Part shown: in pieces, positions 1 to 64,000 of the stretch
Layout of the letters: each line of letters starts with the position of its first letter
How positions within the stretch are numbered: position 1 is the first letter of the stretch
Origin: Candidatus Peregrinibacteria bacterium
GTDB lineage: Bacteria > Patescibacteriota > Gracilibacteria > UBA1369
Length of the DNA: 64,000 bases
Direction: 5' to 3'
Assembly (NCBI GenBank): GCA_963708185.1
Contig: OY970195.1
Coordinates: 1,088,001-1,152,000 of the forward strand
The notes under the pieces: model-generated
The model's database searches: none
Seen by the model: only the letters and a program-made list of their open reading frames with translations
What the model was told of the DNA's origin: nothing
Program-made: the position numbers and the translations under genes

Positions 1-180
1 AGCGGAGAATCCATCGTGCTCCGTCCCGTCAGTTCCGAAGAAGCCATGACCGCAAGCTTTTACCGCATTGATCCGGGCATCCTTCAGGAACTTTCGGAAA
101 GCATTGCCAAAATTCCGGGCATCACCTCGGTATTTTATGACGTCACGAACAAACCTCCCGGCACTATCGAGTGGGAATGA
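1..180 (+). CDS. guaA: GMP synthase, C-terminal fragment (gene runs off window start)
   Basis: Frame 1 reads ...IVLRPVSSEEAMTASF...VFYDVTNKPPGTIEWE*, the conserved GuaA C-terminus. Confidence 0.93.
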   Translation, partial: SGESIVLRPVSSEEAMTASFYRIDPGILQELSESIAKIPGITSVFYDVTNKPPGTIEWE

Positions 181-405
181 TCATTCCTCTTCGCCCGCGC
201 CCTCCAGTGTTTGCAACTGCCCTCCGCGAACGTGGTTCATGACGGCGGAAATTTCCTGTTCCGAAAAAAAGTAGGACTGGTCGCCGTTCCTTTCAAAACG
301 TCTTTTGCCGGCAAGAAATTCGCCAGGAAGTTCCCATTCTTTCCCCCCTTCATTGTCCCAATCTTCGTAAAGATTTGCATTGTCGAGGCGGCTGTTTGAG
401 CTCAT
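181..405 (-). CDS. Small acidic hypothetical protein (74 aa)
   Basis: ATG-started ORF after an AT-rich stretch, abutting the guaA stop; no recognisable motif. Confidence 0.55.
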   Translation of the reverse strand: MSSNSRLDNANLYEDWDNEGGKEWELPGEFLAGKRRFERNGDQSYFFSEQEISAVMNHVRGGQLQTLEGAGEEE

Positions 406-476
406 GGATGGTTCATAAAAATTTGTCCTGCACTTATATAGAGAATTGGCGCAAAAAAAGCAATGGATTTTAGCGA

Positions 477-1682
477 TCAGGAAAGCAGCGTCATCACCAG
501 CCCCGCCACAACAGGTATGATGACGTTATCATCGACGACCTGACTGATGTATCTGACCGTCACCGATTCGAAAACCATGCCGGCAACGCTCCCGAAAAAA
601 GCCACCGGGAAACTGACAAAAAAGAAAGCTGCAAGTGTGGAAGCCACGATGGCCAGTGCCGTGCCCTCCAGGTGCTTGCGGGGATTAAGCGGATTTTTGA
701 TCTTGCCGAAATACGTTCCGATGATGGTGGTTATGGCGTCACCGACTGCCATGATCGATATCGCGGCGAGGGCTATGTCCTGCTGGAAAAACTGTAAGGA
801 CAACAATGCTCCCAGCACCAGAAAAAATGACCCTTTGCCGGGAAAACTTTTGAGATCTTCCGGACGTTCAAAAAACAGCAGCATTTTGTCGATGACCGGG
901 ATGCGGTAAAAACGGACCAGGATCGAAAGCAGGCCTCCCAACAATAAAATTACGAAGAGTACTTGTTCATTCAAAAGCTGCAATTTCAGCAACAGAACGA
1001 TTGTCGCACCGGTGAGGACATGAGCGACCTGGCGCCTGAGTTCGAGCTTGTCTTTGACGTGATAAATGAACCATTCAAGAATCTTGTGGTGCTCCTCAAG
1101 ATAGATCCAGAATCTTGCGACCGCGTAGCCCACCATGCCCCCCAGAATAAGGTCGCTCAGATAATGTACCCCAAGGTAGAGACGGCTTAAAGCAATCGTC
1201 AGGATGATGGCTTTGCTTAAGATCTGGAGTTTTTTTGTCGGAAAAATTCTGGGGAGAAAAGGCCAGAGAGAAAAACAGAAAGCCGTATGGAGACTGGGCA
1301 TTGAAAATCCCGAAGCCTGGGTCAGGGGGATGGTCGCAACCACGGCGGCCGCGTAAGGACGCGGCGTCTGGAAAAGGACTTTTGCCAGATAGCTGATTTC
1401 AAGCGCCGTCCCTCCCGTCAAACCGACCAGGAAAAAATCCTGGAATTTTTTGTTCTTGAGAAGATAAAATATAAGGACGATAAAACAGTAGAGCATGCCG
1501 AAATCCGTCATGAACAGCATAAAAGCGTCCAGCGGGTACACGCGCAGCGCCCCAACGATTTTCAACACGGCGTCGTCGGCAAAAAGCGCGAGGTACAAAG
1601 CGATGAGTCCCGCGAGCATCCCCCACTTCTCGATGGAGGAAAAGACAGGTTTTACGAAATATTGGCGAAGCGTTGTGAACAT
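477..1682 (-). CDS. Fusion of a PAP2 lipid phosphatase and a CTP-dependent polyprenol/diacylglycerol kinase (dolichol/phytol kinase-like)
   Basis: PAP2 motifs KVLFQTPRP, PSLH, SRLYLGVHYLSD; C-terminal RRQVAH, VGDAITTIIG, KHLEGT, DDNVIIP; many TM helices. Confidence 0.85.
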   Translation of the reverse strand: MFTTLRQYFVKPVFSSIEKWGMLAGLIALYLALFADDAVLKIVGALRVYPLDAFMLFMTDFGMLYCFIVLIFYLLKNKKFQDFFLVGLTGGTALEISYLAKVLFQTPRPYAAAVVATIPLTQASGFSMPSLHTAFCFSLWPFLPRIFPTKKLQILSKAIILTIALSRLYLGVHYLSDLILGGMVGYAVARFWIYLEEHHKILEWFIYHVKDKLELRRQVAHVLTGATIVLLLKLQLLNEQVLFVILLLGGLLSILVRFYRIPVIDKMLLFFERPEDLKSFPGKGSFFLVLGALLSLQFFQQDIALAAISIMAVGDAITTIIGTYFGKIKNPLNPRKHLEGTALAIVASTLAAFFFVSFPVAFFGSVAGMVFESVTVRYISQVVDDNVIIPVVAGLVMTLLS

Positions 1683-1691
1683 TGCAGGTCA

Positions 1692-2519
1692 TTAAACGGA
1701 TTTTTGACCGGACAGATCAACGTGCCTGACATCTTCAAGCTCGTGCTCAAAAAATTCACTCCCCATGGTCTTGAATTTTTCCGGATCGTTCGTGGTGAGG
1801 TAGACTCTTTTGCCTTTTCTCGTGAGCTCTTTTTGGATCTCGGGGTGTCGCCGAAGATAGTCTTTGAGGCTTTCGGCAAGGATCGGGCCCGGGTTGAGCA
1901 CGTGAACGTTCTTTCCCATGATGCGCTGAAAATCTTTATAAAGAAACGGATAATGCGTGCATGCGAGAATCAAGGTATCGACATTGTGCGTTTTTAAAGA
2001 ACGCAGATATTTTTTGAGGATCATTCTGGTTTCCGGTTTCTTGTGCCAGTGTTCCTCAATGAGCGGGACCAGCAAAGGACAGGCCTGTTTGGCTATCTTA
2101 ACGTCCGGGCGAAGATGCGCGAGCTCATGTTCGAAACTCTTACTTTCAATGGTGCTTTTTGTCCCCACTACGCCGATTTTCCCACTGTGAGAAATCTTTA
2201 CCGCAGCTTCGACCTGGGGTTTGATCACACCGAGAATCTTGCGATCGGTGACATTGGGTTTGCGGAGATACTTTTCCTGCAAATGTCTCAACACGTTCGA
2301 TGACGCAGTATTGCAGGCGATGATGATCAGTGCGCAGCCTTGGTCGAAAAGATATTCCACCGCCTGTTCGGCAAAATGAATCAGTGTCTCCGTGGAACGG
2401 TTCCCGTAGGGCGCACGGGCGTTGTCGCCGAGGTACATGTAGTCGTATTCGGGCAGTTCTTTCAAAAAGTCCTTCAAAATGGTAAGTCCGCCGTATCCTG
2501 AATCGAAAACGCCAATCAC
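1692..2519 (-). CDS. murI: Glutamate racemase
   Basis: IGVFDSGYGGLT, GDNARAPYG, IACNTAS, LACTHYP; GTG start at 2519 chosen. Confidence 0.96.
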   Translation of the reverse strand: MIGVFDSGYGGLTILKDFLKELPEYDYMYLGDNARAPYGNRSTETLIHFAEQAVEYLFDQGCALIIIACNTASSNVLRHLQEKYLRKPNVTDRKILGVIKPQVEAAVKISHSGKIGVVGTKSTIESKSFEHELAHLRPDVKIAKQACPLLVPLIEEHWHKKPETRMILKKYLRSLKTHNVDTLILACTHYPFLYKDFQRIMGKNVHVLNPGPILAESLKDYLRRHPEIQKELTRKGKRVYLTTNDPEKFKTMGSEFFEHELEDVRHVDLSGQKSV

Positions 2520-2658
2520 GGGTTGAGAAAAAAAAGTAAGAAGAAAGAAGTTGCAAGAAGAATCCGGGGCAATTGTAGAGTTTCCGTGTGAGTATGCAAA
2601 GAGATTTCCTTTTTTTGGTGAATTTTTGTACACTGTAGGCCAGTATGTTTTTTTGTTT

Positions 2659-3399
2659 ATGGAAAAAGAAGGTTTCAGCTGGAAAGTACAGGCCACCTTT
2701 GTGATCACCGGAATCCTTGTGGGGGTTTTGGTGACGGCGCAGTTCAGAAGTTCGATCCCGGCAAGTTCCTATCCATACGACGAATACAAGGTTCAGCAGG
2801 ATCTGATCAAAAGCTATACCGATGATCAGGCCGTTTTGAAGACCAAAATCCTGAATCTGCGTAAACAGATCGATGACAAGCAAAAACAGTCCGGAACCGC
2901 CGTCCAGAAAACAAACCTGGACGTCCTTGAACAGTTGAAAAACGAAATAGGCCTGGCCACGGCTAAAGGTGACGGCATCGAAGTAACGCTCAACGACAGC
3001 CCTTTTGCCCAGCGCGCCTCCAGCGACGGCTCTGAGCAGTTTCTTATCCATGCCGCCGACCTGCGTGACGTCGTCAACCTTGCTTTCAGCGGCCAGGCCG
3101 ATGCCGTCGCCATCAACGGTCAGCGCGTCATAGCTTCCACGCCGATCACTTCCGTCGGAAATACCATTCTCGTCAATAACTTCCATGTCCTTCCACCCTT
3201 CACGATTACCGTGATCGGCGAACAGGATCTTTTGCTCCAGCGCTTCAACGACCCGACGACGCTGACCGATCTGAATAAGCGCGCTAAAAACCAGAAAATA
3301 ACCTATACGTTCGAGGCAAAACCCAACCTCGTCATCCCCGTGTATAGTGGAGATTTCCGCCTGAAATACGTCCAAGCCGTTAACGACACGATGCCATGA
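2659..3399 (+). CDS. DUF881 family protein
   Basis: N-terminal TM, coiled coil, GDGIEVTLND, LIHAADLRDVVN, AVAINGQRV, PPFTITVIG. Confidence 0.9.
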   Translation: MEKEGFSWKVQATFVITGILVGVLVTAQFRSSIPASSYPYDEYKVQQDLIKSYTDDQAVLKTKILNLRKQIDDKQKQSGTAVQKTNLDVLEQLKNEIGLATAKGDGIEVTLNDSPFAQRASSDGSEQFLIHAADLRDVVNLAFSGQADAVAINGQRVIASTPITSVGNTILVNNFHVLPPFTITVIGEQDLLLQRFNDPTTLTDLNKRAKNQKITYTFEAKPNLVIPVYSGDFRLKYVQAVNDTMP

Positions 3400-4037
3400 A
3401 ATACAAAGTAAAATATCGTGATTTAACGATCATCATCACCGGCATCCTTCTCGGATTCCTCGTTGTGCTGCAGTCACGGTCTTTCGGGGACGTTCAGAAC
3501 CAGATAGGGCGCGACAGCCGTGCCAACGTGTTCCGTGAAATTCAGATCCTCAAAGACACCAACCAGAACCTGGGCGATGAAATCACGGATCTTGAAACAC
3601 AACTCGACCAGGCGTCGAACCAGGAACAGGCCCTCAAGGGCATCCAGGATGAAATCCAGAAAGATAAGGTCATTGCCGGACATGTTGACGTAAGCGGCCC
3701 CGGCGTCGAACTCACCGTGAAAAACGTTCTGCCCGCCCTGTGGTTTACCGACATCGTCAATGAAATGTGGTCGGCCGGAGCAGAAGCCGTGAGCGTCAAT
3801 GACATCCGACTTACGAATACGACTATCGGTTTCGATACCCTGCCCAACGGACAGATCTCACTCAACGGAGTGATTCTCACCGCGCCGTACCGCTTTGACG
3901 CCATCGGCGATAAAAAGACGCTTGATGACGCATTGAGCCAAACCGGCGGAATTATCCAGAGGATAAGAGACAGCATTGCGGGCGTCGACGTAAGCATCGA
4001 TCAAAAAGACCTCGTCCAGATGGTTAAAGTCATCTAA
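3396..4037 (+). CDS. DUF881 family protein
   Basis: N-terminal TM, coiled coil, VSGPGVELT, NEMWSAGAEAVSVNDIR, APYRFDAIGD; ATGA overlap with upstream paralog. Confidence 0.9.
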   Translation: MKYKVKYRDLTIIITGILLGFLVVLQSRSFGDVQNQIGRDSRANVFREIQILKDTNQNLGDEITDLETQLDQASNQEQALKGIQDEIQKDKVIAGHVDVSGPGVELTVKNVLPALWFTDIVNEMWSAGAEAVSVNDIRLTNTTIGFDTLPNGQISLNGVILTAPYRFDAIGDKKTLDDALSQTGGIIQRIRDSIAGVDVSIDQKDLVQMVKVI

Positions 4038-4049
4038 CTCTTTTCCCGA

Positions 4050-4724
4050 CTATTTTATCGGAAAAAGGAACCAAAGCGGTTGAAGCAGAAGGAGAATAAA
4101 CAACAGAATGAGATAGATTCTTTTATTGAACCTTTCCTCGCGGTAGTTATTCATCGTCATCTCAAGTTCCATGACCTGACTATCAAGATCCTTGCGTAAA
4201 CGGCCCTTTTCGGCCTGTTCGTTGGCCAGGTCGCGCTTGTGGTCGAGAAGAGGCACACTCTCTTTTAAACTGGCCTCCAATTGCCCCACACGGTAATTCG
4301 CCATCTCCAGGCGCTGTTCCTTTTCGCGGAGTTCGTTCTTCAGCTCCTCGTAAAGCTTTTTATACACTTCAACATCCTCATCAACGCTGTGATTATTTGG
4401 CCTTTGCGTGCTTTTTTTCGGCATTTCGCGAACTTCGATGGTTCCGTCTTCGGACTCAACGGCGTGGAAGGTATTTCCCTCACTGTCTATCGACATGTCG
4501 ACTGGGATGATATCCTCTTTGTCGATAGACATTCGTGCTGTCGACATGTCGACAGCATTGTCGACTCTTCTTTGAGCCTTTAACTGCTTTATCTCTTTTC
4601 TATCCAGCCAAATCCTTCCGTCTCTCCGCTCATGCGACAGCTTACTCGAAGAGATATATCTGTCTACTGTCCTGACGGATATCTTTAGAAGCCTGCTAGC
4701 GGTTTTTCGATCAATATCGTACAT
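4050..4724 (-). CDS. Helix-turn-helix (excisionase/MerR-like) protein with coiled coil and C-terminal membrane anchor
   Basis: RKTASRLLKISVRTVDRYI...GRIWLD HTH; heptad region YKKLYEELKNELREKEQRLE...; hydrophobic tail IYLILLFILLLLQPLWFLF. Confidence 0.8.
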   Translation of the reverse strand: MYDIDRKTASRLLKISVRTVDRYISSSKLSHERRDGRIWLDRKEIKQLKAQRRVDNAVDMSTARMSIDKEDIIPVDMSIDSEGNTFHAVESEDGTIEVREMPKKSTQRPNNHSVDEDVEVYKKLYEELKNELREKEQRLEMANYRVGQLEASLKESVPLLDHKRDLANEQAEKGRLRKDLDSQVMELEMTMNNYREERFNKRIYLILLFILLLLQPLWFLFPIK

Positions 4725-4933
4725 AGTGGATACATGAGACAAACACTACCTAACGTCTATAGACATAAAATTGACATCGAGGAGACACTGTCGACATCGA
4801 TTTTAAGCCATCGGGAGACATTAGTCCAGGGTCTTCTTTCAAAAATACGTCGATTCCGCGTCCCTCCTTGCTTCGGCGCTGTCAATGTCGACTCGTCGTG
4901 TCTACCTTCTGTCTATGGACACGTCTATAGACA
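4484..4933. repeat. Cluster of TGTC(N0-4)GACA-type palindromes (GTCTATAGAC / GTCGAC), including a perfect 22-bp palindrome
   Basis: TGTCTATCGACA 4484, TGTCGATAGACA 4520, TGCTGTCGACATGTCGACAGCA 4536-4557, GTCTATAGAC 4755 and 4923, TGTCGACA 4789, TGTCTATGGACA 4910. Confidence 0.85.
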
Positions 4934-5072
4934 CCTCAAAAAGAGTCAAATAGCTCCCGGTACCTTCACGAAAAAATTACCTCAAAAACCTGAAAAATCT
5001 TCCGGGATCTTCGCTATAAATTCCCAACCGCGACGAGTTTACTTTTTTTTGATTTTGATTATAATTCTAACT

Positions 5073-5816
5073 ATGGCTGTGCTGAAAAAAATAAAAATTT
5101 ATCTTCTGCTAACGACACTCAGTCTGGGTAGTATTCCGCTTACATATGCGGAAAGTTCGGCAAATACCGGTCTCTTCATCACTCGCGGGGAAGCCGTTCA
5201 CGATATTGTCGATACTTTTGATTTGAAAACAAAAAATGCTCAGTTCATCAAACAATGCCTTGATCACCTCGATGAATGTTTCTTCGTATTTACGGCCATG
5301 ACCCGCTATTACCAGGTCAGTCTTGACCCGATGCAGCTTTACCCGGACGTGACGTACGCTTACCGGTATGCCAGCGATATCAACATCGCCACCATGCTCG
5401 GGCTCGTCCACGGCAACATCGACGAAAAAAACAGCCCTTTCTACCCGCGTTCCTACATGACGAGAATACAGGCCTTGAAAGTCATTCTGGGGGCAGCCGA
5501 CCTTATGGATTGGCGTGAGAAATTCGAACTGGTAAGGGATTTGGGCAATGAAGACGCCTTGCGCAACCAGACAAGCCCTTTCAAAGACGTTTCCGCGCTT
5601 CCGAACGACACCTGGTGGTATCCACGATATGTGAATTTTGCTCTTGATGTCGGCATCATCGATGCGGGACAATACTTCCGCCCGGATGAAGCCATCACCA
5701 ATGCCGAGTTCCGGGATATGCTCACACGGGCCCTCAAAGAGTCTGAAACTTTCCATGCAGCAACAAATCCTCAAGCTCAGCCATCAGCAGATTCAAGCCA
5801 GCAAGCCCTCCATTGA
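5073..5816 (+). CDS. S-layer homology (SLH) domain protein
   Basis: Signal peptide; ITRGEAV, FYPRSYMTRIQALKVIL, PFKDVS...WWYPRYVNFA...FRPDEAITNAEF. Confidence 0.88.
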   Translation: MAVLKKIKIYLLLTTLSLGSIPLTYAESSANTGLFITRGEAVHDIVDTFDLKTKNAQFIKQCLDHLDECFFVFTAMTRYYQVSLDPMQLYPDVTYAYRYASDINIATMLGLVHGNIDEKNSPFYPRSYMTRIQALKVILGAADLMDWREKFELVRDLGNEDALRNQTSPFKDVSALPNDTWWYPRYVNFALDVGIIDAGQYFRPDEAITNAEFRDMLTRALKESETFHAATNPQAQPSADSSQQALH

Positions 5817-6318
5817 GGAGGTGAAGCTCAAGAAACGTATGCCTTTGTACGTGGTTCTGGACAATATCCGGAGTATTTACAACGTGGGCGCCATGTTCAG
5901 GACCTGCGACGCTGTTCTCGCCAAAAAAATCATTCTCTGCGGAATTACCGGGCATCCGCCGAGAAAGGACATTGATAAAGTCGCTTTAGGGGCTGTTGAA
6001 GTGGTTCCATGGGAATACTGTCCATCCATCACCGAAACCCTCCTGAAACTCAAAGAAAACGGGGTCAAAATATGCGCTCTGGAACTGACAAAACAGAGTC
6101 TCAATTATCATGAGGCTTCATATGCCTTTCCGATGGCGCTGATCGTCGGAAATGAGGTTGACGGCATCAGTGAGGAAGCGATGCCTTATGTTGATTTTTC
6201 GATCGACATTCCGATGCTGGGCAGAGCAAACTCCTTGAATGTGGCGACGGCCCTGGGCATAGCGGCCTATGAGATTCAGTACCGATATCAACATGCTACA
6301 ATGAAGGCCGATTCATAA
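5755..6318 (+). CDS. TrmH/SpoU family RNA methyltransferase
   Basis: VVLDNIRSIYNVGAMFRT, LIVGNEVDGIS, IPMLGRANSLNVATA. Confidence 0.95.
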   Translation: MQQQILKLSHQQIQASKPSIEEVKLKKRMPLYVVLDNIRSIYNVGAMFRTCDAVLAKKIILCGITGHPPRKDIDKVALGAVEVVPWEYCPSITETLLKLKENGVKICALELTKQSLNYHEASYAFPMALIVGNEVDGISEEAMPYVDFSIDIPMLGRANSLNVATALGIAAYEIQYRYQHATMKADS

Positions 6319-6323
6319 TTTCT

Positions 6324-6815
6324 ATGCTCAAGCTGGAGTTTGAAAATCAGGTGAAAAATTTTCGTGGAACAAAAAAAATTTTTTGGCGGTACTTTCAAAA
6401 AACAGAAAAGATCCTGCTGAAACTTCCCGGATTTCAGGGAAAACTCAAAGGGACCGTCATGATCATCCTGACCGGCGACGCCCAGGTCCATGCTTTGAAC
6501 AGGGAATACCGGAGCGTGGACAAACCCACGGACGTCCTTTCTTTCAGCTATTTCGGCGAAAAAAAATTCCCGGGAGACGACGCAATCGGTGAGATCGTCA
6601 TCTCGGTGCCTACGGCGAAAAAACAGGCAAAAGAGCACAAGAAAACGTTGGGCCAGGAGCTGTCCTTTTTGTTTTTACACGGTCTTCTTCATGTTTTCGG
6701 TTTCGACCACATCAAGAAAAAAGAGCGGCAAGTGATGTTCGATCTTCAGGATGAAATTGTCGGCGACGACAGCTGGAGAGCCATTTGCGAGGCCGAAGCC
6801 GAAGAGGCTTATTGA
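6324..6815 (+). CDS. ybeY: rRNA maturation endoribonuclease YbeY
   Basis: LNREYRSVDKPTDVLSF, GEIVIS, HGLLHVFGFDH. Confidence 0.96.
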   Translation: MLKLEFENQVKNFRGTKKIFWRYFQKTEKILLKLPGFQGKLKGTVMIILTGDAQVHALNREYRSVDKPTDVLSFSYFGEKKFPGDDAIGEIVISVPTAKKQAKEHKKTLGQELSFLFLHGLLHVFGFDHIKKKERQVMFDLQDEIVGDDSWRAICEAEAEEAY

Positions 6816-6824
6816 TGAGCTTTC

Positions 6825-7373
6825 TTAGAGTTCCTTGAACGTGCTCGGGGCGATGTCGATCTTGAGATTTTCTTCCGAGCGGGCCTTTGCTTTGACGGGG
6901 ACTGTGGCCTCGACGTCCTTGACGATGATGCGGTCTTTTTTTATCTCCAGAATGTTTCCGCGGGCGATAATTTTTTCGTCATACGGGAACAGCCCAAGGA
7001 TGTTTTTGGCGATGGCCAGTTTCGTCATGACATAAAATTTTGGATTCATACCGATGTCGTAGACCTTTCCCAGGTATTTGCCTTTCTCGGTAAAAACCCG
7101 GTTGTACATGATGCGTATCTCTTTTTTTAAAACCTGCTGGACCTTGATGATTTCTCCGGTTTCAAGAATATCTTCCTGGTCGTGGATAAAGATGTTGTCT
7201 TCCCAGAACAAAATGTCGGCGGGTGCGATGACATATTGCCCGCGGGGAGCCAATAAAAATCCCACGACTTTTCCGGTTTCCGGTTCGATGACGATGTCTC
7301 CGACCCGGCCGGCGGGCATTCCTGAGGTCGTGAGAATCGGTGCGCCAATGGTTTGGGTGTAGTAGCGGTCCAT
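6825..7373 (-). CDS. Tandem PRC-barrel domain protein
   Basis: GRVGDIVIEPETGKVVGF and VFTEKGKYLGKVYDIGMN. Confidence 0.85.
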   Translation of the reverse strand: MDRYYTQTIGAPILTTSGMPAGRVGDIVIEPETGKVVGFLLAPRGQYVIAPADILFWEDNIFIHDQEDILETGEIIKVQQVLKKEIRIMYNRVFTEKGKYLGKVYDIGMNPKFYVMTKLAIAKNILGLFPYDEKIIARGNILEIKKDRIIVKDVEATVPVKAKARSEENLKIDIAPSTFKEL

Positions 7374-7418
7374 GTTTCCAGTGTATCAAATGCTCCGCCA
7401 GCCTGGAACAGGGTTTTA

Positions 7419-7447
7419 TTGACTTTATGCAGGGGTTCGCCTATAGT
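7419..7447 (+). promoter_or_regulatory. Sigma70-like promoter of tRNA-Pro
   Basis: TTGACT-N17-TATAGT, 36 nt upstream of the tRNA. Confidence 0.65.
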
Positions 7448-7483
7448 TTTTTCGCTTTTTCCAAGGTGAAGAGCCTTGTGTTT

Positions 7484-7560
7484 CGGGGTGTAGCGTAGTT
7501 GGCTAGCGCGCCTGGTTTGGGACCAGGAGGTCGTAGGTTCGAATCCTATCACCCCGACCA
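7484..7560 (+). tRNA. tRNA-Pro(TGG)
   Basis: CGGGGTG acceptor stem, anticodon arm CCTGG-TTTGGGA-CCAGG, GTTCGAATC T-loop, encoded CCA. Confidence 0.97.
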
Positions 7561-7624
7561 TGTTCCGCATGGTGCCCGGAAGCAATTGCCGTGCAACCCC
7601 CCGACCATTGTTTTATTCCGTTTT

Positions 7625-7960
7625 ATGAACACTCCGGATATCATTCCAGAATTTTCCGAGGACTTTATCGCTGAGGTCTCAAAACAGTGCAGGGAGCTCG
7701 GCTTTGAACCTCAACAATCCACAGGAAACAAAGGCATGCGGTTCGTACGCAAATCGAAGCTCAAAGCTCCCGGTGTGAACGTGCGTATTGACCGGAGAAA
7801 AGACGCCAACAACGAGACGGTGACGGCCGTCAGCGTCGACGGAGAGCCCTACCGGGTTTACGGAGGCTCCGTGGAAGCCGTGCGTGAATCCGATCCTCAA
7901 AAAGTGATTGAGATTATCCAGCGACGCCTGGAATTTTACAGGAAATTCAGCAAAAAATAG
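7625..7960 (+). CDS. Hypothetical protein (111 aa)
   Basis: ATG after T-rich run; protein-like composition; convergent with next gene. Confidence 0.65.
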   Translation: MNTPDIIPEFSEDFIAEVSKQCRELGFEPQQSTGNKGMRFVRKSKLKAPGVNVRIDRRKDANNETVTAVSVDGEPYRVYGGSVEAVRESDPQKVIEIIQRRLEFYRKFSKK

Positions 7961-7969
7961 CGTGCCAGT

Positions 7970-10429
7970 TTATTTGTTCTGGTTCGGCGGATAGGCACTG
8001 AACCTCCAGTGGTCCCAGTTGATGAGATCGCACTGTGTTTTGGTCAGGGTGTCACCGGTCTTTTTTAGCTTGATGCTGCCGTCATCGTTGACTTCATCGT
8101 AAGACATGAGGTTCCCGACATCTCCGGCGCCCTGGAGGGCGCCTCCGTTAGGGTCTTTTATCCTTTGTCCGCTCAAGTGATGGGCCAGTTCGTGCGCCAA
8201 TGTTCTTCCATCCAAGTCCTTGGCGTTATTGATCGTGATGTTCGCCGCCATTTTCCCATCTGCACTCAGTTCATCCGTTTCGCGCGTTCTCTGGCTGGCA
8301 CCGGCTTCGGAAATGTCATTGGTATAGATCACGGGGGTGCAGGCTCGCATCGGCGATACCGGCTGACCCGTTCTTACCATGTCGGCGACGGTTTCTTCGG
8401 AAAGGGTTTTCCACTGCGCGGCGTTCAAGGTGAATCCGGTGACGTCGATCTTGAGAAAATGCGCACAGTTGCAGCTTGCGGCATTCCGGTAGTAGATATC
8501 CTCGGCCTGTTTTGCGTCGTTTTTGACGTCGTCGAGGGTCACGCCGATGCCCGGCTCGATGAACGCGTTGATGCAAATTCTTTTTTCAGTTTTGCCCTTG
8601 ATGGCCGGAAAAGGCCTTGAGTAGACGGGAACATACACGGAATTTTCGGCTTGTTTGACTTTTGTTCCGCTGCCCGGACGATAGAGCGTTTCACTGTACG
8701 CGGGATCGTTTGAGGTCAGTGTAATTCCGCCGTCGAGCGTAAATTCGCCTTCAGGGAATCCCTGAAAAACGAGATCGCCGATCGGACCGTCATAGGCATC
8801 GCCCGGAAGTTTCGTTCCGGTGAGGGTCACCAACGCGTTGCCGCTTCCATCGGTCGTCTGGTCGGTTTCCAAGAGTGAAGAAAAGGTCGAATTTGGGTTG
8901 AATCCAACCAACTGGAGCTCAGGAGGGACGACAAGCTGTATCTGGAAATTATTCACGGAGGAACCTTTCTGCGGGTTAAAAAGCAGCACGGGGACCCTTG
9001 TTATTTCCGTCGTAACCTCATACCCGGGTTCTCCGCCGAGAGCAAAAGGCATGATGTCCACCGGCTCGGTCATGCTTCTGGCGACTCCTCCCGCTTCGCC
9101 GGTAAACTGGAGGTTTGCCATCCCGAATGCATCGGGCGTGAAGGTGACTTCCGCCGTCCCGTCGTAGTTATCATGCACCGAAATATCGCCGAAATTTGCC
9201 GTGGCTGAAAACTGTGCCTCGGGAACGATGTTGTCGTACTGATCGACCAAAGCCAGCTCGTATTGCCGCCTCCCGGCGGAGTTCTGGTTCGGACCAAGCG
9301 TATCCTGGAGCGCGAGTTTGGACGGAGACCCCGGAAGGAAGTCTATGGACTCCTGGGTTTCTTCACCGCTCGCGTTGTCCTGGATAATCAGCGTGTTTGC
9401 TCCACTGAAATTGCTGGAAACCTGCACTTGATAGTTGCCTTGGCCAAGATCATGGTAGGTAAAGTACTTGATCGGCGACGTTCCATCTTCATTGGAGTCT
9501 ACGGAGGGTCTCCAGAAATAGACGCTCAAATCACCATTTTCTACAGGATCTCCGGCTGCTGACGCAACGGAAAAATTGACGTCGTAATATGAACCGGCCG
9601 CAACCGTTCCGTTTTGCGGACTGATACCATCGACGCGGAACGTCATGGTTGGCGATGAAGGCGGCGTTACGGCTGTCGATCCTGTTGAAACCTGGGAGAG
9701 ATCAACCTGCAGAATCGAAGCATTCGCGTCCCGAGTATAGGCTTTGCCGAGTTTGCGCACCGCAAGGGAGCGGAACATCAGTTCGGCCGTTTTGGCGCGG
9801 GACAGGCCTGCCGCAGGACTGTAGAAAAGACCGGTTTCTTCAAGAAGACCGTTAGCTTTGGCGAAGGCCACGTACGTCGTGAACCACTGGCTCGCCGGGA
9901 CATCTTCATACGGTGCCGACAAGTTCGTGCCCATGCTCCATTGCTGGAGTTCTCCAAGCATTTTCAGTGCCTCCACTTTATTGACTTCCTGTGCGGGGCG
10001 ATAGGTTCCGTCCGGATATCCTTCAACGACGCCTTTTTCTTTGGCATAGCAAACATAGGGAGCAAACCATTCCGTGTGGACGTCAGGGAAACAGTCGTGA
10101 TACACGGTGGGATCGGGGTTCACTCCTTCAAGGAGAATGAAAAGTTTCAGTTCTTCGGCACGGTTCAGGACGCGGTCGGGCTGAAATGTCCCGTCAGGAT
10201 ACCCGCTAAAAATATTCTGATCTTTGAGGTAGCTGATGGCCGTCCAGTTGGGACTCGACGCATCGACGTCCGGAAAAATCGTTGATGATTGCGTCATTTG
10301 AGCCGTCTGGGTTGAGGGGTCGCTTTGGGTACCCGTCGTGTTCTGGGCGAAACCGACGTTGGCGACGAGCACGAGGAAGACTCCGCTCAAAACAAAGAAG
10401 GCTATTTGGGGAAGGTTGATTTTTTTCAT
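7970..10429 (-). CDS. Secreted SLH-anchored protein with Ig-like beta domains and a C-terminal zinc metallopeptidase-like domain
   Basis: Signal peptide; three SLH repeats (FPDV...GYPDGTFQPDRVLNRAE); beta-rich middle; TLAHELAHHLSG and Met-turn-like NLMSY. Confidence 0.85.
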   Translation of the reverse strand: MKKINLPQIAFFVLSGVFLVLVANVGFAQNTTGTQSDPSTQTAQMTQSSTIFPDVDASSPNWTAISYLKDQNIFSGYPDGTFQPDRVLNRAEELKLFILLEGVNPDPTVYHDCFPDVHTEWFAPYVCYAKEKGVVEGYPDGTYRPAQEVNKVEALKMLGELQQWSMGTNLSAPYEDVPASQWFTTYVAFAKANGLLEETGLFYSPAAGLSRAKTAELMFRSLAVRKLGKAYTRDANASILQVDLSQVSTGSTAVTPPSSPTMTFRVDGISPQNGTVAAGSYYDVNFSVASAAGDPVENGDLSVYFWRPSVDSNEDGTSPIKYFTYHDLGQGNYQVQVSSNFSGANTLIIQDNASGEETQESIDFLPGSPSKLALQDTLGPNQNSAGRRQYELALVDQYDNIVPEAQFSATANFGDISVHDNYDGTAEVTFTPDAFGMANLQFTGEAGGVARSMTEPVDIMPFALGGEPGYEVTTEITRVPVLLFNPQKGSSVNNFQIQLVVPPELQLVGFNPNSTFSSLLETDQTTDGSGNALVTLTGTKLPGDAYDGPIGDLVFQGFPEGEFTLDGGITLTSNDPAYSETLYRPGSGTKVKQAENSVYVPVYSRPFPAIKGKTEKRICINAFIEPGIGVTLDDVKNDAKQAEDIYYRNAASCNCAHFLKIDVTGFTLNAAQWKTLSEETVADMVRTGQPVSPMRACTPVIYTNDISEAGASQRTRETDELSADGKMAANITINNAKDLDGRTLAHELAHHLSGQRIKDPNGGALQGAGDVGNLMSYDEVNDDGSIKLKKTGDTLTKTQCDLINWDHWRFSAYPPNQNK

Positions 10430-10510
10430 GGGGCAAGTGGTCAAATTATGTTTATTGTACCGCACTGCCCCATGATTTTTCAAATTTCAGAATTGATCCG
10501 TTCCTGATCA

Positions 10511-11248
10511 CTACTTCGTGAAGGTGAACGTCTGGATCATGTCAGCGACCTGATTGTAGTAGCCGTCGAGAACGTAATCGGAAATATCCTGCGGGGAGGG
10601 CTGGTCTCGATAGTCGCTGGCGTTTTCCACCTGTTCAATGGCGAAACACATGCCTTTATGGACGGTTCGGTAACTGTTCGCTTGGATGTACTGCATGGTC
10701 GCCGCATCCTGGATCGGTATAACGGTAAAATCGATACCATTGATGGTTTTGACGGTGGTCTGGACGGCGAAATTAGGATCCGGTTTCAGACAGTTCTGCA
10801 CGTCATCGGGATTGTCGCTGACCCCGATGCGAAGTTCGGTATCAAAATAACGAGGATAGCTGGAATCATTTTCTATTGTGAAAACAGGGATGCTGACAAC
10901 GGGAGTTCCTTTTGATGTGTCAGGGGCCAGTACTCTCCAGTCGCCGGAAAGGAAATGGAAAGACTGGAAACTTTCGCTTGGTGTCAGGTTTTCGGGATAT
11001 GCAACCTTAAAGCCGTATTTCTCGTTGCTATAGATTTTTGTACCGCTCTGTTGGGTCATCATTTCTTCGGTCGGCGCTATCGTTACGGAAGCCTGTTGAT
11101 TTTTCGTGGTTGCCGGCTGGGATTGGGACGTGGTTGTTTCCCGGGGGACAGTATTCGAAGTTTCCGGCGCTGACGGAGTTTGCGTGCAGCCGGCAATGAT
11201 GAGAACTGCAGCAAGTCCGGCCGTGGAGAAAGCGATGCGTTTCGACAT
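10511..11248 (-). CDS. Putative lipoprotein (PsbP-like start YSNEKYGFKVAYP)
   Basis: Lipobox IIAGC, Thr/Ser/Gln-rich linker, C-terminal DMIQTFTF. Confidence 0.75.
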   Translation of the reverse strand: MSKRIAFSTAGLAAVLIIAGCTQTPSAPETSNTVPRETTTSQSQPATTKNQQASVTIAPTEEMMTQQSGTKIYSNEKYGFKVAYPENLTPSESFQSFHFLSGDWRVLAPDTSKGTPVVSIPVFTIENDSSYPRYFDTELRIGVSDNPDDVQNCLKPDPNFAVQTTVKTINGIDFTVIPIQDAATMQYIQANSYRTVHKGMCFAIEQVENASDYRDQPSPQDISDYVLDGYYNQVADMIQTFTFTK

Positions 11249-11397
11249 ATGAATGTGGAGGATTAAAGGGTTTGGAGTTATTTTGAAAAATGCTAGCATT
11301 GTTTGGGACTTCGAGAAAGCGAAATTGTTTCTGTTTTCGCGGCTTTTTTGGCATAATGCTGGTTACATATTTCATTTCTTATCCCATTAATTTTTTT

Positions 11398-11820
11398 ATG
11401 CCTCAACTGACTTTCAATTATGCCGCCATCGTGGTGTGCGGCGTTGTGTACATGGTGATCGGCATGGTCTGGTACGGCCCGCTCTTCAATAAGACCTGGG
11501 CAAAAATGAACGGCTTTGATCTGTCCGATAAAAAGAAAATGAAAGAGATGCAGAAGAAGGCGGGGCCTTCGTACGTCGTATCTTTTATCGGCAGCCTGGT
11601 CATGGCGTACGTGCTTTCGATGTTCCTCGACCTGAGCATGGCAAAGACGGCCATGGACGGAGTCATTACGGGCTTCTGGGCCTGGCTCGGTTTCGTTGCT
11701 CCTACCTCGCTGTGCATTTATATGTTCACGCAGAAACCGGTCAAACTCTGGATGATCGACAGCGGTTATGCGCTGGTTTCTTTGCTGGCTTTCGGTGCCA
11801 TTCTTGCGGCGTGGGTTTAA
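11398..11820 (+). CDS. DUF1761 family membrane protein
   Basis: NYAAIVV...GMVWYGPLFNKTW, GFWAWLGF, LWMIDSGY. Confidence 0.9.
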   Translation: MPQLTFNYAAIVVCGVVYMVIGMVWYGPLFNKTWAKMNGFDLSDKKKMKEMQKKAGPSYVVSFIGSLVMAYVLSMFLDLSMAKTAMDGVITGFWAWLGFVAPTSLCIYMFTQKPVKLWMIDSGYALVSLLAFGAILAAWV

Positions 11821-11838
11821 AAATTTTCACAGGTTCAT

Positions 11839-11868
11839 GCAAAAGCCCCGCGAATGCGGGGCTTTTGC
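11839..11868. terminator. Bidirectional intrinsic terminator
   Basis: GCAAAAGCCCCGC-GAAT-GCGGGGCTTTTGC between convergent genes. Confidence 0.88.
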
Positions 11869-11887
11869 GGTAAGGAAGGACAGAGGG

Positions 11888-12250
11888 TTATTGCTCCTTA
11901 TCTTTTTTGAGCTTTGAACGGGTGAGCTGGATTTGCGCCCGGATGGTTTCATGACTGATGTGAGCTTCAAGTTTCGTTATACATTCTTCGATGTGGATGA
12001 TACAAACCTGTATGTCACTTTTTGCCTTTTCCGTTTCCTCAACTTGCTGAAAATTTTCCATTCCTGTTTTTTGACGACGTAATTCCTGAACGATCCGTTC
12101 AGCTTCGCCGTTGAATCCAGTGTTGGGATTTTTGAGGGCTTCAAAGACATTTTTGAAAAGATCGTTGAGCGTGAGAATCGCTTTCCAGGTTTCAGGATTT
12201 TCGTCTTCCTGACTATTTTCCTGCGGATTTTTCGGGAATTTTTGGTCCAT
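11888..12250 (-). CDS. Hypothetical helical protein (120 aa)
   Basis: ATG ORF with an upstream promoter match and downstream terminator. Confidence 0.7.
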   Translation of the reverse strand: MDQKFPKNPQENSQEDENPETWKAILTLNDLFKNVFEALKNPNTGFNGEAERIVQELRRQKTGMENFQQVEETEKAKSDIQVCIIHIEECITKLEAHISHETIRAQIQLTRSKLKKDKEQ

Positions 12251-12271
12251 CGTTTTGTGTAAAGGTTTTTT

Positions 12272-12299
12272 ATTCTATCATTTTTTCTTATTTTGTCAA
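12272..12299 (-). promoter_or_regulatory. Sigma70-like promoter
   Basis: TTGACA-N16-TAGAAT with extended -10 TG on the minus strand. Confidence 0.55.
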
Positions 12300-12364
12300 T
12301 TTCGCGTTGACTTTGGATTTTTTTGGGAGGATAACGGAGGTGACAATACGTAACCCTGACCGCT

Positions 12365-13222
12365 ATGGAGGTCATGCAGTCCCAACATTATCGGGAAGCA
12401 GGGGAACAGGCGAAAGATGTCTTGCGCCTGCACGCTACAGCTTTGGATCAAAAAGAAAAGCGTTCTTTGGAGGTGGATATTTTACGTGCGGAAAATCTGA
12501 AAAAGATCGAGGGTGCCACTGGCTTGCGCTTTGACGTTTTCAGGAAAACCGATCCTCACGTCGCTGCTTTTATTACGGTTGCGGAGCAACAAACGTTCAT
12601 GGCCGAGCATTCGCTGGATAACCTTGGGTGGGCCATGTATGCGGCAAAACATGAACTGAAACACAAGCAAACCAAAGACTTCATGCAGCTTGGGAACGAG
12701 AAGATCACCGTGTTCAGCGACCAATATAATGCCCTTGATGAGGCGCTCAACGGTGTGGGCATCGACATGAAAAGCGTCAACTGGATCGAAGGGTTTACGG
12801 ATCTTTTAACGGCGCGGGAGATCGGCGAGCACGCCAACAGCGGATACAACGACCATGAAGTTCCTGCGGCGGAACAGCTGGATGATTTGTGCGTTGAAAT
12901 GACCGGGGCTTCCTTGGCCGAAGCTTTCAATATGAACAACGTAGGGTTGTTTACCGCGCGGCTTCGTCAGTTATGCGAAATGCTGATGCTCAAGAAAGCC
13001 TATGAACACCTGGCGGCGCAGGATAAGGACGCAGCCGCGCTGCGCAGCGATGTGGAAGCAAAAATTATAACCCTCCGTCCGATTATCCACAGCAAAGAGG
13101 ACGCGGAAAGAGCCGTCGGAAAAATCGTCTGTGAATGTATTGCCCTCAAGGAAGTTCGCCGCTATGTTGGCCTGGATGAAAACCTTTCGAGCCTATCAAC
13201 ACCGTCCGGAATGCTTTCGTGA
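12365..13222 (+). CDS. Hypothetical protein with zincin/gluzincin-like motif
   Basis: YAAKHELKH followed downstream by WIEGFTDLL. Confidence 0.6.
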   Translation: MEVMQSQHYREAGEQAKDVLRLHATALDQKEKRSLEVDILRAENLKKIEGATGLRFDVFRKTDPHVAAFITVAEQQTFMAEHSLDNLGWAMYAAKHELKHKQTKDFMQLGNEKITVFSDQYNALDEALNGVGIDMKSVNWIEGFTDLLTAREIGEHANSGYNDHEVPAAEQLDDLCVEMTGASLAEAFNMNNVGLFTARLRQLCEMLMLKKAYEHLAAQDKDAAALRSDVEAKIITLRPIIHSKEDAERAVGKIVCECIALKEVRRYVGLDENLSSLSTPSGMLS

Positions 13223-14399
13223 CGTCGACGAGTCCACGTGGAAAAACTGGATCTGGCAGCAACAGCATGCCGTTCGAAACCGGTTCGGCTTACGGAAAAT
13301 ATTTCCGGCTTTTCCAGATATTGAACTGCAAAAAGCCGAGTCCTGGGAACAACGGGGTTTCCGTTTTTTAATCACTCCCTACGTTGCGTCGATTATCCAG
13401 AAAGACCTGAATGGAAACCCTTTGCAGCATGACCCTGTATGGCGGCAGGTTTTCCCGGTTTTCGGCGATGCGAAAGAAACCCGAGTCCCTCCCGATGAAT
13501 ACTCGCCCGATCATGAGAATTGGGAGATTGAAGAGGAGATGATTTCGCCGATTGCCCTGCACAAGTACGATAACCGCGTGCTCGTGATGACGAGCGACGT
13601 TTGTCTGGGCTATTGCGTGTACTGTTTTCGCTCGCTCCAGTCGGATGATAAGGCGGAAAAGCATGGAGGAAAGCCCTTCTGGGAGGAGACCATTGAAGCG
13701 ATCCGCCAACGTCCTCAGGTGGAAGAAGTGATTTTGAGCGGCGGCGATCCGCTGCTGTACGACAACGCAAACATTGAAGAAATGCTGCGGGATCTGCGAG
13801 GGATTGCCCACCTGAAAGCGATCCGCATTCACACCCGGGCGTGGCTCCATAATCCATACCGTTTTGATGCCGTTCTGTGCGGGTTGTTGAAAGAATATTC
13901 CGTTACGGAACTGGGCGTCCACGTGATTCATTCTCAGGAATTGACGTGTGATTTTGTGGAAGCCGCGCAACGGGTGCGGGCGAGCGGCGCCATGACGATG
14001 CTGATGTGCGATACGCCGCTGGTGCGCGGTGTGAACGACAACGCGGATACTTTGCATGAACTGTTCATGGGTTTGTATACCAGCGGCGTGAAGCCTTACT
14101 ACTTGAGTCATGTGATGCCGAATATTCCGGGAGCCGCAAGCCAGCGGACGAGCGTCAAAGAAGGCCTGCGACTCTATAATTCTCTAAAAAGACGAATATC
14201 CAATCCCGCCATGCCGGAATATATCCTGACGCACCGCACTGGCAAAAAAACCGTCCCGGACTGCGAGGATGGCACACCGGATTTTCTTTACGAGAAGGAT
14301 CAAAACGGCTGGCCGGTTATCCGTTTCAAAGACTGGAAAGGACAATGGGAAACCTATCTCGACGCCGAGGAATCCCCGGCAGCTTCCACATCATTGTGA
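13176..14399 (+). CDS. KamA-family radical SAM aminomutase (lysine 2,3-aminomutase-like)
   Basis: WKNWIWQ, HKYDNRVL, CLGYCVYC, ILSGGDPL, IRIHTR, LVRGVND, GVKPYYL, putative PLP lysine in GKKTVP. Confidence 0.9.
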   Translation: MKTFRAYQHRPECFRDVDESTWKNWIWQQQHAVRNRFGLRKIFPAFPDIELQKAESWEQRGFRFLITPYVASIIQKDLNGNPLQHDPVWRQVFPVFGDAKETRVPPDEYSPDHENWEIEEEMISPIALHKYDNRVLVMTSDVCLGYCVYCFRSLQSDDKAEKHGGKPFWEETIEAIRQRPQVEEVILSGGDPLLYDNANIEEMLRDLRGIAHLKAIRIHTRAWLHNPYRFDAVLCGLLKEYSVTELGVHVIHSQELTCDFVEAAQRVRASGAMTMLMCDTPLVRGVNDNADTLHELFMGLYTSGVKPYYLSHVMPNIPGAASQRTSVKEGLRLYNSLKRRISNPAMPEYILTHRTGKKTVPDCEDGTPDFLYEKDQNGWPVIRFKDWKGQWETYLDAEESPAASTSL

Positions 14400-14459
14400 G
14401 GAGGCGAGCTTGACCTGGAAGCGGATTTCTATTAGATTTGCTTTCCTCATTTTTGCTTT

Positions 14460-16004
14460 ATGTCAGACGACGACATCAATAAACCAGGCGGACCCGACGA
14501 TGATAAAGACCGTGAAGATCTCGATTATGACGACGAGGATTCGGGCATCTTCCGCAGAAAGGGTGTATCGAAGCGTTTGTCCAGCAGTCTCTACAGCGAT
14601 GATTTTTCCGGCACGCCGGACGAGGTCAAAGCGTACATTGAACGACGCCTGCAACTGCAGAATGTTTATAACGTCCGCAAGGAGATGCGTGACAGCTTCC
14701 GTAATTTTGCCGAACGCAACCAATGGCTTGGCGGTGTTCTGGGGATAAATTTTGTCTCTCCGACGACGGCCCAGAGAATATCCGAAGAAGAGCAGTCGAT
14801 GAAGTTTCTCTCCATTCGCAAGACGGCCGTTCGAAATCAAGATCCAAACGTAGCACTCCTTGAGGCCGACTACACGCGCAGAGAAATCGAAAAGGACCCG
14901 AAAGTCATGAATGCCGAAGAGTACGCGAAATATATCGCCGGCAAAAAAAGACACCTGCTGAAGGAGGGAAAATACAAAAAATGGCGCGATGCCATGCTCG
15001 GCTTAAGGAATCGCTTCAAAAGCGACCCGGAGATGCACGCTTTTTACAGGATCATACGCTATGAAGCATGCAGCGCCTTTACCAGAGTTCTACTTGAGGA
15101 AAATCCAGATAAGATCGCCGAAGGGCTGATGTATCTCGGCGGCATCGAGCTTTTTGACGCCGAAGACCTCCTTGATGTTCCAAAAGAAATCTTCGAGCTG
15201 GAACATATCCGTGAACGTCTCATCGCTCTGCTTGAAGAGCTGATTCCCGGTTATTATTTGGGGGTCCGCACCCATCTGGTGAAACTGGGGTTCTTTCAGA
15301 GTTATTCGGATATCGACCACCACCTCCGGATCGTCGTAAAGGTGAAAGAGATCCTGGAAGACGCTTTGAACCGCGACGCGGCCGTATTTGCCGAGTACCG
15401 TGAAAGTTTCATCAAAGGAGGCATGGAACTTAAATTCAGTGAGAGGGATGAAAAACATTTCAAGGAAAAACTGTTGAGAAAACTGAGGATCGCCGCCGCA
15501 AAGTCACCGGGAAAGTACCTCGCGGAACGCAACCATCTCGACATGCTCAACGTCATGGATGCGGAAGAGGCCGATGCCGATCCGCAGACGCGGTGGTATC
15601 TGCTGGGGCATAAGCTACAATGGGGTAGTATTCATCCATGGGCGCTCTCCAAGATGGAAAGGCTCTGGCGTTTTTGCGGACTGAGCGTCATGGACGATGT
15701 TTCGACGGACGAGTTTGAAAACCAGGAAGATTCCGAACTGCAGGGAAGTCCCCTCAAGGCGGTTACGATTGATTATATGCCGCTTACGAACAAAAATTTC
15801 AGTACTGAGGTTATCGCCGACATGTCGGCCCATTTTTGCCAAGCCGAAAAGGAGCTGTACGAGCAGATGGAAGAAGAAACGAAAAAACTTTCCCAGGACT
15901 ACCTTGATTACGCCGCGGGGGAAATATACAAACTCCAGAGCCGATTTCCGCAGTATGACGGCATGAACGGCGGAAAGGGTTATATGGCGCACATCATACG
16001 TTAA
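14460..16004 (+). CDS. Hypothetical helical protein (514 aa) with acidic N-terminus
   Basis: Long ORF, ATG after T-rich run; no recognised motif. Confidence 0.8.
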   Translation: MSDDDINKPGGPDDDKDREDLDYDDEDSGIFRRKGVSKRLSSSLYSDDFSGTPDEVKAYIERRLQLQNVYNVRKEMRDSFRNFAERNQWLGGVLGINFVSPTTAQRISEEEQSMKFLSIRKTAVRNQDPNVALLEADYTRREIEKDPKVMNAEEYAKYIAGKKRHLLKEGKYKKWRDAMLGLRNRFKSDPEMHAFYRIIRYEACSAFTRVLLEENPDKIAEGLMYLGGIELFDAEDLLDVPKEIFELEHIRERLIALLEELIPGYYLGVRTHLVKLGFFQSYSDIDHHLRIVVKVKEILEDALNRDAAVFAEYRESFIKGGMELKFSERDEKHFKEKLLRKLRIAAAKSPGKYLAERNHLDMLNVMDAEEADADPQTRWYLLGHKLQWGSIHPWALSKMERLWRFCGLSVMDDVSTDEFENQEDSELQGSPLKAVTIDYMPLTNKNFSTEVIADMSAHFCQAEKELYEQMEEETKKLSQDYLDYAAGEIYKLQSRFPQYDGMNGGKGYMAHIIR

Positions 16005-16040
16005 GGTGTTTCGCAGCAAGAGTTGCTGTATGCTGTTTTC

Positions 16041-17357
16041 ATGAAGAATACCATTGCCATTTTGGGAGGAGGAGCCGCGGGCATGATGGCCGCGATTGCC
16101 GCCGCCGAAGGATTACGCGGAGGACGCGTGCTGCTTTTTGAGAAAAACAAATATCTTGGGGCCAAGGTACTCATCAGCGGCGGCGGCCGGTGCAATGTGA
16201 CCACGGGCATTTTTGACGTGCGCAAGCTTATGGAAAACTATCCCCGCGGCGCAAAATTTTTGATGTCGGCGATGTTCCGTTTTCCTCCGGAAAAAGTGAA
16301 AGAGTGGTTCGAATCGCACGGCGTTCCGCTAAAAACCGAAAAGGATTTACGTATTTTTCCGGTTTCGGATGATGGAAAAGACGTGGTCGGTACGCTGGAA
16401 AATGAGCTGCGAAAACTTGAGGTGGAAATTATGACTGACGCGAATGTGGTTGATGTGCGAAAAAAAGACGATGACAGTAAGCAGGCTGGACATGGAGCGG
16501 GCCCCGCAGAAAACCCTTTGCCACGTTCAAAATTTTTATTGACGCTCAAGGACGGACGCACCTTTGAAGCCGACGTTGTGATCATCACCACCGGAGGCAA
16601 CGCCTACCGCCACACCGGTTCCACAGGTGACGGCTACGCTTTCGCCAAGCATTTCGGGCACACCATCACTCCGCTGTCGCCTTCACTGAACTCGTTCATG
16701 GTGAGTGAACAGTGGATCACGAAACTGGCGGGCGTTTCTTTTGAAAAAGCGGGACTCACACTGGAAAATCACGATCGAAGCCGCACCTATACCCGCCGGG
16801 GGCCGATCGTTTTCACCCATCACGGGGTAAGCGGACCGGCCGCTTTCGCGCTTTCGGCAGCGGCTTCGTATGAACAGTACGACCGCAATAAACCGATGGA
16901 TCTTTTTCTGGATTTTTTCCCCGACGAAAGTTCCGATCATCTGCAAAAACGCTTCATGGATCTGGCGGATAAAAGCGGGAAAAAGTTTCTGGTGAATTTC
17001 CTGGACATGTTTTTGCCGCGTTCGCTTTGTTCCGTATTCGTGGAAATTTCCAAAACTGACCCTGAACTTTTTACGAGCAAACTCGGCCGTGATGCACGCG
17101 AAAAAATTCTCGGTCTTATGAAAAAACTGCGTGTCACCGTGGTTGGACGCGGCGCGGGGGACGAGTTTGTTACGGCCGGCGGCGTGGCTCTGGATGAGGT
17201 CAATACGAACACCATGGAATCGAAAAAACAGCCCGGCCTGTATTTTGCCGGAGAGATTCTGGACATTGACGGTTTTACCGGAGGTTTCAATCTCCAGGCT
17301 TCCTGGGCCACTGGAAAATTAGCCGGAGAACACGCGGCGAAGTCTTTCTTGTTGTAG
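16041..17357 (+). CDS. HI0933/YhiN (BaiN-like) NAD(P)/FAD-dependent oxidoreductase
   Basis: GGGAAGMMAA, KVLISGGGRCNVT, GSTGDGY, FVTAGGV, GEILDIDGFTGGFNLQ. Confidence 0.95.
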   Translation: MKNTIAILGGGAAGMMAAIAAAEGLRGGRVLLFEKNKYLGAKVLISGGGRCNVTTGIFDVRKLMENYPRGAKFLMSAMFRFPPEKVKEWFESHGVPLKTEKDLRIFPVSDDGKDVVGTLENELRKLEVEIMTDANVVDVRKKDDDSKQAGHGAGPAENPLPRSKFLLTLKDGRTFEADVVIITTGGNAYRHTGSTGDGYAFAKHFGHTITPLSPSLNSFMVSEQWITKLAGVSFEKAGLTLENHDRSRTYTRRGPIVFTHHGVSGPAAFALSAAASYEQYDRNKPMDLFLDFFPDESSDHLQKRFMDLADKSGKKFLVNFLDMFLPRSLCSVFVEISKTDPELFTSKLGRDAREKILGLMKKLRVTVVGRGAGDEFVTAGGVALDEVNTNTMESKKQPGLYFAGEILDIDGFTGGFNLQASWATGKLAGEHAAKSFLL

Positions 17358-17452
17358 GTTTCAGCTGATTTTAAGAGCGAGGCCCGACGCATACGGATTG
17401 AACCGAATGCGCCGAGCCAGCTGGCTTCACGAAAGAAAAAAGTAAGGAAAGC

Positions 17453-17488
17453 CTTCGGGGGGGCCGGAACCGGTCCGACCCCCCGAAG
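17453..17488 (-). terminator. GC-rich hairpin followed by pyrimidine/U tract, terminator of the orphan gene
   Basis: CTTCGGGGGG...CCCCCCGAAG stem; minus strand continues GCTTTCCTTACTTTTTTC. Confidence 0.65.
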
Positions 17489-17518
17489 TTGATGCACACT
17501 CCACGCGAACCGCCCCGG

Positions 17519-18280
17519 TCAGGCGCGGGCGCGAGTGGGCTTGCTGCCCTCGAGCACCGGCGGCATCACGTTCTGGATGGTCGCCATGTACTCGGTGGCC
17601 GTCTCGACGACATCGCGCGGAACGTTCGTCGTCGGATGGGCCTCCTCGGTCCTCAGCCCCTTCACGACCGGAGTGATCGTGGCGGGATTGAGCTTGCCCT
17701 GGGTCTTGATGGCCGTGGGCAGGATCGCGGCGATGACGTTGTTGTCCGGCGAACCGAAGTTGCCGACCTGACGGAGAGCGACCTGGGCGAGCGACTGCTT
17801 GTTGTTGTCGCCGAAGTCCACCTCCGTGGTGACCATCGCGTTGAAGATCGAGGCGACGCCCTGGCTCGTGATGATCGGGTCGATGTCCTTCCCTCCGAAA
17901 ATCTGCTTCTGCCCCTTCGTCAGCGCGACGTGATCGGCGTTGGCGAGACATGCGTTGAGGAAGATCCCCCACGCCCGTCCCGCCGGCTCGAGGAACATCG
18001 CCGTCGAGGCGATGTAGCGCTCGGCCTGCTGAACACGCTCACGCACGTCGTCCTTGATCTTGCCGACGGTGTCGTCCAGGGCCTTGGTGATGGTCGGGCC
18101 GAGGATCTCCTCCGTGAGGCCGAGCGTGCGGATCATGGCGATCGCACCCGGGTTCTCGAGGAAGAAGTTGCGGTTCTCCTTGATCGCGGTCTCGATGGTG
18201 AGGGCGATGAGGATCTCCGGACGGACGTTGACGACGATGTGGGTGGGCTTGAGCTTGTGGTAGTTATGGGTAGTCTGCAT
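17519..18280 (-). CDS. Orphan protein (253 aa) with strongly G/C-ending codons
   Basis: Clean codon periodicity (ATC, GTC, GAG, AAG, GCC) from ATG at 18280; no recognisable domain. Confidence 0.8.
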   Translation of the reverse strand: MQTTHNYHKLKPTHIVVNVRPEILIALTIETAIKENRNFFLENPGAIAMIRTLGLTEEILGPTITKALDDTVGKIKDDVRERVQQAERYIASTAMFLEPAGRAWGIFLNACLANADHVALTKGQKQIFGGKDIDPIITSQGVASIFNAMVTTEVDFGDNNKQSLAQVALRQVGNFGSPDNNVIAAILPTAIKTQGKLNPATITPVVKGLRTEEAHPTTNVPRDVVETATEYMATIQNVMPPVLEGSKPTRARA

Positions 18281-18310
18281 TTTTTTGTACCGTATCCTTG
18301 TTGGAAACTC

Positions 18311-18496
18311 CCACGGGAAATCCGTGGAGGTGATTTCGGAAACCATTTCCGAGAGCACCTGAAAAAGATGAAGTCGCCGTTTTTGCGGCGGGGCGGGCTT
18401 CATCCCTTGCTGGTACCATCGGAAACTTCCGTAACGGTAGTGTGTTTTGCTTTGTCCTCCCGGCGCTGTACCTTGCGGCATGGCACGGGAAACAAA
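18311..18496. other. Run of five consecutive stem-loops (candidate structured 5' leader or ncRNA)
   Basis: Stems at 18311-18327, 18328-18360, 18367-18404, 18414-18439, 18451-18496. Confidence 0.55.
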
Positions 18497-18649
18497 TCCC
18501 AAATACTTTTTCTTCTGCATGTGAAAGATCAGCTTGCGGGTTTTCTTTATTCAAAAAAAACACGCGAGTGATATTCAACCGAAATCTGCAAACTTAGTCA
18601 ACCCGAAGTTCTTGCTGAATTCCTGTTTTGTTGAATTTTAAGCTGTTTT

Positions 18650-19873
18650 TTAGACCTTTTTTAGGTTTTTGAGGTACTCGGCGAGAGCGGCGAGGGCATC
18701 CTTGAGTTCTTCAGGCTTGGCACCGAAGGACGCGCGCACGTAGCCGGGTTTGCCGAACGCCGATCCGGGGACCATAGCCACGTTGGCTTCTTCCAGAACG
18801 TGTTCGCAGAATTTGACGTCATCATAGAATTCGCGGTCAAAGGCGCGCAGCGGGACGAAGCTGTAGAACGCGGAGTGAGGCGCCTTCAGACCCGCTCCGG
18901 GAAAAAGATCGTTGAAGGTGTCGGTAAAAACATCTCGGCGGTGTTTCATTTCCTTGTTGATTTCCGGAGTGATTGTTGAGGCTTTATCCAGCGCAGCGAT
19001 GGCCGCCCACTGACTGATGATGCTGGTCCCCGTGATGCTCTGCCCCTGGATCTTGATGAGCGTTTTGGTGATCTCCTCCGGGGCGAAAACGAAGCCAACG
19101 CGCCAGCCGGTCATGCCGAAGTTCTTGGAACAGCTCTGGACGACGATAACGTGGTCCGCGTGATCCCAGAACGATCCGCAGGAAACGTATGTTTTGTTGT
19201 CGTACGTAAGACCGCTGTAGACCTCGTCGGACATGACGAAGATGTTTTTGTCGCGGCAGACATCAAGGATTTTTTTGAGCTCCTGTTCGGTGTAGAGCAC
19301 GCCCGTGGGATTGGACCCGTTATTGATGATGAGCATTTTGGTTTTGGCGGTGCAGGCCGCGGCGATTTGCTCGGGCCGGACCTTCCAGGCGTTTTCGCTT
19401 AAAACGCCATCCGCCCTTAGGGTTGAGGCGTCTTTTTCTTCGGTCTGGACGATAACCGGCCGTCCCCCAAAAAGCGAAACCATCGGCGGATAGGAAACCC
19501 AGTACGGCGCGATGACGATGACTTCGTCACCTTCGTTTAAAAGGGCCTGCAGCAGCAGATAGATGCCGAACTTGCCACCGCAGCTCACCAGGGTGTTTTT
19601 GATGGCGTAGTTAGTCTTATACAGCTCGTTCGTCCAGAGCGAGGCTTTATCGCGCAGCTCCTCGACGCCGGCGACCGGAGGATAGAGCGTACGACCCTGG
19701 TCTATGGCCAGGTCAACCTCCTGCTTCATGTAGTGCGCGGTGTTCATGATGGGTTCGCCAGCGGACAGGTTGAAAACGCGCTGGCCGGATTTCTTCTTTT
19801 CCTGGGCGATGGAATTGATCGTGACCGTCGCTGACGGCGGAATGTGGACCCGAGAGGAAAAAATGTCTTTCAT
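18650..19873 (-). CDS. Class I/II PLP aminotransferase (aspartate/aromatic)
   Basis: NLSAGEP, NGSNPTG, SDEVYS, SCSKNFGMTGWRVG, VPGSAFG. Confidence 0.95.
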   Translation of the reverse strand: MKDIFSSRVHIPPSATVTINSIAQEKKKSGQRVFNLSAGEPIMNTAHYMKQEVDLAIDQGRTLYPPVAGVEELRDKASLWTNELYKTNYAIKNTLVSCGGKFGIYLLLQALLNEGDEVIVIAPYWVSYPPMVSLFGGRPVIVQTEEKDASTLRADGVLSENAWKVRPEQIAAACTAKTKMLIINNGSNPTGVLYTEQELKKILDVCRDKNIFVMSDEVYSGLTYDNKTYVSCGSFWDHADHVIVVQSCSKNFGMTGWRVGFVFAPEEITKTLIKIQGQSITGTSIISQWAAIAALDKASTITPEINKEMKHRRDVFTDTFNDLFPGAGLKAPHSAFYSFVPLRAFDREFYDDVKFCEHVLEEANVAMVPGSAFGKPGYVRASFGAKPEELKDALAALAEYLKNLKKV

Positions 19874-19915
19874 GAAGGTCTTGAAAAGTTCACGCACACT
19901 TTAGCATGGGTTTTG

Positions 19916-20209
19916 TTATTTTTGGATGCTTTTTGACTCTTCCATGACGAGGTCAAAAATTTTGCGAAGAGTTTTGTAGGTGATGCCATGTTTTTTGGCG
20001 AGCGCCTGGTGAAATTTTTTGAGTTCTTTTTCGCGTTTAGGGTCTTTTATTTTGATGTTTTCGCGTTTTTTTATGGTACCGATTTTTCGCGAAACGGCCA
20101 TGCGCAGCGCTACGCTTCGTATGATCGATGCGTCGAGCCGGTCTATGGCGGCGCGGAGTTCAATGATGTTTTTATCGGCCTGTTTTTGAGGTTTTTTTGA
20201 TGATGTCAT
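19916..20209 (-). CDS. Chorismate mutase (type II, monofunctional)
   Basis: LRAAIDRLDASII...RMAVSRKIGTIK...DPKRE...MEESKSIQ. Confidence 0.92.
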   Translation of the reverse strand: MTSSKKPQKQADKNIIELRAAIDRLDASIIRSVALRMAVSRKIGTIKKRENIKIKDPKREKELKKFHQALAKKHGITYKTLRKIFDLVMEESKSIQK

Positions 20210-20954
20210 GATCAAGTTTTTGTAAGGATCTGAGAAAAATTTGGCGAGTTTTTTTTGTGTAAGGGTTGGCGCTTTGCATGTCGTAAAAAAGTTCCCATGT
20301 GTCGTTGTGAACCATCTCGTTCATGCGAAGCAGCGTCTGGTAATCCGGTGTTGAAATGGCTTGCGTATGCAATTTGATGTCGGCAAGAGCGCGACCGATG
20401 AAGTGTACGAGCGCCTGGGAGCGGGCCATCTGGCGGTCGTGCTGTTCAGGCGTGGCATGGATGATCTTGAGATGAAGTTCTTTGAGAATTTTTTCAAAAT
20501 TCCGGAGCTGGGTTTTACTTGAATGAACATCGCAGACAACTATTTTTTGGTTTTTGAGACCGAAACGTTTGACGGAATCGGGGCCGAACAGCGGATGGGT
20601 GGCAATGACCGGTTGTCCTTTGGGAAGCAGTTTTTCCATGGCCCTTACTGGTGCTGCTTTCACTGAGCAGGCGTCGATGACCACCGTTTCAGGAGGCAGA
20701 AGAGTAGCGATTTTTTTACAGATGTTGTCGATCCGGGAAATGGGAACGAGCAGAAAAACAAGATCGGATCTGGCGACTTCCGGGAGTGAAACAAATCGTA
20801 TTTTTTTTGAGGCAGACGAATTTCCGGATGAAATCTTATCAAAAACTTTTACCTCTCCGAGCGGTTTGAGGCAGCTCGCCCAGAGTTTTCCAAAACGTCC
20901 GTATCCGATGATGCCGAAGGTTGGTTTTGCCGATTTTGCGGCCCTTTTCTTCAT
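20172..20954 (-). CDS. tyrA: Prephenate/arogenate dehydrogenase
   Basis: GIIGYGRFG, DACSVK, ATHPLFGP, HDRQMARSQALVH. Confidence 0.93.
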   Translation of the reverse strand: MKKRAAKSAKPTFGIIGYGRFGKLWASCLKPLGEVKVFDKISSGNSSASKKIRFVSLPEVARSDLVFLLVPISRIDNICKKIATLLPPETVVIDACSVKAAPVRAMEKLLPKGQPVIATHPLFGPDSVKRFGLKNQKIVVCDVHSSKTQLRNFEKILKELHLKIIHATPEQHDRQMARSQALVHFIGRALADIKLHTQAISTPDYQTLLRMNEMVHNDTWELFYDMQSANPYTKKTRQIFLRSLQKLDHDIIKKTSKTGR

Positions 20955-21562
20955 TTTGTGACAACGATAAAAGTGGTGAGATTGGGATGATTGTCCTGGA
21001 TGCCTTTAGCCAGAAGTTTGAGTTTATAGAGCTGCGCGGAACGCGCCGGGGCGATGACGGCGGTGTCTTTTTTAAGTACGCCTTTGGCCAGATCACGGGC
21101 GGCTTTGGCCGTATCTTCCCATTCAATGAGCTGTGCATTCGGGAATTCGCGGCGGATGTATCGTTCGCACTGGGAGATGGCCTGCGGGTGGGTGGCAATT
21201 TTTTTGATCTGTTTTTTGGTGATGCCGGGTTTGACCATGAGGCACTGGTAGACTTCGAACCAGAGTTCGCCGGTGTATTTAAAAAGATGGTTCCCCATGG
21301 CTTCAAACGCCGTTTGCACAAGACCGCCGCGCGAGTTCACCACGGGAAAAATGCCGATGTCGGCCTGCCTGCGGTCGAGAGCCTTGAGCACGCCTTCCAT
21401 GTCGATGGAAAAAACGATTTTCGGTTTGATGCCGTTGCGCTGGGCGTACAACAGGCCGGCTTCTTCGCTGAACGATCCGGCGTCGCCGGAGACGGCGATG
21501 CGGAGTTGTTGCCTGACGGTAGTTCCACGGGCTGGTCGCCGTGATTTTTTAGAGGTCTTCAA
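20951..21562 (-). CDS. pheA: Prephenate dehydratase (catalytic domain only, no ACT domain)
   Basis: GDAGSFSEEA, PVVNSRGG, THPQAISQC, DTAKAA, IQDNHPNLTTF; start uncertain (TTG 21562). Confidence 0.9.
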   Translation of the reverse strand: MKTSKKSRRPARGTTVRQQLRIAVSGDAGSFSEEAGLLYAQRNGIKPKIVFSIDMEGVLKALDRRQADIGIFPVVNSRGGLVQTAFEAMGNHLFKYTGELWFEVYQCLMVKPGITKKQIKKIATHPQAISQCERYIRREFPNAQLIEWEDTAKAARDLAKGVLKKDTAVIAPARSAQLYKLKLLAKGIQDNHPNLTTFIVVTK

Positions 21563-22709
21563 GGCGTGCAGTTTTGTTAAGTAATACGTGATCAACAAGG
21601 ACGAGGGCGACCATGGCTTCTCCGATGGGGACGGCGCGGGGGGCGACGCAGGGGTCGTGGCGACCGTGGACTTCGATGGTGGCTTTACGTCCTTTTGTGT
21701 CCACGGTTTGCTGTTTTTGGGCGATGCTGGAGGCGGGTTTCAACGCGAATCTAAGGATGATGGGCTCGCCGTTGCTGATGCCGCCGACCATGCCGCCGGC
21801 GCGGTTGGTTGCGGTGCCTATGCGTTTTGAACTGTGCGAGCCGCGCGAGGATTTGACGAGCGCGGCGGATTTTGCGATCCACCGGTCGTTGTTCTGCGAA
21901 GCGCGCCGGGAGGCGACGGCGAAGCCGTCGCCGATCTCGAATCCTTTAACCGCGGGAATACTCATGATGCCTTGGGCGAGGTCGGCGGAGAGCTTGTGAA
22001 AGACCGGTTCGCCGAGGCCCGGTGGAACATTTTGGGCGATGATTTCCACGACGCCGCCGATTGAATCGAGGTCTTTGCGTGCGGTTTCGACCTCTTTGAT
22101 CATGGCCTTGAGGACTTTTGGGTCCGGGCAGCGGAGAGGGTTGGATTCGATGAATTTTTGATCAAATGTTTTGGAACGACCGCCGCCGAGAGCTGCGTGA
22201 ATGGCTTCTGCGTTGGTGATTTTTACCGTGCCGATCTGCGTGATGTAGCCGAAAATTTTGACGCCGGATTTGGCGAGGATTTTTTTGGCGATCGCACCGG
22301 CTGCCACGCGGGCAATGGTTTCCCGCGCGCTGGCTCTGCCACCGCCGCGCCAGTCACGGAAACCGTACTTGGCGTCGCAGGTAAAGTCCGCGTGGCCTGG
22401 CCTGTAGAGTTCTTTTATTTTCTCGTACGGCTTGGAAATGTGGTCTTTGTTATGGACCAGAATCGCGATGGGGGTTCCCGTGGTTTTGCCTTCAAACGTG
22501 CCGGATAAAATTTCGGCTTCGTCTTTTTCCTGGCGCGTGGTGGTGAGGTGACTCGTCCCGGGCCGGCGGCGGTCAAGTTCTTGCTGGATGTCTTTTTCGC
22601 TCAGGGCGAGTCCCGCAGGGCAGCCGTCAATGACCACGCCAATGGCTTTGCCGTGCGATTCGCCGAAAGTGGTGATTTTGAAGAGTTGTCCGAAAGAGTT
22701 TCCAGGCAT
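21549..22709 (-). CDS. aroC: Chorismate synthase
   Basis: TTFGESHG, RPGHAD, GGGRASARET, GGISNG, GRHDPCV. Confidence 0.98.
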   Translation of the reverse strand: MPGNSFGQLFKITTFGESHGKAIGVVIDGCPAGLALSEKDIQQELDRRRPGTSHLTTTRQEKDEAEILSGTFEGKTTGTPIAILVHNKDHISKPYEKIKELYRPGHADFTCDAKYGFRDWRGGGRASARETIARVAAGAIAKKILAKSGVKIFGYITQIGTVKITNAEAIHAALGGGRSKTFDQKFIESNPLRCPDPKVLKAMIKEVETARKDLDSIGGVVEIIAQNVPPGLGEPVFHKLSADLAQGIMSIPAVKGFEIGDGFAVASRRASQNNDRWIAKSAALVKSSRGSHSSKRIGTATNRAGGMVGGISNGEPIILRFALKPASSIAQKQQTVDTKGRKATIEVHGRHDPCVAPRAVPIGEAMVALVLVDHVLLNKTARLEDL

Positions 22710-22723
22710 AGTTCCCGCGGAGG

Positions 22724-23851
22724 TTAGTTAATAAAAAATTCCAAAGCTTTTTTGACGATTTTTTTATCGACAGGATGGCCGAACATGCCTTTAGCATCGG
22801 TTTTCACTTTTCCTATGCGCTCGAGCAAAACATATTTTACTTTGCCGCTGCCGGATTTTTTATCCATCAGTGTCAGCCTCAAAATATCTTCAATCTTAAA
22901 ATTGCAAAGGTCTTTTTCCTTAATACCGAACTGTTTCATGCTCTCACGCACGGTGCGGAAATCTTTTTCGCTCAATACGCCGAGCAGTTGCGCAATCTTG
23001 CTTTCCACGAGAATGCCGAGCGCCACACTGTAGCCGTGGAGAAACCTGTAGTTACTCAGATGTTCGACGGCGTGGCCGATGGTGTGTCCCCAGTTGACGA
23101 CCATGCGCTCGTTGGCTTCGTGCTCGTCACGGACAACGACGCCGATTTTGAGTTCGATTGAACGCGCGATGATTTTTTGGAGCAATGTTTGTTTTTTTGC
23201 GAGAATGTTTTTCCAGTTTTTTCTGGTGAATTCGAACGAGGGTTTGTCGTAGGTGAGAAAAATTTTCACGGACTCCATAAGGCCGTTGACGAGCTGTTCA
23301 CGGGGGAGTTTCTTGAGACAATCGGTATCGGCGATCACGGCTCTGGGATGCCAGAAAGCGCCGACGAGATTTTTGCCGTACGGCGTGTCGACGCCGACTT
23401 TTCCGCCGATGGAACTGTCGACCATGGCAAGAAAAGAGGTGGGAATTTGGATGTAAGGAATTCCGCGCATGTAGGTCGCCGCGACGTAGCCCGCGGTGTC
23501 ACCGACGACGCCACCGCCGAGGGCCAGGATCATGGTGTCGCGGCCGCATTTTTTGGCGAGCATGGCGTGGGTGAGTTTGCGGTGCGTGTCTTCGTTCTTG
23601 TACTTTTCACCGGAAGGAAAAGTGATGAGATCGGCACGCAAACCGGCTTCGTGAAAACTTTCCAGGAGTTTGTTTCCGAACAGTTTTTTCAGGGATGCCC
23701 CGGTGATAATGACGTACCTCGACGCCGGTTTGCCGTTGGAAAACTTGAAACGGCTCACGGTTTTCGGAAGATTTTTGAGCAATCCCGGCCCCACGAATAT
23801 GCGATAGTGCTGCGCTTCCGGGCGTGGCAACATGATGTCGAGTGTTTTCAT
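22724..23851 (-). CDS. aroB: 3-dehydroquinate synthase
   Basis: ALGGGVVGDTAGYVAATYMRG, DSSIGGKVG, GKNLVGAF, NWGHTIGHAVE; ATG 23851 overlaps upstream stop. Confidence 0.97.
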   Translation of the reverse strand: MKTLDIMLPRPEAQHYRIFVGPGLLKNLPKTVSRFKFSNGKPASRYVIITGASLKKLFGNKLLESFHEAGLRADLITFPSGEKYKNEDTHRKLTHAMLAKKCGRDTMILALGGGVVGDTAGYVAATYMRGIPYIQIPTSFLAMVDSSIGGKVGVDTPYGKNLVGAFWHPRAVIADTDCLKKLPREQLVNGLMESVKIFLTYDKPSFEFTRKNWKNILAKKQTLLQKIIARSIELKIGVVVRDEHEANERMVVNWGHTIGHAVEHLSNYRFLHGYSVALGILVESKIAQLLGVLSEKDFRTVRESMKQFGIKEKDLCNFKIEDILRLTLMDKKSGSGKVKYVLLERIGKVKTDAKGMFGHPVDKKIVKKALEFFIN

Positions 23852-24884
23852 GACTGTGAGGCTATGGTGTGTAAGAGTTCTTCGGTCTGTTCCCAACTCA
23901 GGCACGGATCGGTAATGGAAAGTCCCTCCTTGTCCACGGTTTCGGCGGTAAGCTTTTCGGCCTTCTGGCAACCGCTTTTGAGGAAACTTTCGAACATGAA
24001 TCCTTTGACGAGTTTGCGAAGATCGGGATACAGCTTGAGGGCGGCCATGACTTCCTGCGCCACGTTGATCTGCTGGATGGGATCTTTGACCCCGTCGATC
24101 TTGCAGTTGTCGTGGCTGGCGTCGATGACGATGGCGGGGTTGCTTACCGCGGCTTTTTCCAGGTATTTTTTGGCGATCATAATGTCTTCCACGTGGTAGT
24201 TGGGACGGTCCAGGCCGCCGCGCAGAACCAGATGCGCGTGGGGGTTGCCGTGGGTTTCGACCTGGGCGCCGTGGAACACGGCGGTGTGGCCGTGCTGCGC
24301 GGCGATGATGCTGTTGACGCCGATTTCGAGCGATCCACTCGTGGGGTTTTTCATGCCCACGGGGCATTCGACGGCGGAAGCAAAGATACGGTGTTCCTGA
24401 TCTTCGGTGCTGCGGGCGCCGATGGCCACCCAGGAGAGTAGTTCAATGAACCCTTTGGCGTTGTGGGTGAAGACCGCTTCGTCGGCGATGGGCAGGCCCA
24501 TTTCGATGACCTTCACCATCATGCTGCGTGCGTAGCGGATACCTTCCCCGATGTCCGGCGGCGCGAAGGGATCGGGCTGGTTCACGGGCCCGTCCAGCCT
24601 TTGCTCGTGCGGGGTTTCTGAATGTAGACGCGCATGATGATCTTGAGTTTGTCGTGCAGTTTCTCTTCAAGTTTTTTGAGTTTTTCCGCGTATTTGAGCG
24701 TAGCATCGTACGGCCAGGCGGAACACGGTCCGACGATGACGAGCATACGGTCATCTTTTCCGCCAAGGATGTCTTTGACCTCCTGCTTGTCGCGGGCGAC
24801 TTTTTCGTAGGCTGTATCGGAAAGCGGGAATGCCTGGATGATCTCTTCGGTACTGGGAAGCTGTTTGACGGTCGTAAGGTTCAT
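23848..24884 (-). pseudogene. Class I-alpha DAHP synthase, split by a 1-nt frameshift near 24585
   Basis: Part 1 has IVGPCS and RVYIQKPRTSKGWTGP*; part 2 continues in the -1 frame with VNQPD, AIGARSTE, PVGMKN, HLVLRGG, IDASHDN, SITDPC. Confidence 0.9.
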
Positions 24885-24919
24885 TTTTTAAGAAGAAGAA
24901 TGAAGTAAGAATATTGATT

Positions 24920-25750
24920 TTACGCAGGGAGGTCGATCATTGATATGAATTCCGGGGCGATTTTTTCATATAAAGGAGCTTTTCCGAGCCATAATTCAAC
25001 CTGGGCGAGCGCCTGGGCGATGAGCATGACGACTCCGGAAACCGTTTTGGCGCCGACGGCTTTTGCGTCTTTGAGCAGCTGCGTTTCGAGCGGATTATAA
25101 ATGAAATCGAAAACGGCCTGGTCTTTATGGAAAAGATTTTTCGGGAAGGGCGATTCGTCCGCGTGCGGTTCCATGCCCACCGGTGTCGCGTTGACGATAA
25201 CGTCGATTCTGGCTTCGTGCAGATCTTTTTCGCTGACCGATTTTCCGCCGAACTCTTTCATCAGTTCCTTCGCTTTTTGTTCTGTGCGGTTGTGACATAA
25301 AATGTTTGCTCCTTGTTTTTGCAGGAACCAGCACAATGGTCTGGCCGCACCTCCCGCTCCAAGAACGAGAACGTTTTTTGACGCCAACGGGACTCCTTCC
25401 AGCGCATGTTCGATACCGACGACGTCGGTATTATACCCGTAGAGTTTCCCGTTCAGACTCACAACCGTGTTCACCGCGCCGATTTTTTTCGCGGCGTCGT
25501 CGATGATGTCTATGTGCTTCATGACTTCCTGTTTATGGGGCAGGGTGACGGCAAGAAGATGGATAGGGAGCGTGCGCATTATGCCGATCATTTCGCCGAT
25601 ATTTTCCTGCTGAAACGCCAGCAGAACGGCGTTGACGTTCATGGTTTTGTAGATGAGTTCATGGATCTGCGGGCTCCAGGTATGCGCCAACGGGAAGCCT
25701 GTGACGGCGTTGAGCTTCGTTTGCGAGTTGAGGTGGAACTGTTTATCCAT
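24920..25750 (-). CDS. aroE: Shikimate dehydrogenase
   Basis: HTWSPQIH, VTLPHK, IGAVNT, GYNTD, LGAGGAAR, NATPVGM. Confidence 0.97.
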   Translation of the reverse strand: MDKQFHLNSQTKLNAVTGFPLAHTWSPQIHELIYKTMNVNAVLLAFQQENIGEMIGIMRTLPIHLLAVTLPHKQEVMKHIDIIDDAAKKIGAVNTVVSLNGKLYGYNTDVVGIEHALEGVPLASKNVLVLGAGGAARPLCWFLQKQGANILCHNRTEQKAKELMKEFGGKSVSEKDLHEARIDVIVNATPVGMEPHADESPFPKNLFHKDQAVFDFIYNPLETQLLKDAKAVGAKTVSGVVMLIAQALAQVELWLGKAPLYEKIAPEFISMIDLPA

Positions 25751-25756
25751 GGCTTG

Positions 25757-26227
25757 TTAACGGGATTTACGTGGTTTGCGTGATTTAGGCGCCGGTGCGA
25801 TTTTTTTGGAAAGAATTTTCAGCGCTTCGAGATAGCCTTTTTCTTTTTTCCCCGCGATCTGGGCGACGCACGCCGGCGCGGTGACTGAGGTTTTGCGCCA
25901 TTGTTCGCGTTTGTTGATGTTGGAAAGATGGACTTCCACCGCTGGAATTTCAGCGTCCAGGATGGCGTCGTGGATGGCGAAACTGTAATGGGTGAAAGCG
26001 CCGGGATTGATAATCATTCCTGCGGCTTTCGGCGCATTCTGCTGTATAAAATCGATGATCTCACCTTCGTGGTTGGACTGGAACGTTTTGACGGTGAACC
26101 CGTACTTTTTCGCTTCGCCCGCAATGAGCGCTTCAAGATTTTTCAGGGTCAACGTTCCATAATGTTTTTCGGGACGGCGTCCGAGAAAATTGAGATTCGG
26201 GCCGTGGATGAGCAGTATGGTTTTCAT
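25757..26227 (-). CDS. aroQ: Type II 3-dehydroquinate dehydratase
   Basis: HGPNLNFLGRR, QSNHEG, INPGAFTHYS, EVHLSN. Confidence 0.97.
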   Translation of the reverse strand: MKTILLIHGPNLNFLGRRPEKHYGTLTLKNLEALIAGEAKKYGFTVKTFQSNHEGEIIDFIQQNAPKAAGMIINPGAFTHYSFAIHDAILDAEIPAVEVHLSNINKREQWRKTSVTAPACVAQIAGKKEKGYLEALKILSKKIAPAPKSRKPRKSR

Positions 26228-26745
26228 GGTAATTTCTTAAGGATTTCGTTGACGGCTTCATCGACCGATCCCGTATTTTCCACGCTGATATTCGCAAGGT
26301 TTTTGAAAATCGGCTCTCGCTCCTTCCACAGCTTCTTGAAGCTGGTGATCGGCTCTTCGTCCTTCGGGAAAAATGCCGGCTTTCCGTTGATCATTATCCG
26401 TTCAAAAACGATACTCTTGGGCGCGGAAATTTCAATCACGAGATGCCGTTTTATCAACGCCCGGTTCTGTTCCGACATGGGAGTTCCTCCGCCAACCGCC
26501 AAAACCATCGGGCTGTCGGACGCGGTGATTGCGGAAAGTACGCTCGCTTCAAGTTCGCGGAAATATTTTTCCCCGTGCCGTTCCATAATACCGCGGCAGG
26601 AAAGTTTTTCTCCCTTTTGTGTTTCATGCACTTCGACGATGTTGTCGTCGAGATCCACGAAGGCCATTCCCAGGGCTTTCGCCAGGCCTTTTCCGATCGT
26701 TGATTTTCCTGAGTTTTTGAATCCTATAAGGACGATGTGTTGCAT
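26224..26745 (-). CDS. aroK: Shikimate kinase
   Basis: LIGFKNSGKSTIG, FVDLD, GEKYFRELE, AVGGG. Confidence 0.95.
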   Translation of the reverse strand: MQHIVLIGFKNSGKSTIGKGLAKALGMAFVDLDDNIVEVHETQKGEKLSCRGIMERHGEKYFRELEASVLSAITASDSPMVLAVGGGTPMSEQNRALIKRHLVIEISAPKSIVFERIMINGKPAFFPKDEEPITSFKKLWKEREPIFKNLANISVENTGSVDEAVNEILKKLP

Positions 26746-26754
26746 AAATATTTT

Positions 26755-28065
26755 TTAAACTTTGATTTCCATATTCGCGCCGATTTTGTTCATGTCATCG
26801 ACGAAGTCCGGGAAGGTCTTATTGATGCCCTCCGCGGTGTCGATTGTCGAGTCTCCGTCGGCAAGCAGTCCCGCGACGGCAAGCGCCATGATGGTGCGGT
26901 GGTCGTTGTAACCGTGGAGATCGGCACCTTTGAGTTTGCTTTGATAAATGGTGAGCGAATCTTCTTTTTCTTCGAGTTTCACGCCCATTTTCTTAAGTTC
27001 CGTTGCCATGGATTTGATGCGGTCCGTCTCCTTGATACGCGCGTTTTCAACGTTCATGAGAACGGTTTTCCCTTCCGCCTGTGTGGCGACCACGGCAAGG
27101 GTGGGAAGCATGTCGGGGATGTCGCCACAGTTGATGGTTGCTCCTTTGAGAGGCTTGTCGCCTTTCACGATAAGGTCGGTGCCTTTTACGGTGATGTCAG
27201 CTCCCATCTGCTGCAGAAGGGCAATGATCTGTTTGTCTCCCTGGGGATCGTCCATATCCAGCCCGTGAAGCGTAATATGACCGGGCAGCAAAATTCCCGC
27301 GGCGATGAGATATGAAGCCGAAGAAAAATCTCCGGGAATGATTTTATCAACCGGGTGGTACTGTTGGTTCCCGAAAATCCTGAAGGTATCCACCCCGTCT
27401 TTTTTGCTGTGCCCGTAGCGGATTTTCTGTTCGTCGAGCCAGGCCAGGGTCATGTCGACGTACGGACGTTCGTGGAGGTCTTTCACTTCGATTTCCGAAT
27501 TTTTTTTGGCACATGGGAGGCTTAGCAGCAGCGCAGAAAGATATTGCGAGTTTGTCCCGTCAACCGTTGCGTAGCCTCCCGCAAGTTCACCTCTTAACCC
27601 AAGTGGACAACTATCGTTGTTGTCATATGATACGACTTCCATCCCCAGATCTTTGACCGCCTGGATGATGCTGGCGAGCGGTCTTTTTTGCATCTGTTCC
27701 CCGCTGGCGAGGGTCAACAGGACCTCGGGATCTTGGCGAAGACCGATGAGCGGGATGGTCAACGTTGTGGTAATGCCGGAATTTGCGGAAAAAAGATCCG
27801 TTTCTGCTGTATCGAGCGGAACCCCTTCACTCTCCACGGTCACTTCAAGTCCGCCGGAACTGTTTTCGGTGTAATTGATGGTGGCGCCAAGCTTTCTGCA
27901 GACGTCAATGGCGGCGCGACCGTCCTCGGCATCCAGCAGATTATGCAAATGCGATGTCCCGCTCGCCATCGTCGCAATGAAAAGGGCTCGCACCGAGTGG
28001 GATTTCGAGCTTGGAGTCAGCGCTTCTCCGTGAAGTTCTTTCACGGGGTGGATGATGATTTTCAT
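26755..28065 (-). CDS. aroA: EPSP synthase
   Basis: PSSKSHSVR, NSG, SQYLSALL, PGDFSSA, RIKETDRI, DHRTIMA. Confidence 0.98.
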   Translation of the reverse strand: MKIIIHPVKELHGEALTPSSKSHSVRALFIATMASGTSHLHNLLDAEDGRAAIDVCRKLGATINYTENSSGGLEVTVESEGVPLDTAETDLFSANSGITTTLTIPLIGLRQDPEVLLTLASGEQMQKRPLASIIQAVKDLGMEVVSYDNNDSCPLGLRGELAGGYATVDGTNSQYLSALLLSLPCAKKNSEIEVKDLHERPYVDMTLAWLDEQKIRYGHSKKDGVDTFRIFGNQQYHPVDKIIPGDFSSASYLIAAGILLPGHITLHGLDMDDPQGDKQIIALLQQMGADITVKGTDLIVKGDKPLKGATINCGDIPDMLPTLAVVATQAEGKTVLMNVENARIKETDRIKSMATELKKMGVKLEEKEDSLTIYQSKLKGADLHGYNDHRTIMALAVAGLLADGDSTIDTAEGINKTFPDFVDDMNKIGANMEIKV

Positions 28066-28075
28066 GGTTGGTAAG

Positions 28076-28106
28076 AAAAAAATAAAAAAGCCTTCTCCTG
28101 AAGGCT
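28076..28106 (-). terminator. Attenuator terminator (3:4 hairpin) upstream of aroA
   Basis: Minus strand AGCCTTC-AGGA-GAAGGCT followed by TTTTTATTTTTTT. Confidence 0.88.
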
Positions 28107-28134
28107 GCGAGAGGTTCCAAAACGGTCACATGCT

Positions 28135-28200
28135 CTACGCCTTCAGGTGTCTGAAGTTGTAAAAGAAGAAGTAACCGAAAGTTTTGGAAAGATTGTTCAT
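28135..28200 (-). CDS. Phe/Tyr-rich leader peptide MNNLSKTFGYFFFYNFRHLKA (pheL-like attenuator peptide)
   Basis: 21-codon ORF with 5 Phe and 2 Tyr within 9 consecutive codons, overlapping alternative hairpins. Confidence 0.9.
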   Translation of the reverse strand: MNNLSKTFGYFFFYNFRHLKA

Positions 28201-28209
28201 GACGGTTGA

Positions 28210-28239
28210 AGTATATGTCGGCGCAGGGAAAATTGTCAA
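28210..28239 (-). promoter_or_regulatory. Sigma70-like promoter of the aro operon
   Basis: TTGACA-N18-TATACT ending 10 nt before the leader ATG. Confidence 0.65.
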
Positions 28240-28276
28240 TTTGCTTTTGTGTCCGTTGCCCGGTTCCACACAACAA

Positions 28277-28302
28277 AAAAGCCCCCGCGAGCGGGGGCTT
28301 TT
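28277..28302 (-). terminator. Intrinsic terminator of pilin gene
   Basis: AAAAGCCCCCGC-GA-GCGGGGGCTTTT; U tract on minus strand. Confidence 0.88.
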
Positions 28303-28322
28303 GAACGTCTTGTCAAAATCTC

Positions 28323-28721
28323 TTAGCCTGTCGCTCCGCCTCCGCCTGCACCAAGAACGGTGTTGACGATAGCGAATGAAAGCAGGATCACGACGATACC
28401 GATAACGGCATACATGATGATCTTTTTTGCAGATTCGATCTTTTCCTGGTTACCTGCAGCGGTGACATAGAGGAAACCTCCGTAAATGATCATCACCACG
28501 GCAATCAAACCGAGGAAGGTGAGAAAGAAGTTTACAATGGTTAAAGCCAAAGAACGGAAACTTCCCTGACCGCCCGTGGCAGTGCTGATAGCTTGAGGGT
28601 TGTCTGTCGGGCTAATGAAGCCTTGTGCGTTCGCGGTAAGAACCGGAGCAAATGATGCCATCATGAGTGCCATGCTTGTAACAAAGCCGACGGCAATATG
28701 TTTGAGAGATTTTTTTGACAT
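28323..28721 (-). CDS. Pilin-like protein (TrbC/VirB2-like, CPR type)
   Basis: Signal peptide plus two TM helices, IAVVMIIYGGFLYVTAAGNQEKIESAKKIIMYAVIG. Confidence 0.85.
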   Translation of the reverse strand: MSKKSLKHIAVGFVTSMALMMASFAPVLTANAQGFISPTDNPQAISTATGGQGSFRSLALTIVNFFLTFLGLIAVVMIIYGGFLYVTAAGNQEKIESAKKIIMYAVIGIVVILLSFAIVNTVLGAGGGGATG

Positions 28722-28804
28722 AGATGTGGGGTTAGTTATTTGATTTTGTTTTCTCTTCCTTCTATTCTACCAAATTTTCCTTTAAAAAGCAACAGGGCGT
28801 GAGC

Positions 28805-29770
28805 TTAAATAAAGAGTCCCTGAGGCGAAACGAGCTGGACCTCACGTTCAAGCAGTACGCCGAAACGCTCTTTTACCTTTTCCTGAAGCCGTTTACTCAG
28901 CTCCAAAACATCTTTTTGGGTGCCGTTTCCGGTGTTCATGAGCCAGTTGGCGTGCTCTTTGGAGACCATGACGCCCCCGACCTGCATGCCTTTAGCCCCG
29001 ATCTGTTCCAGCAGGTGACCCGCCTTGGTTTCGGGCGGCTGGGGGTTCTTGTAGTCGGGGGTTACGGGATTTTTAAAGAAAGAGCCCGAGCATTTGCCTT
29101 TTGGCTGTTTGCTGATGCGGTTCTTAACAATGTCCATGGCCTCGTCCAGGGCCGTTTTGGCGGTCACGGGATCGGCCATTTTGAGGCGGAGCCAGACTTT
29201 CAGGACCGTTTCGCGGGTTTTTTTGATCCTCGACGAACGGTAGCTGAAGTCCATGTCCTTTTTGCCGGCTTCGAGCAGACTTTCCTCCTTGCTATATACC
29301 AACGCTTTTTCAAAGACATCCTTGAGTTCTATGCCAAACGCGCCGGCATTGCCGCGTACCGCCCCTCCTAATGTTCCGGGCAGGCCCATCATCTTTTCCA
29401 TGCCGGTCAGCTTGTTCTTGAGCGCGAACTGGATGACCTGGGAGAGCAGGAGTCCCGCATCCGCAGCCACAAGGGACTCTTCCCTGGAGTCCGGGAGGGC
29501 TTCAAGGGCGATGTTTTTCGCCTGGATGTGGATGACGAGCCCACGGTAGCCCTCATCGGCAAAAATGGTGTTGCTCCCTCCTCCAAGGACAAAAACTGGG
29601 ATTCCCAGCTTGCCGGCGGCTGTAATGAGCGGCTCAAAAGCGGCCGTATCGGTCAGTTTATAGAAAAGATCGGCCGGACCGCCGATGCCAAACGTCACCA
29701 AAGGCGCCAGGGGCTTGTTTTGTTCTATCCCCGGAAATTGCTGGATCAATTGTTGATAGTGTTCATTCAT
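28805..29770 (-). CDS. murB: UDP-N-acetylmuramate dehydrogenase
   Basis: TFGIGGPA, LGGGSN, GLPGTLGGAVRGNAGA, GSFFKNP, SKEHANW, LEREV. Confidence 0.97.
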   Translation of the reverse strand: MNEHYQQLIQQFPGIEQNKPLAPLVTFGIGGPADLFYKLTDTAAFEPLITAAGKLGIPVFVLGGGSNTIFADEGYRGLVIHIQAKNIALEALPDSREESLVAADAGLLLSQVIQFALKNKLTGMEKMMGLPGTLGGAVRGNAGAFGIELKDVFEKALVYSKEESLLEAGKKDMDFSYRSSRIKKTRETVLKVWLRLKMADPVTAKTALDEAMDIVKNRISKQPKGKCSGSFFKNPVTPDYKNPQPPETKAGHLLEQIGAKGMQVGGVMVSKEHANWLMNTGNGTQKDVLELSKRLQEKVKERFGVLLEREVQLVSPQGLFI

Positions 29771-29830
29771 GCTCGCAAAGCATACCACAGATTTCCTGCA
29801 CGGTGATCTGTTTCTCCGCCGCACGGCTCA

Positions 29831-29859
29831 TTGACACTGTGGGCTTCTTCCCATATTAT
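29831..29859 (+). promoter_or_regulatory. Sigma70-like promoter of the tRNA pair
   Basis: TTGACA-N17-TATTAT. Confidence 0.7.
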
Positions 29860-29887
29860 CTCTCTGCTTTTTTGTCATGGCGAACGC

Positions 29888-29963
29888 GCCACCTTAGCTC
29901 AGTTGGTAGAGCAATTGTTTTGTAAACAATGGGTCGTCGGTTCGAGTCCGACAGGTGGCTCCA
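29888..29963 (+). tRNA. tRNA-Thr(TGT)
   Basis: GCCACCT acceptor stem, anticodon arm ATTGT-TTTGTAA-ACAAT, GTTCGAGTC, CCA. Confidence 0.97.
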
Positions 29964-29979
29964 TTCGCACATGTTTTAC

Positions 29980-30065
29980 GGGCAGGTACTCAAGCGGCCA
30001 ACGAGGGCAGACTGTAAATCTGCTGGCTCACGCCTACGGGGGTTCGAATCCCTCCCTGCCCACCA
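29980..30065 (+). tRNA. tRNA-Tyr(GTA)
   Basis: GGGCAGG acceptor stem, GCAGA-CTGTAAA-TCTGC, long variable arm, GTTCGAATC, CCA. Confidence 0.97.
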
Positions 30066-30149
30066 TGTTTTTATTATTTTACCCCAGATGACAATCTGGC
30101 CAAATTTACGTATAATTGTATTGTAAATAAATTTCAAAAACAAAATTTT

Positions 30150-31943
30150 ATGACTGACACCGTCAAATCCGGTATTGCGGCAGTAAAAGTACTGGAAGAG
30201 TGGGGAGTAAAGCATATTTTTGGTATTCCTGGCGGCTCAATTAATAGTCTCATGGATGCTCTTTTAGCCGAGAAAGACAATATCGGCTATATCCAGGTTC
30301 GGCATGAAGAAGTCGGAGCGATGGCTGCGAGTATGCATGCAAAGTTTACGGGACACCTTGGAGTTTGTTTCGGGAGCGCGGGACCGGGAGGCACGCATAT
30401 GATGAACGGACTATATGATGCGCGCGAAGACCATATGCCGGTACTTGCTCTTGTCGGACAATTCTCGACTGCGGGTATGAACATGGATGCTTTTCAGGAA
30501 ATGAACGAAAACCCGATTTATGCCGATGTCTCGGTGTACAACCGCACGGTAATGACCGCTGAGCAGTTGCCTCATGTGATTGATGAAGCAATCCGGCAGG
30601 CATACGCAAAAAAAGGAGTAGCGGTCGTGGAGTTGCCGGTGGATCTGGGCTGGAAAGACATTCCGGCAAGGAAATCTTACTCCAGCGCGGATGCTCATCG
30701 GCAATATCCACATCCTTCATTGAATGTGCCTGATCTTGAAGCTGCCGCAAAAATCCTTAACCAATCGGAAAAAACGATTATCTATGCAGGCATTGGAACC
30801 CGGGGTGCGGGTGCGGATGTTATAAAACTTTCACAAAAGATCAAGGCGCCGATCGCCGTGACTGCTATCAATTTTGATAGTTTCCCTCATGATTATGAAG
30901 CGTTGCTGGGTTCGGCAAACCGCGTTGCGACCAAGCCGGCGAATGAGGCGTTCCCAAATGCGGATACCGTGGTTTTTGTAGGAAACAATTATCCGTTCGC
31001 CGAAGTCACCAATATTTTTAAAAACGTTAAAAATTTCATTCAAATTGATATAAATATCGCGAACCTGGGGAAGAGGCATCATGATGATGTGGCAATTCTA
31101 GCCGATGCCGGCGATGCCATTCGGGAACTTACAAAAATGGTGGAGGAGAAAGCGGAAACTGCATGGTGGAGAGCAAACATCAACAATATTAAGAATTGGC
31201 GCGATTATGTGAAACATCTTGAAACAAAAACTTCGGGAGATTTGCAGCTGTATCAGGTTTATCATGCCATTAACGAGCATGCGGCACCCGACGCGATTTT
31301 CTCGATTGATGTGGGTGACGTTACCGAGACGTCGATCCGTCATCTGCATTTGAACCCGAAGCAAATGTGGCGTACGTCAAATCTCTTTGCGACCATGGGG
31401 GTCGGGCTTCCAGGAGCGATAACGGCAAAACTTGATTTTCCCGATCGCCAGGTGTGGGCGCTTTCCGGCGATGGCGCTTTCCAAATGGTCATGCAAGATC
31501 TGGCCACACAGGTCCAGTATAAACTTCCGATTGTAAATGTTGTTTTCGCAAATGCTCAATACGGTTTCATCAAAGATGAACAGGAAGATACGAACACCGG
31601 GTTTCTTGGAGTGGAGTTTATGGACGTAGATTACGCGAAAGTCGCCGAAGCAATGGGGGCGAAATCTTACACGGCGAGAAAAGTTGAGGATTTAAAGGAT
31701 ATTTTTGACCGGGCTGAAAATGACAGGAAAGCGGGCCATACTGTGCTGATAGATGTAAAGATATCAAAAGAAAGACCGATCCCCGTCGAGCATCTCATGC
31801 TGGATCCTGCAATTCATAAAGAAGTGGACATCAAAAATTTCAAATTACGCTTTGAGGCGGAAAATTTGAAACCATTCAGTGAATTCCTCGAGGCTGAGGG
31901 AATTAAGCCCGTTTATACATCGACTGATCTCGGAGGATTTTAG
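30150..31943 (+). CDS. spxB: Pyruvate oxidase (TPP/FAD, SpxB/Pox type)
   Basis: GIPGGSINS, QVRHEEVGA, GSAGPGG, FQEMNENPIYAD, FATMG, GDGAF...N, FIKDEQED. Confidence 0.88.
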   Translation: MTDTVKSGIAAVKVLEEWGVKHIFGIPGGSINSLMDALLAEKDNIGYIQVRHEEVGAMAASMHAKFTGHLGVCFGSAGPGGTHMMNGLYDAREDHMPVLALVGQFSTAGMNMDAFQEMNENPIYADVSVYNRTVMTAEQLPHVIDEAIRQAYAKKGVAVVELPVDLGWKDIPARKSYSSADAHRQYPHPSLNVPDLEAAAKILNQSEKTIIYAGIGTRGAGADVIKLSQKIKAPIAVTAINFDSFPHDYEALLGSANRVATKPANEAFPNADTVVFVGNNYPFAEVTNIFKNVKNFIQIDINIANLGKRHHDDVAILADAGDAIRELTKMVEEKAETAWWRANINNIKNWRDYVKHLETKTSGDLQLYQVYHAINEHAAPDAIFSIDVGDVTETSIRHLHLNPKQMWRTSNLFATMGVGLPGAITAKLDFPDRQVWALSGDGAFQMVMQDLATQVQYKLPIVNVVFANAQYGFIKDEQEDTNTGFLGVEFMDVDYAKVAEAMGAKSYTARKVEDLKDIFDRAENDRKAGHTVLIDVKISKERPIPVEHLMLDPAIHKEVDIKNFKLRFEAENLKPFSEFLEAEGIKPVYTSTDLGGF

Positions 31944-32275
31944 TTTGTTTTGAGTTTGATGAAACGGACCATCCACCAGACGAACGACCCCGCGAAAAAG
32001 TAGATGAAAAACGAAATGATGATCGACCAGACGATAATATCGTACGTCAACTGTCCGTTGGTGCAGGTCATGTTGTTGGATATTACCGTCAGTCCGCTGT
32101 AGGGATGCTGGGTATCCGAGTTGAGGTTGATGGTCCCGCCGATACAGGCAACATACCCTCCGGGCAGCATAATGGCAGGAATAAAAGCCGAGCCCGCGGT
32201 CACGAGCATGAAGCAGATGAATCCCGTCAGCAGCATGTACGGGAAATCGTTGAGTTTCTGGGTCGAAAGGTCCAT
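31940..32275 (-). CDS. Small membrane protein (2 TM)
   Basis: Two hydrophobic segments flanking a Cys-containing loop. Confidence 0.65.
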   Translation of the reverse strand: MDLSTQKLNDFPYMLLTGFICFMLVTAGSAFIPAIMLPGGYVACIGGTINLNSDTQHPYSGLTVISNNMTCTNGQLTYDIIVWSIIISFFIYFFAGSFVWWMVRFIKLKTN

Positions 32276-32324
32276 GTCTGGATTTTAGCCTATGCGGCCA
32301 TGCGGTGACAACCGAAACCCTTCA

Positions 32325-35300
32325 TCAGTCGTAAAGGCCGAGCAATCGAAGGTTTTCCCCGAGTTTTTCGACGCGTTTCCCCACTTCCATCCCCGGGTCG
32401 TCAAACGACTTGGTGAGGTGCTCGTTCACGACATCTTCCCTCACTTCTTCCATGGATTCCCATAAACCGATCAGATGCAGCGCCATGATGAAAGGTCGCA
32501 CCTCTTCAACCGTGCGGGTTTCTTCGTAGACGGCGTCGATGGCGTCGGCCAACATGTCGGCGACGCATTTCTTGATTTCGTTCGCGAATCCGTACTGCTG
32601 CATGTCTTCGACGACCATCTGCAGGAGGCCGGGATCTTCTCCTCCGCGTGCCTGTTCGAACATCATGCCGAGGCGGTCTTCAACCAGCTTCGAAAGAATG
32701 TTGGGACTCAAGTCGGTGACGTTCTGATCCGCCGGGGACAATTGGTTCCGTGACTCAAGATATTTTTTGAGCTTGAGCAATGGATGAAGGTTATAGACAT
32801 TCGACGTTTTCACGTCTTCGATCATCTGTCTCATTTCGGCCATTTCACGAGTTCTTTCTGCGGTTTCGTGGAGTTTTTCGAGCTCTTCCGGGGTTGCCGC
32901 GACATCCGTCGGTTTGACGATTTTCAGCCTGACGGCAGTCTTGGCGAGGATGGCGATGTATGAGGTCATTGTTCCCGTTCGTGCTTCGTTCATAGCGGAA
33001 GCAAGGCCTTCCCTGCAATATTCTTTGAAATTTTCTTCATCTTCATCTTCGAGATCGAACTCTTCGTTCAACCAGCGTTTGCTGAATTCAAGGATGTCTT
33101 CAATATTGGTCTCGGAAGACGACATCAAGACCTTCAGTGCCTGTTTCCCTGCCTTGACCTGATTCAGGTAATCTTCATTGGTGCGAAGATCGGCAAAAAG
33201 TTCAGGTGACGATCCGATATCGGCATGATTCACCAGGCCGTGAGCGATAAACTCTTCAAGCTGGTCCAGGGTCGCGCTGATGTTTTCACCGTGACCGGCC
33301 TGTTCAAACATGGCTTTGGCGCGTTCTTTCATCTTGGCGAGGACATAATCGGCCATGGCAACTTTGGCAATCTGTTCTTCCGGATTACGGAAACTCAGGA
33401 ACTCAGCGCACGTTTTTTGCTGCGATGCATCAACAAGATTCCTGACTTCTGCCGCGTTGATACCGACGCCTTTTTCAATCGAAGCGACGATGTTCTGGGC
33501 GGCGGAAATTTCTTCGACCGCCGGATACTGTTCCGTGGTCAGTCTCGTGCCGAGCCATCCGGGATGGAAATCTTTTTCGGCAAGTTCCGGTTTGAGCAGA
33601 CTGACGATTTCAACGAGAACCTTGCGGAAACTTCGCTGCAGGGATTCCTGCTCGTTTTTGTATTCTTCTTCCGCCTGATTGCTGAAAACGGTCTTGAAGC
33701 GCTGGCTGTAGTTCGGTTGAAGCAGCTTCTGGCGCAGATCAAAAAGTTTTTTGTCGTAGGCGTGAACGCGTATGATCGCGCTGCGGGAAAGTTCCTGGAG
33801 ATAGGTATCCCTGGTCCAGCCGGTTTCTTCCCAGCGGACTTCGGGTTCGTTGGCAAGAGCCAAACCCGCGTTGAACAGTTCTGCGTCGTACGGGAAACCG
33901 GCGAGATGCTGGTCGCTGGTGGTGTAAATTACAAGCTCCTCATCCACTTCGCGGATCTGGTCGATAACCGCGCCCGTCATGGATGTGACTTCACGCGCAA
34001 GTTTCTCTTTTTCGAAAATAGCCTGAACCTCCTTGATCTGCTGTTCGGAGACCAGACGTTTATCTTTAAAATGGGCCAGTGATTCCTGGGCATGTTTTCT
34101 GTCTCCCTTATCGCCGTGGTCGGGATAGAGAACAAGAACTTCCATGATCTCTTTCAAGTAGGCCGCGACGTAAGGTTTGAGCGCTTCCTTGGTGAATTCG
34201 TGGTCGGGTTCAAAAGCGTAACGGTCAAGACCGATCTGGATGTCGTCGCCGTCCTTCAAAGGAGCGCGGAGCATATCGAGTTCATGAGTTTTTCCGTCTC
34301 GGGTGCCCGGGATCTGTTCGTTGATCTTGATGGCCGAGTTTTTGAGGACGCGTGGTTCAATGACAAGACGGACGTTGCTGGCGTCTTCCAATACGAAAGA
34401 ACATTCAAAGTCCTGCACTCCATATTTGGAAAGACGTTCGTTCTGGGGTGCGTGGGCTTCAAGCATGTTGACTTTGTCCTTGCCCATGGAAAGGCCCGGC
34501 GGGAAAATCAAATGCAAGATGCGTTTGCCGCTTTTATCTTTCTCGATCTTGTCGACGAGCGCAGGATATTTGTAAGGACGCGGAGTTTCCGCGGTTTCGC
34601 CGGCCCCTTCGTTAAAATGGCGTCTTTTGGCCATCTTCGCCTCGTATTCTTTGCGCTTTTCTTCGGCAACGGCTTCAGTGGCGGCCGTGACTTCCTCGAT
34701 CAGCTGGTTTGCGGCAAGCGCTGTCGCCGTCAGATCGATGCTGTCTTCGAAACCTTCGATGGTTTTATTCAATTCGATGATCTCGGATTCAAGTCTGGTG
34801 ATTGAAGGCAGATCGTATGATTTTTCCTTTAAACTTGCGGCGAATCTGGAAATTTTTCCCTGGAAAAATGCCCTGATGTCGGCATCGCTGAGGGGATGGT
34901 CGTTTCTGGCGACGAACAGTAACGTGTCACCGTTCATACCCATGGCGATGACGTCTTCGTTTTCGTCAAATTTCACCGCCTGGGAAGTCACGAAGCCGCT
35001 CGGGCGGTTCTGGAACTTCAGCGCAGCCTCTTTCCCGGCTCGTATGAAGATCTTTTTTCCTGGAAGGAACAAGAATTCCGCATTGAACTTCTGGTAAGAT
35101 TTTCCCTGCGGGAGGACGATGTCGTTCGAAGGGTCGGTTCCTATTTTTACGACGCGGTCTTTTTCTCCGAAACACGGATAGGCGCTGATAATCTGTCCGT
35201 CGGCGTCGACGCAGAGGACGGCGGGAAAAGTATGGATCATCGATTCCCTCGTTTCGATGGTGGGGTGGCTGTCGCGGGACTGAACGGTCTCACGTCCGAT

Positions 35301-36371
35301 GCCGACGACCTTGATCTCATAATCGGTATCGCCGATTTTGAGAGTGTTTTTCGCGCCTTCACGGATCTCGATCTTGAAGACCGGAAGTCCGTTTTTATAA
35401 TCAAAAATATCTTTATCTCCGGTACGGTAGAGAACGACCTTGCCGTCTTCAATCTGGATGGAAGCGACCGGGCTCGTCGGCTGGCCGTGTTCGGTCTGTT
35501 CATCGTAGATAAGGAGGGGTTTCCCGGGCGTGACGACGGGAGACTGTTGTCCGCCGTCCTTCATGGTCGTTATTTCATGCACCTGTTGATCCGGCCCTTG
35601 TCCGATAAAGGTTACCGCCAACTGTACCGACGTGATTCTTACTTTCTCCGGCTGCGCCGGTTTTTCTTTTGAAGGTTCATGTGAGGTTTCGGCCGGAGCT
35701 TCAGCGGTGGCGCTGCGTTCCGTCGCGGGGGGTACCGGGGTCGGTTTCTTTTTCCCTTCGTTCCAAAGTTCAGTAAATTCGCCTTTTGCTTCAGTTTCTT
35801 TGACGACGATTTCACGTTTCGTTTCCGGGTTCAGAAAATCTTTTCCCACGGTGATAACCAACCCGCGGGCTTCGCTGGAAATAGCGGTACTCATGAGCTT
35901 CTGTACGGCTTTATCCTTGTCTTCACCGAATACTTTTTCGTCGATGAGAGTACGGACGGCGGTTTTCGGTTCGAGATTTTTCTGAAATTTGTTGAATTGA
36001 AGACCGAAATAAAGCCATGATTGCAGTCCGGTCAGAAGGTGCTCTTCCGTCAATGAAATTTCATCTTCGCTGATTTTTCCGGCAAGAACCCTGTTGAGGA
36101 GGATTTCGGTCAATTGTGCAAATTTCTGACCCGCACCGGCACAGGATTTGATTTTTTCGACAATCTGGGCGGCATCAAGATCGCCGCCCGGGATGGAGGC
36201 ATTCGATCCGATGTTGCCGATGGCCTTTGTCCAAAGCAGCAGTTTCTTTACTATGGGCTGCTGGAACATTTCCGGAGTCATGTCCTTTAAAGGAAATCCT
36301 TCCTGGAGTGCCGCTCGTTGTTCGAGTTCTTTCAGGGTAAAGACCGACGTCACCTGTTCGGAAGAGTCCAT
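32325..36371 (-). CDS. Large orphan protein (>=1348 aa) with degenerate FHA-like domains and helical C-terminal region; true start probably 36516 via a frameshift
   Basis: VVKIGTDPSNDIVLP and PLKDGDDIQIG resemble FHA strands; long ORF. Confidence 0.75.
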   Translation of the reverse strand: MDSSEQVTSVFTLKELEQRAALQEGFPLKDMTPEMFQQPIVKKLLLWTKAIGNIGSNASIPGGDLDAAQIVEKIKSCAGAGQKFAQLTEILLNRVLAGKISEDEISLTEEHLLTGLQSWLYFGLQFNKFQKNLEPKTAVRTLIDEKVFGEDKDKAVQKLMSTAISSEARGLVITVGKDFLNPETKREIVVKETEAKGEFTELWNEGKKKPTPVPPATERSATAEAPAETSHEPSKEKPAQPEKVRITSVQLAVTFIGQGPDQQVHEITTMKDGGQQSPVVTPGKPLLIYDEQTEHGQPTSPVASIQIEDGKVVLYRTGDKDIFDYKNGLPVFKIEIREGAKNTLKIGDTDYEIKVVGIGRETVQSRDSHPTIETRESMIHTFPAVLCVDADGQIISAYPCFGEKDRVVKIGTDPSNDIVLPQGKSYQKFNAEFLFLPGKKIFIRAGKEAALKFQNRPSGFVTSQAVKFDENEDVIAMGMNGDTLLFVARNDHPLSDADIRAFFQGKISRFAASLKEKSYDLPSITRLESEIIELNKTIEGFEDSIDLTATALAANQLIEEVTAATEAVAEEKRKEYEAKMAKRRHFNEGAGETAETPRPYKYPALVDKIEKDKSGKRILHLIFPPGLSMGKDKVNMLEAHAPQNERLSKYGVQDFECSFVLEDASNVRLVIEPRVLKNSAIKINEQIPGTRDGKTHELDMLRAPLKDGDDIQIGLDRYAFEPDHEFTKEALKPYVAAYLKEIMEVLVLYPDHGDKGDRKHAQESLAHFKDKRLVSEQQIKEVQAIFEKEKLAREVTSMTGAVIDQIREVDEELVIYTTSDQHLAGFPYDAELFNAGLALANEPEVRWEETGWTRDTYLQELSRSAIIRVHAYDKKLFDLRQKLLQPNYSQRFKTVFSNQAEEEYKNEQESLQRSFRKVLVEIVSLLKPELAEKDFHPGWLGTRLTTEQYPAVEEISAAQNIVASIEKGVGINAAEVRNLVDASQQKTCAEFLSFRNPEEQIAKVAMADYVLAKMKERAKAMFEQAGHGENISATLDQLEEFIAHGLVNHADIGSSPELFADLRTNEDYLNQVKAGKQALKVLMSSSETNIEDILEFSKRWLNEEFDLEDEDEENFKEYCREGLASAMNEARTGTMTSYIAILAKTAVRLKIVKPTDVAATPEELEKLHETAERTREMAEMRQMIEDVKTSNVYNLHPLLKLKKYLESRNQLSPADQNVTDLSPNILSKLVEDRLGMMFEQARGGEDPGLLQMVVEDMQQYGFANEIKKCVADMLADAIDAVYEETRTVEEVRPFIMALHLIGLWESMEEVREDVVNEHLTKSFDDPGMEVGKRVEKLGENLRLLGLYD

Positions 36372-36546
36372 TCGGTCACGTGTTTGCTGGTCTTGCGGAG
36401 CCCCCTCCTATGCCTCGCTGCGTGGCGGGTTTCTTTTCATAGGTTTGACTTTGCTCGTCGGGAATATTTCCGTTGTCCGGTCCCTGATCCTTTTTATCGC
36501 CGTTTTCTGGAGCCATAATTCACCCAAGTTAAATCATTGGTTCGTT

Positions 36547-36574
36547 AGTTTACCATTAAACGTTTATTTGTCAA
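36547..36574 (-). promoter_or_regulatory. Sigma70-like promoter
   Basis: TTGACA-N16-TAAACT with extended -10 TG. Confidence 0.6.
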
Positions 36575-36656
36575 TCTTTTTCTTGCACATTCACAAAACT
36601 GCCTTCCCGCTTGGGTAAAGGCAGCCTTCGTGAGATTATTACAGTTTGTGCAGCGG

Positions 36657-38666
36657 CTACTGCTCGATGATGATGGGCAGGACCAATGGATGGCGCTCGA
36701 TCTTCTGATGAACGAGCTTGTCCACGGTCTCTTTGATGTATTTCTTGATATCGCCGCGTTTGGTTTCCGGACCGCGTTTGTCGATGATTTTATTGTATGA
36801 AGTCCTGGCAAGTTCGCTGATTGATTTCACGAGTTCTTCCGATTCCTTCATGTAGATGAATCCGCGGGAAATAACGTCCACGTCCTTCCTGATCTTGCGT
36901 GTTTTTTCGTCAACGCTCACGACGAGGATGAGCACCCCGTTTTCAGCGAGGGTCTGGCGGTCCATCATGACCTGGGCGCCGATGTCTCCCACGCCGAGAC
37001 CGTCGACGAGGATGTATTTGGTTTCAACGGACTCGCCGGTTGCTTTGGCTTCGCCGTTTTCCACGAGAATTACTCCGCCGTTTTCCACGAGAATGGCGTT
37101 TTTTTCCGGGTAGCCGAGTGACATGGCGATCTCCTTGAGGCCGTGCCGCATGAAGTATTCACCGTGAATCGGCACGACGCTTTTGGGCCGTACCAGGTTG
37201 ATGGCGAGTTTGAGATCTTCCTGCTGGGCATGCCCGGAGGTATGCACGTCCATGATCTGGTTGTTGATGATGTGAGCTCCGAGTTTGCAGAGATTGTTCG
37301 TCACCGAGGTGATGGCACGTTCGTTTCCGGGAATCGGAGAAGAGGAGAGTACGATGGTATCTCCTTTTCTTACCTTGATGTTGGGGTGATCCTCAAGCGC
37401 GATGCGGGTAAGCGCCGATGTGGCTTCTCCCTGGCTTCCGGTCGTGAGAACGACCACTTTGTTTTCAGGCATTTTGCCCATTTTACGAATGTCCTGGAAG
37501 AGGCCGTTGGGGTATTTGAGGTAGCCGAGCTTGTTGGCGATAAAAATGTTATCGCTCAAACTGCGGCCGCTCGTGAAAACGGTGCGGCCGTATTTGTGGG
37601 CATAATTGGCGATCTGTTGGATGCGGCCGATCTGGCTTGAGAAGGATGCGATCACGACTCTTCCGTCGGTATTCTTGATGACGTTTTCCAATGAGGCGCC
37701 GACCTTTTTTTCCGAAACGGTGTAGCCCGGTTTAAGGGCGTTCGTCGAGTCCACGAAAAAAGCGGCGATGTCCTGATTGGCCAATCCGGCCAAACGGGCG
37801 AAGTCAGGCGGAGACTGGTCTCCCGAAGGCGTGAAGTCGAATTTGAAATCGCCGGTATGGGCGATATTGCCCGCCGGAGTCTTGACCACGATACCCACGG
37901 CGTCGGGGATGCTGTGATTGACGTGAAAGAAGCTCACGTTGAACTGTCCGACCTGGATAACGTCGTTCCTGGTGATGGTACGCAGGCTGGACTGCTTGAG
38001 CTGGCCGAACTCTTCGAGGCGTTTTTCGATGAGGCCGTTGGTGAGTTTCGTCCCATAAATGGGAGGAAACTTGAGTTTCGGCAGCACGTAGGGCAATCCG
38101 CCGATGTGGTCGAGATGGCCGTGCGTAATGAAGATTCCCTTCACGCGGTCGATCTTGTCATCGAGATAACTGAGATCGGGGATGACGTAATCCACTCCGA
38201 GCATGTCCTCTTCCGGGAACTGGAACCCGAGGTCGATAATAATGATGTCCCGGTCGTATTCGAGAATCATGCAGTTTTTACCCACTTCATCGAGGCCGCC
38301 CACCGGAATGATGCGCAGCTTTCCTCGATAGTTGCCGTGGCGCTGGGCAAAAGGAGCCGGGGAGGCGTGTTTCCCGGCGGCCGGCGTCCCACCGAAAAGT
38401 CCGAAGAATTTCTTCTTCGGCTGTATGGGATGCCCGCCCTTGTGCGGCGGCTTACGGCCGTGTGGCGGCCGATGTTTTGGATGTTTTTGACCCGGGTGCG
38501 CGGAATGCGCGGCGGCGGGTTTGTGATGATGCTCAGGTTTATGTTCTTTCTTGTGCTCTTGAGCGGGAGCGGGATGCGCTTTATGCGTATCCATATGGAG
38601 ATTCTGCTCGATCCATTGATCCAGCTTGTCCCCACCAGGGGTTTGCCCTTGTTGTTCGTCGTTCAT
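36657..38666 (-). CDS. rnj: Ribonuclease J with long His/Lys/Pro-rich N-terminal extension
   Basis: GGLDEVGKN, THGHLDHIGG, NHSIPD, HTGDFKFD, TGSQGE, HTSGHA, PIHGEY. Confidence 0.97.
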   Translation of the reverse strand: MNDEQQGQTPGGDKLDQWIEQNLHMDTHKAHPAPAQEHKKEHKPEHHHKPAAAHSAHPGQKHPKHRPPHGRKPPHKGGHPIQPKKKFFGLFGGTPAAGKHASPAPFAQRHGNYRGKLRIIPVGGLDEVGKNCMILEYDRDIIIIDLGFQFPEEDMLGVDYVIPDLSYLDDKIDRVKGIFITHGHLDHIGGLPYVLPKLKFPPIYGTKLTNGLIEKRLEEFGQLKQSSLRTITRNDVIQVGQFNVSFFHVNHSIPDAVGIVVKTPAGNIAHTGDFKFDFTPSGDQSPPDFARLAGLANQDIAAFFVDSTNALKPGYTVSEKKVGASLENVIKNTDGRVVIASFSSQIGRIQQIANYAHKYGRTVFTSGRSLSDNIFIANKLGYLKYPNGLFQDIRKMGKMPENKVVVLTTGSQGEATSALTRIALEDHPNIKVRKGDTIVLSSSPIPGNERAITSVTNNLCKLGAHIINNQIMDVHTSGHAQQEDLKLAINLVRPKSVVPIHGEYFMRHGLKEIAMSLGYPEKNAILVENGGVILVENGEAKATGESVETKYILVDGLGVGDIGAQVMMDRQTLAENGVLILVVSVDEKTRKIRKDVDVISRGFIYMKESEELVKSISELARTSYNKIIDKRGPETKRGDIKKYIKETVDKLVHQKIERHPLVLPIIIEQ

Positions 38667-38847
38667 TTAACGAAATTTTTTATGGAATATTGTTTATTAT
38701 TCACTCGCAGGACGCCACCTTGCGAATGTTTAATGATCAGATCAGTATAGCACACTTTCACTATCTTTAGAAGTCTGGCTCCTCTTTGACTCTTTGCAAT
38801 TCATTGGCCCGGAGTATATCATTTCCTGGCTTTCACAGCAAAAGATT

Positions 38848-40308
38848 ATGGATAAAAAAGCGAAAATCGGGGTTTTGGGAGCGGGAGTCGAAGGGCTTGA
38901 AACCGTGAAATACCTGGTCAGACACGGGTACGAAAACGTCACGCTGTTCGACCGCAATGAAAACCTGGACGTTGATCTGTCCGCGGATTTTTTCCGACCC
39001 CTGGCGGAACTTGAAAGTACGCCCGATCCTGGAAAGCCGCTTGTGCAAAAAGTTTTCGGAACGGACTATCTTCAACGTGCCGAAGGTTGCGAGATTGTTT
39101 TCCGCAGTCCGGGTATTCCATTGAAAAACCTTGACGGGTTGCGTGTGAAAGGTGTTGTTGTGACGAGCTCGACACGGTATTTTTTCGAACAGTGTCCGTG
39201 TCCGATCATCGGCGTGACCGGAACGAAAGGCAAAGGAACGACCTCCACGCTCATTCACCTGATGCTCAAAGAGACGGGGCGCGATGTGCACTTGGGAGGG
39301 AACATCGGCGAACCTCCGTTGAAATTTCTGGATAAACTGAAGGCCGATTCTCTGGTTGTGTTGGAACTTTCCAGTTTCCAACTCCAGGATATGGACCGCA
39401 GTCCGCACGTGGCCGTATTGCTCGGCGTGACGACCGACCATCTGGATTATCACAACGACATGGACGAATACTGGGAGGCCAAGGCCGCGATCGTGAAACA
39501 TCAGAAACCTGATGATATTGCGGTGCTGAACCACGACTACGAATCTTCCGAATACTATGAAAAGCAGACGCCGGCGAAGAAAATTTTTGTGAGCACGCAG
39601 ACGGGCGAAGGCAACGGTGTGCATCTTTCCGGGCCGATGATCGTGAACTGCGCGGGCGTGAAGTGCGAGCTGATTATGAACTCTTCCAAAGTCGCACTGA
39701 TCGGTAAACACAACTTCGAAAATATTTTACCGGCCGTGGCGGTGGCCAGGTACTACGATGTGAAGGTTCCTGAGATCCAAAAAGTTTTGACGACGTTCAA
39801 AGGGCTGCCGCACCGCCTTGAGGAGGTCGCCACGGTGAACGACGTCCGCTACTTTGACGATTCGATCTCCACGACGCCCGAAACGTCCATCGCGGCGGTG
39901 CGGGCTTTCGATCAGCCGGTGATCTTGATTGCCGGCGGAAGCGAGAAAGGAGCCGACTATACGGACTGGGGAATTGCCCTCCAGCAAGCTCCGAACTTAA
40001 AATGTGTGATTTTGTGCGGCAAAGGGCCGGGCGCGATCGCGGACCGCATGGAGAAAGCGTTGCGGAGTGCTGAAACGACCTTGAATTCGAGAGGAATCGG
40101 GGTCGGCGGCGAACATGGTGAACGCCACTACCCTCTGGAAATTGTCCATTGCGACACTTTTGAAAAAGCTGTGAAGAAGGCCCGCGAAAAGGCCGCGCCC
40201 GGGGACGTTGTCGTGCTCTCACCGGCGGCCGCGAGTTTTGACCAGTTTAAAAACTACAAAGAACGCGGTGACCGGTTCAAAGAACTCGTGAAAGGTTTTT
40301 CTGCTTAG
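38848..40308 (+). CDS. murD: UDP-N-acetylmuramoyl-L-alanine--D-glutamate ligase
   Basis: RSPGI, GVTGTKGKGTT, GGNIG, ELSSFQL, DHLDYH, GLPHRLE, SPAAASFDQFKNYKERG. Confidence 0.97.
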   Translation: MDKKAKIGVLGAGVEGLETVKYLVRHGYENVTLFDRNENLDVDLSADFFRPLAELESTPDPGKPLVQKVFGTDYLQRAEGCEIVFRSPGIPLKNLDGLRVKGVVVTSSTRYFFEQCPCPIIGVTGTKGKGTTSTLIHLMLKETGRDVHLGGNIGEPPLKFLDKLKADSLVVLELSSFQLQDMDRSPHVAVLLGVTTDHLDYHNDMDEYWEAKAAIVKHQKPDDIAVLNHDYESSEYYEKQTPAKKIFVSTQTGEGNGVHLSGPMIVNCAGVKCELIMNSSKVALIGKHNFENILPAVAVARYYDVKVPEIQKVLTTFKGLPHRLEEVATVNDVRYFDDSISTTPETSIAAVRAFDQPVILIAGGSEKGADYTDWGIALQQAPNLKCVILCGKGPGAIADRMEKALRSAETTLNSRGIGVGGEHGERHYPLEIVHCDTFEKAVKKAREKAAPGDVVVLSPAAASFDQFKNYKERGDRFKELVKGFSA

Positions 40309-40348
40309 GATAAGCGGAGTGTTGAGCTTTTTTCTTATGAAAGCCTGT

Positions 40349-40376
40349 TTGCTTGTGTGTAAAAATATGTTATAAT
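40349..40376 (+). promoter_or_regulatory. Sigma70-like promoter
   Basis: TTGCTT-N16-TATAAT with extended -10 TG. Confidence 0.65.
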
Positions 40377-40404
40377 AATCTTTCAACGTATTTTTACCTT
40401 TTTT

Positions 40405-41157
40405 ATGGCTCGAGAAAATCCCGATAACGATCTTCAGCTCTCAACGTATTTGAACTGCGATCCGAAACTGATCAAGGAACTAAAAAACGAACTTGAACCT
40501 TACGGGCTGACTCATGAACGTTTTGATTTGATCGATCTTTTGCACTCCGCGTTGGAATATAAAAAATCCGGAAAAGTTAAAAAACATCTGGAGGCGCTTG
40601 TGGATACGCTCATGAACATTCTCAAGCAAGGTGAAGTTCCAGAGGAAACACCCAAACAGCCGAACTCGATCGTCATTGAACAGCACGACGTTGCCGACCA
40701 GGTTCGCGCAGCCACCGTGGACGTGGTTGAGCTGAATTTTGAAGGGTCGGCCCTTGATACCGCCGACATGATTGAAACAATTGAAACGCTTTTGGGGAAA
40801 TACGGTCTTCAACGAGACGAGCTTTTGTTCGCCGTGTGTGGTGACAGCGAACTCGATGATCTTCTTCGTACGGGAATCGTTTCCTCAATGGAAGTGATGA
40901 AAAAAATCGCTCAAAAAGAAAAGGATATTCCTTCCGACGCAAGAAAGCTCATGGAGCTATCGCTCATCCTCAATGATTTCAACGATGAATTCAGCGAAAA
41001 AAATTTTTCCGATGCAACCTACAAATACGAAGAGCCTGTTTTGGCTTTTTTTCAGAAAGACCAGTTTGACAGTTACGGTACAAATTATTACATGAAGAAG
41101 AATCGTGCTGCCAACCCGCGCAAGACGTTGAGGCTCGTGGTGAAACTGAAATTCTAA
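40405..41157 (+). CDS. Hypothetical protein (250 aa)
   Basis: ATG ORF downstream of a promoter; no recognised motif. Confidence 0.75.
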   Translation: MARENPDNDLQLSTYLNCDPKLIKELKNELEPYGLTHERFDLIDLLHSALEYKKSGKVKKHLEALVDTLMNILKQGEVPEETPKQPNSIVIEQHDVADQVRAATVDVVELNFEGSALDTADMIETIETLLGKYGLQRDELLFAVCGDSELDDLLRTGIVSSMEVMKKIAQKEKDIPSDARKLMELSLILNDFNDEFSEKNFSDATYKYEEPVLAFFQKDQFDSYGTNYYMKKNRAANPRKTLRLVVKLKF

Positions 41158-41173
41158 CCCCGTTCAGTGAAGA

Positions 41174-42745
41174 TTACTGCTCCAGGCCGTCGAGATCGGG
41201 CATTTTTTTCTGTTCCCCTGCGGGGAGCGGTTTCGGTTTGCGGATGAGGGCGAGCATGTCCGGCGTGATGGCTTTGGTGAGGAGCAGCAGTGCCCCGTAA
41301 ATGACCGCTCCCAAAGGAATCAGCACAAAGACGCTTTTGTTCTGGATGTATTGCTGAAAAAAAGGTTCCATCCAGCGGATGGCCAAAGCCATGACGACGG
41401 CTGCAAAAAGCGCCTTTAAACTGTTTTTGAGTTTGATGGTGAACTTGAGATAGTGGCGTGCAATCAGATACGAAGCGATTGCCACATAACATTCCGTGAT
41501 GACGTTATCAAATGCCGCGGCGCGGACACCGAAATGCGGGATGAGCGTGAAGTCGAGGATGACGGTGAGACACGCGCCGATGGCGTTGCGGGTCAGAATT
41601 TTCATCTGACGGTTGTCGGCGACAAGGATGAATCCGAAGAGGCTGTTGATGAAGGAAAAGGCCAACGCGAAAATGAGAATGGGCAGCACCGCGTCGGATC
41701 CGTAAAAGCCGGTGGCGGGGTTGCTCAAGAAGTCAGGGCTGCTGATGAGATAAATGATGGGGTAGGACAGCGCGAAGGTCCCGGCGACGATGGGCATGCT
41801 GCCCATCACGAGGAAATCGAAGGCGTACTGGATGATCTTCTGGTGACTGCCGTCTTTGCGGGCGATGGCACGGGTGAGCACCGGCAAAACGGCGTTCATG
41901 AAGTAGAGCGGAACCACGCCGACGGCTTCAAGCATGCGCATCGGTACCCCGTAAACGCCAACTTCCGCCTTGGTGCGAAGGATGGAAAGCGAGAAAGATC
42001 CGATGCGGAAATAGATGGTGTTCAAGATAAGCGCCACGCCGTATGGAAGCGCTTTGACGATGACGTCCTTCAAGAAAGCCTTGTCGAAACGGAAATGGAT
42101 CGGACTGAACTTTCTGGCATAAAAAAGCGTCACGAAGAACATGGCGGCGTTCCCCACGATGCCCGCGAAGACGATGTGGTAGAAACCCACGTCGATGTTC
42201 GCCGGATGCAAAAAGTAGATGACGAAAACGATGTAGCCCAGGTTGATGAACTTGCCGATGACCGAGGCGAGCGAGTTGTATTCCATCTTCAGATACACCT
42301 GCAAGACCGCCGATACGATACTTGTGAGAAGATTGAAAAATGCCGCGGCGCTGGCGAGCCAGACCGCCAGCGGGATGTGCGAGTTCTGATATTGAGGGAT
42401 GAACTGGGCGACCATGCCGGCCACGCAGATGATGAAAATGGAAAAAGCCGTACGAACCGTCAGGATGTTGCCCATGATCATGGGGATTTTTTCGTTGTCC
42501 TTGGCCATTTCGCGGATACCGATGGTGTAGAGGCCGAGGTCTGAGATGATGGTGAAAAGCGCAAGATAATCAAAAGCCGCCGTGTACTCTCCGTATCCGG
42601 TGGTGTTGAGATAGTTCGTGATGAGTTTGATGATGACCACCCCGAGGATGGCGATCACCGCTTTGCCGATGATCTGCGCGACGGTGTTCCAGAGAATTTT
42701 TCGGGCGGTCGATGAGCCTCCTGAAGCGGCGTTTGCTGCGGTCAT
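41174..42745 (-). CDS. Oligosaccharide flippase (Wzx/MOP family)
   Basis: KILWNT, YGEY, DLGLYTIGIRE, EVGVYG; about 12-14 TM helices. Confidence 0.92.
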   Translation of the reverse strand: MTAANAASGGSSTARKILWNTVAQIIGKAVIAILGVVIIKLITNYLNTTGYGEYTAAFDYLALFTIISDLGLYTIGIREMAKDNEKIPMIMGNILTVRTAFSIFIICVAGMVAQFIPQYQNSHIPLAVWLASAAAFFNLLTSIVSAVLQVYLKMEYNSLASVIGKFINLGYIVFVIYFLHPANIDVGFYHIVFAGIVGNAAMFFVTLFYARKFSPIHFRFDKAFLKDVIVKALPYGVALILNTIYFRIGSFSLSILRTKAEVGVYGVPMRMLEAVGVVPLYFMNAVLPVLTRAIARKDGSHQKIIQYAFDFLVMGSMPIVAGTFALSYPIIYLISSPDFLSNPATGFYGSDAVLPILIFALAFSFINSLFGFILVADNRQMKILTRNAIGACLTVILDFTLIPHFGVRAAAFDNVITECYVAIASYLIARHYLKFTIKLKNSLKALFAAVVMALAIRWMEPFFQQYIQNKSVFVLIPLGAVIYGALLLLTKAITPDMLALIRKPKPLPAGEQKKMPDLDGLEQ

Positions 42746-42836
42746 AATTTGGTCAATAAAGCTTGAACAGAGTAGCCGAAATCCTTTCAAAATACCAGGC
42801 ATTATGGCTACAGGCCGCTCATGCTATAATCTCCTC

Positions 42837-43931
42837 ATGCACGAATACAAGCAAAAGCTGGAAACGATCAAAAGCGAGGTCGATCACGCCGTCAAAAAAG
42901 TAAATGTTCCGTCGCTCGAGGGAAAGATCAAGCTGCTGACCGAAGCCACGCAAAAGCCGGACTTCTGGCAGCACCAGGAAGAGGCGCAGCGCATCACCAA
43001 AGAGATCAACGGCCTGCAGAAAGAGGTCGATTCCTGGAAAAAAATCCAGGGCGACTGCAGTGAACTGAGCGGTCTTCTGCCTTCGATCAAGCCGGAAGAC
43101 GACCCGGAATCCGCGGAAGAGTTCAAGAAAATGGTGGACGATCTTGAAGCGCAATGGCACAAACTTGAAATCAAAACGTTTCTCAACGGCAAGTATGACA
43201 CCTGTAACGTCATCTTGAGCATCCATGCCGGCACCGGCGGGAAAGACGCCCAGGACTGGGCCGAAATGCTGCTGCGTATGTACGTCCGCTATGCAGAACG
43301 CGAGGGTTTCGACGTCCAGATGTTCGACAAATCTTTGGGAGAAGAAGTGGGCATCAAAAGCGCCACGGTTTTCATCAAAGGCCATCTCGCGTACGGTTAC
43401 TTGAAGCGGGAGCGCGGCGTGCACCGGCTGGTTCGCCAGTCTCCTTTCAACGCCAAGCACAGCCGTGAAACGTCGTTCGCTTTCGTGGACGTCCTGCCCG
43501 AAATTCCAGAAGAGGAAGCTCCGGAAATCCGCAAAGATGATTTACGAATCGATACGTTCCGCTCCGGCGGCGCGGGCGGTCAGAACGTCAACAAAACGTC
43601 TTCGGCGGTGCGCATCACCCATATTCCCACGGGGATCGTGGTGGTATGCCAGGACGAACGCAGTCAGTTGCAAAACAAGGAACGTGCCATGAAAATCCTT
43701 CACGCCAAACTCGTGGACTTAATGGAAAAACAGAAGGTCACGGAACTCAACGAACTGAAGGGGGAACGCGTGGAAATCGCCTGGGGAAACCAGATCCGGT
43801 CCTATGTTCTGCATCCCTACACCATGGTCAAAGATCACCGCAACGGCCATGAGGAACACAACGCAGAAGCCGTCCTGGACGGTGATCTCGACGGGTTTAT
43901 CGAGGCGGAACTTAAAGGCGTGCGGGAGTAA
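42837..43931 (+). CDS. prfB: Peptide chain release factor 2 (continuous ORF)
   Basis: HAGTGG, DWAEML, GVHRLVRQSPF (SPF motif), GAGGQNVNKT, WGNQIRSYV. Confidence 0.97.
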   Translation: MHEYKQKLETIKSEVDHAVKKVNVPSLEGKIKLLTEATQKPDFWQHQEEAQRITKEINGLQKEVDSWKKIQGDCSELSGLLPSIKPEDDPESAEEFKKMVDDLEAQWHKLEIKTFLNGKYDTCNVILSIHAGTGGKDAQDWAEMLLRMYVRYAEREGFDVQMFDKSLGEEVGIKSATVFIKGHLAYGYLKRERGVHRLVRQSPFNAKHSRETSFAFVDVLPEIPEEEAPEIRKDDLRIDTFRSGGAGGQNVNKTSSAVRITHIPTGIVVVCQDERSQLQNKERAMKILHAKLVDLMEKQKVTELNELKGERVEIAWGNQIRSYVLHPYTMVKDHRNGHEEHNAEAVLDGDLDGFIEAELKGVRE

Positions 43932-43934
43932 TAT

Positions 43935-44047
43935 GCAGCGATTGAGTACTTCGCGAAAAGACGCGGTTATTTCGTTTGCCGGCGAAATGCCGCTCTCGCT
44001 CGGCCTTGGCCTCCGCGGCGCTTTTCTTGCAAGTACTCAATCGTTGC
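43935..44047. repeat. 113-bp inverted-repeat element with internal hairpins (MITE/REP-like or structured RNA)
   Basis: GCAGCGATTGAGTACTT...AAGTACTCAATCGTTGC ends, GAAAAG/CTTTTC inner stem, two internal hairpins. Confidence 0.75.
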
Positions 44048-44080
44048 CTTTATACTTCCTTTGAATTTATTTTTGTTCTT

Positions 44081-44587
44081 ATGGGACTCTTAAGGATGGA
44101 ACACGGCAAGGATAATCTTATTTTGCGGACGGTTTCCAAGCCCGTCTCAAAGTTCGACCGGAAACTTTCAAAATTCATCGAAGACATGAAAGTGACGATG
44201 GACCATGAAAAGGGCGTGGGATTGGCGGCACCGCAGGTCGGCGTGAACGATCGTGTGGTTATCTGTAAATTCAACCATGACACGCCTCACGAGATGATCG
44301 TCGGCATGGTCAATCCCGTCATCACCAAAAAAGCGGAGGAGATGATTCTGGGCGAAGAAGGGTGCCTGAGCCTCCCGGGGAAATATGACTCCATCGCACG
44401 CCACGCAGCGCTGACGGTGAAATACCAGGACGCGAAAGGACGCGAGAACGTCTTGAAACTCAGCGGCTTCAACGCGCGCATCGTCCAGCACGAAGTCGAT
44501 CATATTGACGCGAAACTCTACATCGATCACCTTCTGGACGAAGCGACGATTGCCCTGAAAAAGGAGGAAGAAAAACGCCAAAAATAA
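44081..44587 (+). CDS. def: Peptide deformylase
   Basis: GVGLAAPQVG, EGCLS, QHEVDH. Confidence 0.97.
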   Translation: MGLLRMEHGKDNLILRTVSKPVSKFDRKLSKFIEDMKVTMDHEKGVGLAAPQVGVNDRVVICKFNHDTPHEMIVGMVNPVITKKAEEMILGEEGCLSLPGKYDSIARHAALTVKYQDAKGRENVLKLSGFNARIVQHEVDHIDAKLYIDHLLDEATIALKKEEEKRQK

Positions 44588-44745
44588 TCGTCCGGGAGAG
44601 GCTCTGAATATGTCATTTCCCGTTATTTGTACGAATGCCGTATTTTTTTGGCCATCAATTCATTGCACATTGCCGATTTATGTTGTTTTATTGTGCTTTT
44701 TATGGTATTATTATGTGATATTTAAAAAACTAAAAAACAAACACT

Positions 44746-45108
44746 ATGGCTACAACTTCACCTTTGGACCAGCAAGCTTTTTCCATCAAAAAATTTAAAA
44801 GTTTATTTTATACCTCGCCGGCACGGCAGTTCATGTCTGACATGGACATCGAACAGGTGCGTAAAGCGATCGAGGATAAGGATATTCTGCTCCTTGGTCA
44901 GCTTTATGAAATTTTGCTTCACGAGCAGGTCACGAACGAAAACGTTATCCGCGATTTTGTGATGACCAAAAACAAAATCCTCGACGGGTTCACCGCTGAC
45001 GCCATGTCCATTGAAAAGAGATTCGTTGAAGCTCCGCGAAAAGAGAGGGCTGAAAAAGCAGAAAGAAAAGAGCAGAAGAAAGCGGAGGAAATTCTCAAAA
45101 AACTTTAA
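44746..45108 (+). CDS. Small helical protein, paralog 1 of 4
   Basis: ...LLHEQ...KAEEILKKL* C-terminus shared with 52794, 54305, 56310. Confidence 0.8.
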   Translation: MATTSPLDQQAFSIKKFKSLFYTSPARQFMSDMDIEQVRKAIEDKDILLLGQLYEILLHEQVTNENVIRDFVMTKNKILDGFTADAMSIEKRFVEAPRKERAEKAERKEQKKAEEILKKL

Positions 45109-45137
45109 AATTTTTATTAAAACTAAAACAAAAAAAT

Positions 45138-48100
45138 ATGAAAAATTTTTTCCATTTAACGGGCAGGTCTCTTTACGGATTCCAGCAGCATAACCGTTTC
45201 GTTTTCCAGGATGGGGGCCAGACCGAATCCTTCGCGCTTGCAGGTATAGAGGCAGGCCAAGAAAAACAATTATCTCCGGAAAATGGGAAGGAGGCTCTTG
45301 TTGCCCAATACAAACAGGCCAAGGAAACGATCGACAGCCAGGCGGCTCAATACAAAAAAAAGTTTGAAGGGAAAGAGGATGGTGATAAAGCCCAGGCAGC
45401 AATTGAAAAAGCCCGCGGAGATGCTCAAGAAAAATTAGCGGCATCGTATAACCAGATGGTCGGACAGTTGGAAAAAAATTCCGAGACGACGGCAAACGAA
45501 CAGGTAAACGCCATCATTTCCTACCGCAAGGAAAAAGCAGAAGGTAAATACAACGACGCCCTCATCTATGAGACAGTCCCGGGAAAGGCCGGCTTTACAT
45601 GGAGCCCGAAGGGCAAAGTCGGTGCAGATAAAAGCAACGAATGGAACCATCTGGGTGAGGGTGATTTCAAAGTGGCGCTGACCGCAATGATTAAAGCCGT
45701 CTACGTTGCCGAGGGTCCAAAAGCGGCAGATGATCTTGTCAACAAGATGAAGCACCAAAAGCTGGGGTTTGATGAAATGCAGGCCGATCCAGAATATGCT
45801 TTCGGGCAGGGCACTTACCATGATCCTCCGTTGATCCAGTTCAACCCGGACATGGACAACGACGAAAATGGTAACACACGTAAATTGACCGGTCTTGTTT
45901 TCGGTTACGCTCATGCCGCAAGAAACCGTCTTGAAAATGAGGATGCTCGTGAAGCATATTTTTCCTACCTGGCCAGCTCGGGAAAAAAGGCCGGCGCCGC
46001 ACCGCGATCCATGGATCCGGACGACATATTGACTCCCGACCAGTGGCTTGCACAGTCCGGGAATGAAAAATACCTCGGTGCCGCCAAAAAACTCGATGAA
46101 GAAAAACTCAACGAGGAACGGACCGCTCAAGTGGACGATTACCTCGGCAAACTTTCGAACACTAAACAACGTGGAGAATTAAAAGGCCTTCTTCTTGGAC
46201 GTTTGCAGGGAGAAAGCGATCCCAAAAAATGGAACCAGATCATGCGCGAAACTTCCGCCAGTGCATTTGGGATGACCCTTGATGTATACAGCAAAACCGA
46301 ATGGTCTGATCTTGATAAATCCCATCGTTCCAGCATCGATGATTTTGTGAAAAAAGCGCAGGCCAATATGGGGAAATATGTCCTGGAAGAAGGCCAGAAC
46401 CATGACGGTAAATCCGCCGGATATGTTGCGGGCCTTTTGATGAGGGCGGAAGAAAAATTCAAGGACGATCCCGCGATGCTTGCCAAGTATAAAGAACAAC
46501 TCAAGGCTATCACCGACTCCGAAGATCTCAAGAAAAAAATGGGCGATAATCTTGCGAATTCAGAATATTTTTCAAAAAGAGTGGGCGAAGTTGAAGACAA
46601 CTATTCTGCCAAAAAAGATGCCACCGAGAAGCTGAGCAAAGCGAATGACGCACTTTTCGATATCGTCAAGCAGGAGCTGCCTTCGCCGGATAAATTTGTT
46701 GCCGCTGCCAAAGAAGAAAAGGACGAAAAATACAAAAAAATTGGTGAGAAATACCGCAATCAGGAACGCTATGCCGACGACATGATCGCCAAAATTCCTG
46801 CAGACAAGGTCAAGGAACGCAATTATATCCGCAGTATTTTGATCGCTGCCGTAGGCAGGGAAACCGATCCCGATAAAATCAAGGCCCTGGGCGAAGCGGC
46901 ATTAAAAGATAAAGCCGGATTGAACCTTGATCCGGACAAACTTGGAAGCGTTGATTATGAAAAAAACCTCAAGGCTTTTGTTGATGCTCATACCGACTTT
47001 ACCGAGAATGGCAAAAAAATGGACGACCAGTCCAAAAGTTTGGCGGCAGGCTTGCTTTATGCAGCGGAAGTCAAATACAAGGATGAGCCGAATAAGGATA
47101 AAATCCTTGCCGCATATAAAAAGTATCTCAAGGGGAAAATGGATACTCTCGGTAAGGATTCCGATAACCAGGAAGATATTGAAAAACTCAAGTTGAAGCA
47201 GTCTTTGCTTGAGGATACCATCGATAAGGGAACGAGGGATAAAATCCTTGCCGATATTGATAAACTTCAGACAAAACTCTACAACAAAAGCTGGAATGCT
47301 ATGGCTTGGCCGGATACTTTTAAAGAGGACTTTAGCGACAACGAACAACTCATCACCGATAATAAAAACTTTTTAGATAAACATGGAACCCGGGAAAAGG
47401 TAGGCACTTTTCAGCCCGCAAACCGTGAGATCGATGCAATCCTGGATGAGTTTAAAAAAGACCATGCCGATGCGTATAGCAAGAATGAGGAAACTATCAA
47501 AGGAAAAATTGTCGAGTTCCATAAACGCATGGCGAGCAGAAATACCGATCCGGAAAAAGGAGAGGTGATTAAAACCCCTGGAGAACGGCTCAAACTTCTG
47601 GCAGAACTCCAGGGATATCTCTCGAATATGGCTGATGATGGGGTCGAAGAAAACCAGTATATTGATGCCACAGAAAAATATACTTATACCACAAAGATTC
47701 TTGAGGCATCCACAAATATCAATGAAGCTAAAAAGTATGTTCAGGGAATGGCTGAAGGTCTGGGCTTTGACGTCAAAAAAGACCAAAAGGCGATAGATGC
47801 GCTGAAGGCTGTCAATGACGCGAAACCGGAAGACAGGGCTCATGTTATGGCCGAACAGATTGCCGCACTTTATAAAGATTCTCCAAAACATCCTGAAAAT
47901 CCTTTCACGAAAGAGGATTTCGACGATTACAGCCAGTACATCCTTGATAAAAAGACTGCTCCGAAAACTCCGGGCGGTGGAACGGGTGGAGGCAGAGTCC
48001 CGTCCGTCGGACCTTCGGTTGCGCCGGGCAATGGAACTCCGGGAGGAACAAAAGGCCCGGAAATTGTTTCCAGCGTGAGCATCGACATTAGTGCAGCCCC

Positions 48101-48398
48101 GGTTGAAATCAAAATAGATCATAAGAAAGACCGCATGGAAAAACCTCCCCAATGGCTCGCAGGAAAAAGGGATGACATTCTCAAAAAATACAATCAAGAT
48201 GCCAGAAAAAATGATCTCTACGTGGTTCGGAGAGGGAAAGATGAATATGTGGCAGAGGTTTCGCCACTGATAGATTGGGATGGGAATACTATCGTCAACT
48301 ATTACAACAAACCTCCCGAACAAGGGAAAAAACCTGATGCCGGCGTGAAAGTTGCCAGCGCTGATTCAACGGAAAAACCGGATCCGGATAAAAAGTAA
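45138..48398 (+). CDS. Large orphan helical-repeat protein (1086 aa) with R-x-V-F leader
   Basis: N-terminus MKNFF...NRFVFQDGG; internal repeats AGLLxxAExKxKDxP...YKxxL; Gly/Pro linker before C-terminal domain. Confidence 0.85.
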   Translation: MKNFFHLTGRSLYGFQQHNRFVFQDGGQTESFALAGIEAGQEKQLSPENGKEALVAQYKQAKETIDSQAAQYKKKFEGKEDGDKAQAAIEKARGDAQEKLAASYNQMVGQLEKNSETTANEQVNAIISYRKEKAEGKYNDALIYETVPGKAGFTWSPKGKVGADKSNEWNHLGEGDFKVALTAMIKAVYVAEGPKAADDLVNKMKHQKLGFDEMQADPEYAFGQGTYHDPPLIQFNPDMDNDENGNTRKLTGLVFGYAHAARNRLENEDAREAYFSYLASSGKKAGAAPRSMDPDDILTPDQWLAQSGNEKYLGAAKKLDEEKLNEERTAQVDDYLGKLSNTKQRGELKGLLLGRLQGESDPKKWNQIMRETSASAFGMTLDVYSKTEWSDLDKSHRSSIDDFVKKAQANMGKYVLEEGQNHDGKSAGYVAGLLMRAEEKFKDDPAMLAKYKEQLKAITDSEDLKKKMGDNLANSEYFSKRVGEVEDNYSAKKDATEKLSKANDALFDIVKQELPSPDKFVAAAKEEKDEKYKKIGEKYRNQERYADDMIAKIPADKVKERNYIRSILIAAVGRETDPDKIKALGEAALKDKAGLNLDPDKLGSVDYEKNLKAFVDAHTDFTENGKKMDDQSKSLAAGLLYAAEVKYKDEPNKDKILAAYKKYLKGKMDTLGKDSDNQEDIEKLKLKQSLLEDTIDKGTRDKILADIDKLQTKLYNKSWNAMAWPDTFKEDFSDNEQLITDNKNFLDKHGTREKVGTFQPANREIDAILDEFKKDHADAYSKNEETIKGKIVEFHKRMASRNTDPEKGEVIKTPGERLKLLAELQGYLSNMADDGVEENQYIDATEKYTYTTKILEASTNINEAKKYVQGMAEGLGFDVKKDQKAIDALKAVNDAKPEDRAHVMAEQIAALYKDSPKHPENPFTKEDFDDYSQYILDKKTAPKTPGGGTGGGRVPSVGPSVAPGNGTPGGTKGPEIVSSVSIDISAAPVEIKIDHKKDRMEKPPQWLAGKRDDILKKYNQDARKNDLYVVRRGKDEYVAEVSPLIDWDGNTIVNYYNKPPEQGKKPDAGVKVASADSTEKPDPDKK

Positions 48399-48410
48399 CA
48401 TCTCTGCTGC

Positions 48411-51400
48411 ATGCCAGAAAATCTCCAGGAACAACTTGATCAGCGTATTGAAAACAAGGAGCAGGTTTCCGCCCTGGATGCTGCCGATGCCTACGCTCAA
48501 ACCATTGAAAGTCACCGCAGGGAGTACATCGCCAAAGGCGGCACTCCCGAAAATTTTGAAAAGGACGAAAAAGCTTTCGTGGAGAAAGCCCGGGAAATCC
48601 GTAATAAGCAGCTCGACAAGATCGGGCTTTTGAACCAGGACCTGGAACGAAAAAAAATTTCCGTCGTCGACAAGACGAGGACCGCTGAGCGAAAAGAACG
48701 TTATGAAAATGCCCAAAAATACGGCTGGGATACAACCGATCCGGACAAAGAGGGAAACATGGACGATTTTGAAGGCACGGGTGACGACAACAAATGGGGC
48801 TTTGGACGAACGGCTCTTGCCGGTTATGTTTCCGGTTTGCAAATGACCGATCCGGCGATGGCTTCCGAAGCTATGAGAAAAGTGCAAGAAGCCTATAAAA
48901 AAACTTCTTCCTGGGGTGATCATTACGTCAGCAACCAGGATATCCGTGACATTATCGGCAATGAGTATCTTTCACAACTGGAGGGGCACCATTTGACGGA
49001 CCGCGCGATGGCATTTCTGGCTTCCTATTTGCGGCAGGCTGATTCTTTTTTTAAAAATTCCGACGAAAACAATACCTATAAAGGTTATGTCGTCGACGCC
49101 ATCGATGACCGATTGAACTCCACGCAGCAACCCGCCGCCCAGGCGGAACATGAGAGTTCCACCGGATGGGGAATCGGCGGGGGCGTCATCGGAACAGCTC
49201 TTGCCATACCGCTCGGACCTATTGCCCCCATTGGCGGCGCTATTATCGGTTCACAGGCTGGCGGCAGTGAGGTCGAAACGTATGCCAGCAAAAACGCACG
49301 TGCTGAGGCACAGCTCAACGCACTTTCAACAATATTGACCCCCAAGGAGTGGAAGGAAGCCTGGACCCAGCGCCTCAAGAACACCCTGGAACCTTTCAAA
49401 AAACTTTGCGACACCATTGTGGCGGCAAATCCGGAATTTACATTCCAAAACCAGGACGTCAAGGACATGCTCGGCAAAAATGCCGACGACCTGATATATT
49501 CCGATGAAACCAAACTCATTGCGGCCAAGGAGAAAGCGCGCGAGGAGCTTCGCGATTTCATGCAAAAGAAAAAAGACGAGTATTCCGGACAGGTCGAAAG
49601 CAATAAAAAAAGCGCTGCCGACCTCAAGGCCAGATACAAGACTCTCCGCATCCCGACGGTCAGCGATGACGAATGGAGCGCTCTGGATACAAGCCTCAAC
49701 CAGCAGGCACAAGACATGGACTCGATCGCTTTTGTTTCCAACACTTCGATGGAAGACCTTGCCGCGATGTGGGGGAAACTGGTGATGGTCCGGGACGGCA
49801 ACGGCCTTTTGCGCAATCAGTTCGACGCTCTGTCGTCACGCATCAAGGATGCGGAAGAAAAAGAGCCGGCCATCGCAAAATTTACCGCCGACAAAGACCT
49901 TCTCGAGACGTACGATCCCAAGACCAAACAGTTCAGCTATACCGCCAACGGGATGCGCTTTGAAAGTGCAAAGGGGAAAGCGCAGGCGACGTTCGGCAAC
50001 CCGGAAATCAACAAAATTTTTGAAAGCAAAATTTCGCCGTTTTTCACCAATATCATCTCAAAGTACAAACTTTCTTCTGATGAGAAAAAGCATGCGGATG
50101 AGATCATGTCCAAGGCCGACAAGAACGATGAAAAGCAGATGGCCGCGGCGAACAAAGAGGTGATGGAATATGTCATGGAGCGTTTCCAGTCGAGAATGAA
50201 AGCAGACGATAAAGAAAAAATCGACAAGATCAGTGCCCTCATTGATCAGGCTGACAAGGATTCGACCTTCAGTTTTGACCATATGCCTTCGGCGGAAGAG
50301 CTGCAAAAGGCTTACGACGAAAAATTCGTTCCGGCGTGGGAAAAAGCCGCCAAAGATTTTGACGCTCAATACGGCAAGGCCACGGGCGAACAACCTTCGG
50401 GCACGGTGGGCGGCGGGTTTCTTGGCGGAGAAGAAACGCCGGAAACCGCTCCTTCAAGCCTTGATCCTTACAGCGACCATTGGTCCAAAGGAACGGACGT
50501 TCCGCTTGATCCGGACTACAAAGGTTTTACCGGCGGGCTGGAAGTCGCCCCGAACATCGAAGATTTGAAATTCCGCGACGTCAACACCCATAAAATTCTT
50601 CTGGCGGTTCCCGGAGGCACCGGAGCCACCGCCAATGAAATCACTCTTTCAGAGCCCGAAGGCACCATCCACAAGGTGGACAGCCTGAGTTTCGTCAAAG
50701 TCAATTACCAGGGCAAAATCTACTACGCGGCCATGGAGTATCTTCAAAAGAACGACCAGTCGCTTATTGCCGAACGGGAAGCCAAGAATGGATCTCCAAA
50801 GATGCCCGGAACTCCGGCAAATCCCGAGGTCCAGCAGGGGCTGCCGAAAGGTCTTGAATTCCTGGGCAAGGTCAACGGCGAATACCGCGACGCCCTGGAA
50901 AGGATTTTGCGCGACAGCGAAAAACCGGGCGGTGCTCTCTTTGACCTGTATTTCAACAAAAAAACGTTGCCGTGCCGTTTAACCAAAGCTCCCAAAGGAC
51001 AATACATCGTGAACTGGGAAGGCGGTTCGTTCACCTACCGTAACCTGAACGAGGTCATGATCGGCATTAACAACGGCTTTTTGCTTCAACAGATTACGTA
51101 CGGAGCGCTGTTGTCGCCGAAATATTACGAAGCTTACGAAGATAAAATCGACAGTTTCAAGGACGACGTCAAAGCGACGGGCAGACCCGGGGAGGTCTAT
51201 TTTGAACTCGACTGGTCCGGTGCCGGACGCGGCGAAGGAAACGCCCAGGTCTGGGCGACGGCACTGCCGAACGGGCTCGTCAACTATCACATCCACCGTG
51301 ATCACGTGGACATCAACGGGGGCAACGACCGCAATGGCATCGCGGGAAGTTTTGACGATTTCATGCAGCAGATCGCGCACATCAAGGAGTGGTCGGAGTA

Positions 51401-51830
51401 TTACGAAGATAACCGCGACGACAGAAAACTGTCCCAGGCCGTGATGAACCGTGAATGGTTCTACGCGCAACTGAATAATCCCCAGACTTTCTACGACGCC
51501 GAGAGCGCCATCGGCCGGCCGGTTTCTTTTAATCTCATCAGCAACGGCGTGATGCAGATGTTCCTGGACTGGGGCGGAGGAGCGGCGCGTGATACCGGCC
51601 ATAACGCGATGCTGAACGTGTGGGCCGACAACAGCGGCAGACTGAACTACATTCTGAATTATAAAGGCAAAGGTCCCAGGGGCGTCGCCAAAGACATCCC
51701 TGAACTTATCAACATTGTCGGGAATCAACGAGCTGCCGTTCTCCAAACCTCACCCGGCGAAACGCCCAAAGAACAGCCAAAAAATACGAGCGGCGTCCCG
51801 GTGGCATCTCCCAATGAAAAAGCGGCATAG
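48411..51830 (+). CDS. Large orphan protein (1139 aa): N-terminus paralogous to 45138, glycine zipper, SH3-like segment, duplicated C-terminal module
   Basis: GWGIGGGVIGTALAIPLGPIAPIGGAIIG; FVKVNYQGKIYYAAMEYL; two LDWxG...N...NY modules. Confidence 0.85.
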   Translation: MPENLQEQLDQRIENKEQVSALDAADAYAQTIESHRREYIAKGGTPENFEKDEKAFVEKAREIRNKQLDKIGLLNQDLERKKISVVDKTRTAERKERYENAQKYGWDTTDPDKEGNMDDFEGTGDDNKWGFGRTALAGYVSGLQMTDPAMASEAMRKVQEAYKKTSSWGDHYVSNQDIRDIIGNEYLSQLEGHHLTDRAMAFLASYLRQADSFFKNSDENNTYKGYVVDAIDDRLNSTQQPAAQAEHESSTGWGIGGGVIGTALAIPLGPIAPIGGAIIGSQAGGSEVETYASKNARAEAQLNALSTILTPKEWKEAWTQRLKNTLEPFKKLCDTIVAANPEFTFQNQDVKDMLGKNADDLIYSDETKLIAAKEKAREELRDFMQKKKDEYSGQVESNKKSAADLKARYKTLRIPTVSDDEWSALDTSLNQQAQDMDSIAFVSNTSMEDLAAMWGKLVMVRDGNGLLRNQFDALSSRIKDAEEKEPAIAKFTADKDLLETYDPKTKQFSYTANGMRFESAKGKAQATFGNPEINKIFESKISPFFTNIISKYKLSSDEKKHADEIMSKADKNDEKQMAAANKEVMEYVMERFQSRMKADDKEKIDKISALIDQADKDSTFSFDHMPSAEELQKAYDEKFVPAWEKAAKDFDAQYGKATGEQPSGTVGGGFLGGEETPETAPSSLDPYSDHWSKGTDVPLDPDYKGFTGGLEVAPNIEDLKFRDVNTHKILLAVPGGTGATANEITLSEPEGTIHKVDSLSFVKVNYQGKIYYAAMEYLQKNDQSLIAEREAKNGSPKMPGTPANPEVQQGLPKGLEFLGKVNGEYRDALERILRDSEKPGGALFDLYFNKKTLPCRLTKAPKGQYIVNWEGGSFTYRNLNEVMIGINNGFLLQQITYGALLSPKYYEAYEDKIDSFKDDVKATGRPGEVYFELDWSGAGRGEGNAQVWATALPNGLVNYHIHRDHVDINGGNDRNGIAGSFDDFMQQIAHIKEWSEYYEDNRDDRKLSQAVMNREWFYAQLNNPQTFYDAESAIGRPVSFNLISNGVMQMFLDWGGGAARDTGHNAMLNVWADNSGRLNYILNYKGKGPRGVAKDIPELINIVGNQRAAVLQTSPGETPKEQPKNTSGVPVASPNEKAA

Positions 51831-51887
51831 CAAAAGGATTCATTCGTTTTCCATCAATTTACCATCTATATTCTCACCAAAATTCAT

Positions 51888-52769
51888 ATGAAAAAATTTA
51901 TTTGTTTCAGAAATTTCGCAAACGTTAACCGCTTGGTTTACGCGGCCGGCGGGGAGAAACCATCACAGCCTGAAAATGCCGAGGTGATTCCAAAAGATGC
52001 GGATTTAACTCCGGCGAAACTTGATGAAATTTCCAAAGCCGTCGATAACAATATCAGCGCCGTCGAAGACTATTATAAGGGCGGTGAATCCAAGCTCATG
52101 CATCATCCCGATATGCCGAAGCAGGTCAAAACCCAGTTGGATCAGCTGAAGCAGTTAAAAATCCAGCTCGACCAGGTCAAGGCAAATCCGGCAGGCGCGC
52201 GTCAGGTCCTCGGAAAAATTTACCGTATTTTTACCCAACTTGAAGCACACAGTGAGGAACGGTACAAAGCCGATATCGCATCGCATGATCCTCTTGTCGG
52301 CCTGGGTTTCAGCATCGATACTCCGGAACTCGCACCGGCAGCTCCGAAAACGACCAAGGCTGAAAATGCTCCAGAGACAAAAGAAACACAGCAACAGCTG
52401 GTACGAAGCGCCGTCGAAAACATTGCGCGCGCCGGCGGAGAATTGACCCAGCCCATGCTCGACGCCCTGAAAACCCAATTCAAAGGAACAAATGTCCTTT
52501 CCTACACCCTGAATATTCAGGGAAATCCGGTACTGGTCTTCATTGAACGTTCTCCCGACGGGAAAGGTTTCCAGGCGAAGGGTGTCCGCTACAACGCCGA
52601 AGTCCCTCTGGAAAAACAGGCTTCCTCCTGGGATACCGCAAGTTTCACCTATACCCATTCCTTTGACGCCTTGGACAACTCACCTCCATCCGTTCCCGAC
52701 AAAAGCATTCAAGAGTACGTTTCCCAGGGCAAAAAAGGTAAAAAACTCAACCCGACGGCGCTTGGCTAA
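51888..52769 (+). CDS. Orphan protein (293 aa) with R-x-V-Y leader
   Basis: MKKFICFRNFANVNRLVYAAGGEKP. Confidence 0.82.
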   Translation: MKKFICFRNFANVNRLVYAAGGEKPSQPENAEVIPKDADLTPAKLDEISKAVDNNISAVEDYYKGGESKLMHHPDMPKQVKTQLDQLKQLKIQLDQVKANPAGARQVLGKIYRIFTQLEAHSEERYKADIASHDPLVGLGFSIDTPELAPAAPKTTKAENAPETKETQQQLVRSAVENIARAGGELTQPMLDALKTQFKGTNVLSYTLNIQGNPVLVFIERSPDGKGFQAKGVRYNAEVPLEKQASSWDTASFTYTHSFDALDNSPPSVPDKSIQEYVSQGKKGKKLNPTALG

Positions 52770-52793
52770 AAACCCTTATCTTCATCGAACATC

Positions 52794-53111
52794 ATGGATC
52801 AATCTCTCCAGGACGAGCTACAGGAACTCATCGAATCTTCTTTGAGTATCGCCACGCTCAGTGACGACAACCAGGCCGCGTTGAAAAAACGATTGCTCGC
52901 TCTTCCTGAGGACGAGATGAGAAGGGTCGTCGAGGTTTTGCGCGGTGAGCAGAAACAGCAGTATGAAGCCATGAAAGGGCTAGTGCAAAAAATCGAGAAC
53001 GCCAGCACCACCCTCAAAAAGACTTTTCTCAAGGAGCGCGAAAAAGAAGAAACCAAACAGTCCGACCAGAAAGCCGACCAGCTCATCAAAAAGCTGGATG
53101 ACATGGATTAA
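52794..53111 (+). CDS. Small helical protein, paralog 2 of 4
   Basis: SIATLS...LLALPE...LRGEQ...ADQLIKKL. Confidence 0.82.
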   Translation: MDQSLQDELQELIESSLSIATLSDDNQAALKKRLLALPEDEMRRVVEVLRGEQKQQYEAMKGLVQKIENASTTLKKTFLKEREKEETKQSDQKADQLIKKLDDMD

Positions 53112-53127
53112 GGCGCATGCAGCGGGT

Positions 53128-54186
53128 TCAAAACGGGACGATGTCCCTGATTTTTTTCACGGTCACCAAAAGAAAATACCAGAAAGGCTGGTAAACAATT
53201 TCACGCGCGGGCTGGTAATCCACTCGTTGCCCTCCGAATTTGAGCTTGAAATCGGTGACGCCGGCCCAGGGATGTGTCGGTTGATTTTGCGGAGCGATCC
53301 CGAGAAAATCATACCATTTGCAGCCTGCGGTTTTGGCGTCGAGGAGGGCGCGCCACTGCAGAAGATACGGCGCCATGACGTTGCGGTGTTCGTTGGAGGA
53401 CGCTCCGAAATAGTAGATCGCGGTATCGCGGTAGAACGTGACGATGATGCCCGCCACGATTTCATCTTTATACTCCGCTAGGTAAAGTTTGGCTTCTGGA
53501 TGCGATAAATCGTGACCATGGCCGTTGCGTCCGGGATGTAAGGTCGAAAGCATGTCTTCATAAAATTTTTTGTTGTGACCCGAAAATTTATCGCGCGAGG
53601 TGGTTTGTGAAAGAAGCCGGTAAAAGGCGTCGATATCTTTTACGTTGCCGTCACTGGCCCGGACCGAAACGTGATGTTTTTCAGCGACCCTGATGTTATA
53701 GCGGCCCTTGGGTTTCATCTGCGATAGAAGCCGCTCTTCGGAGAAAGAAAGATCCAGCAGAAGCGTGTTTTCCGGCTGGTAGTGCGCATGGGCTTTGCGT
53801 GAGGGAAGATCTTTCCAGTAGATTTTTTCTTCTTGGGGAAGCGGGGGGTCGAAGCGGAAAAATACCGCATTTTGTTGCCTGGCGAGATCGCGGATTTTTT
53901 TGAGGAGGTGTTTGAGCGCCCGGTGATCGTGGTAATCGGCCAAAGGGCCGCGAGGGCAATACAGCCAGCATTTTTTGAATGGAAGCTCCTGGCGAATAAT
54001 AAGGGCTGAAGCCATTATTATGCCGTTTTCGTCCTCAACGGCGTAACACCAGAATTTTTCACGACCTGCGAGGCTGGTCTGAAATTCTCCCCACTGGGGT
54101 GTCTGGTGGATGGAACCGAGTGGATGTTTCCCCACAAAAGACAGGTATTTCGGCCAGTCATTTTTGGTGATCTCAATGACTTTCAT
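53128..54186 (-). CDS. FemABX-family peptidoglycan bridge aminoacyltransferase
   Basis: HQTPQWGEF, YCPRGP, MKPKGRYNIRVA, YYFGASS, APYLLQW, YDFLG, FKLKFGG. Confidence 0.93.
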   Translation of the reverse strand: MKVIEITKNDWPKYLSFVGKHPLGSIHQTPQWGEFQTSLAGREKFWCYAVEDENGIIMASALIIRQELPFKKCWLYCPRGPLADYHDHRALKHLLKKIRDLARQQNAVFFRFDPPLPQEEKIYWKDLPSRKAHAHYQPENTLLLDLSFSEERLLSQMKPKGRYNIRVAEKHHVSVRASDGNVKDIDAFYRLLSQTTSRDKFSGHNKKFYEDMLSTLHPGRNGHGHDLSHPEAKLYLAEYKDEIVAGIIVTFYRDTAIYYFGASSNEHRNVMAPYLLQWRALLDAKTAGCKWYDFLGIAPQNQPTHPWAGVTDFKLKFGGQRVDYQPAREIVYQPFWYFLLVTVKKIRDIVPF

Positions 54187-54304
54187 AAGCTTAAAAATCA
54201 GGCAAAACCTACTTTACCATATCATTGTGTCGGTGAAACGAAGAGTGTTGCGATATTGGGCTTTTTATAGTATAATTATATGATCAAATAAACTCAAGAT
54301 ACAT

Positions 54305-54661
54305 ATGGCTGATTACGATCTTATCAAGAATACCGAACTGCGGCTTCTCGTTACAGCTTCGGAAAGTATCCGCAGCTTGAAGGAGCAGGAAATTCAACAG
54401 TGGGTTGAACGTATTGCCGCACTGCCTCCAGAGGGAGAACGGGCGATGCTCGTAGCCCTTCGTGATGAACAGGAACAAATACGCAAAGCAAAACTTGCGA
54501 AAGGCATTACCCCTGAAATGGAGCGCGCGGAGCGTGAAAAGAAAATGGAGAAAGTGTACGCCATCAAAAAAGATTTTGAAAAAGTCGTGCGAATAGAAAA
54601 CGAAAAAACTGCCAACAATGAATCAAGCGCAGAAGCAGAATCTTTACTTAAAAAACTTTAA
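54305..54661 (+). CDS. Small helical protein, paralog 3 of 4
   Basis: SIRSLK...IAALPP...LRDEQ...AESLLKKL*. Confidence 0.82.
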   Translation: MADYDLIKNTELRLLVTASESIRSLKEQEIQQWVERIAALPPEGERAMLVALRDEQEQIRKAKLAKGITPEMERAEREKKMEKVYAIKKDFEKVVRIENEKTANNESSAEAESLLKKL

Positions 54662-54677
54662 ACATTTTTCCCGTTCT

Positions 54678-56291
54678 ATGAAAAACAAACACCTCAAAAT
54701 ATTTCTTCAAGATGAAAACGGCAGTTTTTTCAAACAGCCACGCGTTGTTTTTCAAAACGGAGCTGAAAAACCACAGGAGAACGAGAATAAAGCCCCCGAA
54801 CAGAAAAAAGAAGTTTCACAGCTTGGCTATGATTTTGCCCTCAGTGATGCAAGAAAAGCCATTGCTCCTTATCTGGAAACGAAAATAGAGAATGCAAACA
54901 TCAATGTCGCCGCCCTGAAAGCAAAGGCGGATCTTGATGCACTGGATGTTCGCGTCGACGTTCTTGATAAGGCGGCAAAAGAGGCCAACCTCCAGAAAAT
55001 GCGATCGATCATGGAACGATTTTCCGCTTTCCCCATCGTCAAAGAAAAACAGCAAAAGGCCGTCAAACTCCGAGAGGATCTGATAAAAGATTCCGAAGCA
55101 AAAGCGAAAAAAGCCATTGATGATGTAGTGACTCAATTCGCGAACGTCAAAGGATTCGAGATGAGCGGCGCCCTGAAAACCGACCTTGATGATTACGAAC
55201 AGTCGGTTGAAGGAGGCATGGACATACAGATTGAAGCAACGGCCGGAGAACTCAACACGAACCTGGCGAATCTTGACGGTGCGGGCTTAACCGCCGAAGG
55301 CGCAGCTCTCGACGGAGTCATCAAAAAACTCGACGGAACCGATGTCACACTGAACAAGTACATTGAAAACGCTCTTCGCGATGCCAAGCCGGTAGCGGAA
55401 GGAAAAATCCTTATGGAGATGAGCAAAGGCAAAGACCCTGAAGCCGCCAAACAGTTCATCTCCAAGCAGATCGATGCAAGAATCGCTGCACTTCCCCACA
55501 AAGATGAAATCGACAACGACCGTTCGCGCGGGCAAGAAGCAAAACTGACTCAATTGCGCGATCAGATTCTGGCATCGCTGGATGCTGCAAAAGGTCCGAA
55601 AGACGGCCCGAAAAGATTTACGATCCTGGCGTATTTCCAGGACCAGCTCAACGCCATGGACGTGAAACCAGGCACTCCGGATAATGAGAAACCTTCCCGC
55701 GTCCGGGACGCTTACGGCAAACAGGTTGACCTTGAACTTCAACAGCAAACCGACATTCTGGCCAGGAGAAGGCAGGAATCAGGAACACTGGCCCAGAGAC
55801 TCTTCAACGCCCAGGAACGAGCCAAGAAGGATCCCGACTACAAGGTTGACCCCAAATTGAAAGCTGATGCAGGGAAAGCCTACCTGGCGTTCCGTGAACA
55901 AGAGAAGGCGGTCAAAAAACTGCAGGGCGCGCAGAAAGAGGTCGGTGTTCTTCCACAAGAACCACCGCTGACCAAAGCGCCGGAAATCGGCCCAATCGCC
56001 ACCGCAAAAAGCGTCAAGGATACCATCGACACCTTAAAGTTCAATACCATCGACGGCACCGGAAAAGCCAAAGCCACCATCGACGGCGTTGACGTAACCA
56101 TAACCAAACTCGGACCTCCTTCCTTCAGTACTTCCGTGGATGTTGAAGATAATCCCGATCTCGGCATCACCACCAACATCTCCGGAGACCCTTTTTCCGT
56201 TTCCGAAAGTCTCGCCTGGGCCATCCGCCAGAAAAAAATCACTGACCGAGGCAAAGCCAAGCCCGACGCTTCAGTCGCGGAAAATAAGTAG
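54678..56291 (+). CDS. Orphan helical protein (537 aa) with R-x-V-F leader
   Basis: MKNKHL...FFKQPRVVFQNGAEKP. Confidence 0.83.
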   Translation: MKNKHLKIFLQDENGSFFKQPRVVFQNGAEKPQENENKAPEQKKEVSQLGYDFALSDARKAIAPYLETKIENANINVAALKAKADLDALDVRVDVLDKAAKEANLQKMRSIMERFSAFPIVKEKQQKAVKLREDLIKDSEAKAKKAIDDVVTQFANVKGFEMSGALKTDLDDYEQSVEGGMDIQIEATAGELNTNLANLDGAGLTAEGAALDGVIKKLDGTDVTLNKYIENALRDAKPVAEGKILMEMSKGKDPEAAKQFISKQIDARIAALPHKDEIDNDRSRGQEAKLTQLRDQILASLDAAKGPKDGPKRFTILAYFQDQLNAMDVKPGTPDNEKPSRVRDAYGKQVDLELQQQTDILARRRQESGTLAQRLFNAQERAKKDPDYKVDPKLKADAGKAYLAFREQEKAVKKLQGAQKEVGVLPQEPPLTKAPEIGPIATAKSVKDTIDTLKFNTIDGTGKAKATIDGVDVTITKLGPPSFSTSVDVEDNPDLGITTNISGDPFSVSESLAWAIRQKKITDRGKAKPDASVAENK

Positions 56292-56309
56292 TCATTAACT
56301 TTATACGTC

Positions 56310-56615
56310 ATGACCAAAGAACAGTACCTTGCCAACATCCGGAAATTCGACGTCATCAACAGTCTGAGCAGCGAACTCCGCCAGTCGTATATGAATGCAG
56401 ATCAGGTTACCTTTGAAACCAATTTGCGTATGCTTGAACTTGCGCAGGGCGACGTGAAATCCGCAAAAAAGACCTACCTGACGGCGGTGCATGAGGCCGC
56501 GGCCGTGTATGAGAAAGATGCCCAGACGGCCAGACACGACCTGACGAAGAAAGCGGAAAGCAGGGTCCAGACCTCGGATGAGGCCGCGGCCGAAAAACTT
56601 ATTCAAAATCTTTAA
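56310..56615 (+). CDS. Small helical protein, paralog 4 of 4
   Basis: VINSLS...LELAQ...AEKLIQNL*. Confidence 0.8.
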   Translation: MTKEQYLANIRKFDVINSLSSELRQSYMNADQVTFETNLRMLELAQGDVKSAKKTYLTAVHEAAAVYEKDAQTARHDLTKKAESRVQTSDEAAAEKLIQNL

Positions 56616-56634
56616 AAAACTTATTTTTAAATCT

Positions 56635-57756
56635 ATGAAAAAATTTCTTCATTGTCTGCCGTCGTTCCGTTCTTCATTCTTCCCGAAGCGAGCGGTTTTT
56701 ATGGGCGAAGTTCCTTCCCAGGCAGACCAGCAGGTCGCAAAAGAAGCCATCAAGGCCAAAGCTCCGGAACTTGAAAAAAAAGGCGAAGCTTTCCAGCAGC
56801 AGCTGGATGCCATGAGCGACGAACAGCTGCAGAAACTGAATGTCGACACGGAAGCAAAAAGCGCCAAAGACGATGTGGACAAAACATTCCAGGACATCAT
56901 GAACGATCCCGTCGTGAACCCGAAGCTCGGAGAAGGAAAGTTCTACACTCCCGGTTCTTATGAGACGCATGCTGATATCCAGCCTTTGCGCGAAGCACGC
57001 GACAACGCGAAAAAGGCCATTGAAAAAGCCCAGGAGGACTGCAAGGAAAAACAGAAGGAAATTACCGACGTCCTCGATCTTCAGCGCAACTCCAGGGTCA
57101 ATGTTGAAGAAGGTTTTAAGACCATGGCCTCCAACAAAGCAGAGATGATGAAAATCCTGGACTCCGATCCGGCAAAATTGAAGATGGAAGACATCCAGCA
57201 ACTCGATCAGAAGTTGAAAAGCGTTACCGGCACCAATGAGTTTCTCACCAATACCATTTACGCCAATCTTGACCAGAATCTTCAGAAGGTCGATGAAATG
57301 AAATTCAAGGACTCTCTTGCGAGCGTGAAGTTTGCGCATGATCTCATGCAGACTGACCTGAAATCTTTCGGCGATACTTTCGCCCAAGTGGATAACGCTT
57401 CTCAGATTTACAAATCTGCTTCAGGTTTTGTGGAAGGCATGAAGCTTCGTTCGCAAGCCAATGCCAGCAACGACGCAACGAAGTTCGACCAGTCTAAGGC
57501 CATGCTTGATGCCGCCAAAAAAAGCGCAGACGGATTCCGTACTATCCGCATCGGCGTTCCGGGAGCCGCTCCCGCCGAAGCCGTGGCACGCGTTGGAACG
57601 ACCAGTGTTGAACATTATGAAGGTGGAGGGAAAGTTGTTGTTGAAAGCGAACCTATCCCGGGTGTAAGAACGGGCGTAACGACCGTTGAACAACCAACTC
57701 CGGGCGTACAACCTGTTGCAGTGGAAGAAAAACCCAAAGAAAAACCGGGCGCGTAA
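56635..57756 (+). CDS. Orphan coiled-coil protein (373 aa) with R-x-V-F leader
   Basis: MKKFLH...SFFPKRAVFMGEVP; C-terminal PGV/VE repeats. Confidence 0.83.
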   Translation: MKKFLHCLPSFRSSFFPKRAVFMGEVPSQADQQVAKEAIKAKAPELEKKGEAFQQQLDAMSDEQLQKLNVDTEAKSAKDDVDKTFQDIMNDPVVNPKLGEGKFYTPGSYETHADIQPLREARDNAKKAIEKAQEDCKEKQKEITDVLDLQRNSRVNVEEGFKTMASNKAEMMKILDSDPAKLKMEDIQQLDQKLKSVTGTNEFLTNTIYANLDQNLQKVDEMKFKDSLASVKFAHDLMQTDLKSFGDTFAQVDNASQIYKSASGFVEGMKLRSQANASNDATKFDQSKAMLDAAKKSADGFRTIRIGVPGAAPAEAVARVGTTSVEHYEGGGKVVVESEPIPGVRTGVTTVEQPTPGVQPVAVEEKPKEKPGA

Positions 57757-57784
57757 TCCAAAACATACTCGCAAAAACCTACAA

Positions 57785-57810
57785 AAAAGAGACCCTTCCG
57801 GGTCTCTTTT
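57785..57810. terminator. Bidirectional intrinsic terminator
   Basis: AAAAGAGACCC-TTCC-GGGTCTCTTTT between the orphan array and convergent ftsZ. Confidence 0.88.
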
Positions 57811-57853
57811 GGAATTCTTGTCATGAACGCTTCTCTGCGGCCGGCTCAAGAGC

Positions 57854-59041
57854 CTAGTTCATCTTCTTGCGAATGAAGGCCGGGATGTCGAGTTCGTTTT
57901 CGGTGGATTTGATCGGCTGGCCGGTGCTGTTCGGAGTAGCCGTCACGCTTCCGTTGCCCATGTTCTGCTGGTTGAGCGACATGTGCTGGCGAAGAACGTT
58001 GGGACGTTCACGAGGAGTGTCGTCGAAGCCCGTGGCAACCACGGTGATTTTGACTTCGCCGGTATAGGAATCGTTGATAACTGCACCGAAAATGATGTTT
58101 GCTTCAGGATCAGCGGCCTCGGTAATGATGCGTGCAGCTTCGTCGACCTCGAACATGGAAAGGTCGTTGCCTCCGGTGACGTTGAAGAGTACGCCCTTGG
58201 CGCCGTCGATGGACAGCTCAAGAAGCGGAGATTCAATGGCGGCCTTTGCAGCTTCGATGGCGCGGTTTTCACCGGTGCCGTAGCCGATGCCCATGAGGGC
58301 GGAGCCGGCATTCTCCATGACGGTCTTGACGTCGGCGAAGTCCACGTTGATCATACCGTGAACGGTAATGAGGTCAGCGATGCCCTGGACACCCTGGCGG
58401 AGCACGTCGTCCACAACGGTGAAGGCTTCGGTGATCGGAGTTTTTTTGTCGATAATGGAAAGGATCTTGTCGTTCGGGATGGTAATGAGGGTATCAACCT
58501 TGCTCTTGAGGTTCTCCAATCCGTCGTCAGCCTGCTGGCGGCGGCGGTGACCTTCAAACGAGAACGGTCTGGTGACGACACCGACCGTCAAGATACCCAT
58601 TTCCTTGGCAATTTCCGCTACGACGGGAGCGCCGCCGGTACCGGTTCCTCCACCCATACCGCAGGTAATGAACACCATATCGGCGCCTTCAATAGCCTGG
58701 CGAATCTCCTCAGCATTCTCCTCGGCTGCCTGGCGGCCAACATCCGGATTGCTTCCGGCACCCAATCCGCGGGTGGTTGCTTTTCCTACGTTGATCTTTA
58801 CCGGTGCTTCAGAATGATACAGCGCCTGGGCATCGGTGTTGATGGCAATGAATTCGATACCGCGAAGGTTGGCCTTGATCATCCGATTGATGGCGTTTCC
58901 GCCGCCTCCACCGATACCAATGACTTTAATGGACGCGACCGGATTCATTTCCGGAATGACCTCAAGGGTCTTCTTGCCCATCTGATTTCCTCCTGAAAAC
59001 AGATTGCGCAGGTTATCTTTTTGCTGATGAGGAGTTGCCAT
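57854..59041 (-). CDS. ftsZ: Cell division protein FtsZ
   Basis: [32 protein letters not shown]-terminal LDIPAFIR. Confidence 0.99.
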
Positions 59042-59133
59042 ATATTGAGGAGTAAAGGGTATTTTTTAAAAGCGGACTATAATTGTTAAACGAATTTTGA
59101 TTTATTGTCAATAAAATATTGTGATTTCGCCTC

Positions 59134-60372
59134 TTAGGGAAAAAGTCCTTTAAACCAGTCTTTCATTCCGCCCATCGTCTTGCGGAAATTCAACCCTTTC
59201 AACGAGAACCCGTAGGTCCTGTTTTCCAGCCTGCTTCCCCAAAGAATAAGGCCAATAGCTGTAGCGTAGGCCGGATCGTCAATCTTGTCCACCACGCCGT
59301 CGAAATTCTGGGGGAAACCGATTTGAACGGGCAGGTTCAACGTTTCACGGGCAAGGTCTATGGTACCTGGCATTTTCACGCTTGCGCCCGTAAGCACGAC
59401 CCCCGCAGGCAACATACCATCACGGTGGATTTTGGCGAGTTCGTCTTTGACCAGAATGAAAATTTCGTGATAGCGGGCTTCGATGATTTCCGCCATCATT
59501 TTCTTGGAAACTTTCTGGGTGTCGATTTTGCTCATCAAAGAGAGGTCGATGACTTCACGTTCGCTCACGTCCGTGGGCAGGCAGGTTCCGTATTCGATCT
59601 TGATCTTTTCGGCGGTATCGATGGAGGTCCGCAACCCGATGGCGATATCGTTCGTGACGTTTTCTCCTCCGACCGGCAATACGGCCGTGTGAAGCGTCGT
59701 TCCTTCTTCAAATACGCACAGCGAGGTTCCTCCCGATCCGATGTCCACCACGACGACGCCGAGCTCTTTCTGGCGCTTGCTCAAGACCGCTTCCGCACTG
59801 GCAAGACAGGAGGGGATGATGTCGTCAATATCCACGCCGGCCTGCAGCACGCATTTTTCGATGTTTTTGACCGCGGGAACCAGGCCGGTAATGATGTGAG
59901 CGTCCACTTCCAGTCGGATACCGGTCATGCCGACCGGATATTTGATGCCTTTCTGTTCATCAACGGTAAAAGACTTCGGAATGATGCGCAGGATGCGGCG
60001 GTTGCCGGGAATGGAAACTGCCTGGGCCGCTTCCAGCACGCGGTCGACGTCATCTTCGGTGATTTCGTTGCCGGCATGGGAAACAGCGATAACGCCTTTG
60101 GAATTGATGGATTCGATGTGGGTTCCACCGATACCAAGGAAAACATGATTGATGGGTTCTCCGGCCATTCTTTCGGCATCTTCGAGCGAAGCTGAGATGC
60201 TGTTGATGGTCTCTTCCACGTCAATAATAGCCCCCTTGCGCATACCCGTGGATGGAGCGATGCCTACACCGATGATGTTTGGGACCTGGGACTTTTCTTC
60301 GAGGGTACCGACGACCGTTCTGATCTTGGAGCTGCCAATGTCGAGACTTGCTATGACTCGTGCTTTTGCCAT
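59134..60372 (-). CDS. ftsA: Cell division protein FtsA
   Basis: LDIGSSKI, PVGMTGIRLE, DIGSGGT, GVVLTG, amphipathic C-terminal helix. Confidence 0.98.
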   Translation of the reverse strand: MAKARVIASLDIGSSKIRTVVGTLEEKSQVPNIIGVGIAPSTGMRKGAIIDVEETINSISASLEDAERMAGEPINHVFLGIGGTHIESINSKGVIAVSHAGNEITEDDVDRVLEAAQAVSIPGNRRILRIIPKSFTVDEQKGIKYPVGMTGIRLEVDAHIITGLVPAVKNIEKCVLQAGVDIDDIIPSCLASAEAVLSKRQKELGVVVVDIGSGGTSLCVFEEGTTLHTAVLPVGGENVTNDIAIGLRTSIDTAEKIKIEYGTCLPTDVSEREVIDLSLMSKIDTQKVSKKMMAEIIEARYHEIFILVKDELAKIHRDGMLPAGVVLTGASVKMPGTIDLARETLNLPVQIGFPQNFDGVVDKIDDPAYATAIGLILWGSRLENRTYGFSLKGLNFRKTMGGMKDWFKGLFP

Positions 60373-60507
60373 TCGTTCAAATTAAAAATTGAGTTGAAAA
60401 TCGCCTTCGGTAAGGCGCCATTGCAAAGAGGAGTTTAGATCAAAATTGATCATTTGACAACAGAATTTATGAGCTAAAAATGGCTTCAGCAAGGGTTACG
60501 GACTCAT

Positions 60508-61416
60508 TTAGAACATACTTTGTTGTGCCTTTTCTTCAGGTTCCACCAGTTCTTTCAGGGTGTCAATCTGCTTGACCAGTGTTTTGAATTCGAGGTCTTC
60601 AAAGAGTTTTTTCACCTTTTCATACGGCGCTTTTGTGAGGTGGCATTCCTCAAGGTGGAGGTCGATCGGGACGTCGGTAACAATGGTGGCAAGCCTCTTG
60701 CTGAGTTCAGCATCGTCTTCTCCTTCCTCAAGTTTTTTGTGTTGTCCGGGCGTCAGCTCATCAAGGTGTTTATAGATATTTTCAAGGTGGTGGTATTTCT
60801 GGAGGAGTTCCACCGCGGTCTTATCGCCGATGCCTCCAACCCCCTTGATGTTGTCGGAGGGATCGCCTTTCAGCGCCTTGTAGTCGACGATCTGATCGGG
60901 GTTCAGCCCGGTTTTTTCTTTCACCTTTGCCGGAGTGTATTCGATCACTTCGGATACTCCTTTGAGCGGCGCAACGACATGCGTTTTGCCCGTCACCAGC
61001 TGGAAGGCGTCGCGGTCTCCGGTCAAAATAAGGGTATGCATTTCAGGGTCGCTTTCCGCCCTGTGGGCGATGGTTCCGATAATATCGTCAGCCTCGTAGC
61101 CGTCGAGCTCGAACATGGGGACGTTGAAGGTTTTCAGCGCTTCTTTGAGCCGCGGAAGCTGAGGATACAGCTCCTCCGGCGGCGCGGCGCGGGTCGCTTT
61201 GTATTCTTTGTACTCTTTGTGGCGGAAGGTCGGGGCGGCACGGTCCCAGGCCACGGCCACGTACTCCGGCTTTTCACGGCGTATAATCTCAATAAACATC
61301 TTCAGAAAGCCATAAATGGCGTTCGTATACTCGCCGGAACCGGTCTTGAAGAGGGGGAGAGCATGGAATGCGCGATGGAAAATGGCGTTTCCGTCAATAA
61401 GAAGCAGTTTTTTCAT
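60508..61416 (-). CDS. Stand-alone 5'-3' exonuclease (PolA N-terminal/FEN-like)
   Basis: LIDGNAIFHRAFHA, TNAIYGF, YKATR, GYEADD, GDRD, GDPSDNIKGVGGIG; stops without a polymerase domain. Confidence 0.93.
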   Translation of the reverse strand: MKKLLLIDGNAIFHRAFHALPLFKTGSGEYTNAIYGFLKMFIEIIRREKPEYVAVAWDRAAPTFRHKEYKEYKATRAAPPEELYPQLPRLKEALKTFNVPMFELDGYEADDIIGTIAHRAESDPEMHTLILTGDRDAFQLVTGKTHVVAPLKGVSEVIEYTPAKVKEKTGLNPDQIVDYKALKGDPSDNIKGVGGIGDKTAVELLQKYHHLENIYKHLDELTPGQHKKLEEGEDDAELSKRLATIVTDVPIDLHLEECHLTKAPYEKVKKLFEDLEFKTLVKQIDTLKELVEPEEKAQQSMF

Positions 61417-61498
61417 ACGGGCGGACAATAGCATTTTCTGCGATTTTTTGCTATAATATTAAGATTTATTTTGTGCACAGCTCTCATAATATTTGCCC

Positions 61499-62203
61499 AT
61501 GGGACGCAGCGATCTGCAAAAACTGTTAGACCTGAAGAAGACCGCCAAGAAGCATTTCTTTGACGAGTGCTGGCCCGACCTCGCTGCGCGCGGTGCCCGG
61601 CAAGCAACCGCCTCGCGGTCGCCCGACCTCGCTGCGCGCGGTGCCCGGCAAGCAACCGCCTCGCGGTCGCCCGACCTCGCTGCGCGCGGTGCCCGGCAAG
61701 CAACCGCCTCGCGGTCGCCCGACCCCAGCGGCAAAGAGCCTCTTTTGATCATTTTCACGACAAAAGAGAAGTCCAACCGCGACCTCGTTTTCAAACTGCT
61801 CGAAGGTGTACTGGTTCTTCCAACGCAAGTCGTGGTGGTGAGCGAGGACCAGCCGGGCGAACTCATGAAACATCACACCGGGAAGATTTTCTGGTTTAAT
61901 CCCGAATCCGGACGCAACGCGCCGAAGCTGGACCAATGGATGCTGGCCGCAGACATGGCCGTCATTTTTGACGAGAAGCAGTCAACGATCAATACGCTCT
62001 TCGATAAAGGCGTCGTGCCGATCGCACACGAAAAATCTCCCCTCCTTGAAAACTATCACCCCAATGAAGAGACCGGAAACAGTTTCACCTACAATGAAAA
62101 AAACCCGTGGGGTGTTTTCGCCGCGCTGGTACGCGCATGCGAAACGTATCACTTTCCATACGACTGGCAGCATATCATCCGGGGCATTCTGAAAGTACGC
62201 TGA
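61499..62203 (+). CDS. Degenerate glycogen-synthase C-terminal-like (GT-B) protein with in-frame repeat insertion
   Basis: LAADM...GVVPI...TGNSFTY...AALVRACETY...W resembles the GlgA C-terminal half. Confidence 0.65.
   Translation: MGRSDLQKLLDLKKTAKKHFFDECWPDLAARGARQATASRSPDLAARGARQATASRSPDLAARGARQATASRSPDPSGKEPLLIIFTTKEKSNRDLVFKLLEGVLVLPTQVVVVSEDQPGELMKHHTGKIFWFNPESGRNAPKLDQWMLAADMAVIFDEKQSTINTLFDKGVVPIAHEKSPLLENYHPNEETGNSFTYNEKNPWGVFAALVRACETYHFPYDWQHIIRGILKVR
61573..61724 (+). repeat. Perfect 48-bp tandem repeat x3 (plus 8 bp)
   Basis: GCCCGACCTCGCTGCGCGCGGTGCCCGGCAAGCAACCGCCTCGCGGTC at 61573, 61621, 61669; partial at 61717. Confidence 0.95.
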
Positions 62204-62204
62204 T

Positions 62205-62570
62205 TTAATCCAACGACTGACTTCCTCCGCTCACGCTGCTTCCGAGGCTGGTGATGTTTTGGACGATGTCGTTGAAGTTGATGTACTTGATGATGTCGAG
62301 ACCGATGATCCTGCCGACGGTTCCGACGATGACCACGGACAGAATGGTAATGATCAAACCGATGATGGCGTAGCGGATAGTGCTGACGGCCTGTTTGATC
62401 TTGTCTTCCTGGCCTCCGGAAAGGATGAAGGAGATACCTCCGATGAAGATGAAGATAACGGAAAGAAGACCGGCAATGATGATGGCGTATGCCAAGCCTT
62501 TGTTTATGATTTCAACAATGTCATAGCGCTGTGCTGCGCCGAGAATGGAGTTTGCGGGAATGGCTGCCAT
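62205..62570 (-). CDS. Pilin-like protein (TrbC/VirB2-like, CPR type)
   Basis: LSVIFIFIGGISFILSGGQEDKIKQAVSTIRYAIIG, homologous to 28323..28721. Confidence 0.82.
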   Translation of the reverse strand: MAAIPANSILGAAQRYDIVEIINKGLAYAIIIAGLLSVIFIFIGGISFILSGGQEDKIKQAVSTIRYAIIGLIITILSVVIVGTVGRIIGLDIIKYINFNDIVQNITSLGSSVSGGSQSLD

Positions 62571-62603
62571 GCTGTTTTGTTTGATTAGGGAATGAGGAAA
62601 TAC

Positions 62604-62894
62604 TTATTCTGTTTTTACTTCTGTTCCATCCGGTTCGACGATTTTCAAGTTTACGCGCGCATTGTTTTTTGAACCGATGACGCGGAGGAGGATACGAAGG
62701 GATTTCGCGGTTTGTCCGTTTTTGCCGATGATCTTCCCCATGTCATCCTTGTTGACCTTGAGAGTAATGAGCACCCCCATTTCGTCTACGTTGCGGGATA
62801 CTTCAACGTCATCAGGATACTGAACGATCTGTTTGACGATATATTCCACAAAATCGCGGTCTGAACCTTGAGAAAAGTCTTTCGTTTCATCCAT
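62604..62894 (-). CDS. khpA: KH-domain RNA-binding protein KhpA
   Basis: DMGKIIGKNGQTAKSLRILL; directly downstream of rpsP. Confidence 0.93.
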   Translation of the reverse strand: MDETKDFSQGSDRDFVEYIVKQIVQYPDDVEVSRNVDEMGVLITLKVNKDDMGKIIGKNGQTAKSLRILLRVIGSKNNARVNLKIVEPDGTEVKTE

Positions 62895-62936
62895 AGTGGT
62901 GGTGGTTTAATTATATTATGAAGAGTAAGACTTTTC

Positions 62937-63344
62937 CTAAGCGGCTGGAGCGCTTTCCGGCGCCGGAGCATCAGCTTTTTCAGCTGGAGCTGCCTTTTCC
63001 GCCGGCGCAGGCGCTGCGGCTTTTTCACCGGCCGGAGCGGCTTCTTTGCCTTCTTCGCCTTTCTTCTTCATGTCCGACTGGCGTTTAGCCACGAATTTGT
63101 CCATGTCGACAAAACCTTTTTTCTTGAGCAATGAAGCCACGCTGCTGGAAGGCTGCGCGCCTTTGCTCATCCAATATTCGATGCGTTCTTTTTTGATTTC
63201 CAACGGCTTTTCAGCTTTTGCCGGCTGATAATGGCCAACGACTTCAATAAATTTCCCTTTCACGGGACGAGCATGTTCTGCAACCACGAGACGGAAAGAT
63301 TCCTGTTTTGCGCGGCCGGTACGGGTGAGTCTGATTCTTAACAC
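62937..63344 (-). CDS. rpsP: 30S ribosomal protein S16 with Ala/Pro/Glu-rich tail
   Basis: LRIRLTRTG...FRLVVAE...GKFIEVVGHY...YWMSKGAQPS; GTG start. Confidence 0.96.
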   Translation of the reverse strand: MLRIRLTRTGRAKQESFRLVVAEHARPVKGKFIEVVGHYQPAKAEKPLEIKKERIEYWMSKGAQPSSSVASLLKKKGFVDMDKFVAKRQSDMKKKGEEGKEAAPAGEKAAAPAPAEKAAPAEKADAPAPESAPAA

Positions 63345-63487
63345 GTTTGTAACGAAGTTATGAAATAATGCGTTTTTTTCGAATGAGGGAGGACTCCGCT
63401 GTCGAAGGTTTTTCTGCAGAACGGAGGGATCGGTTTCAGGCCGATCTTCGTAAAAACGCTTCAAGTTTAGCGCAGGAAAGCGGAATG

Positions 63488-63802
63488 TCAAGCTTCAGGA
63501 AGGCCCTGGCTCATTTCGACCTTGATATTCTGAAGCGTCTTGGAACCGTATTTGTGGTTGATGGCCTCGAGAATCTGATGTTTGCGCATGGCTATTTGTT
63601 GAGCGCAAGCCGAATTCGTCACTCCGACGGTCAGGGTTTTCCCGTCGTAGGATTTGGGAAAGGACTGTTCAGAAGCTTCGGGAGAAAGAAGTGTTTTGGA
63701 AAGACTCCGGAACTCCTGACAGATCTGCACCGCCTTGAATTGACGGGTGAAATTGTATTCCGACGCGGCTTTGTTCAAATATTTCTGAAAAGAATCAAAC
63801 AT
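63488..63802 (-). CDS. DUF721/DciA family protein
   Basis: GKTLTVGVTNSACAQQIAMRKHQILEAIN...LQNIKV. Confidence 0.85.
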   Translation of the reverse strand: MFDSFQKYLNKAASEYNFTRQFKAVQICQEFRSLSKTLLSPEASEQSFPKSYDGKTLTVGVTNSACAQQIAMRKHQILEAINHKYGSKTLQNIKVEMSQGLPEA

Positions 63803-64000
63803 GCATGGCTTCGCTATAAACTTTGAGGGTTTCCTGCGTCATTTTCTTCCAGGAGAATTGTTTCACTCTTTGCAGGCCGTTTGCAACCAGTTTTTCGCGC
63901 AGGGACTTTTGACTGACGACGTTGAAAATTTTTTCCGCCATATCGCCCGGGTCTTCGGGATTGAAAAACACTGCGTTCTCCTCTCCGCATATTTCAGGGA
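63795..64000 (-). CDS. Glycosyltransferase family 4, C-terminal fragment (runs off window end)
   Basis: PEICG...FFNPED...LREKLVANGLQRVKQFSWKKMTQETLKVY. Confidence 0.88.
   Translation of the reverse strand, partial: PEICGEENAVFFNPEDPGDMAEKIFNVVSQKSLREKLVANGLQRVKQFSWKKMTQETLKVYSEAMHV

Follow-up and report, generated by a model that had tools for sequence, protein, structure and literature searches.

The locus described here raises the question of whether a short open reading frame (ORF), rich in phenylalanine and tyrosine codons and lying between a promoter and aroA, allows a CPR bacterium to open its shikimate operon according to the supply of the operon's own end products. CPR bacteria (Patescibacteria) are mostly uncultured, are believed to be without most pathways of amino-acid synthesis and are usually viewed as metabolically dependent symbionts, and to our knowledge almost nothing is known of their gene regulation. 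In attenuation of the trpL/pheL type, the position of a ribosome on the leader ORF selects either a terminator or an antiterminator. The original prediction, made from the letters of the window (the whole 64,000-nt stretch of DNA that was analysed), proposed a dual Phe/Tyr attenuator of this type in control of the whole shikimate operon.

All of the named features (promoter, ORF, repeats, pairing arms and terminator) were recovered on the minus strand at their predicted positions, to the nucleotide, and the Phe/Tyr leader element before aroA is confirmed as a real sequence feature (Table 1). Phenylalanine and tyrosine account for 7 of the 21 leader codons. The leader promoter agrees with the consensus at 11 of 12 positions and is the top minus-strand promoter-like site between positions 19000 and 31000. 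The hairpin, which was called terminator-like, has a short stem (7 bp, -10.2 kcal/mol), ends 23 nt upstream of aroA and is followed by a T-rich tract of 13 nt (12 T and one A). The leader region measures roughly 115 nt and the whole element about 165 nt.

Table 1. Positions in the window of the leader element, the aro operon and the upstream pilin gene
Feature	Position	Strand	Basis or remark
-35 hexamer TTGACA	28234..28239	minus	read from sequence
-10 hexamer TATACT	28210..28215	minus	18-nt spacer; end 9 nt upstream of leader ATG
Leader ORF, 21 codons + TAG, MNNLSKTFGYFFFYNFRHLKA	28135..28200	minus	ATG 28200, TAG 28137-28135
Putative regulatory aromatic codon cluster Y10 F11 F12 F13 Y14 N15 F16	28153..28173	minus	sequence
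Segment 1 (UUUUAC..CUUCAG), 5' arm of helix 1:2	28151..28164	minus	folding
Segment 2 (CCUGAAGGCGUAGAG), stop codon included	28133..28147	minus	predicted to pair with segment 1 or, via 28147-28139, with segment 3
Segment 3 (AGCCUUCAGG)	28097..28106	minus	antiterminator 3' arm 28105-28097 and terminator 5' arm 28106-28100
Segment 4 (GAAGGCU 28095-28089) and U tract (28088-28076)	28076..28095	minus	intrinsic terminator 3' arm and tail
Repeats CTTCAG / CTGAAG	28156-28151 / 28146-28141	minus	sequence
Antiterminator arms CCTGAAGGC / GCCTTCAGG	28147-28139 / 28105-28097	minus	sequence
Terminator arms AGCCTTC / GAAGGCT, then TTTTTATTTTTTT	28106-28100 / 28095-28089	minus	sequence
aroA (EPSP synthase), first structural gene	26755..28065	minus	Pfam PF00275, E = 2.7e-92; ATG 28065
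Remaining operon genes, aroK to aminotransferase	18650..26745	minus	Pfam matches
DAHP synthase, in two frames	24884-24582 and 24585-23848	minus	Pfam
Chorismate mutase	20215-19916	minus	Pfam
Class I/II aminotransferase, last gene	19897-18650	minus	Pfam
Type IV secretion pilin, upstream gene	28721-28323	minus	PF18895
Strong terminator of the pilin gene itself	28302-28277	minus	terminator-like site

The proposed control of the whole shikimate operon is supported by the gene content downstream, and the operon proved larger than first stated, with Pfam matches for 11 genes in the order aroA, aroK, aroQ, aroE, DAHP synthase, aroB, aroC, prephenate dehydratase, prephenate dehydrogenase, chorismate mutase and aminotransferase. 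It spans the full path from PEP and E4P to Phe and Tyr, with short intergenic gaps and some overlapping genes; the DAHP synthase gene is broken by a frameshift in this assembly. The sole minus-strand terminator-like site within the operon is weak (5 pairs, 19110-19095) and falls inside the last gene; past the aminotransferase gene, the minus strand shows no convincing terminator that would mark the 3' end of the operon. On the upstream side, the pilin gene already has a terminator of its own; the leader element, with a promoter in front of it and the next gene behind it, therefore does not belong to the 3' end of the pilin gene.

The element also stands alone within its genome. A scan of all 1,437,033 bases of the genome covered 393 intergenic regions at least 90 nt long and searched them for a small ORF that runs in the same direction as the downstream gene and has a terminator behind it. 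After filtering, the aroA leader was the sole combination with five aromatic residues per five-residue window, the runner-up ORF having four aromatic residues. In the same 393 regions, nothing emerged as a credible leader for Trp, His, Leu or Thr. Apparent Trp, Thr and Leu leaders from the unfiltered scan (at genome positions of about 98,000, 371,000 and 84,400) were rejected, as they lie inside coding regions or gene 3' ends.

Very probably, the element works by ribosome-mediated transcription attenuation as known from trpL/pheL, and it is predicted to open the operon for Phe and Tyr synthesis when the cell runs low on charged tRNA-Phe and probably also on charged tRNA-Tyr. In this model, the transcript would start at the leader AUG or a few bases upstream, and a ribosome would occupy the 21-codon leader while RNA polymerase makes the leader region. 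With ample charged tRNA-Phe and tRNA-Tyr, the ribosome would reach the UAG codon and cover segment 2, the 3:4 terminator would form and transcription would stop short of aroA. With charged tRNA-Phe or tRNA-Tyr scarce, the ribosome would stall in F12-F13-Y14 and melt segment 1, leaving segment 2 free; segments 2 and 3 would then form a 9-bp antiterminator, no terminator would form and the polymerase would enter the 11-gene operon. From the leader we infer dual Phe and Tyr sensing as well as a need for a ribosome that closely trails the polymerase (transcription-translation coupling); attenuation is listed among the processes involving such coupling in the available part of a review of coupled transcription and translation (PMC7858274).

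Folding of the alternative structures, which had been proposed as a check, gave results consistent with this model. The 140-nt leader RNA has a predicted energy of -37.5 kcal/mol (z = -4.0), and none of 200 shuffles folded equally well or better. In the switch model, progressive masking from the 5' side mimicked the ribosome and the remaining RNA was refolded. The unmasked leader RNA, or the RNA masked up to 28160, is predicted to form helix 1:2 together with the terminator; with the mask ending at 28155-28148 the 9-bp 2:3 antiterminator is present and the terminator absent, and with the mask ending at 28145 or further the terminator is back. Translated into codons, the terminator is off solely with F12, F13 or Y14 in the A site when the ribosome 3' edge is placed at A+12, and solely with F13, Y14 or N15 when it is placed at A+9, while every other A-site codon, the stop codon included, leaves the terminator on. 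The isolated helices have energies of -11.3 (extended 1:2), -22.0 (2:3) and -10.2 (3:4) kcal/mol.

As a control, the upstream 97 nt were dinucleotide-shuffled with the terminator kept, and some terminator-off state appeared in 85 of 300 sequences and the full on-off-on pattern in 23 of 300; the fold logic of a single sequence is therefore weak evidence, and the weight rests on comparative data. A long-range helix in the single-sequence minimum free energy fold (28189-28181 with 28124-28116) was set aside, as it is missing from the RNAalifold consensus of 10 homologues. That same consensus recovered the extended helix 1:2 (UUUUAC..CUUCAG with CUGAAG..GUAGAG) and the terminator. Constrained folding and recurrence in relatives together confirm the attenuator geometry, with its mutually exclusive 1:2, 2:3 and 3:4 pairings.

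Depositors have labelled the nearest genomes Candidatus Peribacteria, Peregrinibacteria or Gracilibacteria, in agreement with the earlier description of the host as a CPR bacterium. Homologous leaders were found in three of the four congeners (G002, MNNPSKTYGYFFYNFSHLKA; G003, MNNSTKNFGYFFYNFSQLKA; G001, MNNSFKTYGYFFYNFSNLKA), and the fourth (G004) carries the pilin gene, terminator and aroA in the same arrangement without any leader. Four more Peribacteria-labelled genomes have leaders reading MNNIAKAQNWFYFYNFSHVKA, MNNLAKTQNWYYFYNFTHLKA or ..NTFGYYFWNFNNVKA. Additionally, two metagenome contigs (L116 and L130) contain homologous leaders (MNNPSKTFGYFFYNFSTLKA and MNNSQKTYGYYFYNFSYLKA); the other 34 of the 36 metagenome matches to a pattern with 18 specified bases were discarded as chance matches within unrelated sequence. 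In other CPR-labelled genomes, leaders that cannot be aligned to these occupy the same place (e.g., MNTNTRAFYFYFWKTS, MIKKQASYFYFWSNLTEALFSVSA and MQGTSSRSYFYFYFTS), and the genomes with such differing leaders are deposited as Magasanikbacteria, Taylorbacteria, 'Saccharibacteria' and Patescibacteria group.

The recurrence was quantified by counting as a leader any ORF of 6 to 45 codons that opens with ATG, has five or more F/Y/W among six residues and precedes a terminator. This arrangement precedes aroA in 23 of 99 unique upstream regions, mostly CPR-labelled, compared with 0 of 99 in each of 30 rounds of dinucleotide shuffling; the 23 loci are not independent, representing roughly a dozen distinct sequence types, many of them mutually unalignable. 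In 19 of the 23 leaders, the modelled terminator was on when the stop codon occupied the A site and off at two or more aromatic codons, a behaviour seen in 33 of 575 shuffles (5.7%); the four leaders that did not switch in this way are L004, L066, L072 and L087. In the 10-homologue alignment, 87-93% of cells in the three helices are paired (93% for helix 1:2) compared with 18-67% when the helices are slid. Most pairs in segments 1-4 are invariant in this alignment, with one or two compensatory pairs per helix (a U-A pair replaced by C-G in the terminator, and a C-G pair by G-C in helix 1:2), and covariation measures over these 10 homologues with nearly invariant segments are mostly no better than in shuffles. 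Of the expectation that related aro loci would carry aromatic-rich upstream ORFs with covarying stems, the first part is borne out by the F/Y/W ORFs with terminators, but the stems are mostly invariant and the covariation is weak.

The codons of the leaders vary in a manner that may reflect the pathways of their hosts. A trpA gene (PF00290) was found in none of the 6 genomes with a Trp-free leader vs. 9 of the 13 with Trp codons in the leader, suggesting that leader Trp codons track the presence of trpA; since the counts are small and the genomes related, the link is only suggestive and the counts overstate independence. The Trp-free leaders belong to three separate lineages (G000, G001, G002, G003, G058 and G066), with genome completeness of 99%, 90%, 100%, 79% and 100% for the first five and none reported for G066. 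The four genomes with a Trp-containing leader and no trpA match are G034 (95% complete) and G062, G063 and G071 (completeness unreported). No trpA match above the cut-off was found in the 99%-complete single-contig genome studied here or in its four congeners.

Variation within the aromatic run bears on which amino acids are sensed. Among relatives, F, Y and W are interchangeable in the run and the codons TTC/TTT and TAC/TAT vary, which is the pattern expected of selection on the codons read and not on the RNA. The attenuator could instead sense Phe only, the Tyr codons being passengers, tolerated for the likeness of Tyr to Phe or kept as bases for helix 1:2, a reading that we consider unlikely while granting it a real chance. 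In the corynebacterial leader aroR of C. glutamicum (Phe-Tyr-Phe, before aroF; Neshat et al. 2014, as described in the accessible text of PMC11802643), Phe limitation raised transcription and Tyr availability had no effect. In the present leader, the A-site codons that switch the terminator off at the A+12 footprint specify Phe in two cases out of three, and the UAC of Y14 belongs to helix 1:2. Against Phe-only sensing, Y14 lies within the predicted antitermination window at both footprints, relatives freely swap F for Y in the window (YYFY, YYFW, WYYFY) and the operon encodes a prephenate dehydrogenase besides the prephenate dehydratase. The variation of Trp codons with trpA further suggests that each aromatic codon type serves sensing.

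A second possibility denies the small ORF any sensory role, making the terminator constitutive and leaky or giving a hydrophobic peptide a function of its own, with the pairings incidental. The on-off-on shuffles of the element's own upstream sequence and the weak covariation speak for this reading; it is nevertheless very improbable in view of the comparative counts, as the aromatic cluster, terminator and register recur in loci that cannot be aligned (23 of 99 vs. 0, and 19 of 23 vs. 5.7%). Outside the aromatic run, the leader peptides have little in common, and in all cases the element has a promoter on one side and the aro operon on the other, both of which also argue against a peptide with its own function or an incidental ORF.

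For the attenuator model, translation of the leader would have to begin in an unusual setting, with the -10 box ending only 9 nt before the ATG. No SD-like word precedes the leader ATG in any of the 23 family members. Genome-wide, SD-like words precede 55 of 1231 crude gene starts (longest-ORF calls, possibly wrong) vs. 103 at a control distance, which amounts to no enrichment, even though the 3' end of the 16S rRNA reads CACCTCCTT. In a genome without SD enrichment, an SD-less leader is nothing special. The spacing of the promoter is more distinctive: a TANNNT box ends 7-11 nt upstream of the leader ATG in 16 of 23 leaders vs. 1-5 of 23 in other 5-nt windows, and a full TTGAC-spacer-TANNNT promoter is found at that spacing in 12 of 23 leaders vs. 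0-2 elsewhere. In the genome at large, the usual distance from the end of such a promoter to the start codon is 21-27 nt (20 of 30 promoters), and two congeners have an ordinary 21-nt spacing from promoter to leader ATG. The short spacing between -10 box and ATG makes a 5' leader of 0-4 nt likely for this element and probably typical of the family, and the earlier view of the ORF as nearly leaderless and without an SD sequence is thus indirectly supported.

Short ORFs of this kind may also act at another level. Leaderless poly-Cys short ORFs of mycobacteria sense Cys and act on translation, as described in the accessible part of Canestrari et al. (10.1101/834739); as is predicted for the present leader, they are SD-less sensory ORFs at or near the transcript 5' end on which a stalled ribosome remodels the RNA, and they differ in that the output there is an unmasked ribosome-binding site of the next gene in response to Cys, and here would be an intrinsic terminator in response to Phe/Tyr. 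With such precedent, and with the aroA start only 23 nt past the hairpin, stalling might act mainly on aroA translation or on Rho-dependent polarity. This is hardly probable at the present locus: the 13-nt T-rich tract is typical of intrinsic terminators and follows the hairpin in relatives as well, the aroA start is free of sequestration in every predicted fold, and the genome has no SD enrichment that could be masked.

The Rfam results bear on control without a ribosome. No Rfam 15 family, T-boxes and riboswitches included, was found on the element at E up to 10, the covariance models of the E. coli-type Phe_leader (RF01859) and Trp_leader did not match it, and in 20 related leader-bearing loci Rfam yielded nothing at E up to 0.1. 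The only Phe_leader match (28 bits, E = 0.063, gathering threshold 55 bits) lies at 28272-28376, on the pilin terminator, and was rejected. Ligands, T-box-like RNAs and RNA-binding proteins control aromatic amino-acid genes in other bacteria, but a terminator governed here by a ligand, uncharged tRNA or a protein, with the ORF irrelevant, is very improbable, given the Rfam results, a leader region of only about 115 nt and the conservation of start, stop and aromatic codons but not of RNA sequence.

Set beside known systems, the attenuator model resembles E. coli pheL-pheA and trpL-trpE in its short ORF with a run of end-product codons, its 1:2, 2:3 and 3:4 helices and its intrinsic terminator right before the first biosynthetic gene. 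Unlike those leaders, the codon run is mixed Phe/Tyr instead of being devoted to one amino acid, the element is SD-less and probably near-leaderless, and the host belongs to the CPR and not to the Gammaproteobacteria; the predicted control, moreover, extends over the common shikimate pathway and both terminal branches, unlike pheL, which controls pheA alone. The C. glutamicum aroR leader is another mixed Phe/Tyr leader before shikimate genes, one that works by ribosome stalling, as judged from the partial description available (PMC11802643), and differs by that description in its phylum and in its first gene, which is aroF (DAHP synthase) there and aroA here.

Upstream ORFs (uORFs) with Phe/Tyr codons have also been proposed from comparative analysis in other phyla. 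In the accessible portions of two reports, Stav et al. 2019 describe two F/Y uORFs associated with shikimate genes (PMC6429828), and uORFC-13-1 precedes aroF in DNA from Acholeplasma and from environmental samples (PMC8632094). Those motifs share with the present leaders a conserved Phe/(Tyr) uORF, promoter boxes and an adjacent terminator; going by their descriptions, they are set apart by a purine-rich ribosome-binding site and a position before aroF, compared with the SD-less leaders before aroA in CPR genomes. The CPR leaders could conceivably overlap with environmental members of the published motifs. Our literature searches found no paper on leader-peptide attenuation in CPR/Patescibacteria and nothing relevant on shikimate in Peribacteria, in line with the original statement of being aware of no such attenuator in this lineage. 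On sequence evidence, what is new about the CPR leaders is the conserved family; the mechanism is a textbook one.

As the mechanism is textbook and F/Y shikimate uORFs have been published for other phyla, the gain lies in distribution and detail and not in principle, the points of interest being the spread across CPR lineages, the SD-less and probably leaderless start, and leader codons that match pathway content. If the attenuator model is true, the conserved leader is direct sequence evidence that in CPR bacteria a ribosome trails RNA polymerase closely enough to decide termination, that translation needs neither an SD sequence nor, probably, a 5' leader to begin, and that the few lineages that keep the shikimate pathway regulate it by end-product supply. 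The compact element (about 165 nt) would be easy to test in a heterologous reporter.

A broader proposal, about as likely as not, is that a family of uORFs sensing aromatic amino acids, near-leaderless and without an SD sequence, has travelled with one aro operon type through many CPR lineages, its codons tuned to the pathway of each host. Such a family would imply close coupling of transcription and translation in CPR bacteria and autonomous control of their amino-acid synthesis, at odds with the usual view of them as dependent symbionts. Among the depositor labels within this proposed family are Peribacteria, Magasanikbacteria, Taylorbacteria and 'Saccharibacteria'. The aroA type is present in 4 of 401 genomes sampled evenly from the phylum (E up to 1e-60), and 3 of these 4 have the leader. 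A FastTree phylogeny of 78 AroA rows, which was quick and offers no basis for rooting or for a direction of transfer, places all CPR-labelled rows in a 64-row clade. Nested within that clade is a subclade of 32 rows whose deposited labels are mostly Gammaproteobacteria or Legionellales, and leaders by the strict criteria occur in 2 of these 32 rows vs. 20 of the 32 other clade rows. The aro operon type has probably passed between lineages together with its leader. At several of the gamma-labelled loci, F/Y/W ORFs are present without a canonical terminator.

Among the congeners of the genome holding the window (G000), G004 (upstream regions L005 and L034, which are identical) preserves the gene order, with aroA following the pilin gene and the pilin terminator, and both the leader ORF and the second terminator are absent upstream of aroA in this genome. 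G004 is a natural case of attenuator loss or non-acquisition inside the genus. A clear leader homologue, MNNSQKTYGYYFYNFSYLKA, was found together with its terminator on a metagenome contig (L130), where the gene 3' of these elements starts MNPQHIILI.., differing from the MKL or MKI start of aroA in the relatives.

Seven further loci upstream of aroA were deposited as Coxiellaceae, Legionellales or Gammaproteobacteria (L044, L055, L078, L050, L052, L053 and L066). Their aroA is related (approximately 50% identity), and all seven contain F/Y/W-rich ORFs (e.g., ..SFFFYFGL and ..SFFFYFWPPGQA). In most of them the stop codon of the ORF coincides with a GGCC..GGCC hairpin. A canonical terminator, as defined in this study, was not found in six of these loci; one was called in L066, a call that is doubtful. 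The gamma-labelled ORFs may represent the same kind of sensor with a different read-out.

Two weak Rfam matches, Phe_leader at 28 bits and Leu_leader at 23 bits, both below threshold, fall on the terminator that ends the type IV secretion pilin gene. They are a false lead, probably caused by the strong G+C hairpin and T tail of this terminator.

Across G000, no Shine-Dalgarno enrichment was found before genes (55 of 1231 crude starts vs. 103 at the control distance), despite the canonical 3' end of the 16S rRNA (CACCTCCTT). Typical promoters in this genome end 21-27 nt upstream of start codons; 5' leaders are therefore short.

Coordinates of additional features in the window
Feature	Position	Strand	Remark
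DAHP synthase (PF00793), two frames	24884-23848, break near 24590-24575	minus	Pfam profile match
N-terminal part of the 'aroB' ORF	24367-23800	minus	188 aa without Pfam match
Rfam matches on the pilin gene terminator	28272-28376	minus	weak Rfam matches
tRNA-Thr(TGT) and tRNA-Tyr(GTA)	29888-30065	plus	between murB and acetolactate-synthase-like gene

Within the operon, the DAHP synthase gene is split into a first piece of 100 aa matching positions 8-69 of the profile and a second piece of 245 aa matching positions 85-268, with a short G/C run at the site of the break. The gene is a single open frame of 353-359 aa in all four congeners, and the operon copy is the sole DAHP synthase of G000; the split is either a true frameshift or a homopolymer error of the assembly. 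The 3' half of this gene is overlapped, in a different frame, by the N-terminal part of the 'aroB' ORF, which is 547 aa long with that part included, and the true aroB start probably lies near 23800.

The tRNA-Tyr gene lies approximately 1.8 kb from the Phe/Tyr leader, a closeness that is probably coincidental.

Follow-up and report, generated by a model that had tools for sequence, protein, structure and literature searches.

The locus at positions 44746–57756 of the window, the whole stretch of 64,000 nucleotides that was analysed, holds nine co-oriented plus-strand genes, large (L1 to L5) and small (S1 to S4), with one minus-strand FemAB gene in the middle of the cluster (Table 1). The initial annotation had described nine co-oriented orphan genes with small-to-large spacings of 16–29 nt and one small gene following a leader-bearing gene; all the open reading frames (ORFs) were found on the plus strand as listed, the gaps measured 29, 16 and 19 nt (S1–L1, S3–L4 and S4–L5, respectively), and the ORF coordinates bear out the order of S2 after L3. 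None of the nine genes was matched in searches of Pfam and PHROGs (PHROG E≤0.01). The FemAB gene splits the cluster and, as a housekeeping gene, stands outside the S–L system; a plus-strand ORF at 53098–53481, antisense to it, was taken as spurious by its position only. The initial annotation mentions neither of these two.

Table 1. Features of the small/large gene cluster and their supporting evidence
Feature	Coordinates	Strand	Evidence
S1, small helical partner, 120 aa	44746..45108	+	ends A-E-E-I-L-K-K-L; no Pfam/PHROG match
L1, tag-bearing, 1086 aa	45138..48398	+	ORF and tag motif; no Pfam match
L1 N-terminal tag, about residues 1-30	45138..45227	+	core R-F-V-F-Q-D-G-G; leader profile 7.4e-9
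L1 residues 48-129, helical region, predicted S1 binder	45279..45524	+	complex-prediction interface residues
L2, large, without tag, 1139 aa	48411..51830	+	ORF; best-conserved large cassette gene
L3, tag-bearing, 293 aa	51888..52769	+	core R-L-V-Y-A-A-G-G; leader profile 2.6e-11
S2, small helical partner, 105 aa	52794..53111	+	leave-genus-out profile 7e-17
FemAB-family peptidoglycan-bridge transferase	53128..54186	-	Pfam FemAB 3.2e-45; syntenic across order
S3, small helical partner, 118 aa	54305..54661	+	ends A-E-S-L-L-K-K-L; leave-genus-out profile 2e-25
L4, tag-bearing, 537 aa	54678..56291	+	core R-V-V-F-Q-N-G-A; leader profile 8.3e-10
S4, divergent small helical partner, 101 aa	56310..56615	+	ends A-E-K-L-I-Q-N-L; profile 0.0044
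L5, tag-bearing, 373 aa	56635..57756	+	core R-A-V-F-M-G; leader profile 8.7e-12

Among the large proteins, L1 is K/D/E-rich, has a linker rich in Gly and closes with a small C-terminal domain, and a hydrophobic N-terminus was looked for in it and not found. L2, which usually adjoins femAB in relatives, has only unnamed homologues, for which the precomputed Pfam domains are none; its C-terminal 421 residues were predicted with a pLDDT of 86, and a PDB fold search with them returned 0 matches at E≤0.001. In the window genome S2 lies directly after the tagged L3 and has no tagged gene downstream; in genome G019, the L3 orthologue has its own small gene upstream and the S2 orthologue a tagged 232-aa gene downstream.

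All four small proteins of the window end in A-[ED]-x-L-[IL]-x-x-L, and the initial annotation had taken them as mutual paralogues. This stands for S1, S2 and S3, which are connected by blastp (S2 versus S3, 9.5e-11; S1 versus S2, 0.007) and are all matched, S1 at 4e-28, by a leave-genus-out profile built from 31 sequences of other genera only. For S4 it is weak, as pairwise blastp detected no paralogy with the other window S proteins and the profile placed it beneath one unrelated ORF in the ranking; therefore S4 is regarded as a divergent member, its weak assignment deriving mainly from size, position and C-terminal sequence. The AlphaFold2 model of S3 is all-helical (pLDDT 76), with a small bundle at residues 1–65 and a long helix at 70–117, and a PDB fold search gave no match to it. 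Using a model made from the four window copies alone, the family was detected in 27 of 41 related genomes, the window's own included, with 21 of 24 genomes from within the family and 5 of 16 for the order's other families. The nearest relative of the S family, from which it descends, is a single-copy core paralogue that occurs nearly class-wide (253 of 301 genomes) and is followed by no tagged genes; therefore chaperoning this cargo is no intrinsic property of the S fold.

The N-terminal motif that had been noted on four of the five large genes was seen in L1, L3, L4 and L5, as M-K-[KN]-(F)...R-h-V-[FY]-x-x-G, and is missing from L2. This tag spans about 25–35 residues, is basic and aromatic, holds hardly any acidic residues, and closes with R-h-[VI]-[FY]-x-x-G-x-[ED]. 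A Sec-like hydrophobic core, taken as an N-terminal 19-residue window with hydropathy of at least 1.6, was found in none of 52 tagged proteins. All six Arg codons are used for the motif's core Arg, which served to select and anchor the sequences, and the tag, as read from its sequences, would be a signal acting at the protein level. From the weaker, S-less or previously unfetched matches of a tag-profile scan, 20 further loci were taken, and the tag lay at the N-terminus of a long ORF in 19 of them, among which L067 is the sole one with a small-family gene just upstream. The tag was found on proteins of 82–2283 aa with unrelated bodies, also on proteins without an adjoining small gene. Additionally, two cases of tag-less orthologues that start exactly after the tag and keep the S gene were seen within the genus, namely those that partner the S3-like gene in G002/G001 and, in G003, the orthologue of L5, which is 62% identical and starts with M-G-E following the tag position. 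Therefore, with the tag occurring without the S gene and the S gene without the tag, neither element is obligatory for the other. A fifth tagged gene of the window genome sits among pilin-like and PilT-like genes, an anecdote behind the possible pilus association that the initial annotation had raised.

In the relatives, 39 loci hold 58 small-family ORFs, 50 of which have a downstream ATG ORF within 300 nt, and 31 of these 50 downstream genes carry the tag motif, counted as R-[FLVIAMNGT]-[VICAL]-[FY] inside the first 48 residues. The same motif has a background of 46 in 1232 (3.7%) among the long ORFs without overlap in the genome that holds the window, used as proxy genes, and the resulting binomial figure of 8e-32 is overstated, the relatives being mutually non-independent. 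On these counts, the S–tag pairing pattern exceeds chance, and the enrichment of the small family next to leader-bearing genes that the initial annotation had proposed to look for in other genomes is present there, directly upstream of such genes.

Enzyme domains were seen on a minority of the tagged proteins. A GDSL-like hydrolase match occurs in 5 of the 21 proteins from the further tag loci (2 of the 5 above the Pfam cut-off), one 849-aa tagged protein combines a GDSL domain with a phage-tail lysozyme domain (28.7 bits, cut-off 28.2), and one tagged protein has a GGDEF domain (55.9 bits). Pfam found no domain in any of the 31 S-adjacent tagged proteins and left 45 of 52 tagged proteins overall unmatched; the enzyme evidence therefore comes from tagged proteins beside which no small-family gene was detected, L067 excepted. 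Lysozyme without a Sec signal would need another exit from the cell, and GGDEF needs GTP and therefore works only inside a cell, its own or the host's. The outcome that the initial annotation had named as speaking against itself, a known cytoplasmic or phage family, did not appear for any protein in the Pfam, PHROGs and fold searches.

Within the genus, the housekeeping neighbours are 98% (FtsA), 92–95% (FtsZ), 75–83% (RF2) and 64–69% (FemAB) identical, versus 29–39% for L1, 41–47% for L2, 42–46% for S3 and 56–64% for S1; the S4 orthologue in G003 is 55% identical, and same-genus tblastn with L3 and L4 gave no match at E≤1e-5. By these identities, the divergence of the cassette is far faster than that of its housekeeping neighbours, and copy number and gene content differ between close relatives. 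The gene order prfB-def-[S-L]-L2-femAB-[S-L]-ftsZ-ftsA is kept wholly or partly in relatives, as loci from 9 further genera of the family and from 6 families elsewhere in the order show, with the cassette genes converging on ftsZ and sharing no operon with it.

Complex prediction of S1 with L1 residues 1–220 gave ipSAE values of 0.76, 0.73 and 0.77, while the best of three controls gave 0.00, with a contact agreement of at least 77% among the S1–L1 runs and a partner pLDDT of at least 79. In the calibration of the ipSAE tool the mark was reached by 58 of the 80 complexes with a solved structure and by 2 of the 110 mismatched pairs, counts that hold roughly here, as own alignments were used for S1–L1; the score is a model's confidence, obtained for a single cognate pair and the three controls. 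The predicted interface sets S1 residues 23–98 against L1 residues 48–129, where, the tag aside, most conservation in the alignment of the 220 N-terminal residues is concentrated by a reading of the consensus. Thus the cognate interface implied by the initial annotation is predicted for S1–L1, but the contact falls on the helical region and not on the tag, which lies outside it.

A search of the window genome for export machinery found none that could be tied to the S–L system. FtsK_SpoIIIE has one match only above the Pfam cut-off, in a 758-residue frame taken to be the housekeeping FtsK; VirB4 gave matches below threshold only, and no C39 peptidase was found. For T4CP-like ATPases, two frames score above the Pfam cut-off and a third does not reach it; 40 of 41 relatives have such ATPases, tag found or not, so that these cannot discriminate.

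Several known systems resemble these pairs in part. Double-glycine leader peptides, which are exported by peptidase-containing ABC transporters, are likewise short N-terminal leaders with no hydrophobic core and often a G-G/G-A/G-S end; however, the S–L cargoes have hundreds to thousands of residues and are not peptides, the spacing of hydrophobic residues is unlike that of the double-glycine consensus, and the genome search showed no C39 domain. In polymorphic toxin/effector systems the N-terminal trafficking module is conserved while the C-terminal enzyme domains can be swapped, comparable to one N-terminal tag over unrelated bodies, some of them GDSL, lysozyme or GGDEF; the differences are that the tag matches no described trafficking domain, most tagged proteins are without a Pfam match and no immunity gene was identified. 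In T7SS pairs, such as the LXG toxins with small Lap helpers of Firmicutes and the PE/PPE of mycobacteria, a helical protein of about 100 aa is similarly encoded just upstream of a larger partner, whose N-terminal helical region joins it in a helical bundle, several paralogous pairs with variable bodies and fast evolution occur per genome, and free terminal motifs could act as signals; the predicted S1–L1 bundle fits this picture. The S–L cargo differs in its extra N-terminal tag, which T7SS substrates are not known to carry. WXG100, LXG, PE and PPE had no Pfam match in any S or L protein, the WxG motif is absent from all four window S proteins, and no EssC/EccC-type multi-domain FtsK ATPase was found in the window's closed genome. 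T4SS helper pairs, VirE1–VirE2 and IcmS/IcmW with Dot/Icm effectors, also place a small acidic or helical helper beside, or bound to, a large translocated protein, and the T4CP-like ATPases form a further likeness; known T4SS signals sit at the C-terminus and the conserved tag of the L proteins at the opposite end, the N-terminus, the S proteins have no sequence match to VirE1/IcmS/IcmW-type helpers, and VirB4 stays below threshold. Across Patescibacteria, a T4SS lineage has been reported in a published survey (PMC12102498).

Based on the families, motifs, adjacency, genome position and fast divergence read from these genomes, and on the S–L interface predicted by the model, we read the cluster, with moderate confidence, as a helper/cargo module that is specific to the lineage and serves tagged, polymorphic, probably exported proteins. 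The S/L pairs fall into no known family and resemble the helpers and cargoes of an undescribed protein-delivery route. Against this stand the export search, which tied no machinery to the system, the nearly class-wide core paralogue that has no tagged gene after it, the GGDEF domain, the 0 of 31 S-adjacent proteins with a Pfam domain and the separability of tag and S gene, and the place beside ftsZ and femAB would also fit a role in the cell envelope or in division. S and L could be intracellular, as a lineage-specific coiled-coil scaffold of cell division or cell-wall synthesis in which the tag would be a short peptide that localises them by docking or by binding the membrane, and S a structural co-subunit. 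We consider this unlikely, because division scaffolds are usually conserved, while L1 keeps 29–39% identity where FtsZ keeps 92–95%, L3 and L4 have no same-genus orthologue detectable at E≤1e-5, and copy number and gene content vary among close relatives; besides, the cassette shares no operon with ftsZ, and the substrates of the lysozyme/GDSL tagged proteins lie outside the cytoplasmic membrane. It draws its appeal from the cassette's place between def, femAB and ftsZ-ftsA, kept across the order, from highly charged, helical proteins with no transmembrane segment or signal peptide, from a core S paralogue that is single-copy like a housekeeping factor, from GGDEF as a fit to a cytoplasmic location, and from the enzyme domains missing in all 31 S-adjacent tagged proteins.

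The tag might instead be a cleaved pro-peptide, or an alternative-start segment regulating the activity or isoform of L, and have no targeting role, with S as an assembly chaperone only: its end, G-[GAPS] plus an acidic residue, resembles a processing site, Met follows the R-h-V-[FY] core in 6 of 36 aligned tags (own count), two orthologues start exactly after the core, and the tag lies outside the predicted S interface. This appears improbable, given that no C39-type leader peptidase was found in the window genome and that the tag is common to unrelated bodies, which a generic address fits better than the regulation of one enzyme. That S is an antitoxin or immunity protein neutralising a toxic L, as a small gene tightly adjoining a large variable gene and the hydrolase domains of some tagged proteins might suggest, is very doubtful; the predicted S contact is the N-terminal helical region and not the variable C-terminal domain, the expected toxin site, no Pfam toxin domain occurs in the 31 S-adjacent L proteins, and the enzyme-bearing tagged proteins were not found beside small genes (known defence families were checked through Pfam only). 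Finally, that the cluster remains from a phage or some other mobile element, as the orphan, fast-diverging genes could suggest, is extremely unlikely: with no PHROG match at E≤0.01 for any of the nine genes, the same chromosomal site between housekeeping genes order-wide, a cluster GC of 45–51% versus 47–56% in the rest of the window, and no integrase or mobility gene among 10 flanking genes, the S–L cassette, judged by its gene content and position, is not mobile.

In the helper/cargo module that we favour, an L protein would be built of the tag, a helical region, a long charged, fast-evolving body and a variable C-terminal domain. The all-helical S protein, encoded just upstream, may pack on this helical region, the two proteins making up a heterodimeric helical bundle from which the tag of L and the C-terminal tail of S (A-E-x-L-L-K-x-L) would stay exposed. 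We infer that tag and tail serve as recognition signals, through which the complex would be passed on to a route of export or delivery that is independent of Sec and encoded elsewhere. From the missing Sec signal, the fast divergence and the lysozyme/GDSL domains of relatives, we infer that the L proteins are host-directed effectors, which would act on a host. Therein, the L proteins may represent factors, at the surface or directed at a host, of a symbiotic candidate-phylum bacterium with a small genome.

The initial annotation had read the segment at 44746-57756 as nine co-oriented orphan genes in which small helical and larger proteins are paired, and this reading was borne out: all nine lie on the + strand in the order S1 L1 L2 L3 S2 S3 L4 S4 L5, S denoting the small and L the large genes, and the three small-to-large pairs (S1-L1, S3-L4, S4-L5) are separated by 29, 16 and 19 nt. 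No protein of the nine matched Pfam over a cut-off or PHROGs at E≤0.01, the best Pfam match being DUF7146 (3.4e-4), under its cut-off. K, E and D are abundant in all of them, and no membrane-spanning hydrophobic stretch was found except a poorly conserved Gly-rich one in L2. The window covers positions 1088001-1152000 of a closed genome (1.437 Mb, 49.8% GC), and the cluster, split by a FemAB-family gene, is flanked on both sides by housekeeping genes, namely those of release factor 2 and peptide deformylase upstream and of FtsZ and FtsA, which converge on it, downstream.

No Shine-Dalgarno-like G/A-rich motif was visible in the 40 nt upstream of the nine starts (44706-56634), the small-to-large junctions are A/T-rich, and a promoter and terminator scan gave counts close to those of shuffled sequence, with one promoter-like site upstream of S3. 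A fusion of S and L by frameshift or read-through was ruled out from the coordinates, the frame offsets being unlike among the three pairs. The 127-aa ORF directly after S2 is wholly antisense to the FemAB gene, and we take it to be spurious, judging by position only. Two proteins near the cassette, of 1348 and 250 aa, had no Pfam match at E≤0.001. The positions of all features are collected below, together with the identities of the cluster and flanking proteins to their same-genus orthologues.

Coordinates of the features discussed, and protein identity to same-genus orthologues (G000, the window's own genome; L013, L053, L054, L092, loci in it; L018, L019, L040, loci in relatives; unprefixed positions, the window)
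Feature	Position	Strand	Identity	Remark
S1	44746-45108	+	56-64%	small helical gene
L1	45138-48398	+	29-39%	large gene, tagged
L2	48411-51830	+	41-47%	large gene
L2 residues 690-1110	50478-51740	+		conserved part
L3	51888-52769	+	no match at E≤1e-5	large gene, tagged
S2	52794-53111	+		small helical gene
127-aa ORF	53098-53481	+		after S2
FemAB-family gene	53128-54186	-	64-69%	splits the cluster
Promoter-like site	54248-54276			upstream of S3
S3	54305-54661	+	42-46%	small helical gene
L4	54678-56291	+	no match at E≤1e-5	large gene, tagged
S4	56310-56615	+		small helical gene
L5	56635-57756	+		large gene, tagged
1348-aa protein	32325-36371	-		near the cassette
250-aa protein	40405-41157	+		near the cassette
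RF2			75-83%	upstream flank
FtsZ			92-95%	downstream flank
FtsA			98%	downstream flank
Fifth tagged gene	genome 199395-201527			710 aa
Surroundings of fifth tagged gene	G000:C1:194968-205317			L013
Tandem tagged genes	G000:C1:550399-554719	-		L053; 864 and 573 aa
Possible miniature pair	G000:C1:328649-329223	-		L054; 109- and 82-aa ORFs
Core paralogue, own genome	G000:C1:695164-695793 (L092:4765-5391)	+		209 aa
T4CP-like ATPase	G000:C1:509835-512396	-		
T4CP-like ATPase	G000:C1:535213-537693	+		
T4CP-like ATPase	G000:C1:420609-423335	+		
Extended small-family member	L019:15727-16110	+		
Extended small-family member	L018:4141-4530	-		
Extended small-family member	L040:3383-3862	+		

The small genes had been called mutual paralogues, which pairwise comparison upheld for S2/S3 (9.5e-11) and S1/S2 (0.007) and left without a match for S4. 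A profile built solely from 31 members of other genera reached S1 at 4e-28, S3 at 2e-25 and S2 at 7e-17, and S4 only at 0.0044, so that S4 is a divergent member. S1-S4 have in common an N-terminal h-x-x-L-h-x-x-S, a central L-x-x-x-L-x-x-E-Q and a C-terminal A-[ED]-x-L-[IL]-[KQ]-[KN]-L, the last forming the extreme protein end in three of the four. With an alignment of 46 sequences S3 was predicted to be all-helical (pLDDT 76), with a small bundle at residues 1-65 and a long helix at 70-117; it had no PDB fold match (best E 1.5 among 17 Foldseek PDB matches), and a sequence profile search of the PDB with the small family gave E 0.43 at best. Pfam matches of 46 small-family members at E≤0.01 scattered over 13 families with one or two members each, and neither WXG100 nor a CesT-type family was among them. 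W-x-G is absent from S1-S4, as S1, S2 and S4 have no Trp and the single Trp of S3 lies outside such a motif. The ESM Atlas returned for S1 only unnamed clusters (score 0.82-0.84) labelled Peregrinibacteriota or Altimarinota, which are leads only, and the 36 homologues in a collection of 5.8 billion proteins comprise two named 'hypothetical protein' (JGI), one NCBI hypothetical protein labelled Candidatus Gracilibacteria bacterium, and otherwise nameless entries. Three members in related loci carry extra C-terminal pieces after L-L-K-x-L; two of these finish with a run of basic residues and then F-G-I-F, and the third with a hydrophobic stretch resembling a membrane anchor.

An N-terminal motif, hereafter the tag, is common to L1, L3, L4 and L5, four of the five large genes as originally described, and L2 is without it. 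It comprises 22-33 basic and aromatic residues with nearly no acidic ones and ends in R-h-V-[FY]-x-x-G; across the whole genome the strict pattern occurs only in these four and in one unrelated protein. A first HMM of the four sequences was weak, with only 5 matches in related loci, and was replaced by an anchored alignment. All six Arg codons are used at the core Arg, the position by which sequences were selected and anchored; therefore the tag is selected at the protein level, and an element acting as RNA in the 5′ part of the L genes was rejected. In none of 52 tagged proteins did an N-terminal 19-residue window reach the Kyte-Doolittle mean of 1.6 of a Sec-like hydrophobic core (maximum 1.44), and ordinary signal-peptide-like N-termini are present elsewhere in the genome. 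As to a Tat motif, K or R precedes the core Arg in some sequences only, the residues after it are polar or acidic, and no hydrophobic region is found. Judged by its sequence, then, the tag is neither a Sec nor a Tat signal. It is a separable module, because two same-genus orthologues begin exactly past it and still keep their small gene. A link to the N-terminal pro-peptide of L27 and the Prp protease was considered and dropped, the genome's own L27 starting M-A-H-K-K with no extension. Between the last 200 residues of eight own-genome large proteins (seven tagged ones and L2), blastp found nothing below E 0.25.

The pairing recurs far beyond the window. A model of the four small genes matched in 27 of 41 related genomes, the own genome counted (21 of 24 genomes in the same family, and 5 of 16 other families of the order), and the 39 loci around those matches held 58 small-family ORFs, 50 of which are followed by an ATG ORF starting ≤300 nt downstream. 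The small family is enriched before tagged genes, as 31 of these 50 downstream ORFs contain R-[FLVIAMNGT]-[VICAL]-[FY] in their first 48 residues, against 46 among 1232 proxy genes from the own genome, a comparison that carries no exact probability because the relatives are kin. The enrichment is large, and the sequences are far diverged. Of the remaining 19, a second, tandem small gene accounts for two, near-variants of the motif for another two, and ORFs that begin exactly at the expected end of the tag for three. The tag profile itself matched 32 of 41 relatives at E≤0.01, and at E≤1e-4 a small-family match lay directly upstream in 28 of 45 cases, a count with some circularity, since genes of this kind went into the profile. 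More informative are the weaker, S-less or unfetched matches: in 19 of 20 such further loci the tag opens an ORF of 130-2283 aa, and one of these (L067) has a small-family gene just upstream.

The order prfB-def-[S-L]-L2-femAB-[S-L]-ftsZ-ftsA is found, complete or partial, across the family and, beyond it, in six more families of the order; therefore the cassette is old and chromosomal, not mobile. Marks of a phage or mobile element were likewise lacking, with no PHROG match at E≤0.01, a fixed syntenic position and housekeeping flanks. Gene content varies within this frame, and in a related genome (G019) the orthologues of L3 and S2 each have a partner that is absent in the window.

Among 1.84 billion proteins, the richer small-family profile matched 629 cluster representatives at E≤0.001, and the best 150 of the 629 are all of 91-136 residues except one of 228. 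It matched 253 of the 301 class genomes sampled, where most matches are a core paralogue, usually single-copy, that accounted for 16 of the 20 class loci fetched. This protein is marked by a strong motif, S-E-S-M-x-x-x-E-R-Q-Y-W-F-x-x-L-P-x-M, and its tail is acidic and of the small-family type; it belongs to no Pfam family and was followed by no tagged gene among the loci examined. In the own genome it forms the C-terminal half of a 209-aa protein, with the motif S-E-S-M-x-x-x-E-R-x-Y-W-F-x-I-L-P-x-M and the tail E-E-A-L-L-K-R-L. Some of the genomes that carry it seem to translate TGA as a sense codon. In the class sample, S-type genes followed by clearly tagged genes also occur outside the order, in two families (f27 and f35), and a short tag profile at E≤1e-5 matched only 9 of 151 class genomes; therefore the paired system is mainly one of this order. 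It grew out of an older, class-wide helical protein.

With 40 aligned sequences for S1 and 10 for L1 residues 1-220, complex prediction produced an interface, with ipSAE of 0.76, 0.73 and 0.77 versus 0.00 for the best of three controls; at least 77% of contacts are common to the runs, and the partner pLDDT is at least 79. Of solved complexes, 58 of 80 attain the tool's mark, as do 2 of 110 mismatched pairs, counts that apply to S1-L1 only roughly because our own alignments were used, and the score is a model confidence for one cognate pair. The predicted interface joins S1 residues 23-98 to L1 residues 48-129, the region in which, as we read the consensus, conserved columns apart from the tag gather in the alignment of the 220 N-terminal residues, and it leaves the tag (L1 residues 1-30) and the S tail outside. 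We think it probable that S and L bind, and we hold this more firmly than the delivery of the proteins considered below.

Further tagged genes lie elsewhere in the genome. A fifth was found by profile; around it lie a PilT-like ATPase gene and three genes whose products have prepilin-type N-termini, and it closely follows an ORF of 510 residues read as methionyl-tRNA synthetase from its N-terminal sequence only. This neighbourhood is the sole hint of a pilus link. Two tandem tagged genes have no small gene upstream; the 864-aa product has a weak C-terminal match to GDSL-like hydrolase (25.9 bits, under cut-off), and the 573-aa product has an H-S-G-G stretch resembling an esterase nucleophile elbow. 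A possible miniature pair consists of a 109-aa helical ORF, which the small-family profile matches only at E 8.5, and, directly after it, an 82-aa ORF starting M-M-N-I-F-K-E-N-R-L-I-F-Q-Q-Q, which the tag profile matches at E 0.0089.

No known Pfam domain was found in 45 of 52 tagged proteins, nor in any of the 31 that adjoin small genes. Among the 21 further tagged proteins scanned, two of them from the own genome, five have a GDSL-like hydrolase match (two over cut-off), one of 849 aa combines a phage-tail lysozyme domain with GDSL, one has GGDEF (55.9 bits) and one a sub-threshold kinase match. Thus the Pfam matches display a feature of polymorphic effectors, one N-terminal module on proteins with diverse enzyme domains.

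In the untagged L2, residues 690-1110 are conserved and predicted with pLDDT 86 to form several alpha/beta modules; the lack of any PDB fold match at E≤0.001 suggests that this part may be a new fold. The C-terminal part has an internal repeat, L-D-W-[SG]-G-x-x-x-x-x-G-x-N-A, in two copies. The hydrophobic Gly-rich residues 250-290 were considered as a membrane glycine zipper or anchor, an idea dropped as they are the least conserved part of L2. The 5.8-billion-protein collection holds 9 homologues, two named 'hypothetical protein' (JGI) and the rest nameless, none with a precomputed Pfam domain, and the ESM Atlas gave no usable match.

Based on these findings, we propose that S would bind the helical region behind the tag of the neighbouring L protein, that the tag and the S tail would stay free as recognition elements, and that the S-L complex would be handed to a Sec-independent route. 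The helper/cargo idea of the initial annotation came through its tests, in that adjacency is enriched, an interface is predicted and no known family is matched, and we regard a helper/cargo module for delivery as the best reading, about as likely as not. Export or delivery is suggested because a Sec signal is absent from proteins that include the lysozyme-GDSL enzyme, because one tag sits on unrelated bodies, and because evolution is fast, of the birth-and-death kind. The same genes could form a purely intracellular scaffold of S and L, a reading that we keep alive: one tagged cargo carries GGDEF, the core paralogue is class-wide, some orthologues lack the tag, and the cassette holds a fixed place beside ftsZ and femAB. 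Within the delivery reading, we offer only tentatively, and with clear doubt, that the tag, as a basic/aromatic stretch ending R-h-V-[FY]-x-x-G-x-E, may be the address label of a new Sec-independent delivery route in candidate-phylum bacteria of the Peregrinibacteria type, S being co-delivered and its A-E-x-L-L-K-x-L tail providing the second half of a two-part signal.

The machinery of such a route was sought in the closed 1.44 Mb genome. No EssC/EccC multi-domain FtsK-like ATPase is present by PF01580, which gave one sub-threshold P-loop match and one match over cut-off in a 758-aa frame that we take to be the housekeeping FtsK. T4SS-DNA_transf matched three frames, two over cut-off (42.4 and 24.1 bits) and the one at 422 kb under it, and VirB4 reached 18 bits, under its cut-off of 21. 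The genome has three scattered, paralogous T4CP-like ATPases of ~830-910 aa with hydrophobic N-termini, and no other T4SS-like gene was noticed among the unannotated ORFs neighbouring them; such ATPases occur in 40 of 41 relatives, and their phyletic pattern is uninformative because the genes are nearly universal in the order. C39 peptidase (PF03412), the domain that marks the ABC exporters of double-glycine leader (PCAT) cargo, had 0 matches at E≤0.01, and the genome has three ordinary ABC_membrane exporters and three T2SS-E type ATPases, the latter all outside the window.

In T7SS, substrates are paired, LXG toxins with Lap helpers and PE with PPE. These pairs and the chaperone/adaptor pairs of T4SS are nearest in logic to the S-L module; however, the T7SS features, WXG100, W-x-G, LXG/PE/PPE and EssC/EccC, are all absent here, with no Pfam match to LXG, PE or PPE in the five L proteins of the window, the 31 S-adjacent or the 21 further tagged proteins. 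Class I chaperones of T3SS have a mixed alpha/beta fold of the CesT/SycE type, whereas the S3 model is all-helical. In its workings the S-L system resembles a polymorphic effector set that has a dedicated helper. A literature search over titles and abstract openings found no paper on the small family or the tag; the text of PMC4736985 refers to cysteine-rich proteins, citing its Supplementary Table S4. Tag and helper match no described family, and the module belongs to none.

In conclusion, the S-L module is a real, conserved and unannotated two-component system with a new N-terminal tag. To our knowledge, little has been learnt of how candidate-phylum bacteria with small genomes attach to, feed on or kill their hosts, and only a few of their effectors have come to light. 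A tag recognisable in sequence would yield a concrete list of candidate delivered proteins, whose carriers are large and fast-evolving, some with lysozyme and lipase-like domains, and the dedicated helper family predicted to bind them would offer a handle for pull-downs. Should the address-label reading be true, the tag would list the organism's effector repertoire straight from sequence. If the proteins prove cytoplasmic, what the data describe is a new scaffold family, lineage-specific and encoded beside the division genes; if export is confirmed, they would reveal a new signal, and probably a new route, for bacterial protein secretion.

Follow-up and report, generated by a model that had tools for sequence, protein, structure and literature searches.

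The window, which is the whole 64,000-nucleotide stretch of Candidatus Peregrinibacteria DNA analysed here, contains a gene cluster adjoining ftsZ, ftsA, a FemAB gene and a Mur ligase gene (Table 1). Four proteins of this cluster, the carriers A, C, D and E, begin with a common short tag around an invariant Arg. The original prediction had claimed a shared N-terminal signal at these four starts, and reading of the frames confirmed it. The frames of D and E stay open upstream of the chosen starts (from 54618 and 56578, respectively), and the starts of the original prediction are favoured by the conserved Met-Lys start and by the relatives. No Pfam or NCBIfam family matched carrier A or carrier C, and a query with carrier D found no homologue in five genomes, four from the genus and one from the family. 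Orthologues of carrier A in the same genus, only 32–43% identical overall, retain both the Met-Lys-Lys start and the R-x-[VA]-[FY] core. Protein B, which lacks the tag and had no match among PDB sequences, begins 13 bases past A and stops 57 bases ahead of C; from this closeness, it is probably on the same transcript as both.

Table 1. Genes of the cluster, with positions counted in the window.
Feature	Position	Strand	Invariant Arg codon	Remarks
Small helical protein, paralogue 1 of the upstream family, 120 aa	44746..45108	+		C-terminal end ...AEEILKKL-stop
Carrier A, 1086 aa	45138..48398	+	45195	leader 45138-45194; core R-F-V-F 45195-45206; then polar linker
Protein B, 1139 aa, without tag	48411..51830	+		one Gly-rich hydrophobic stretch
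Carrier C, 293 aa	51888..52769	+	51930	core R-L-V-Y 51930-51941
Small helical protein, paralogue 2, 105 aa	52794..53111	+		no carrier gene after it
Small helical protein, paralogue 3, 118 aa	54305..54661	+		end ...AESLLKKL-stop; 16 bases to carrier D
Carrier D, 537 aa from Met at 54678	54678..56291	+	54741	core R-V-V-F 54741-54752
Small helical protein, paralogue 4, 101 aa	56310..56615	+		end ...AEKLIQNL-stop; 19 bases to carrier E
Carrier E, 373 aa from Met at 56635	56635..57756	+	56689	core R-A-V-F 56689-56700

The earlier account of the cluster missed a family of small helical proteins whose genes lie immediately upstream of many carrier genes. Four paralogues of the family occur in this genome, all within the window cluster. 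The stop codon of paralogue 1 lies 29 bases before the start of carrier A, and in four genomes of the genus its orthologues (56–65% identity) precede those of carrier A. Paralogue 2 is the copy closest to the single-copy form found elsewhere in the class, and small proteins resembling paralogue 4 precede carrier genes at two further loci (L016 and L017). The DNA word AAAAAACTTTAAA upstream of three of the starts represents the 3' ends of small genes. Across the larger set, 20 of the 75 carrier genes have a same-strand small-family ORF that ends no more than 160 bases upstream, which links the tag to this gene family; no small-family gene was detected upstream of the other 55. The small family also occurs in families of the class that yielded no tag. 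AlphaFold2 predicted paralogue 1 (mean pLDDT 84) as a small N-terminal helical bundle followed by one 73-residue helix.

The tag comprises about 12 residues around the invariant Arg, [LF]-F-x-[EP]-[NKA]-R-[LF]-[VI]-[FY]-[MQ]-x-[GP]-[PG]-E-x-P, and is followed by a flexible linker rich in Pro, Glu, Lys, Ala and Gly. This form departs from the pattern first proposed. The Gly taken to be a fixed residue is not fixed: among 78 carriers, position +6 holds G in 33, P in 23 and another residue in 22, and position +7 holds P in 26 and G in 18. Ahead of the Arg, positions –5/–4 are occupied by a conserved [LF]-F pair, with F at –4 in 58 of the 78. The placement of the Arg at residue 15–22 fits the four window proteins but not the wider set, in which the leader varies from 4 to 29 residues next to a fixed core.

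Within the 99%-complete genome of 1,437,033 bases (1.44 Mb), the strict pattern M[KR][KNR]-x(8-30)-R-x-V-[FY]-x(1-2)-G matched just the four window sites in all six frames. The motif profile added two carriers, at genome positions 199395 (+) and 879443 (–), both far from division genes; the next match had E = 0.068. A BLASTP comparison of seven large proteins gave, N-termini aside, nothing below E = 0.002, and even this top match was N-terminal. Only the whole motif is specific; the bare core R[LFVA][VI][FY] is not enriched at N-termini in this genome (0.20 vs 0.17 per 1000 residues). The expected genome-wide enrichment in large orphans was not supported: the genome has just six tagged proteins, and the length of carriers spans 115 to 2283 aa. 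Listed relatives likewise had one to five matches per genome, a small set rather than dozens of proteins.

We fetched and read 70 matches in relatives (17 + 40 + 13). In 69 of them, a Met lies 4–29 residues ahead of the Arg with a stop codon shortly upstream, and the remaining match runs off the start of its contig. All six carriers of this genome have the same arrangement. The tag is therefore strictly N-terminal, as had been claimed. The invariant Arg is encoded by AGA 24, CGT 18, AGG 13, CGC 12, CGA 6 and CGG 5 times, and this use of all six Arg codons indicates selection on the peptide; six codons are also in use for Leu at +1. With the peptide kept across at least two orders under free synonymous change, the true starts do not lie downstream of the motif.

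The lineage specificity claimed for the tag was borne out by profile searches of three samples. In counts that exceed the number of independent observations, as kin are not independent, the profile matched 82 of 201 genomes of the order sample (E ≤ 0.01), 25 of 301 of the class sample (E ≤ 0.001) and 3 of 401 of the phylum sample, where all three came from the window's own order and none from outside it. Outside the order, the class sample had 12 matching genomes, confined to families f28 (9/31), f30 (2/2) and f34 (1/12), while families f25, f26 and f29 (0/40 each) and f40 (0/20) served as a built-in negative control. The relatives are named Peribacteria or Peregrinibacteria.

The bodies behind the tag are mostly unrelated, again as proposed: when 72 carriers were compared without their first 45 residues, 36 were singletons and the others fell into 12 clusters. 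Pfam domains could be named in very few of the 72. Most carriers are helical, rich in Lys, Glu and Asp, and might be cytoplasmic, and a TM-like stretch, always single, occurs in just 2 of 78, leaving 76 with no membrane segment. One carrier family has a Phage_lysozyme2 (lysozyme-like) domain together with an SGNH/GDSL domain, the latter resembling an SGNH hydrolase by sequence and, by fold, carbohydrate esterases and the peptidoglycan O-acetyltransferase domains of OatA and PatB. A PG_binding_3 domain occurs in one other carrier. AlphaFold2 modelling of a lysozyme/SGNH-family carrier (17-row alignment) gave pLDDT of about 30 for residues 1–62 and of 80–95 for the body; the tag and linker are predicted to be disordered and not packed against the folded body.

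Comparison with known N-terminal signals agreed with the original exclusion of the Sec, Tat, lipoprotein and class III prepilin types. Within the first 45 aa, the highest Kyte-Doolittle mean over 9 residues had a median of 0.96 among 78 carriers (maximum 2.04, 1 of 78 reaching 2.0), compared to 2.64–2.97 for five real signal peptides of the same genome, so that there is no Sec-type h-region. A second Arg follows the invariant one in 3 of 78 carriers with no hydrophobic core next, and at –1 Arg does not rank in the top six residues, unlike in a Tat signal. Cys makes up about 1% of leader and about 0% of linker residues and nowhere between –8 and +11 ranks with the commonest residues, which leaves no lipobox. 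The residues after the G/P are rich in Glu, Lys and Pro and not hydrophobic as in class III prepilins; true prepilin-type N-termini, different in look, occur elsewhere in the genome.

Searches of the same genome for secretion components gave no match for the type III export gate FHIPEP (SctV/FlhA, PF00771; control matched in 4 of 14 genomes), Peptidase_C39 (PF03412; 7 of 14), Peptidase_Prp (PF04327; 3 of 14) or a VirB4-type ATPase (PF03135). FtsK_SpoIIIE (PF01580) gave one match above the cut-off, an ordinary one in a 758-codon frame, and a weak P-loop match in a HerA/TraG-like ATPase; no multi-domain EssC/EccC-like FtsK/SpoIIIE ATPase was found in the genome. The membrane-anchored HerA/TraG-D_C/T4SS-DNA_transf-like ATPase was the only candidate secretion ATPase found, and its presence in all 301 class-sample genomes, tagless families included, means that its range does not match that of the tag. 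Known type IV secretion signals are C-terminal. No reader or translocon was found, and no transport gene consistently adjoins the carrier genes.

Several known systems share features with the tag. Effectors of type III secretion have a non-hydrophobic, uncleaved and disordered signal in the first 20–30 residues, with a small acidic chaperone of ~100–130 aa encoded adjacent. The tag is likewise a non-hydrophobic disordered N-terminus on unrelated fast-evolving proteins with a small acidic putative partner encoded beside the client, but its consensus is sharp where type III signals have none, the small proteins are predicted as a long helix and small bundle rather than the alpha/beta fold of type III chaperones, and the FHIPEP gate was not found in the genome. 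In type VIIb secretion, LXG toxins have small helical targeting partners encoded upstream and a helical LXG domain of about 200 residues. Here too a conserved N-terminus precedes polymorphic bodies in a single-membrane cell, and the upstream small helical proteins have a conserved C-terminal tail; the tag, however, is a 12-residue peptide on a disordered tether, and the genome search found no EssC-like ATPase. Double-glycine leaders (15–30 residues, often with a Met-Lys start, cut by C39 peptidase ABC transporters) are also short, lack a hydrophobic core and precede unrelated cargo, but the tag has no fixed Gly-Gly, tagged cargo reaches 2283 aa and C39 had no match. Prp cleaves an N-terminal extension of ribosomal protein L27 and of some phage capsid/scaffold proteins. 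This is similarly one short N-terminal peptide with an aromatic pair on unrelated proteins, read by a single dedicated enzyme. Prp was not found here, however, the motif differs, and in the tag a long disordered linker comes next. Special or extended Sec motifs such as YSIRK, ESPR and KxYKxGKxW are words of large surface proteins, placed ahead of a normal hydrophobic signal peptide; they resemble the tag as conserved N-terminal words on large proteins of one lineage and differ in that no hydrophobic signal peptide follows the tag. Hub-bound N-terminal peptides include PBP tails with GpsB, the PilN tail with PilM, and TonB boxes, which like the tag are short, conserved, unstructured alone and near the N-terminus of several unrelated proteins. 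They reside on membrane proteins or receptors with known partners, unlike the tag, with its 76 of 78 carriers without a membrane segment and a partner not found.

Among the roles first suggested for the signal, docking as a strand or peptide on a partner fits best, because the tag and linker are predicted to be disordered and unpacked and the segment is not amphipathic. We consider it about an even chance that the tag works as a short linear docking peptide recognised in trans, with non-classical export or sorting as its likeliest purpose. Held out at the extreme N-terminus on its flexible tether, the tag would mark unrelated, fast-evolving proteins, a small and changeable group of one to six in each genome, as the clients of a single reader restricted to the Peribacteria/Peregrinibacteria within Patescibacteria. 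Its most likely job would be sorting, that is, delivery to a non-classical export or surface-delivery step, and the upstream small helical proteins may be dedicated partners, chaperone or adaptor, for some of the clients. Together, these features point to a lineage-specific sorting or docking system new to description.

The same docking could take place without any export if the tag tethers unrelated proteins to one cytoplasmic hub, a possibility we hold to be real but rather doubtful. GpsB, a small coiled-coil adaptor, binds short N-terminal peptides of several cell-wall enzymes, and by its logic the hub might be the small helical paralogues or another protein. A short motif on a disordered tether, bodies without signal peptides and nearly all without TM-like stretches, and the division and cell-wall genes next to the window cluster would all agree with such a hub, and the bundle and long helix of the proteins upstream of carrier genes would suit a coiled-coil adaptor. 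Lysozyme-like/SGNH and PG_binding_3 cargo, however, would be without a cytoplasmic substrate, the bodies diverge at a very fast pace that is seen more typically in surface or secreted proteins, and the two non-window carriers are not near division genes. It seems unlikely that the tag is instead the recognition site of a dedicated endopeptidase removing the leader as a propeptide. The leader is short, non-hydrophobic and common to unrelated proteins, its length varies beside a fixed core as expected if the site alone matters, and 6–7 residues past the Arg there is a G or P, which is small or forms turns. Against this, neither Prp nor C39 was found in the genome although their controls matched, the hydrophobic spacing is unlike the –4/–7 pattern of double-glycine leaders, no Gly-Gly is fixed, and the replacement of Gly by Pro or its absence argues against a Gly-specific cleavage site.

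We give little credence to membrane targeting, in which the Phe/Lys/Leu-rich leader (F 15%, K 13%, L 11%, N 10%) and the core would form an in-plane amphipathic helix at the inner membrane face, much as terminal amphipathic helices of MinD, FtsA and SepF hold these proteins at the membrane. The leader composition and the G/P directly past the core, ahead of the flexible linker, would fit, but the helical hydrophobic moment of residues –7 to +4 is 0.32 vs 0.33 in shuffles, with just 5% of segments above the 90th percentile of shuffles. Pro falls between –4 and +3 in 22 of 75 segments, leaders can be as short as four residues, and an invariant Arg with a fixed four-residue core exceeds what lipid binding needs. 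It is very improbable that the tag has no common function and reflects a spread 5' gene segment (by duplication or recombination), mis-called starts or conservation at the RNA level. Four of the six carriers of the genome are clustered with paralogous small genes, which makes local duplication of a two-gene unit likely, and the word upstream of three starts is explained as small-gene ends. The motif, however, is kept across the orders while the downstream sequence has changed beyond recognition, synonymous codons vary freely, and stops lie just upstream with a Met always near. Matches in the class sample, unrelated bodies and codon variation largely refuted this reading.

Returning to the docking tag read in trans, we tentatively entertain a more specific form of it, in itself rather improbable, in which the tag is the address label of a new Peregrinibacteria export or delivery pathway independent of Sec and Tat, with its own receptor, adaptors and passage across the membrane. 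A lineage-specific receptor would recognise the free extended N-terminal peptide by its invariant Arg and flanking aromatics, and the upstream long-helix proteins, expanded from the class-wide single-copy gene, would be client-specific adaptors. Large fast-evolving proteins, cell-wall-active enzymes among them, would thereby cross the single membrane, and, if so, cargo might be placed onto or into a host cell.

The cargo bears on export in both directions. The lysozyme-like/SGNH carriers are expected to act outside the cytoplasm, which we counted for export, and against it we counted that few of the 72 carriers have any domain pointing outside the cell. Three more distant lysozyme/SGNH homologues (P0021, P0022 and P0023) have neither tag nor signal peptide, although some of these gene calls are on short contigs and possibly cut at the 5' end. 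A Sec signal is thus no substitute for the tag there, and the family may have a route to its substrate that needs no tag. A 3D domain is also present on one more distant homologue of this family.

The window holds four tagged proteins (carriers), A, C, D and E, whose N-termini are exactly those that the original prediction had read. Its pattern, applied in strict form to a six-frame translation of the 1.44 Mb genome, gave four matches, at the same four places. Two further carriers elsewhere in the genome were picked up by a looser scan together with a small profile, at 199395 (+ strand, 710 aa) and 879443 (– strand, 1222 aa). Beyond these carriers the profile search of the genome returned nothing above noise, the next match having E = 0.068, and BLASTP detected no relatedness among the large carrier and cluster proteins outside their N-termini. 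The bare four-residue core is common in the genome and is not enriched at N-termini. This indicates that the signal lies only in the full motif with its flanks. None of the plus-strand cluster genes that lie between the release-factor and deformylase genes on one side and ftsZ/ftsA on the other matched a Pfam or NCBIfam family.

Features of the carrier gene cluster in the window
Feature	Position in window	Strand	Remark
Release-factor gene and peptide deformylase gene	42618-44587		Cluster flank
120-aa small gene	44746-45108	+	
Carrier A, 1086 aa	45138-48398	+	
Protein B, 1139 aa	48411-51830	+	Without the motif
Carrier C, 293 aa	51888-52769	+	
105-aa small gene	52794-53111	+	
FemAB gene	53128-54186	opposite	Opposite to the plus-strand cluster genes
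118-aa small gene	54305-54661	+	
Carrier D, 537 aa	54678-56291	+	
101-aa small gene	56310-56615	+	
Carrier E, 373 aa	56635-57756	+	
ftsZ/ftsA	57854-60372	–	Other cluster flank

Residue counts over 78 distinct carriers centered the motif on an invariant Arg (position 0). The leader ahead of the motif is 4–29 residues long (median 17) and enriched in F, K, L and N; the 40 residues after the tag are enriched in E (14%), K (13%), A (11%), P (8%) and G (7%), and aromatics are scarce. The hydrophobic core of a signal peptide is missing, as had been claimed from the sequence: the 9-residue hydropathy maximum had a median of 0.96 versus 2.64–2.97 for five genuine signal peptides encoded in this genome. 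The tag region contains no conserved Cys in the 78 carriers, and a single membrane-like stretch was present in only 2 of the 78 bodies. All six Arg codons are used for the invariant Arg, with synonymous variation at other positions too, so that selection acts on the peptide and not on RNA or DNA. Three of the starts are preceded by the same DNA word, which is no more than the final codons of the small genes located there (Lys-Lys-Leu-stop).

Most frequent residues of the tag, relative to the invariant Arg, in 78 distinct carriers
Position	Residues (count)
-5	L 30, F 21
-4	F 58, L 11
-2	E 28, P 19
-1	N 25, K 23, A 12
0	R 78
+1	L 49, F 17
+2	V 58, I 15
+3	F 60, Y 16, W 2
+4	M 25, Q 24
+6	G 33, P 23
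+7	P 26, G 18
+8	E 29
+10	P 28

The tag is shared among relatives within a narrow range. With a 27-row profile (E<=0.01), 82 of the 201 genomes sampled from the order matched, far above the ~2 chance matches that this threshold allows. In the class sample (62-row profile, E<=0.001), 25 of 301 genomes matched, and the matches outside the order were confined to three families, f28 (9/31), f30 (2/2) and f34 (1/12); families f25, f26 and f29 (0/40 each) and f40 (0/20) had none. The phylum sample, in which all three matching genomes (of 401) belonged to the window's own order, serves as a negative control. Of the 70 matches fetched from relatives, 69 had a Met 4–29 residues ahead of the invariant Arg and a stop shortly upstream, and the remaining one was truncated by a contig end. 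A 32-position profile run at E<=0.001 against 1.84 billion representatives, a database for which the motif is too short a query, returned six proteins, five of them further N-terminal carriers of 145–284 aa. The sixth (P0024) is an unrelated 740-aa repeat protein with eight profile matches, each repeat containing K-E-Q-R-L-V-Y-Q; it shows that the core word can occur in settings other than an N-terminal tag. A word-based search with residues 1–42 of the carrier at 199395 returned that protein only, and a 44-position alignment searched against longer proteins at E<=10 returned eight, all unnamed or 'hypothetical' and none with a Pfam domain. Full-text searches found no mention of the motif in print. 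A passage search of the paper that described the Peribacteria genome in 2016 (PMC4736985) gave nothing on it, and the supplementary tables of that paper might list some of the proteins.

The bodies behind the tag are diverse and change quickly. Carriers range from 115 to 2283 aa; when 72 of them were compared by BLASTP without their first 45 residues, 36 remained singletons and the rest formed 12 clusters. Orthologues of carrier A within one genus share only 32–43% identity, with the start and the core kept, and no homologue of carrier D was detectable in the five genomes searched with it. Pfam domains among the 72 carriers were limited to Phage_lysozyme2 (three), Lipase_GDSL_2 (two), PG_binding_3 (one) and LRV (one). 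In one cluster a lysozyme-like domain and an SGNH domain occur in the same protein. The C-terminal domain of this cluster resembles carbohydrate esterases and OatA/PatB peptidoglycan O-acetyltransferase domains by fold and SGNH hydrolases by sequence. At least this client family therefore looks like a cell-wall-glycan enzyme. Most of its homologues in the protein collection are tagged. Tag and signal peptide are both missing from three more distant homologues, one of which has an added 3D domain; a Sec signal does not take the place of the tag in these three. The AlphaFold2 model of a member (17-row alignment) has a body with pLDDT of 80–95 behind 62 disordered residues with pLDDT of about 30; the tag is thus not predicted to pack on the protein's own fold.

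The small genes of the cluster are four paralogues whose products share the pattern A-E-x-[LI]-[LI]-x-x-L at their ends. A profile of this family was rebuilt on all fetched loci. By it, 20 of 75 carrier genes have a small gene upstream on their own strand that ends no more than 160 bases away, and in four further cases one starts just downstream, counts that are inflated by kinship among the loci. The small gene was the only recurrent neighbor of carrier genes. In the model of the 120-aa member (mean pLDDT 84), a small helical bundle at the N-terminus leads into a single helix of 73 residues. Neither fold searches nor Pfam returned anything informative for it: no PDB entry was found at E<=0.001, the two listed matches being meaningless, and the ESM Atlas returned only unnamed Peregrinibacteria-type clusters (scores 0.82–0.84). 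The family is broader than the tag, with matches in 75 of the 301 class-sample genomes including tagless families, where most listed genomes matched once. It thus appears that, in the window's order, a class-wide gene has multiplied into carrier-tied copies. In several loci of tagless families the small gene adjoins a convergent gene of about 320 residues, which we take to be a putative holA. The small-family copies fetched from families f25, f26, f29, f40, f43 and f47 (L087-L101) are 124–174 aa long, and one from f21 (L102) is 104 aa; most share the well-conserved word SESMNDEERQYW...LP.MT.EQ. Their C-terminal end is acidic and Leu-rich, and they belong to no Pfam family. A complex prediction for the small protein (6-row alignment) with residues 1–80 of carrier A (5-row) gave a score of 0.01 (mark 0.32), which is uninformative about binding.

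Both D and E are preceded by a small gene whose last bases read CTT-TAA-A (window 54640-54680 and 56595-56640), the codon pattern of a release-factor-2 type +1 shift, and the +1 frame is open into the carrier. A frameshift fusion of small gene and carrier was rejected: carrier A occupies the other frame relative to its small gene, where the +1 frame closes after 60 codons, and in relatives the upstream stop is often just 0–6 codons ahead of the Met. We take the open frames before D and E for chance.

We propose that the short N-terminal peptide would be recognized in trans by a partner, in a groove of which it may fit, and that the tagged clients would thereby be sorted to a non-classical export or surface-delivery step. 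A sharp 12-residue motif near a free N-terminus, with a flexible tether behind it, argues for a peptide read in trans, as do the unrelated and changeable clients, the lineage-restricted range and the linked small partner. We therefore consider a docking tag read in trans the probable function. The original prediction was of a lineage-specific export or processing signal, possibly docking on a partner; the lineage-specific N-terminal tag is upheld, docking is most probably correct, and export or processing of the carriers is plausible. For sorting to export or surface delivery as a whole we see even chances. This reading is favored because one client family looks cell-wall-active, because the clients evolve as fast as surface proteins do and because a classical signal is absent in all of them. 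That the tag marks a categorically new export route appears doubtful.

Below export sorting we rank a purely cytoplasmic hub, then a cleaved propeptide and last a membrane anchor. A cytoplasmic hub would follow the logic of the N-terminal hub peptides bound by GpsB or PilM, which the tag shares; the apparent cell-wall activity and the pace of client evolution are what place export sorting ahead of it. A propeptide would recall the double-glycine and Prp leaders, which are likewise short, non-hydrophobic and shared, but the tag lacks their cleavage motifs, and their enzymes were not found in the genome. As for direct anchoring in a membrane, the tag segment is non-amphipathic as a helix or as a strand and often contains Pro; this makes simple membrane binding less likely and favors insertion into the groove of a partner. 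The arrangement resembles the T3SS effector-plus-chaperone and T7SSb LXG-toxin-plus-small-partner modules in how it works; however, their defining machinery was not found here, and the T3SS signal is consensus-free and LXG a helical domain, whereas the tag is a sharp short peptide. We rate the system among N-terminal targeting or docking motifs that have adjacent small partners.

The T3SS gate (FHIPEP), the C39 peptidase and Prp, known machines that read non-hydrophobic N-terminal signals, were not found in this genome, which is 99% complete, and neither was VirB4. It holds one ordinary FtsK, three T2SSE-type ATPases and a 908-aa membrane-anchored ATPase (genome 420609-423335; L104:1610-4333, +) with HerA (DUF87), TraG-D_C and T4SS-DNA_transf matches. 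This HerA/TraG-like (T4CP-like) ATPase was rejected as a reader specific to the tag, since it occurs in all 301 class-sample genomes (mostly about three matches per genome, which are not copy numbers) and its range hence does not track the tag.

Cells of the candidate phylum Patescibacteria are generally regarded as living in attachment to other microbes, and to our knowledge little is known of how their large proteins are placed on or beyond the surface besides Sec and type IV pili. The tag is lineage-restricted, under selection and carried by changing, unrelated, fast-evolving proteins that include cell-wall-active enzymes. If our reading is true, it would allow the clients of a hidden sorting system to be listed from the sequence of any Peregrinibacteria genome, and would provide a bait peptide toward the reader. 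Even a cytoplasmic system would clearly exemplify a short linear docking motif common to unrelated bacterial proteins.

The two carriers outside the window lie in different surroundings. The carrier at 199395 (region 194306-205317 of the genome) has a pseudopilin cluster on one side and the gene of a PilT-like ATPase on the other. On the first side are four genes with prepilin-type N-termini at 194.3–197.5 kb, beside a gene whose start looks like that of a putative tRNA synthetase; on the second, at 201.6–205.3 kb and on the opposite strand, are five small signal-peptide proteins and the PilT-like ATPase. The carrier at 879443 lies beside the ATP synthase operon, and four genes upstream of it had no Pfam match. 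Tandem carrier genes also occur: the gene upstream of a carrier at L010 (G008:C16) also begins with a tag-like peptide, L009 contains two carriers, and L076 has carrier, small gene, carrier and small gene consecutively. In one genome of the genus (L030 and L027, G003:C5:30381-33291), the match to the A orthologue is spread over two frames, the first, of 175 codons, with the tag and query residues 1–144 and the next with residues 151–974, reflecting a split, a frameshift or an assembly error. Outside the window cluster, a 1348-aa open frame (window 32325-36371, –) has no Pfam family and is absent from the motif-profile matches of the genome. Protein B had no family or PDB match; it contains a Gly-rich hydrophobic stretch at about residues 250–285, and two alike C-terminal segments (...LDW.G....G.NA..W...) suggest an internal domain repeat.
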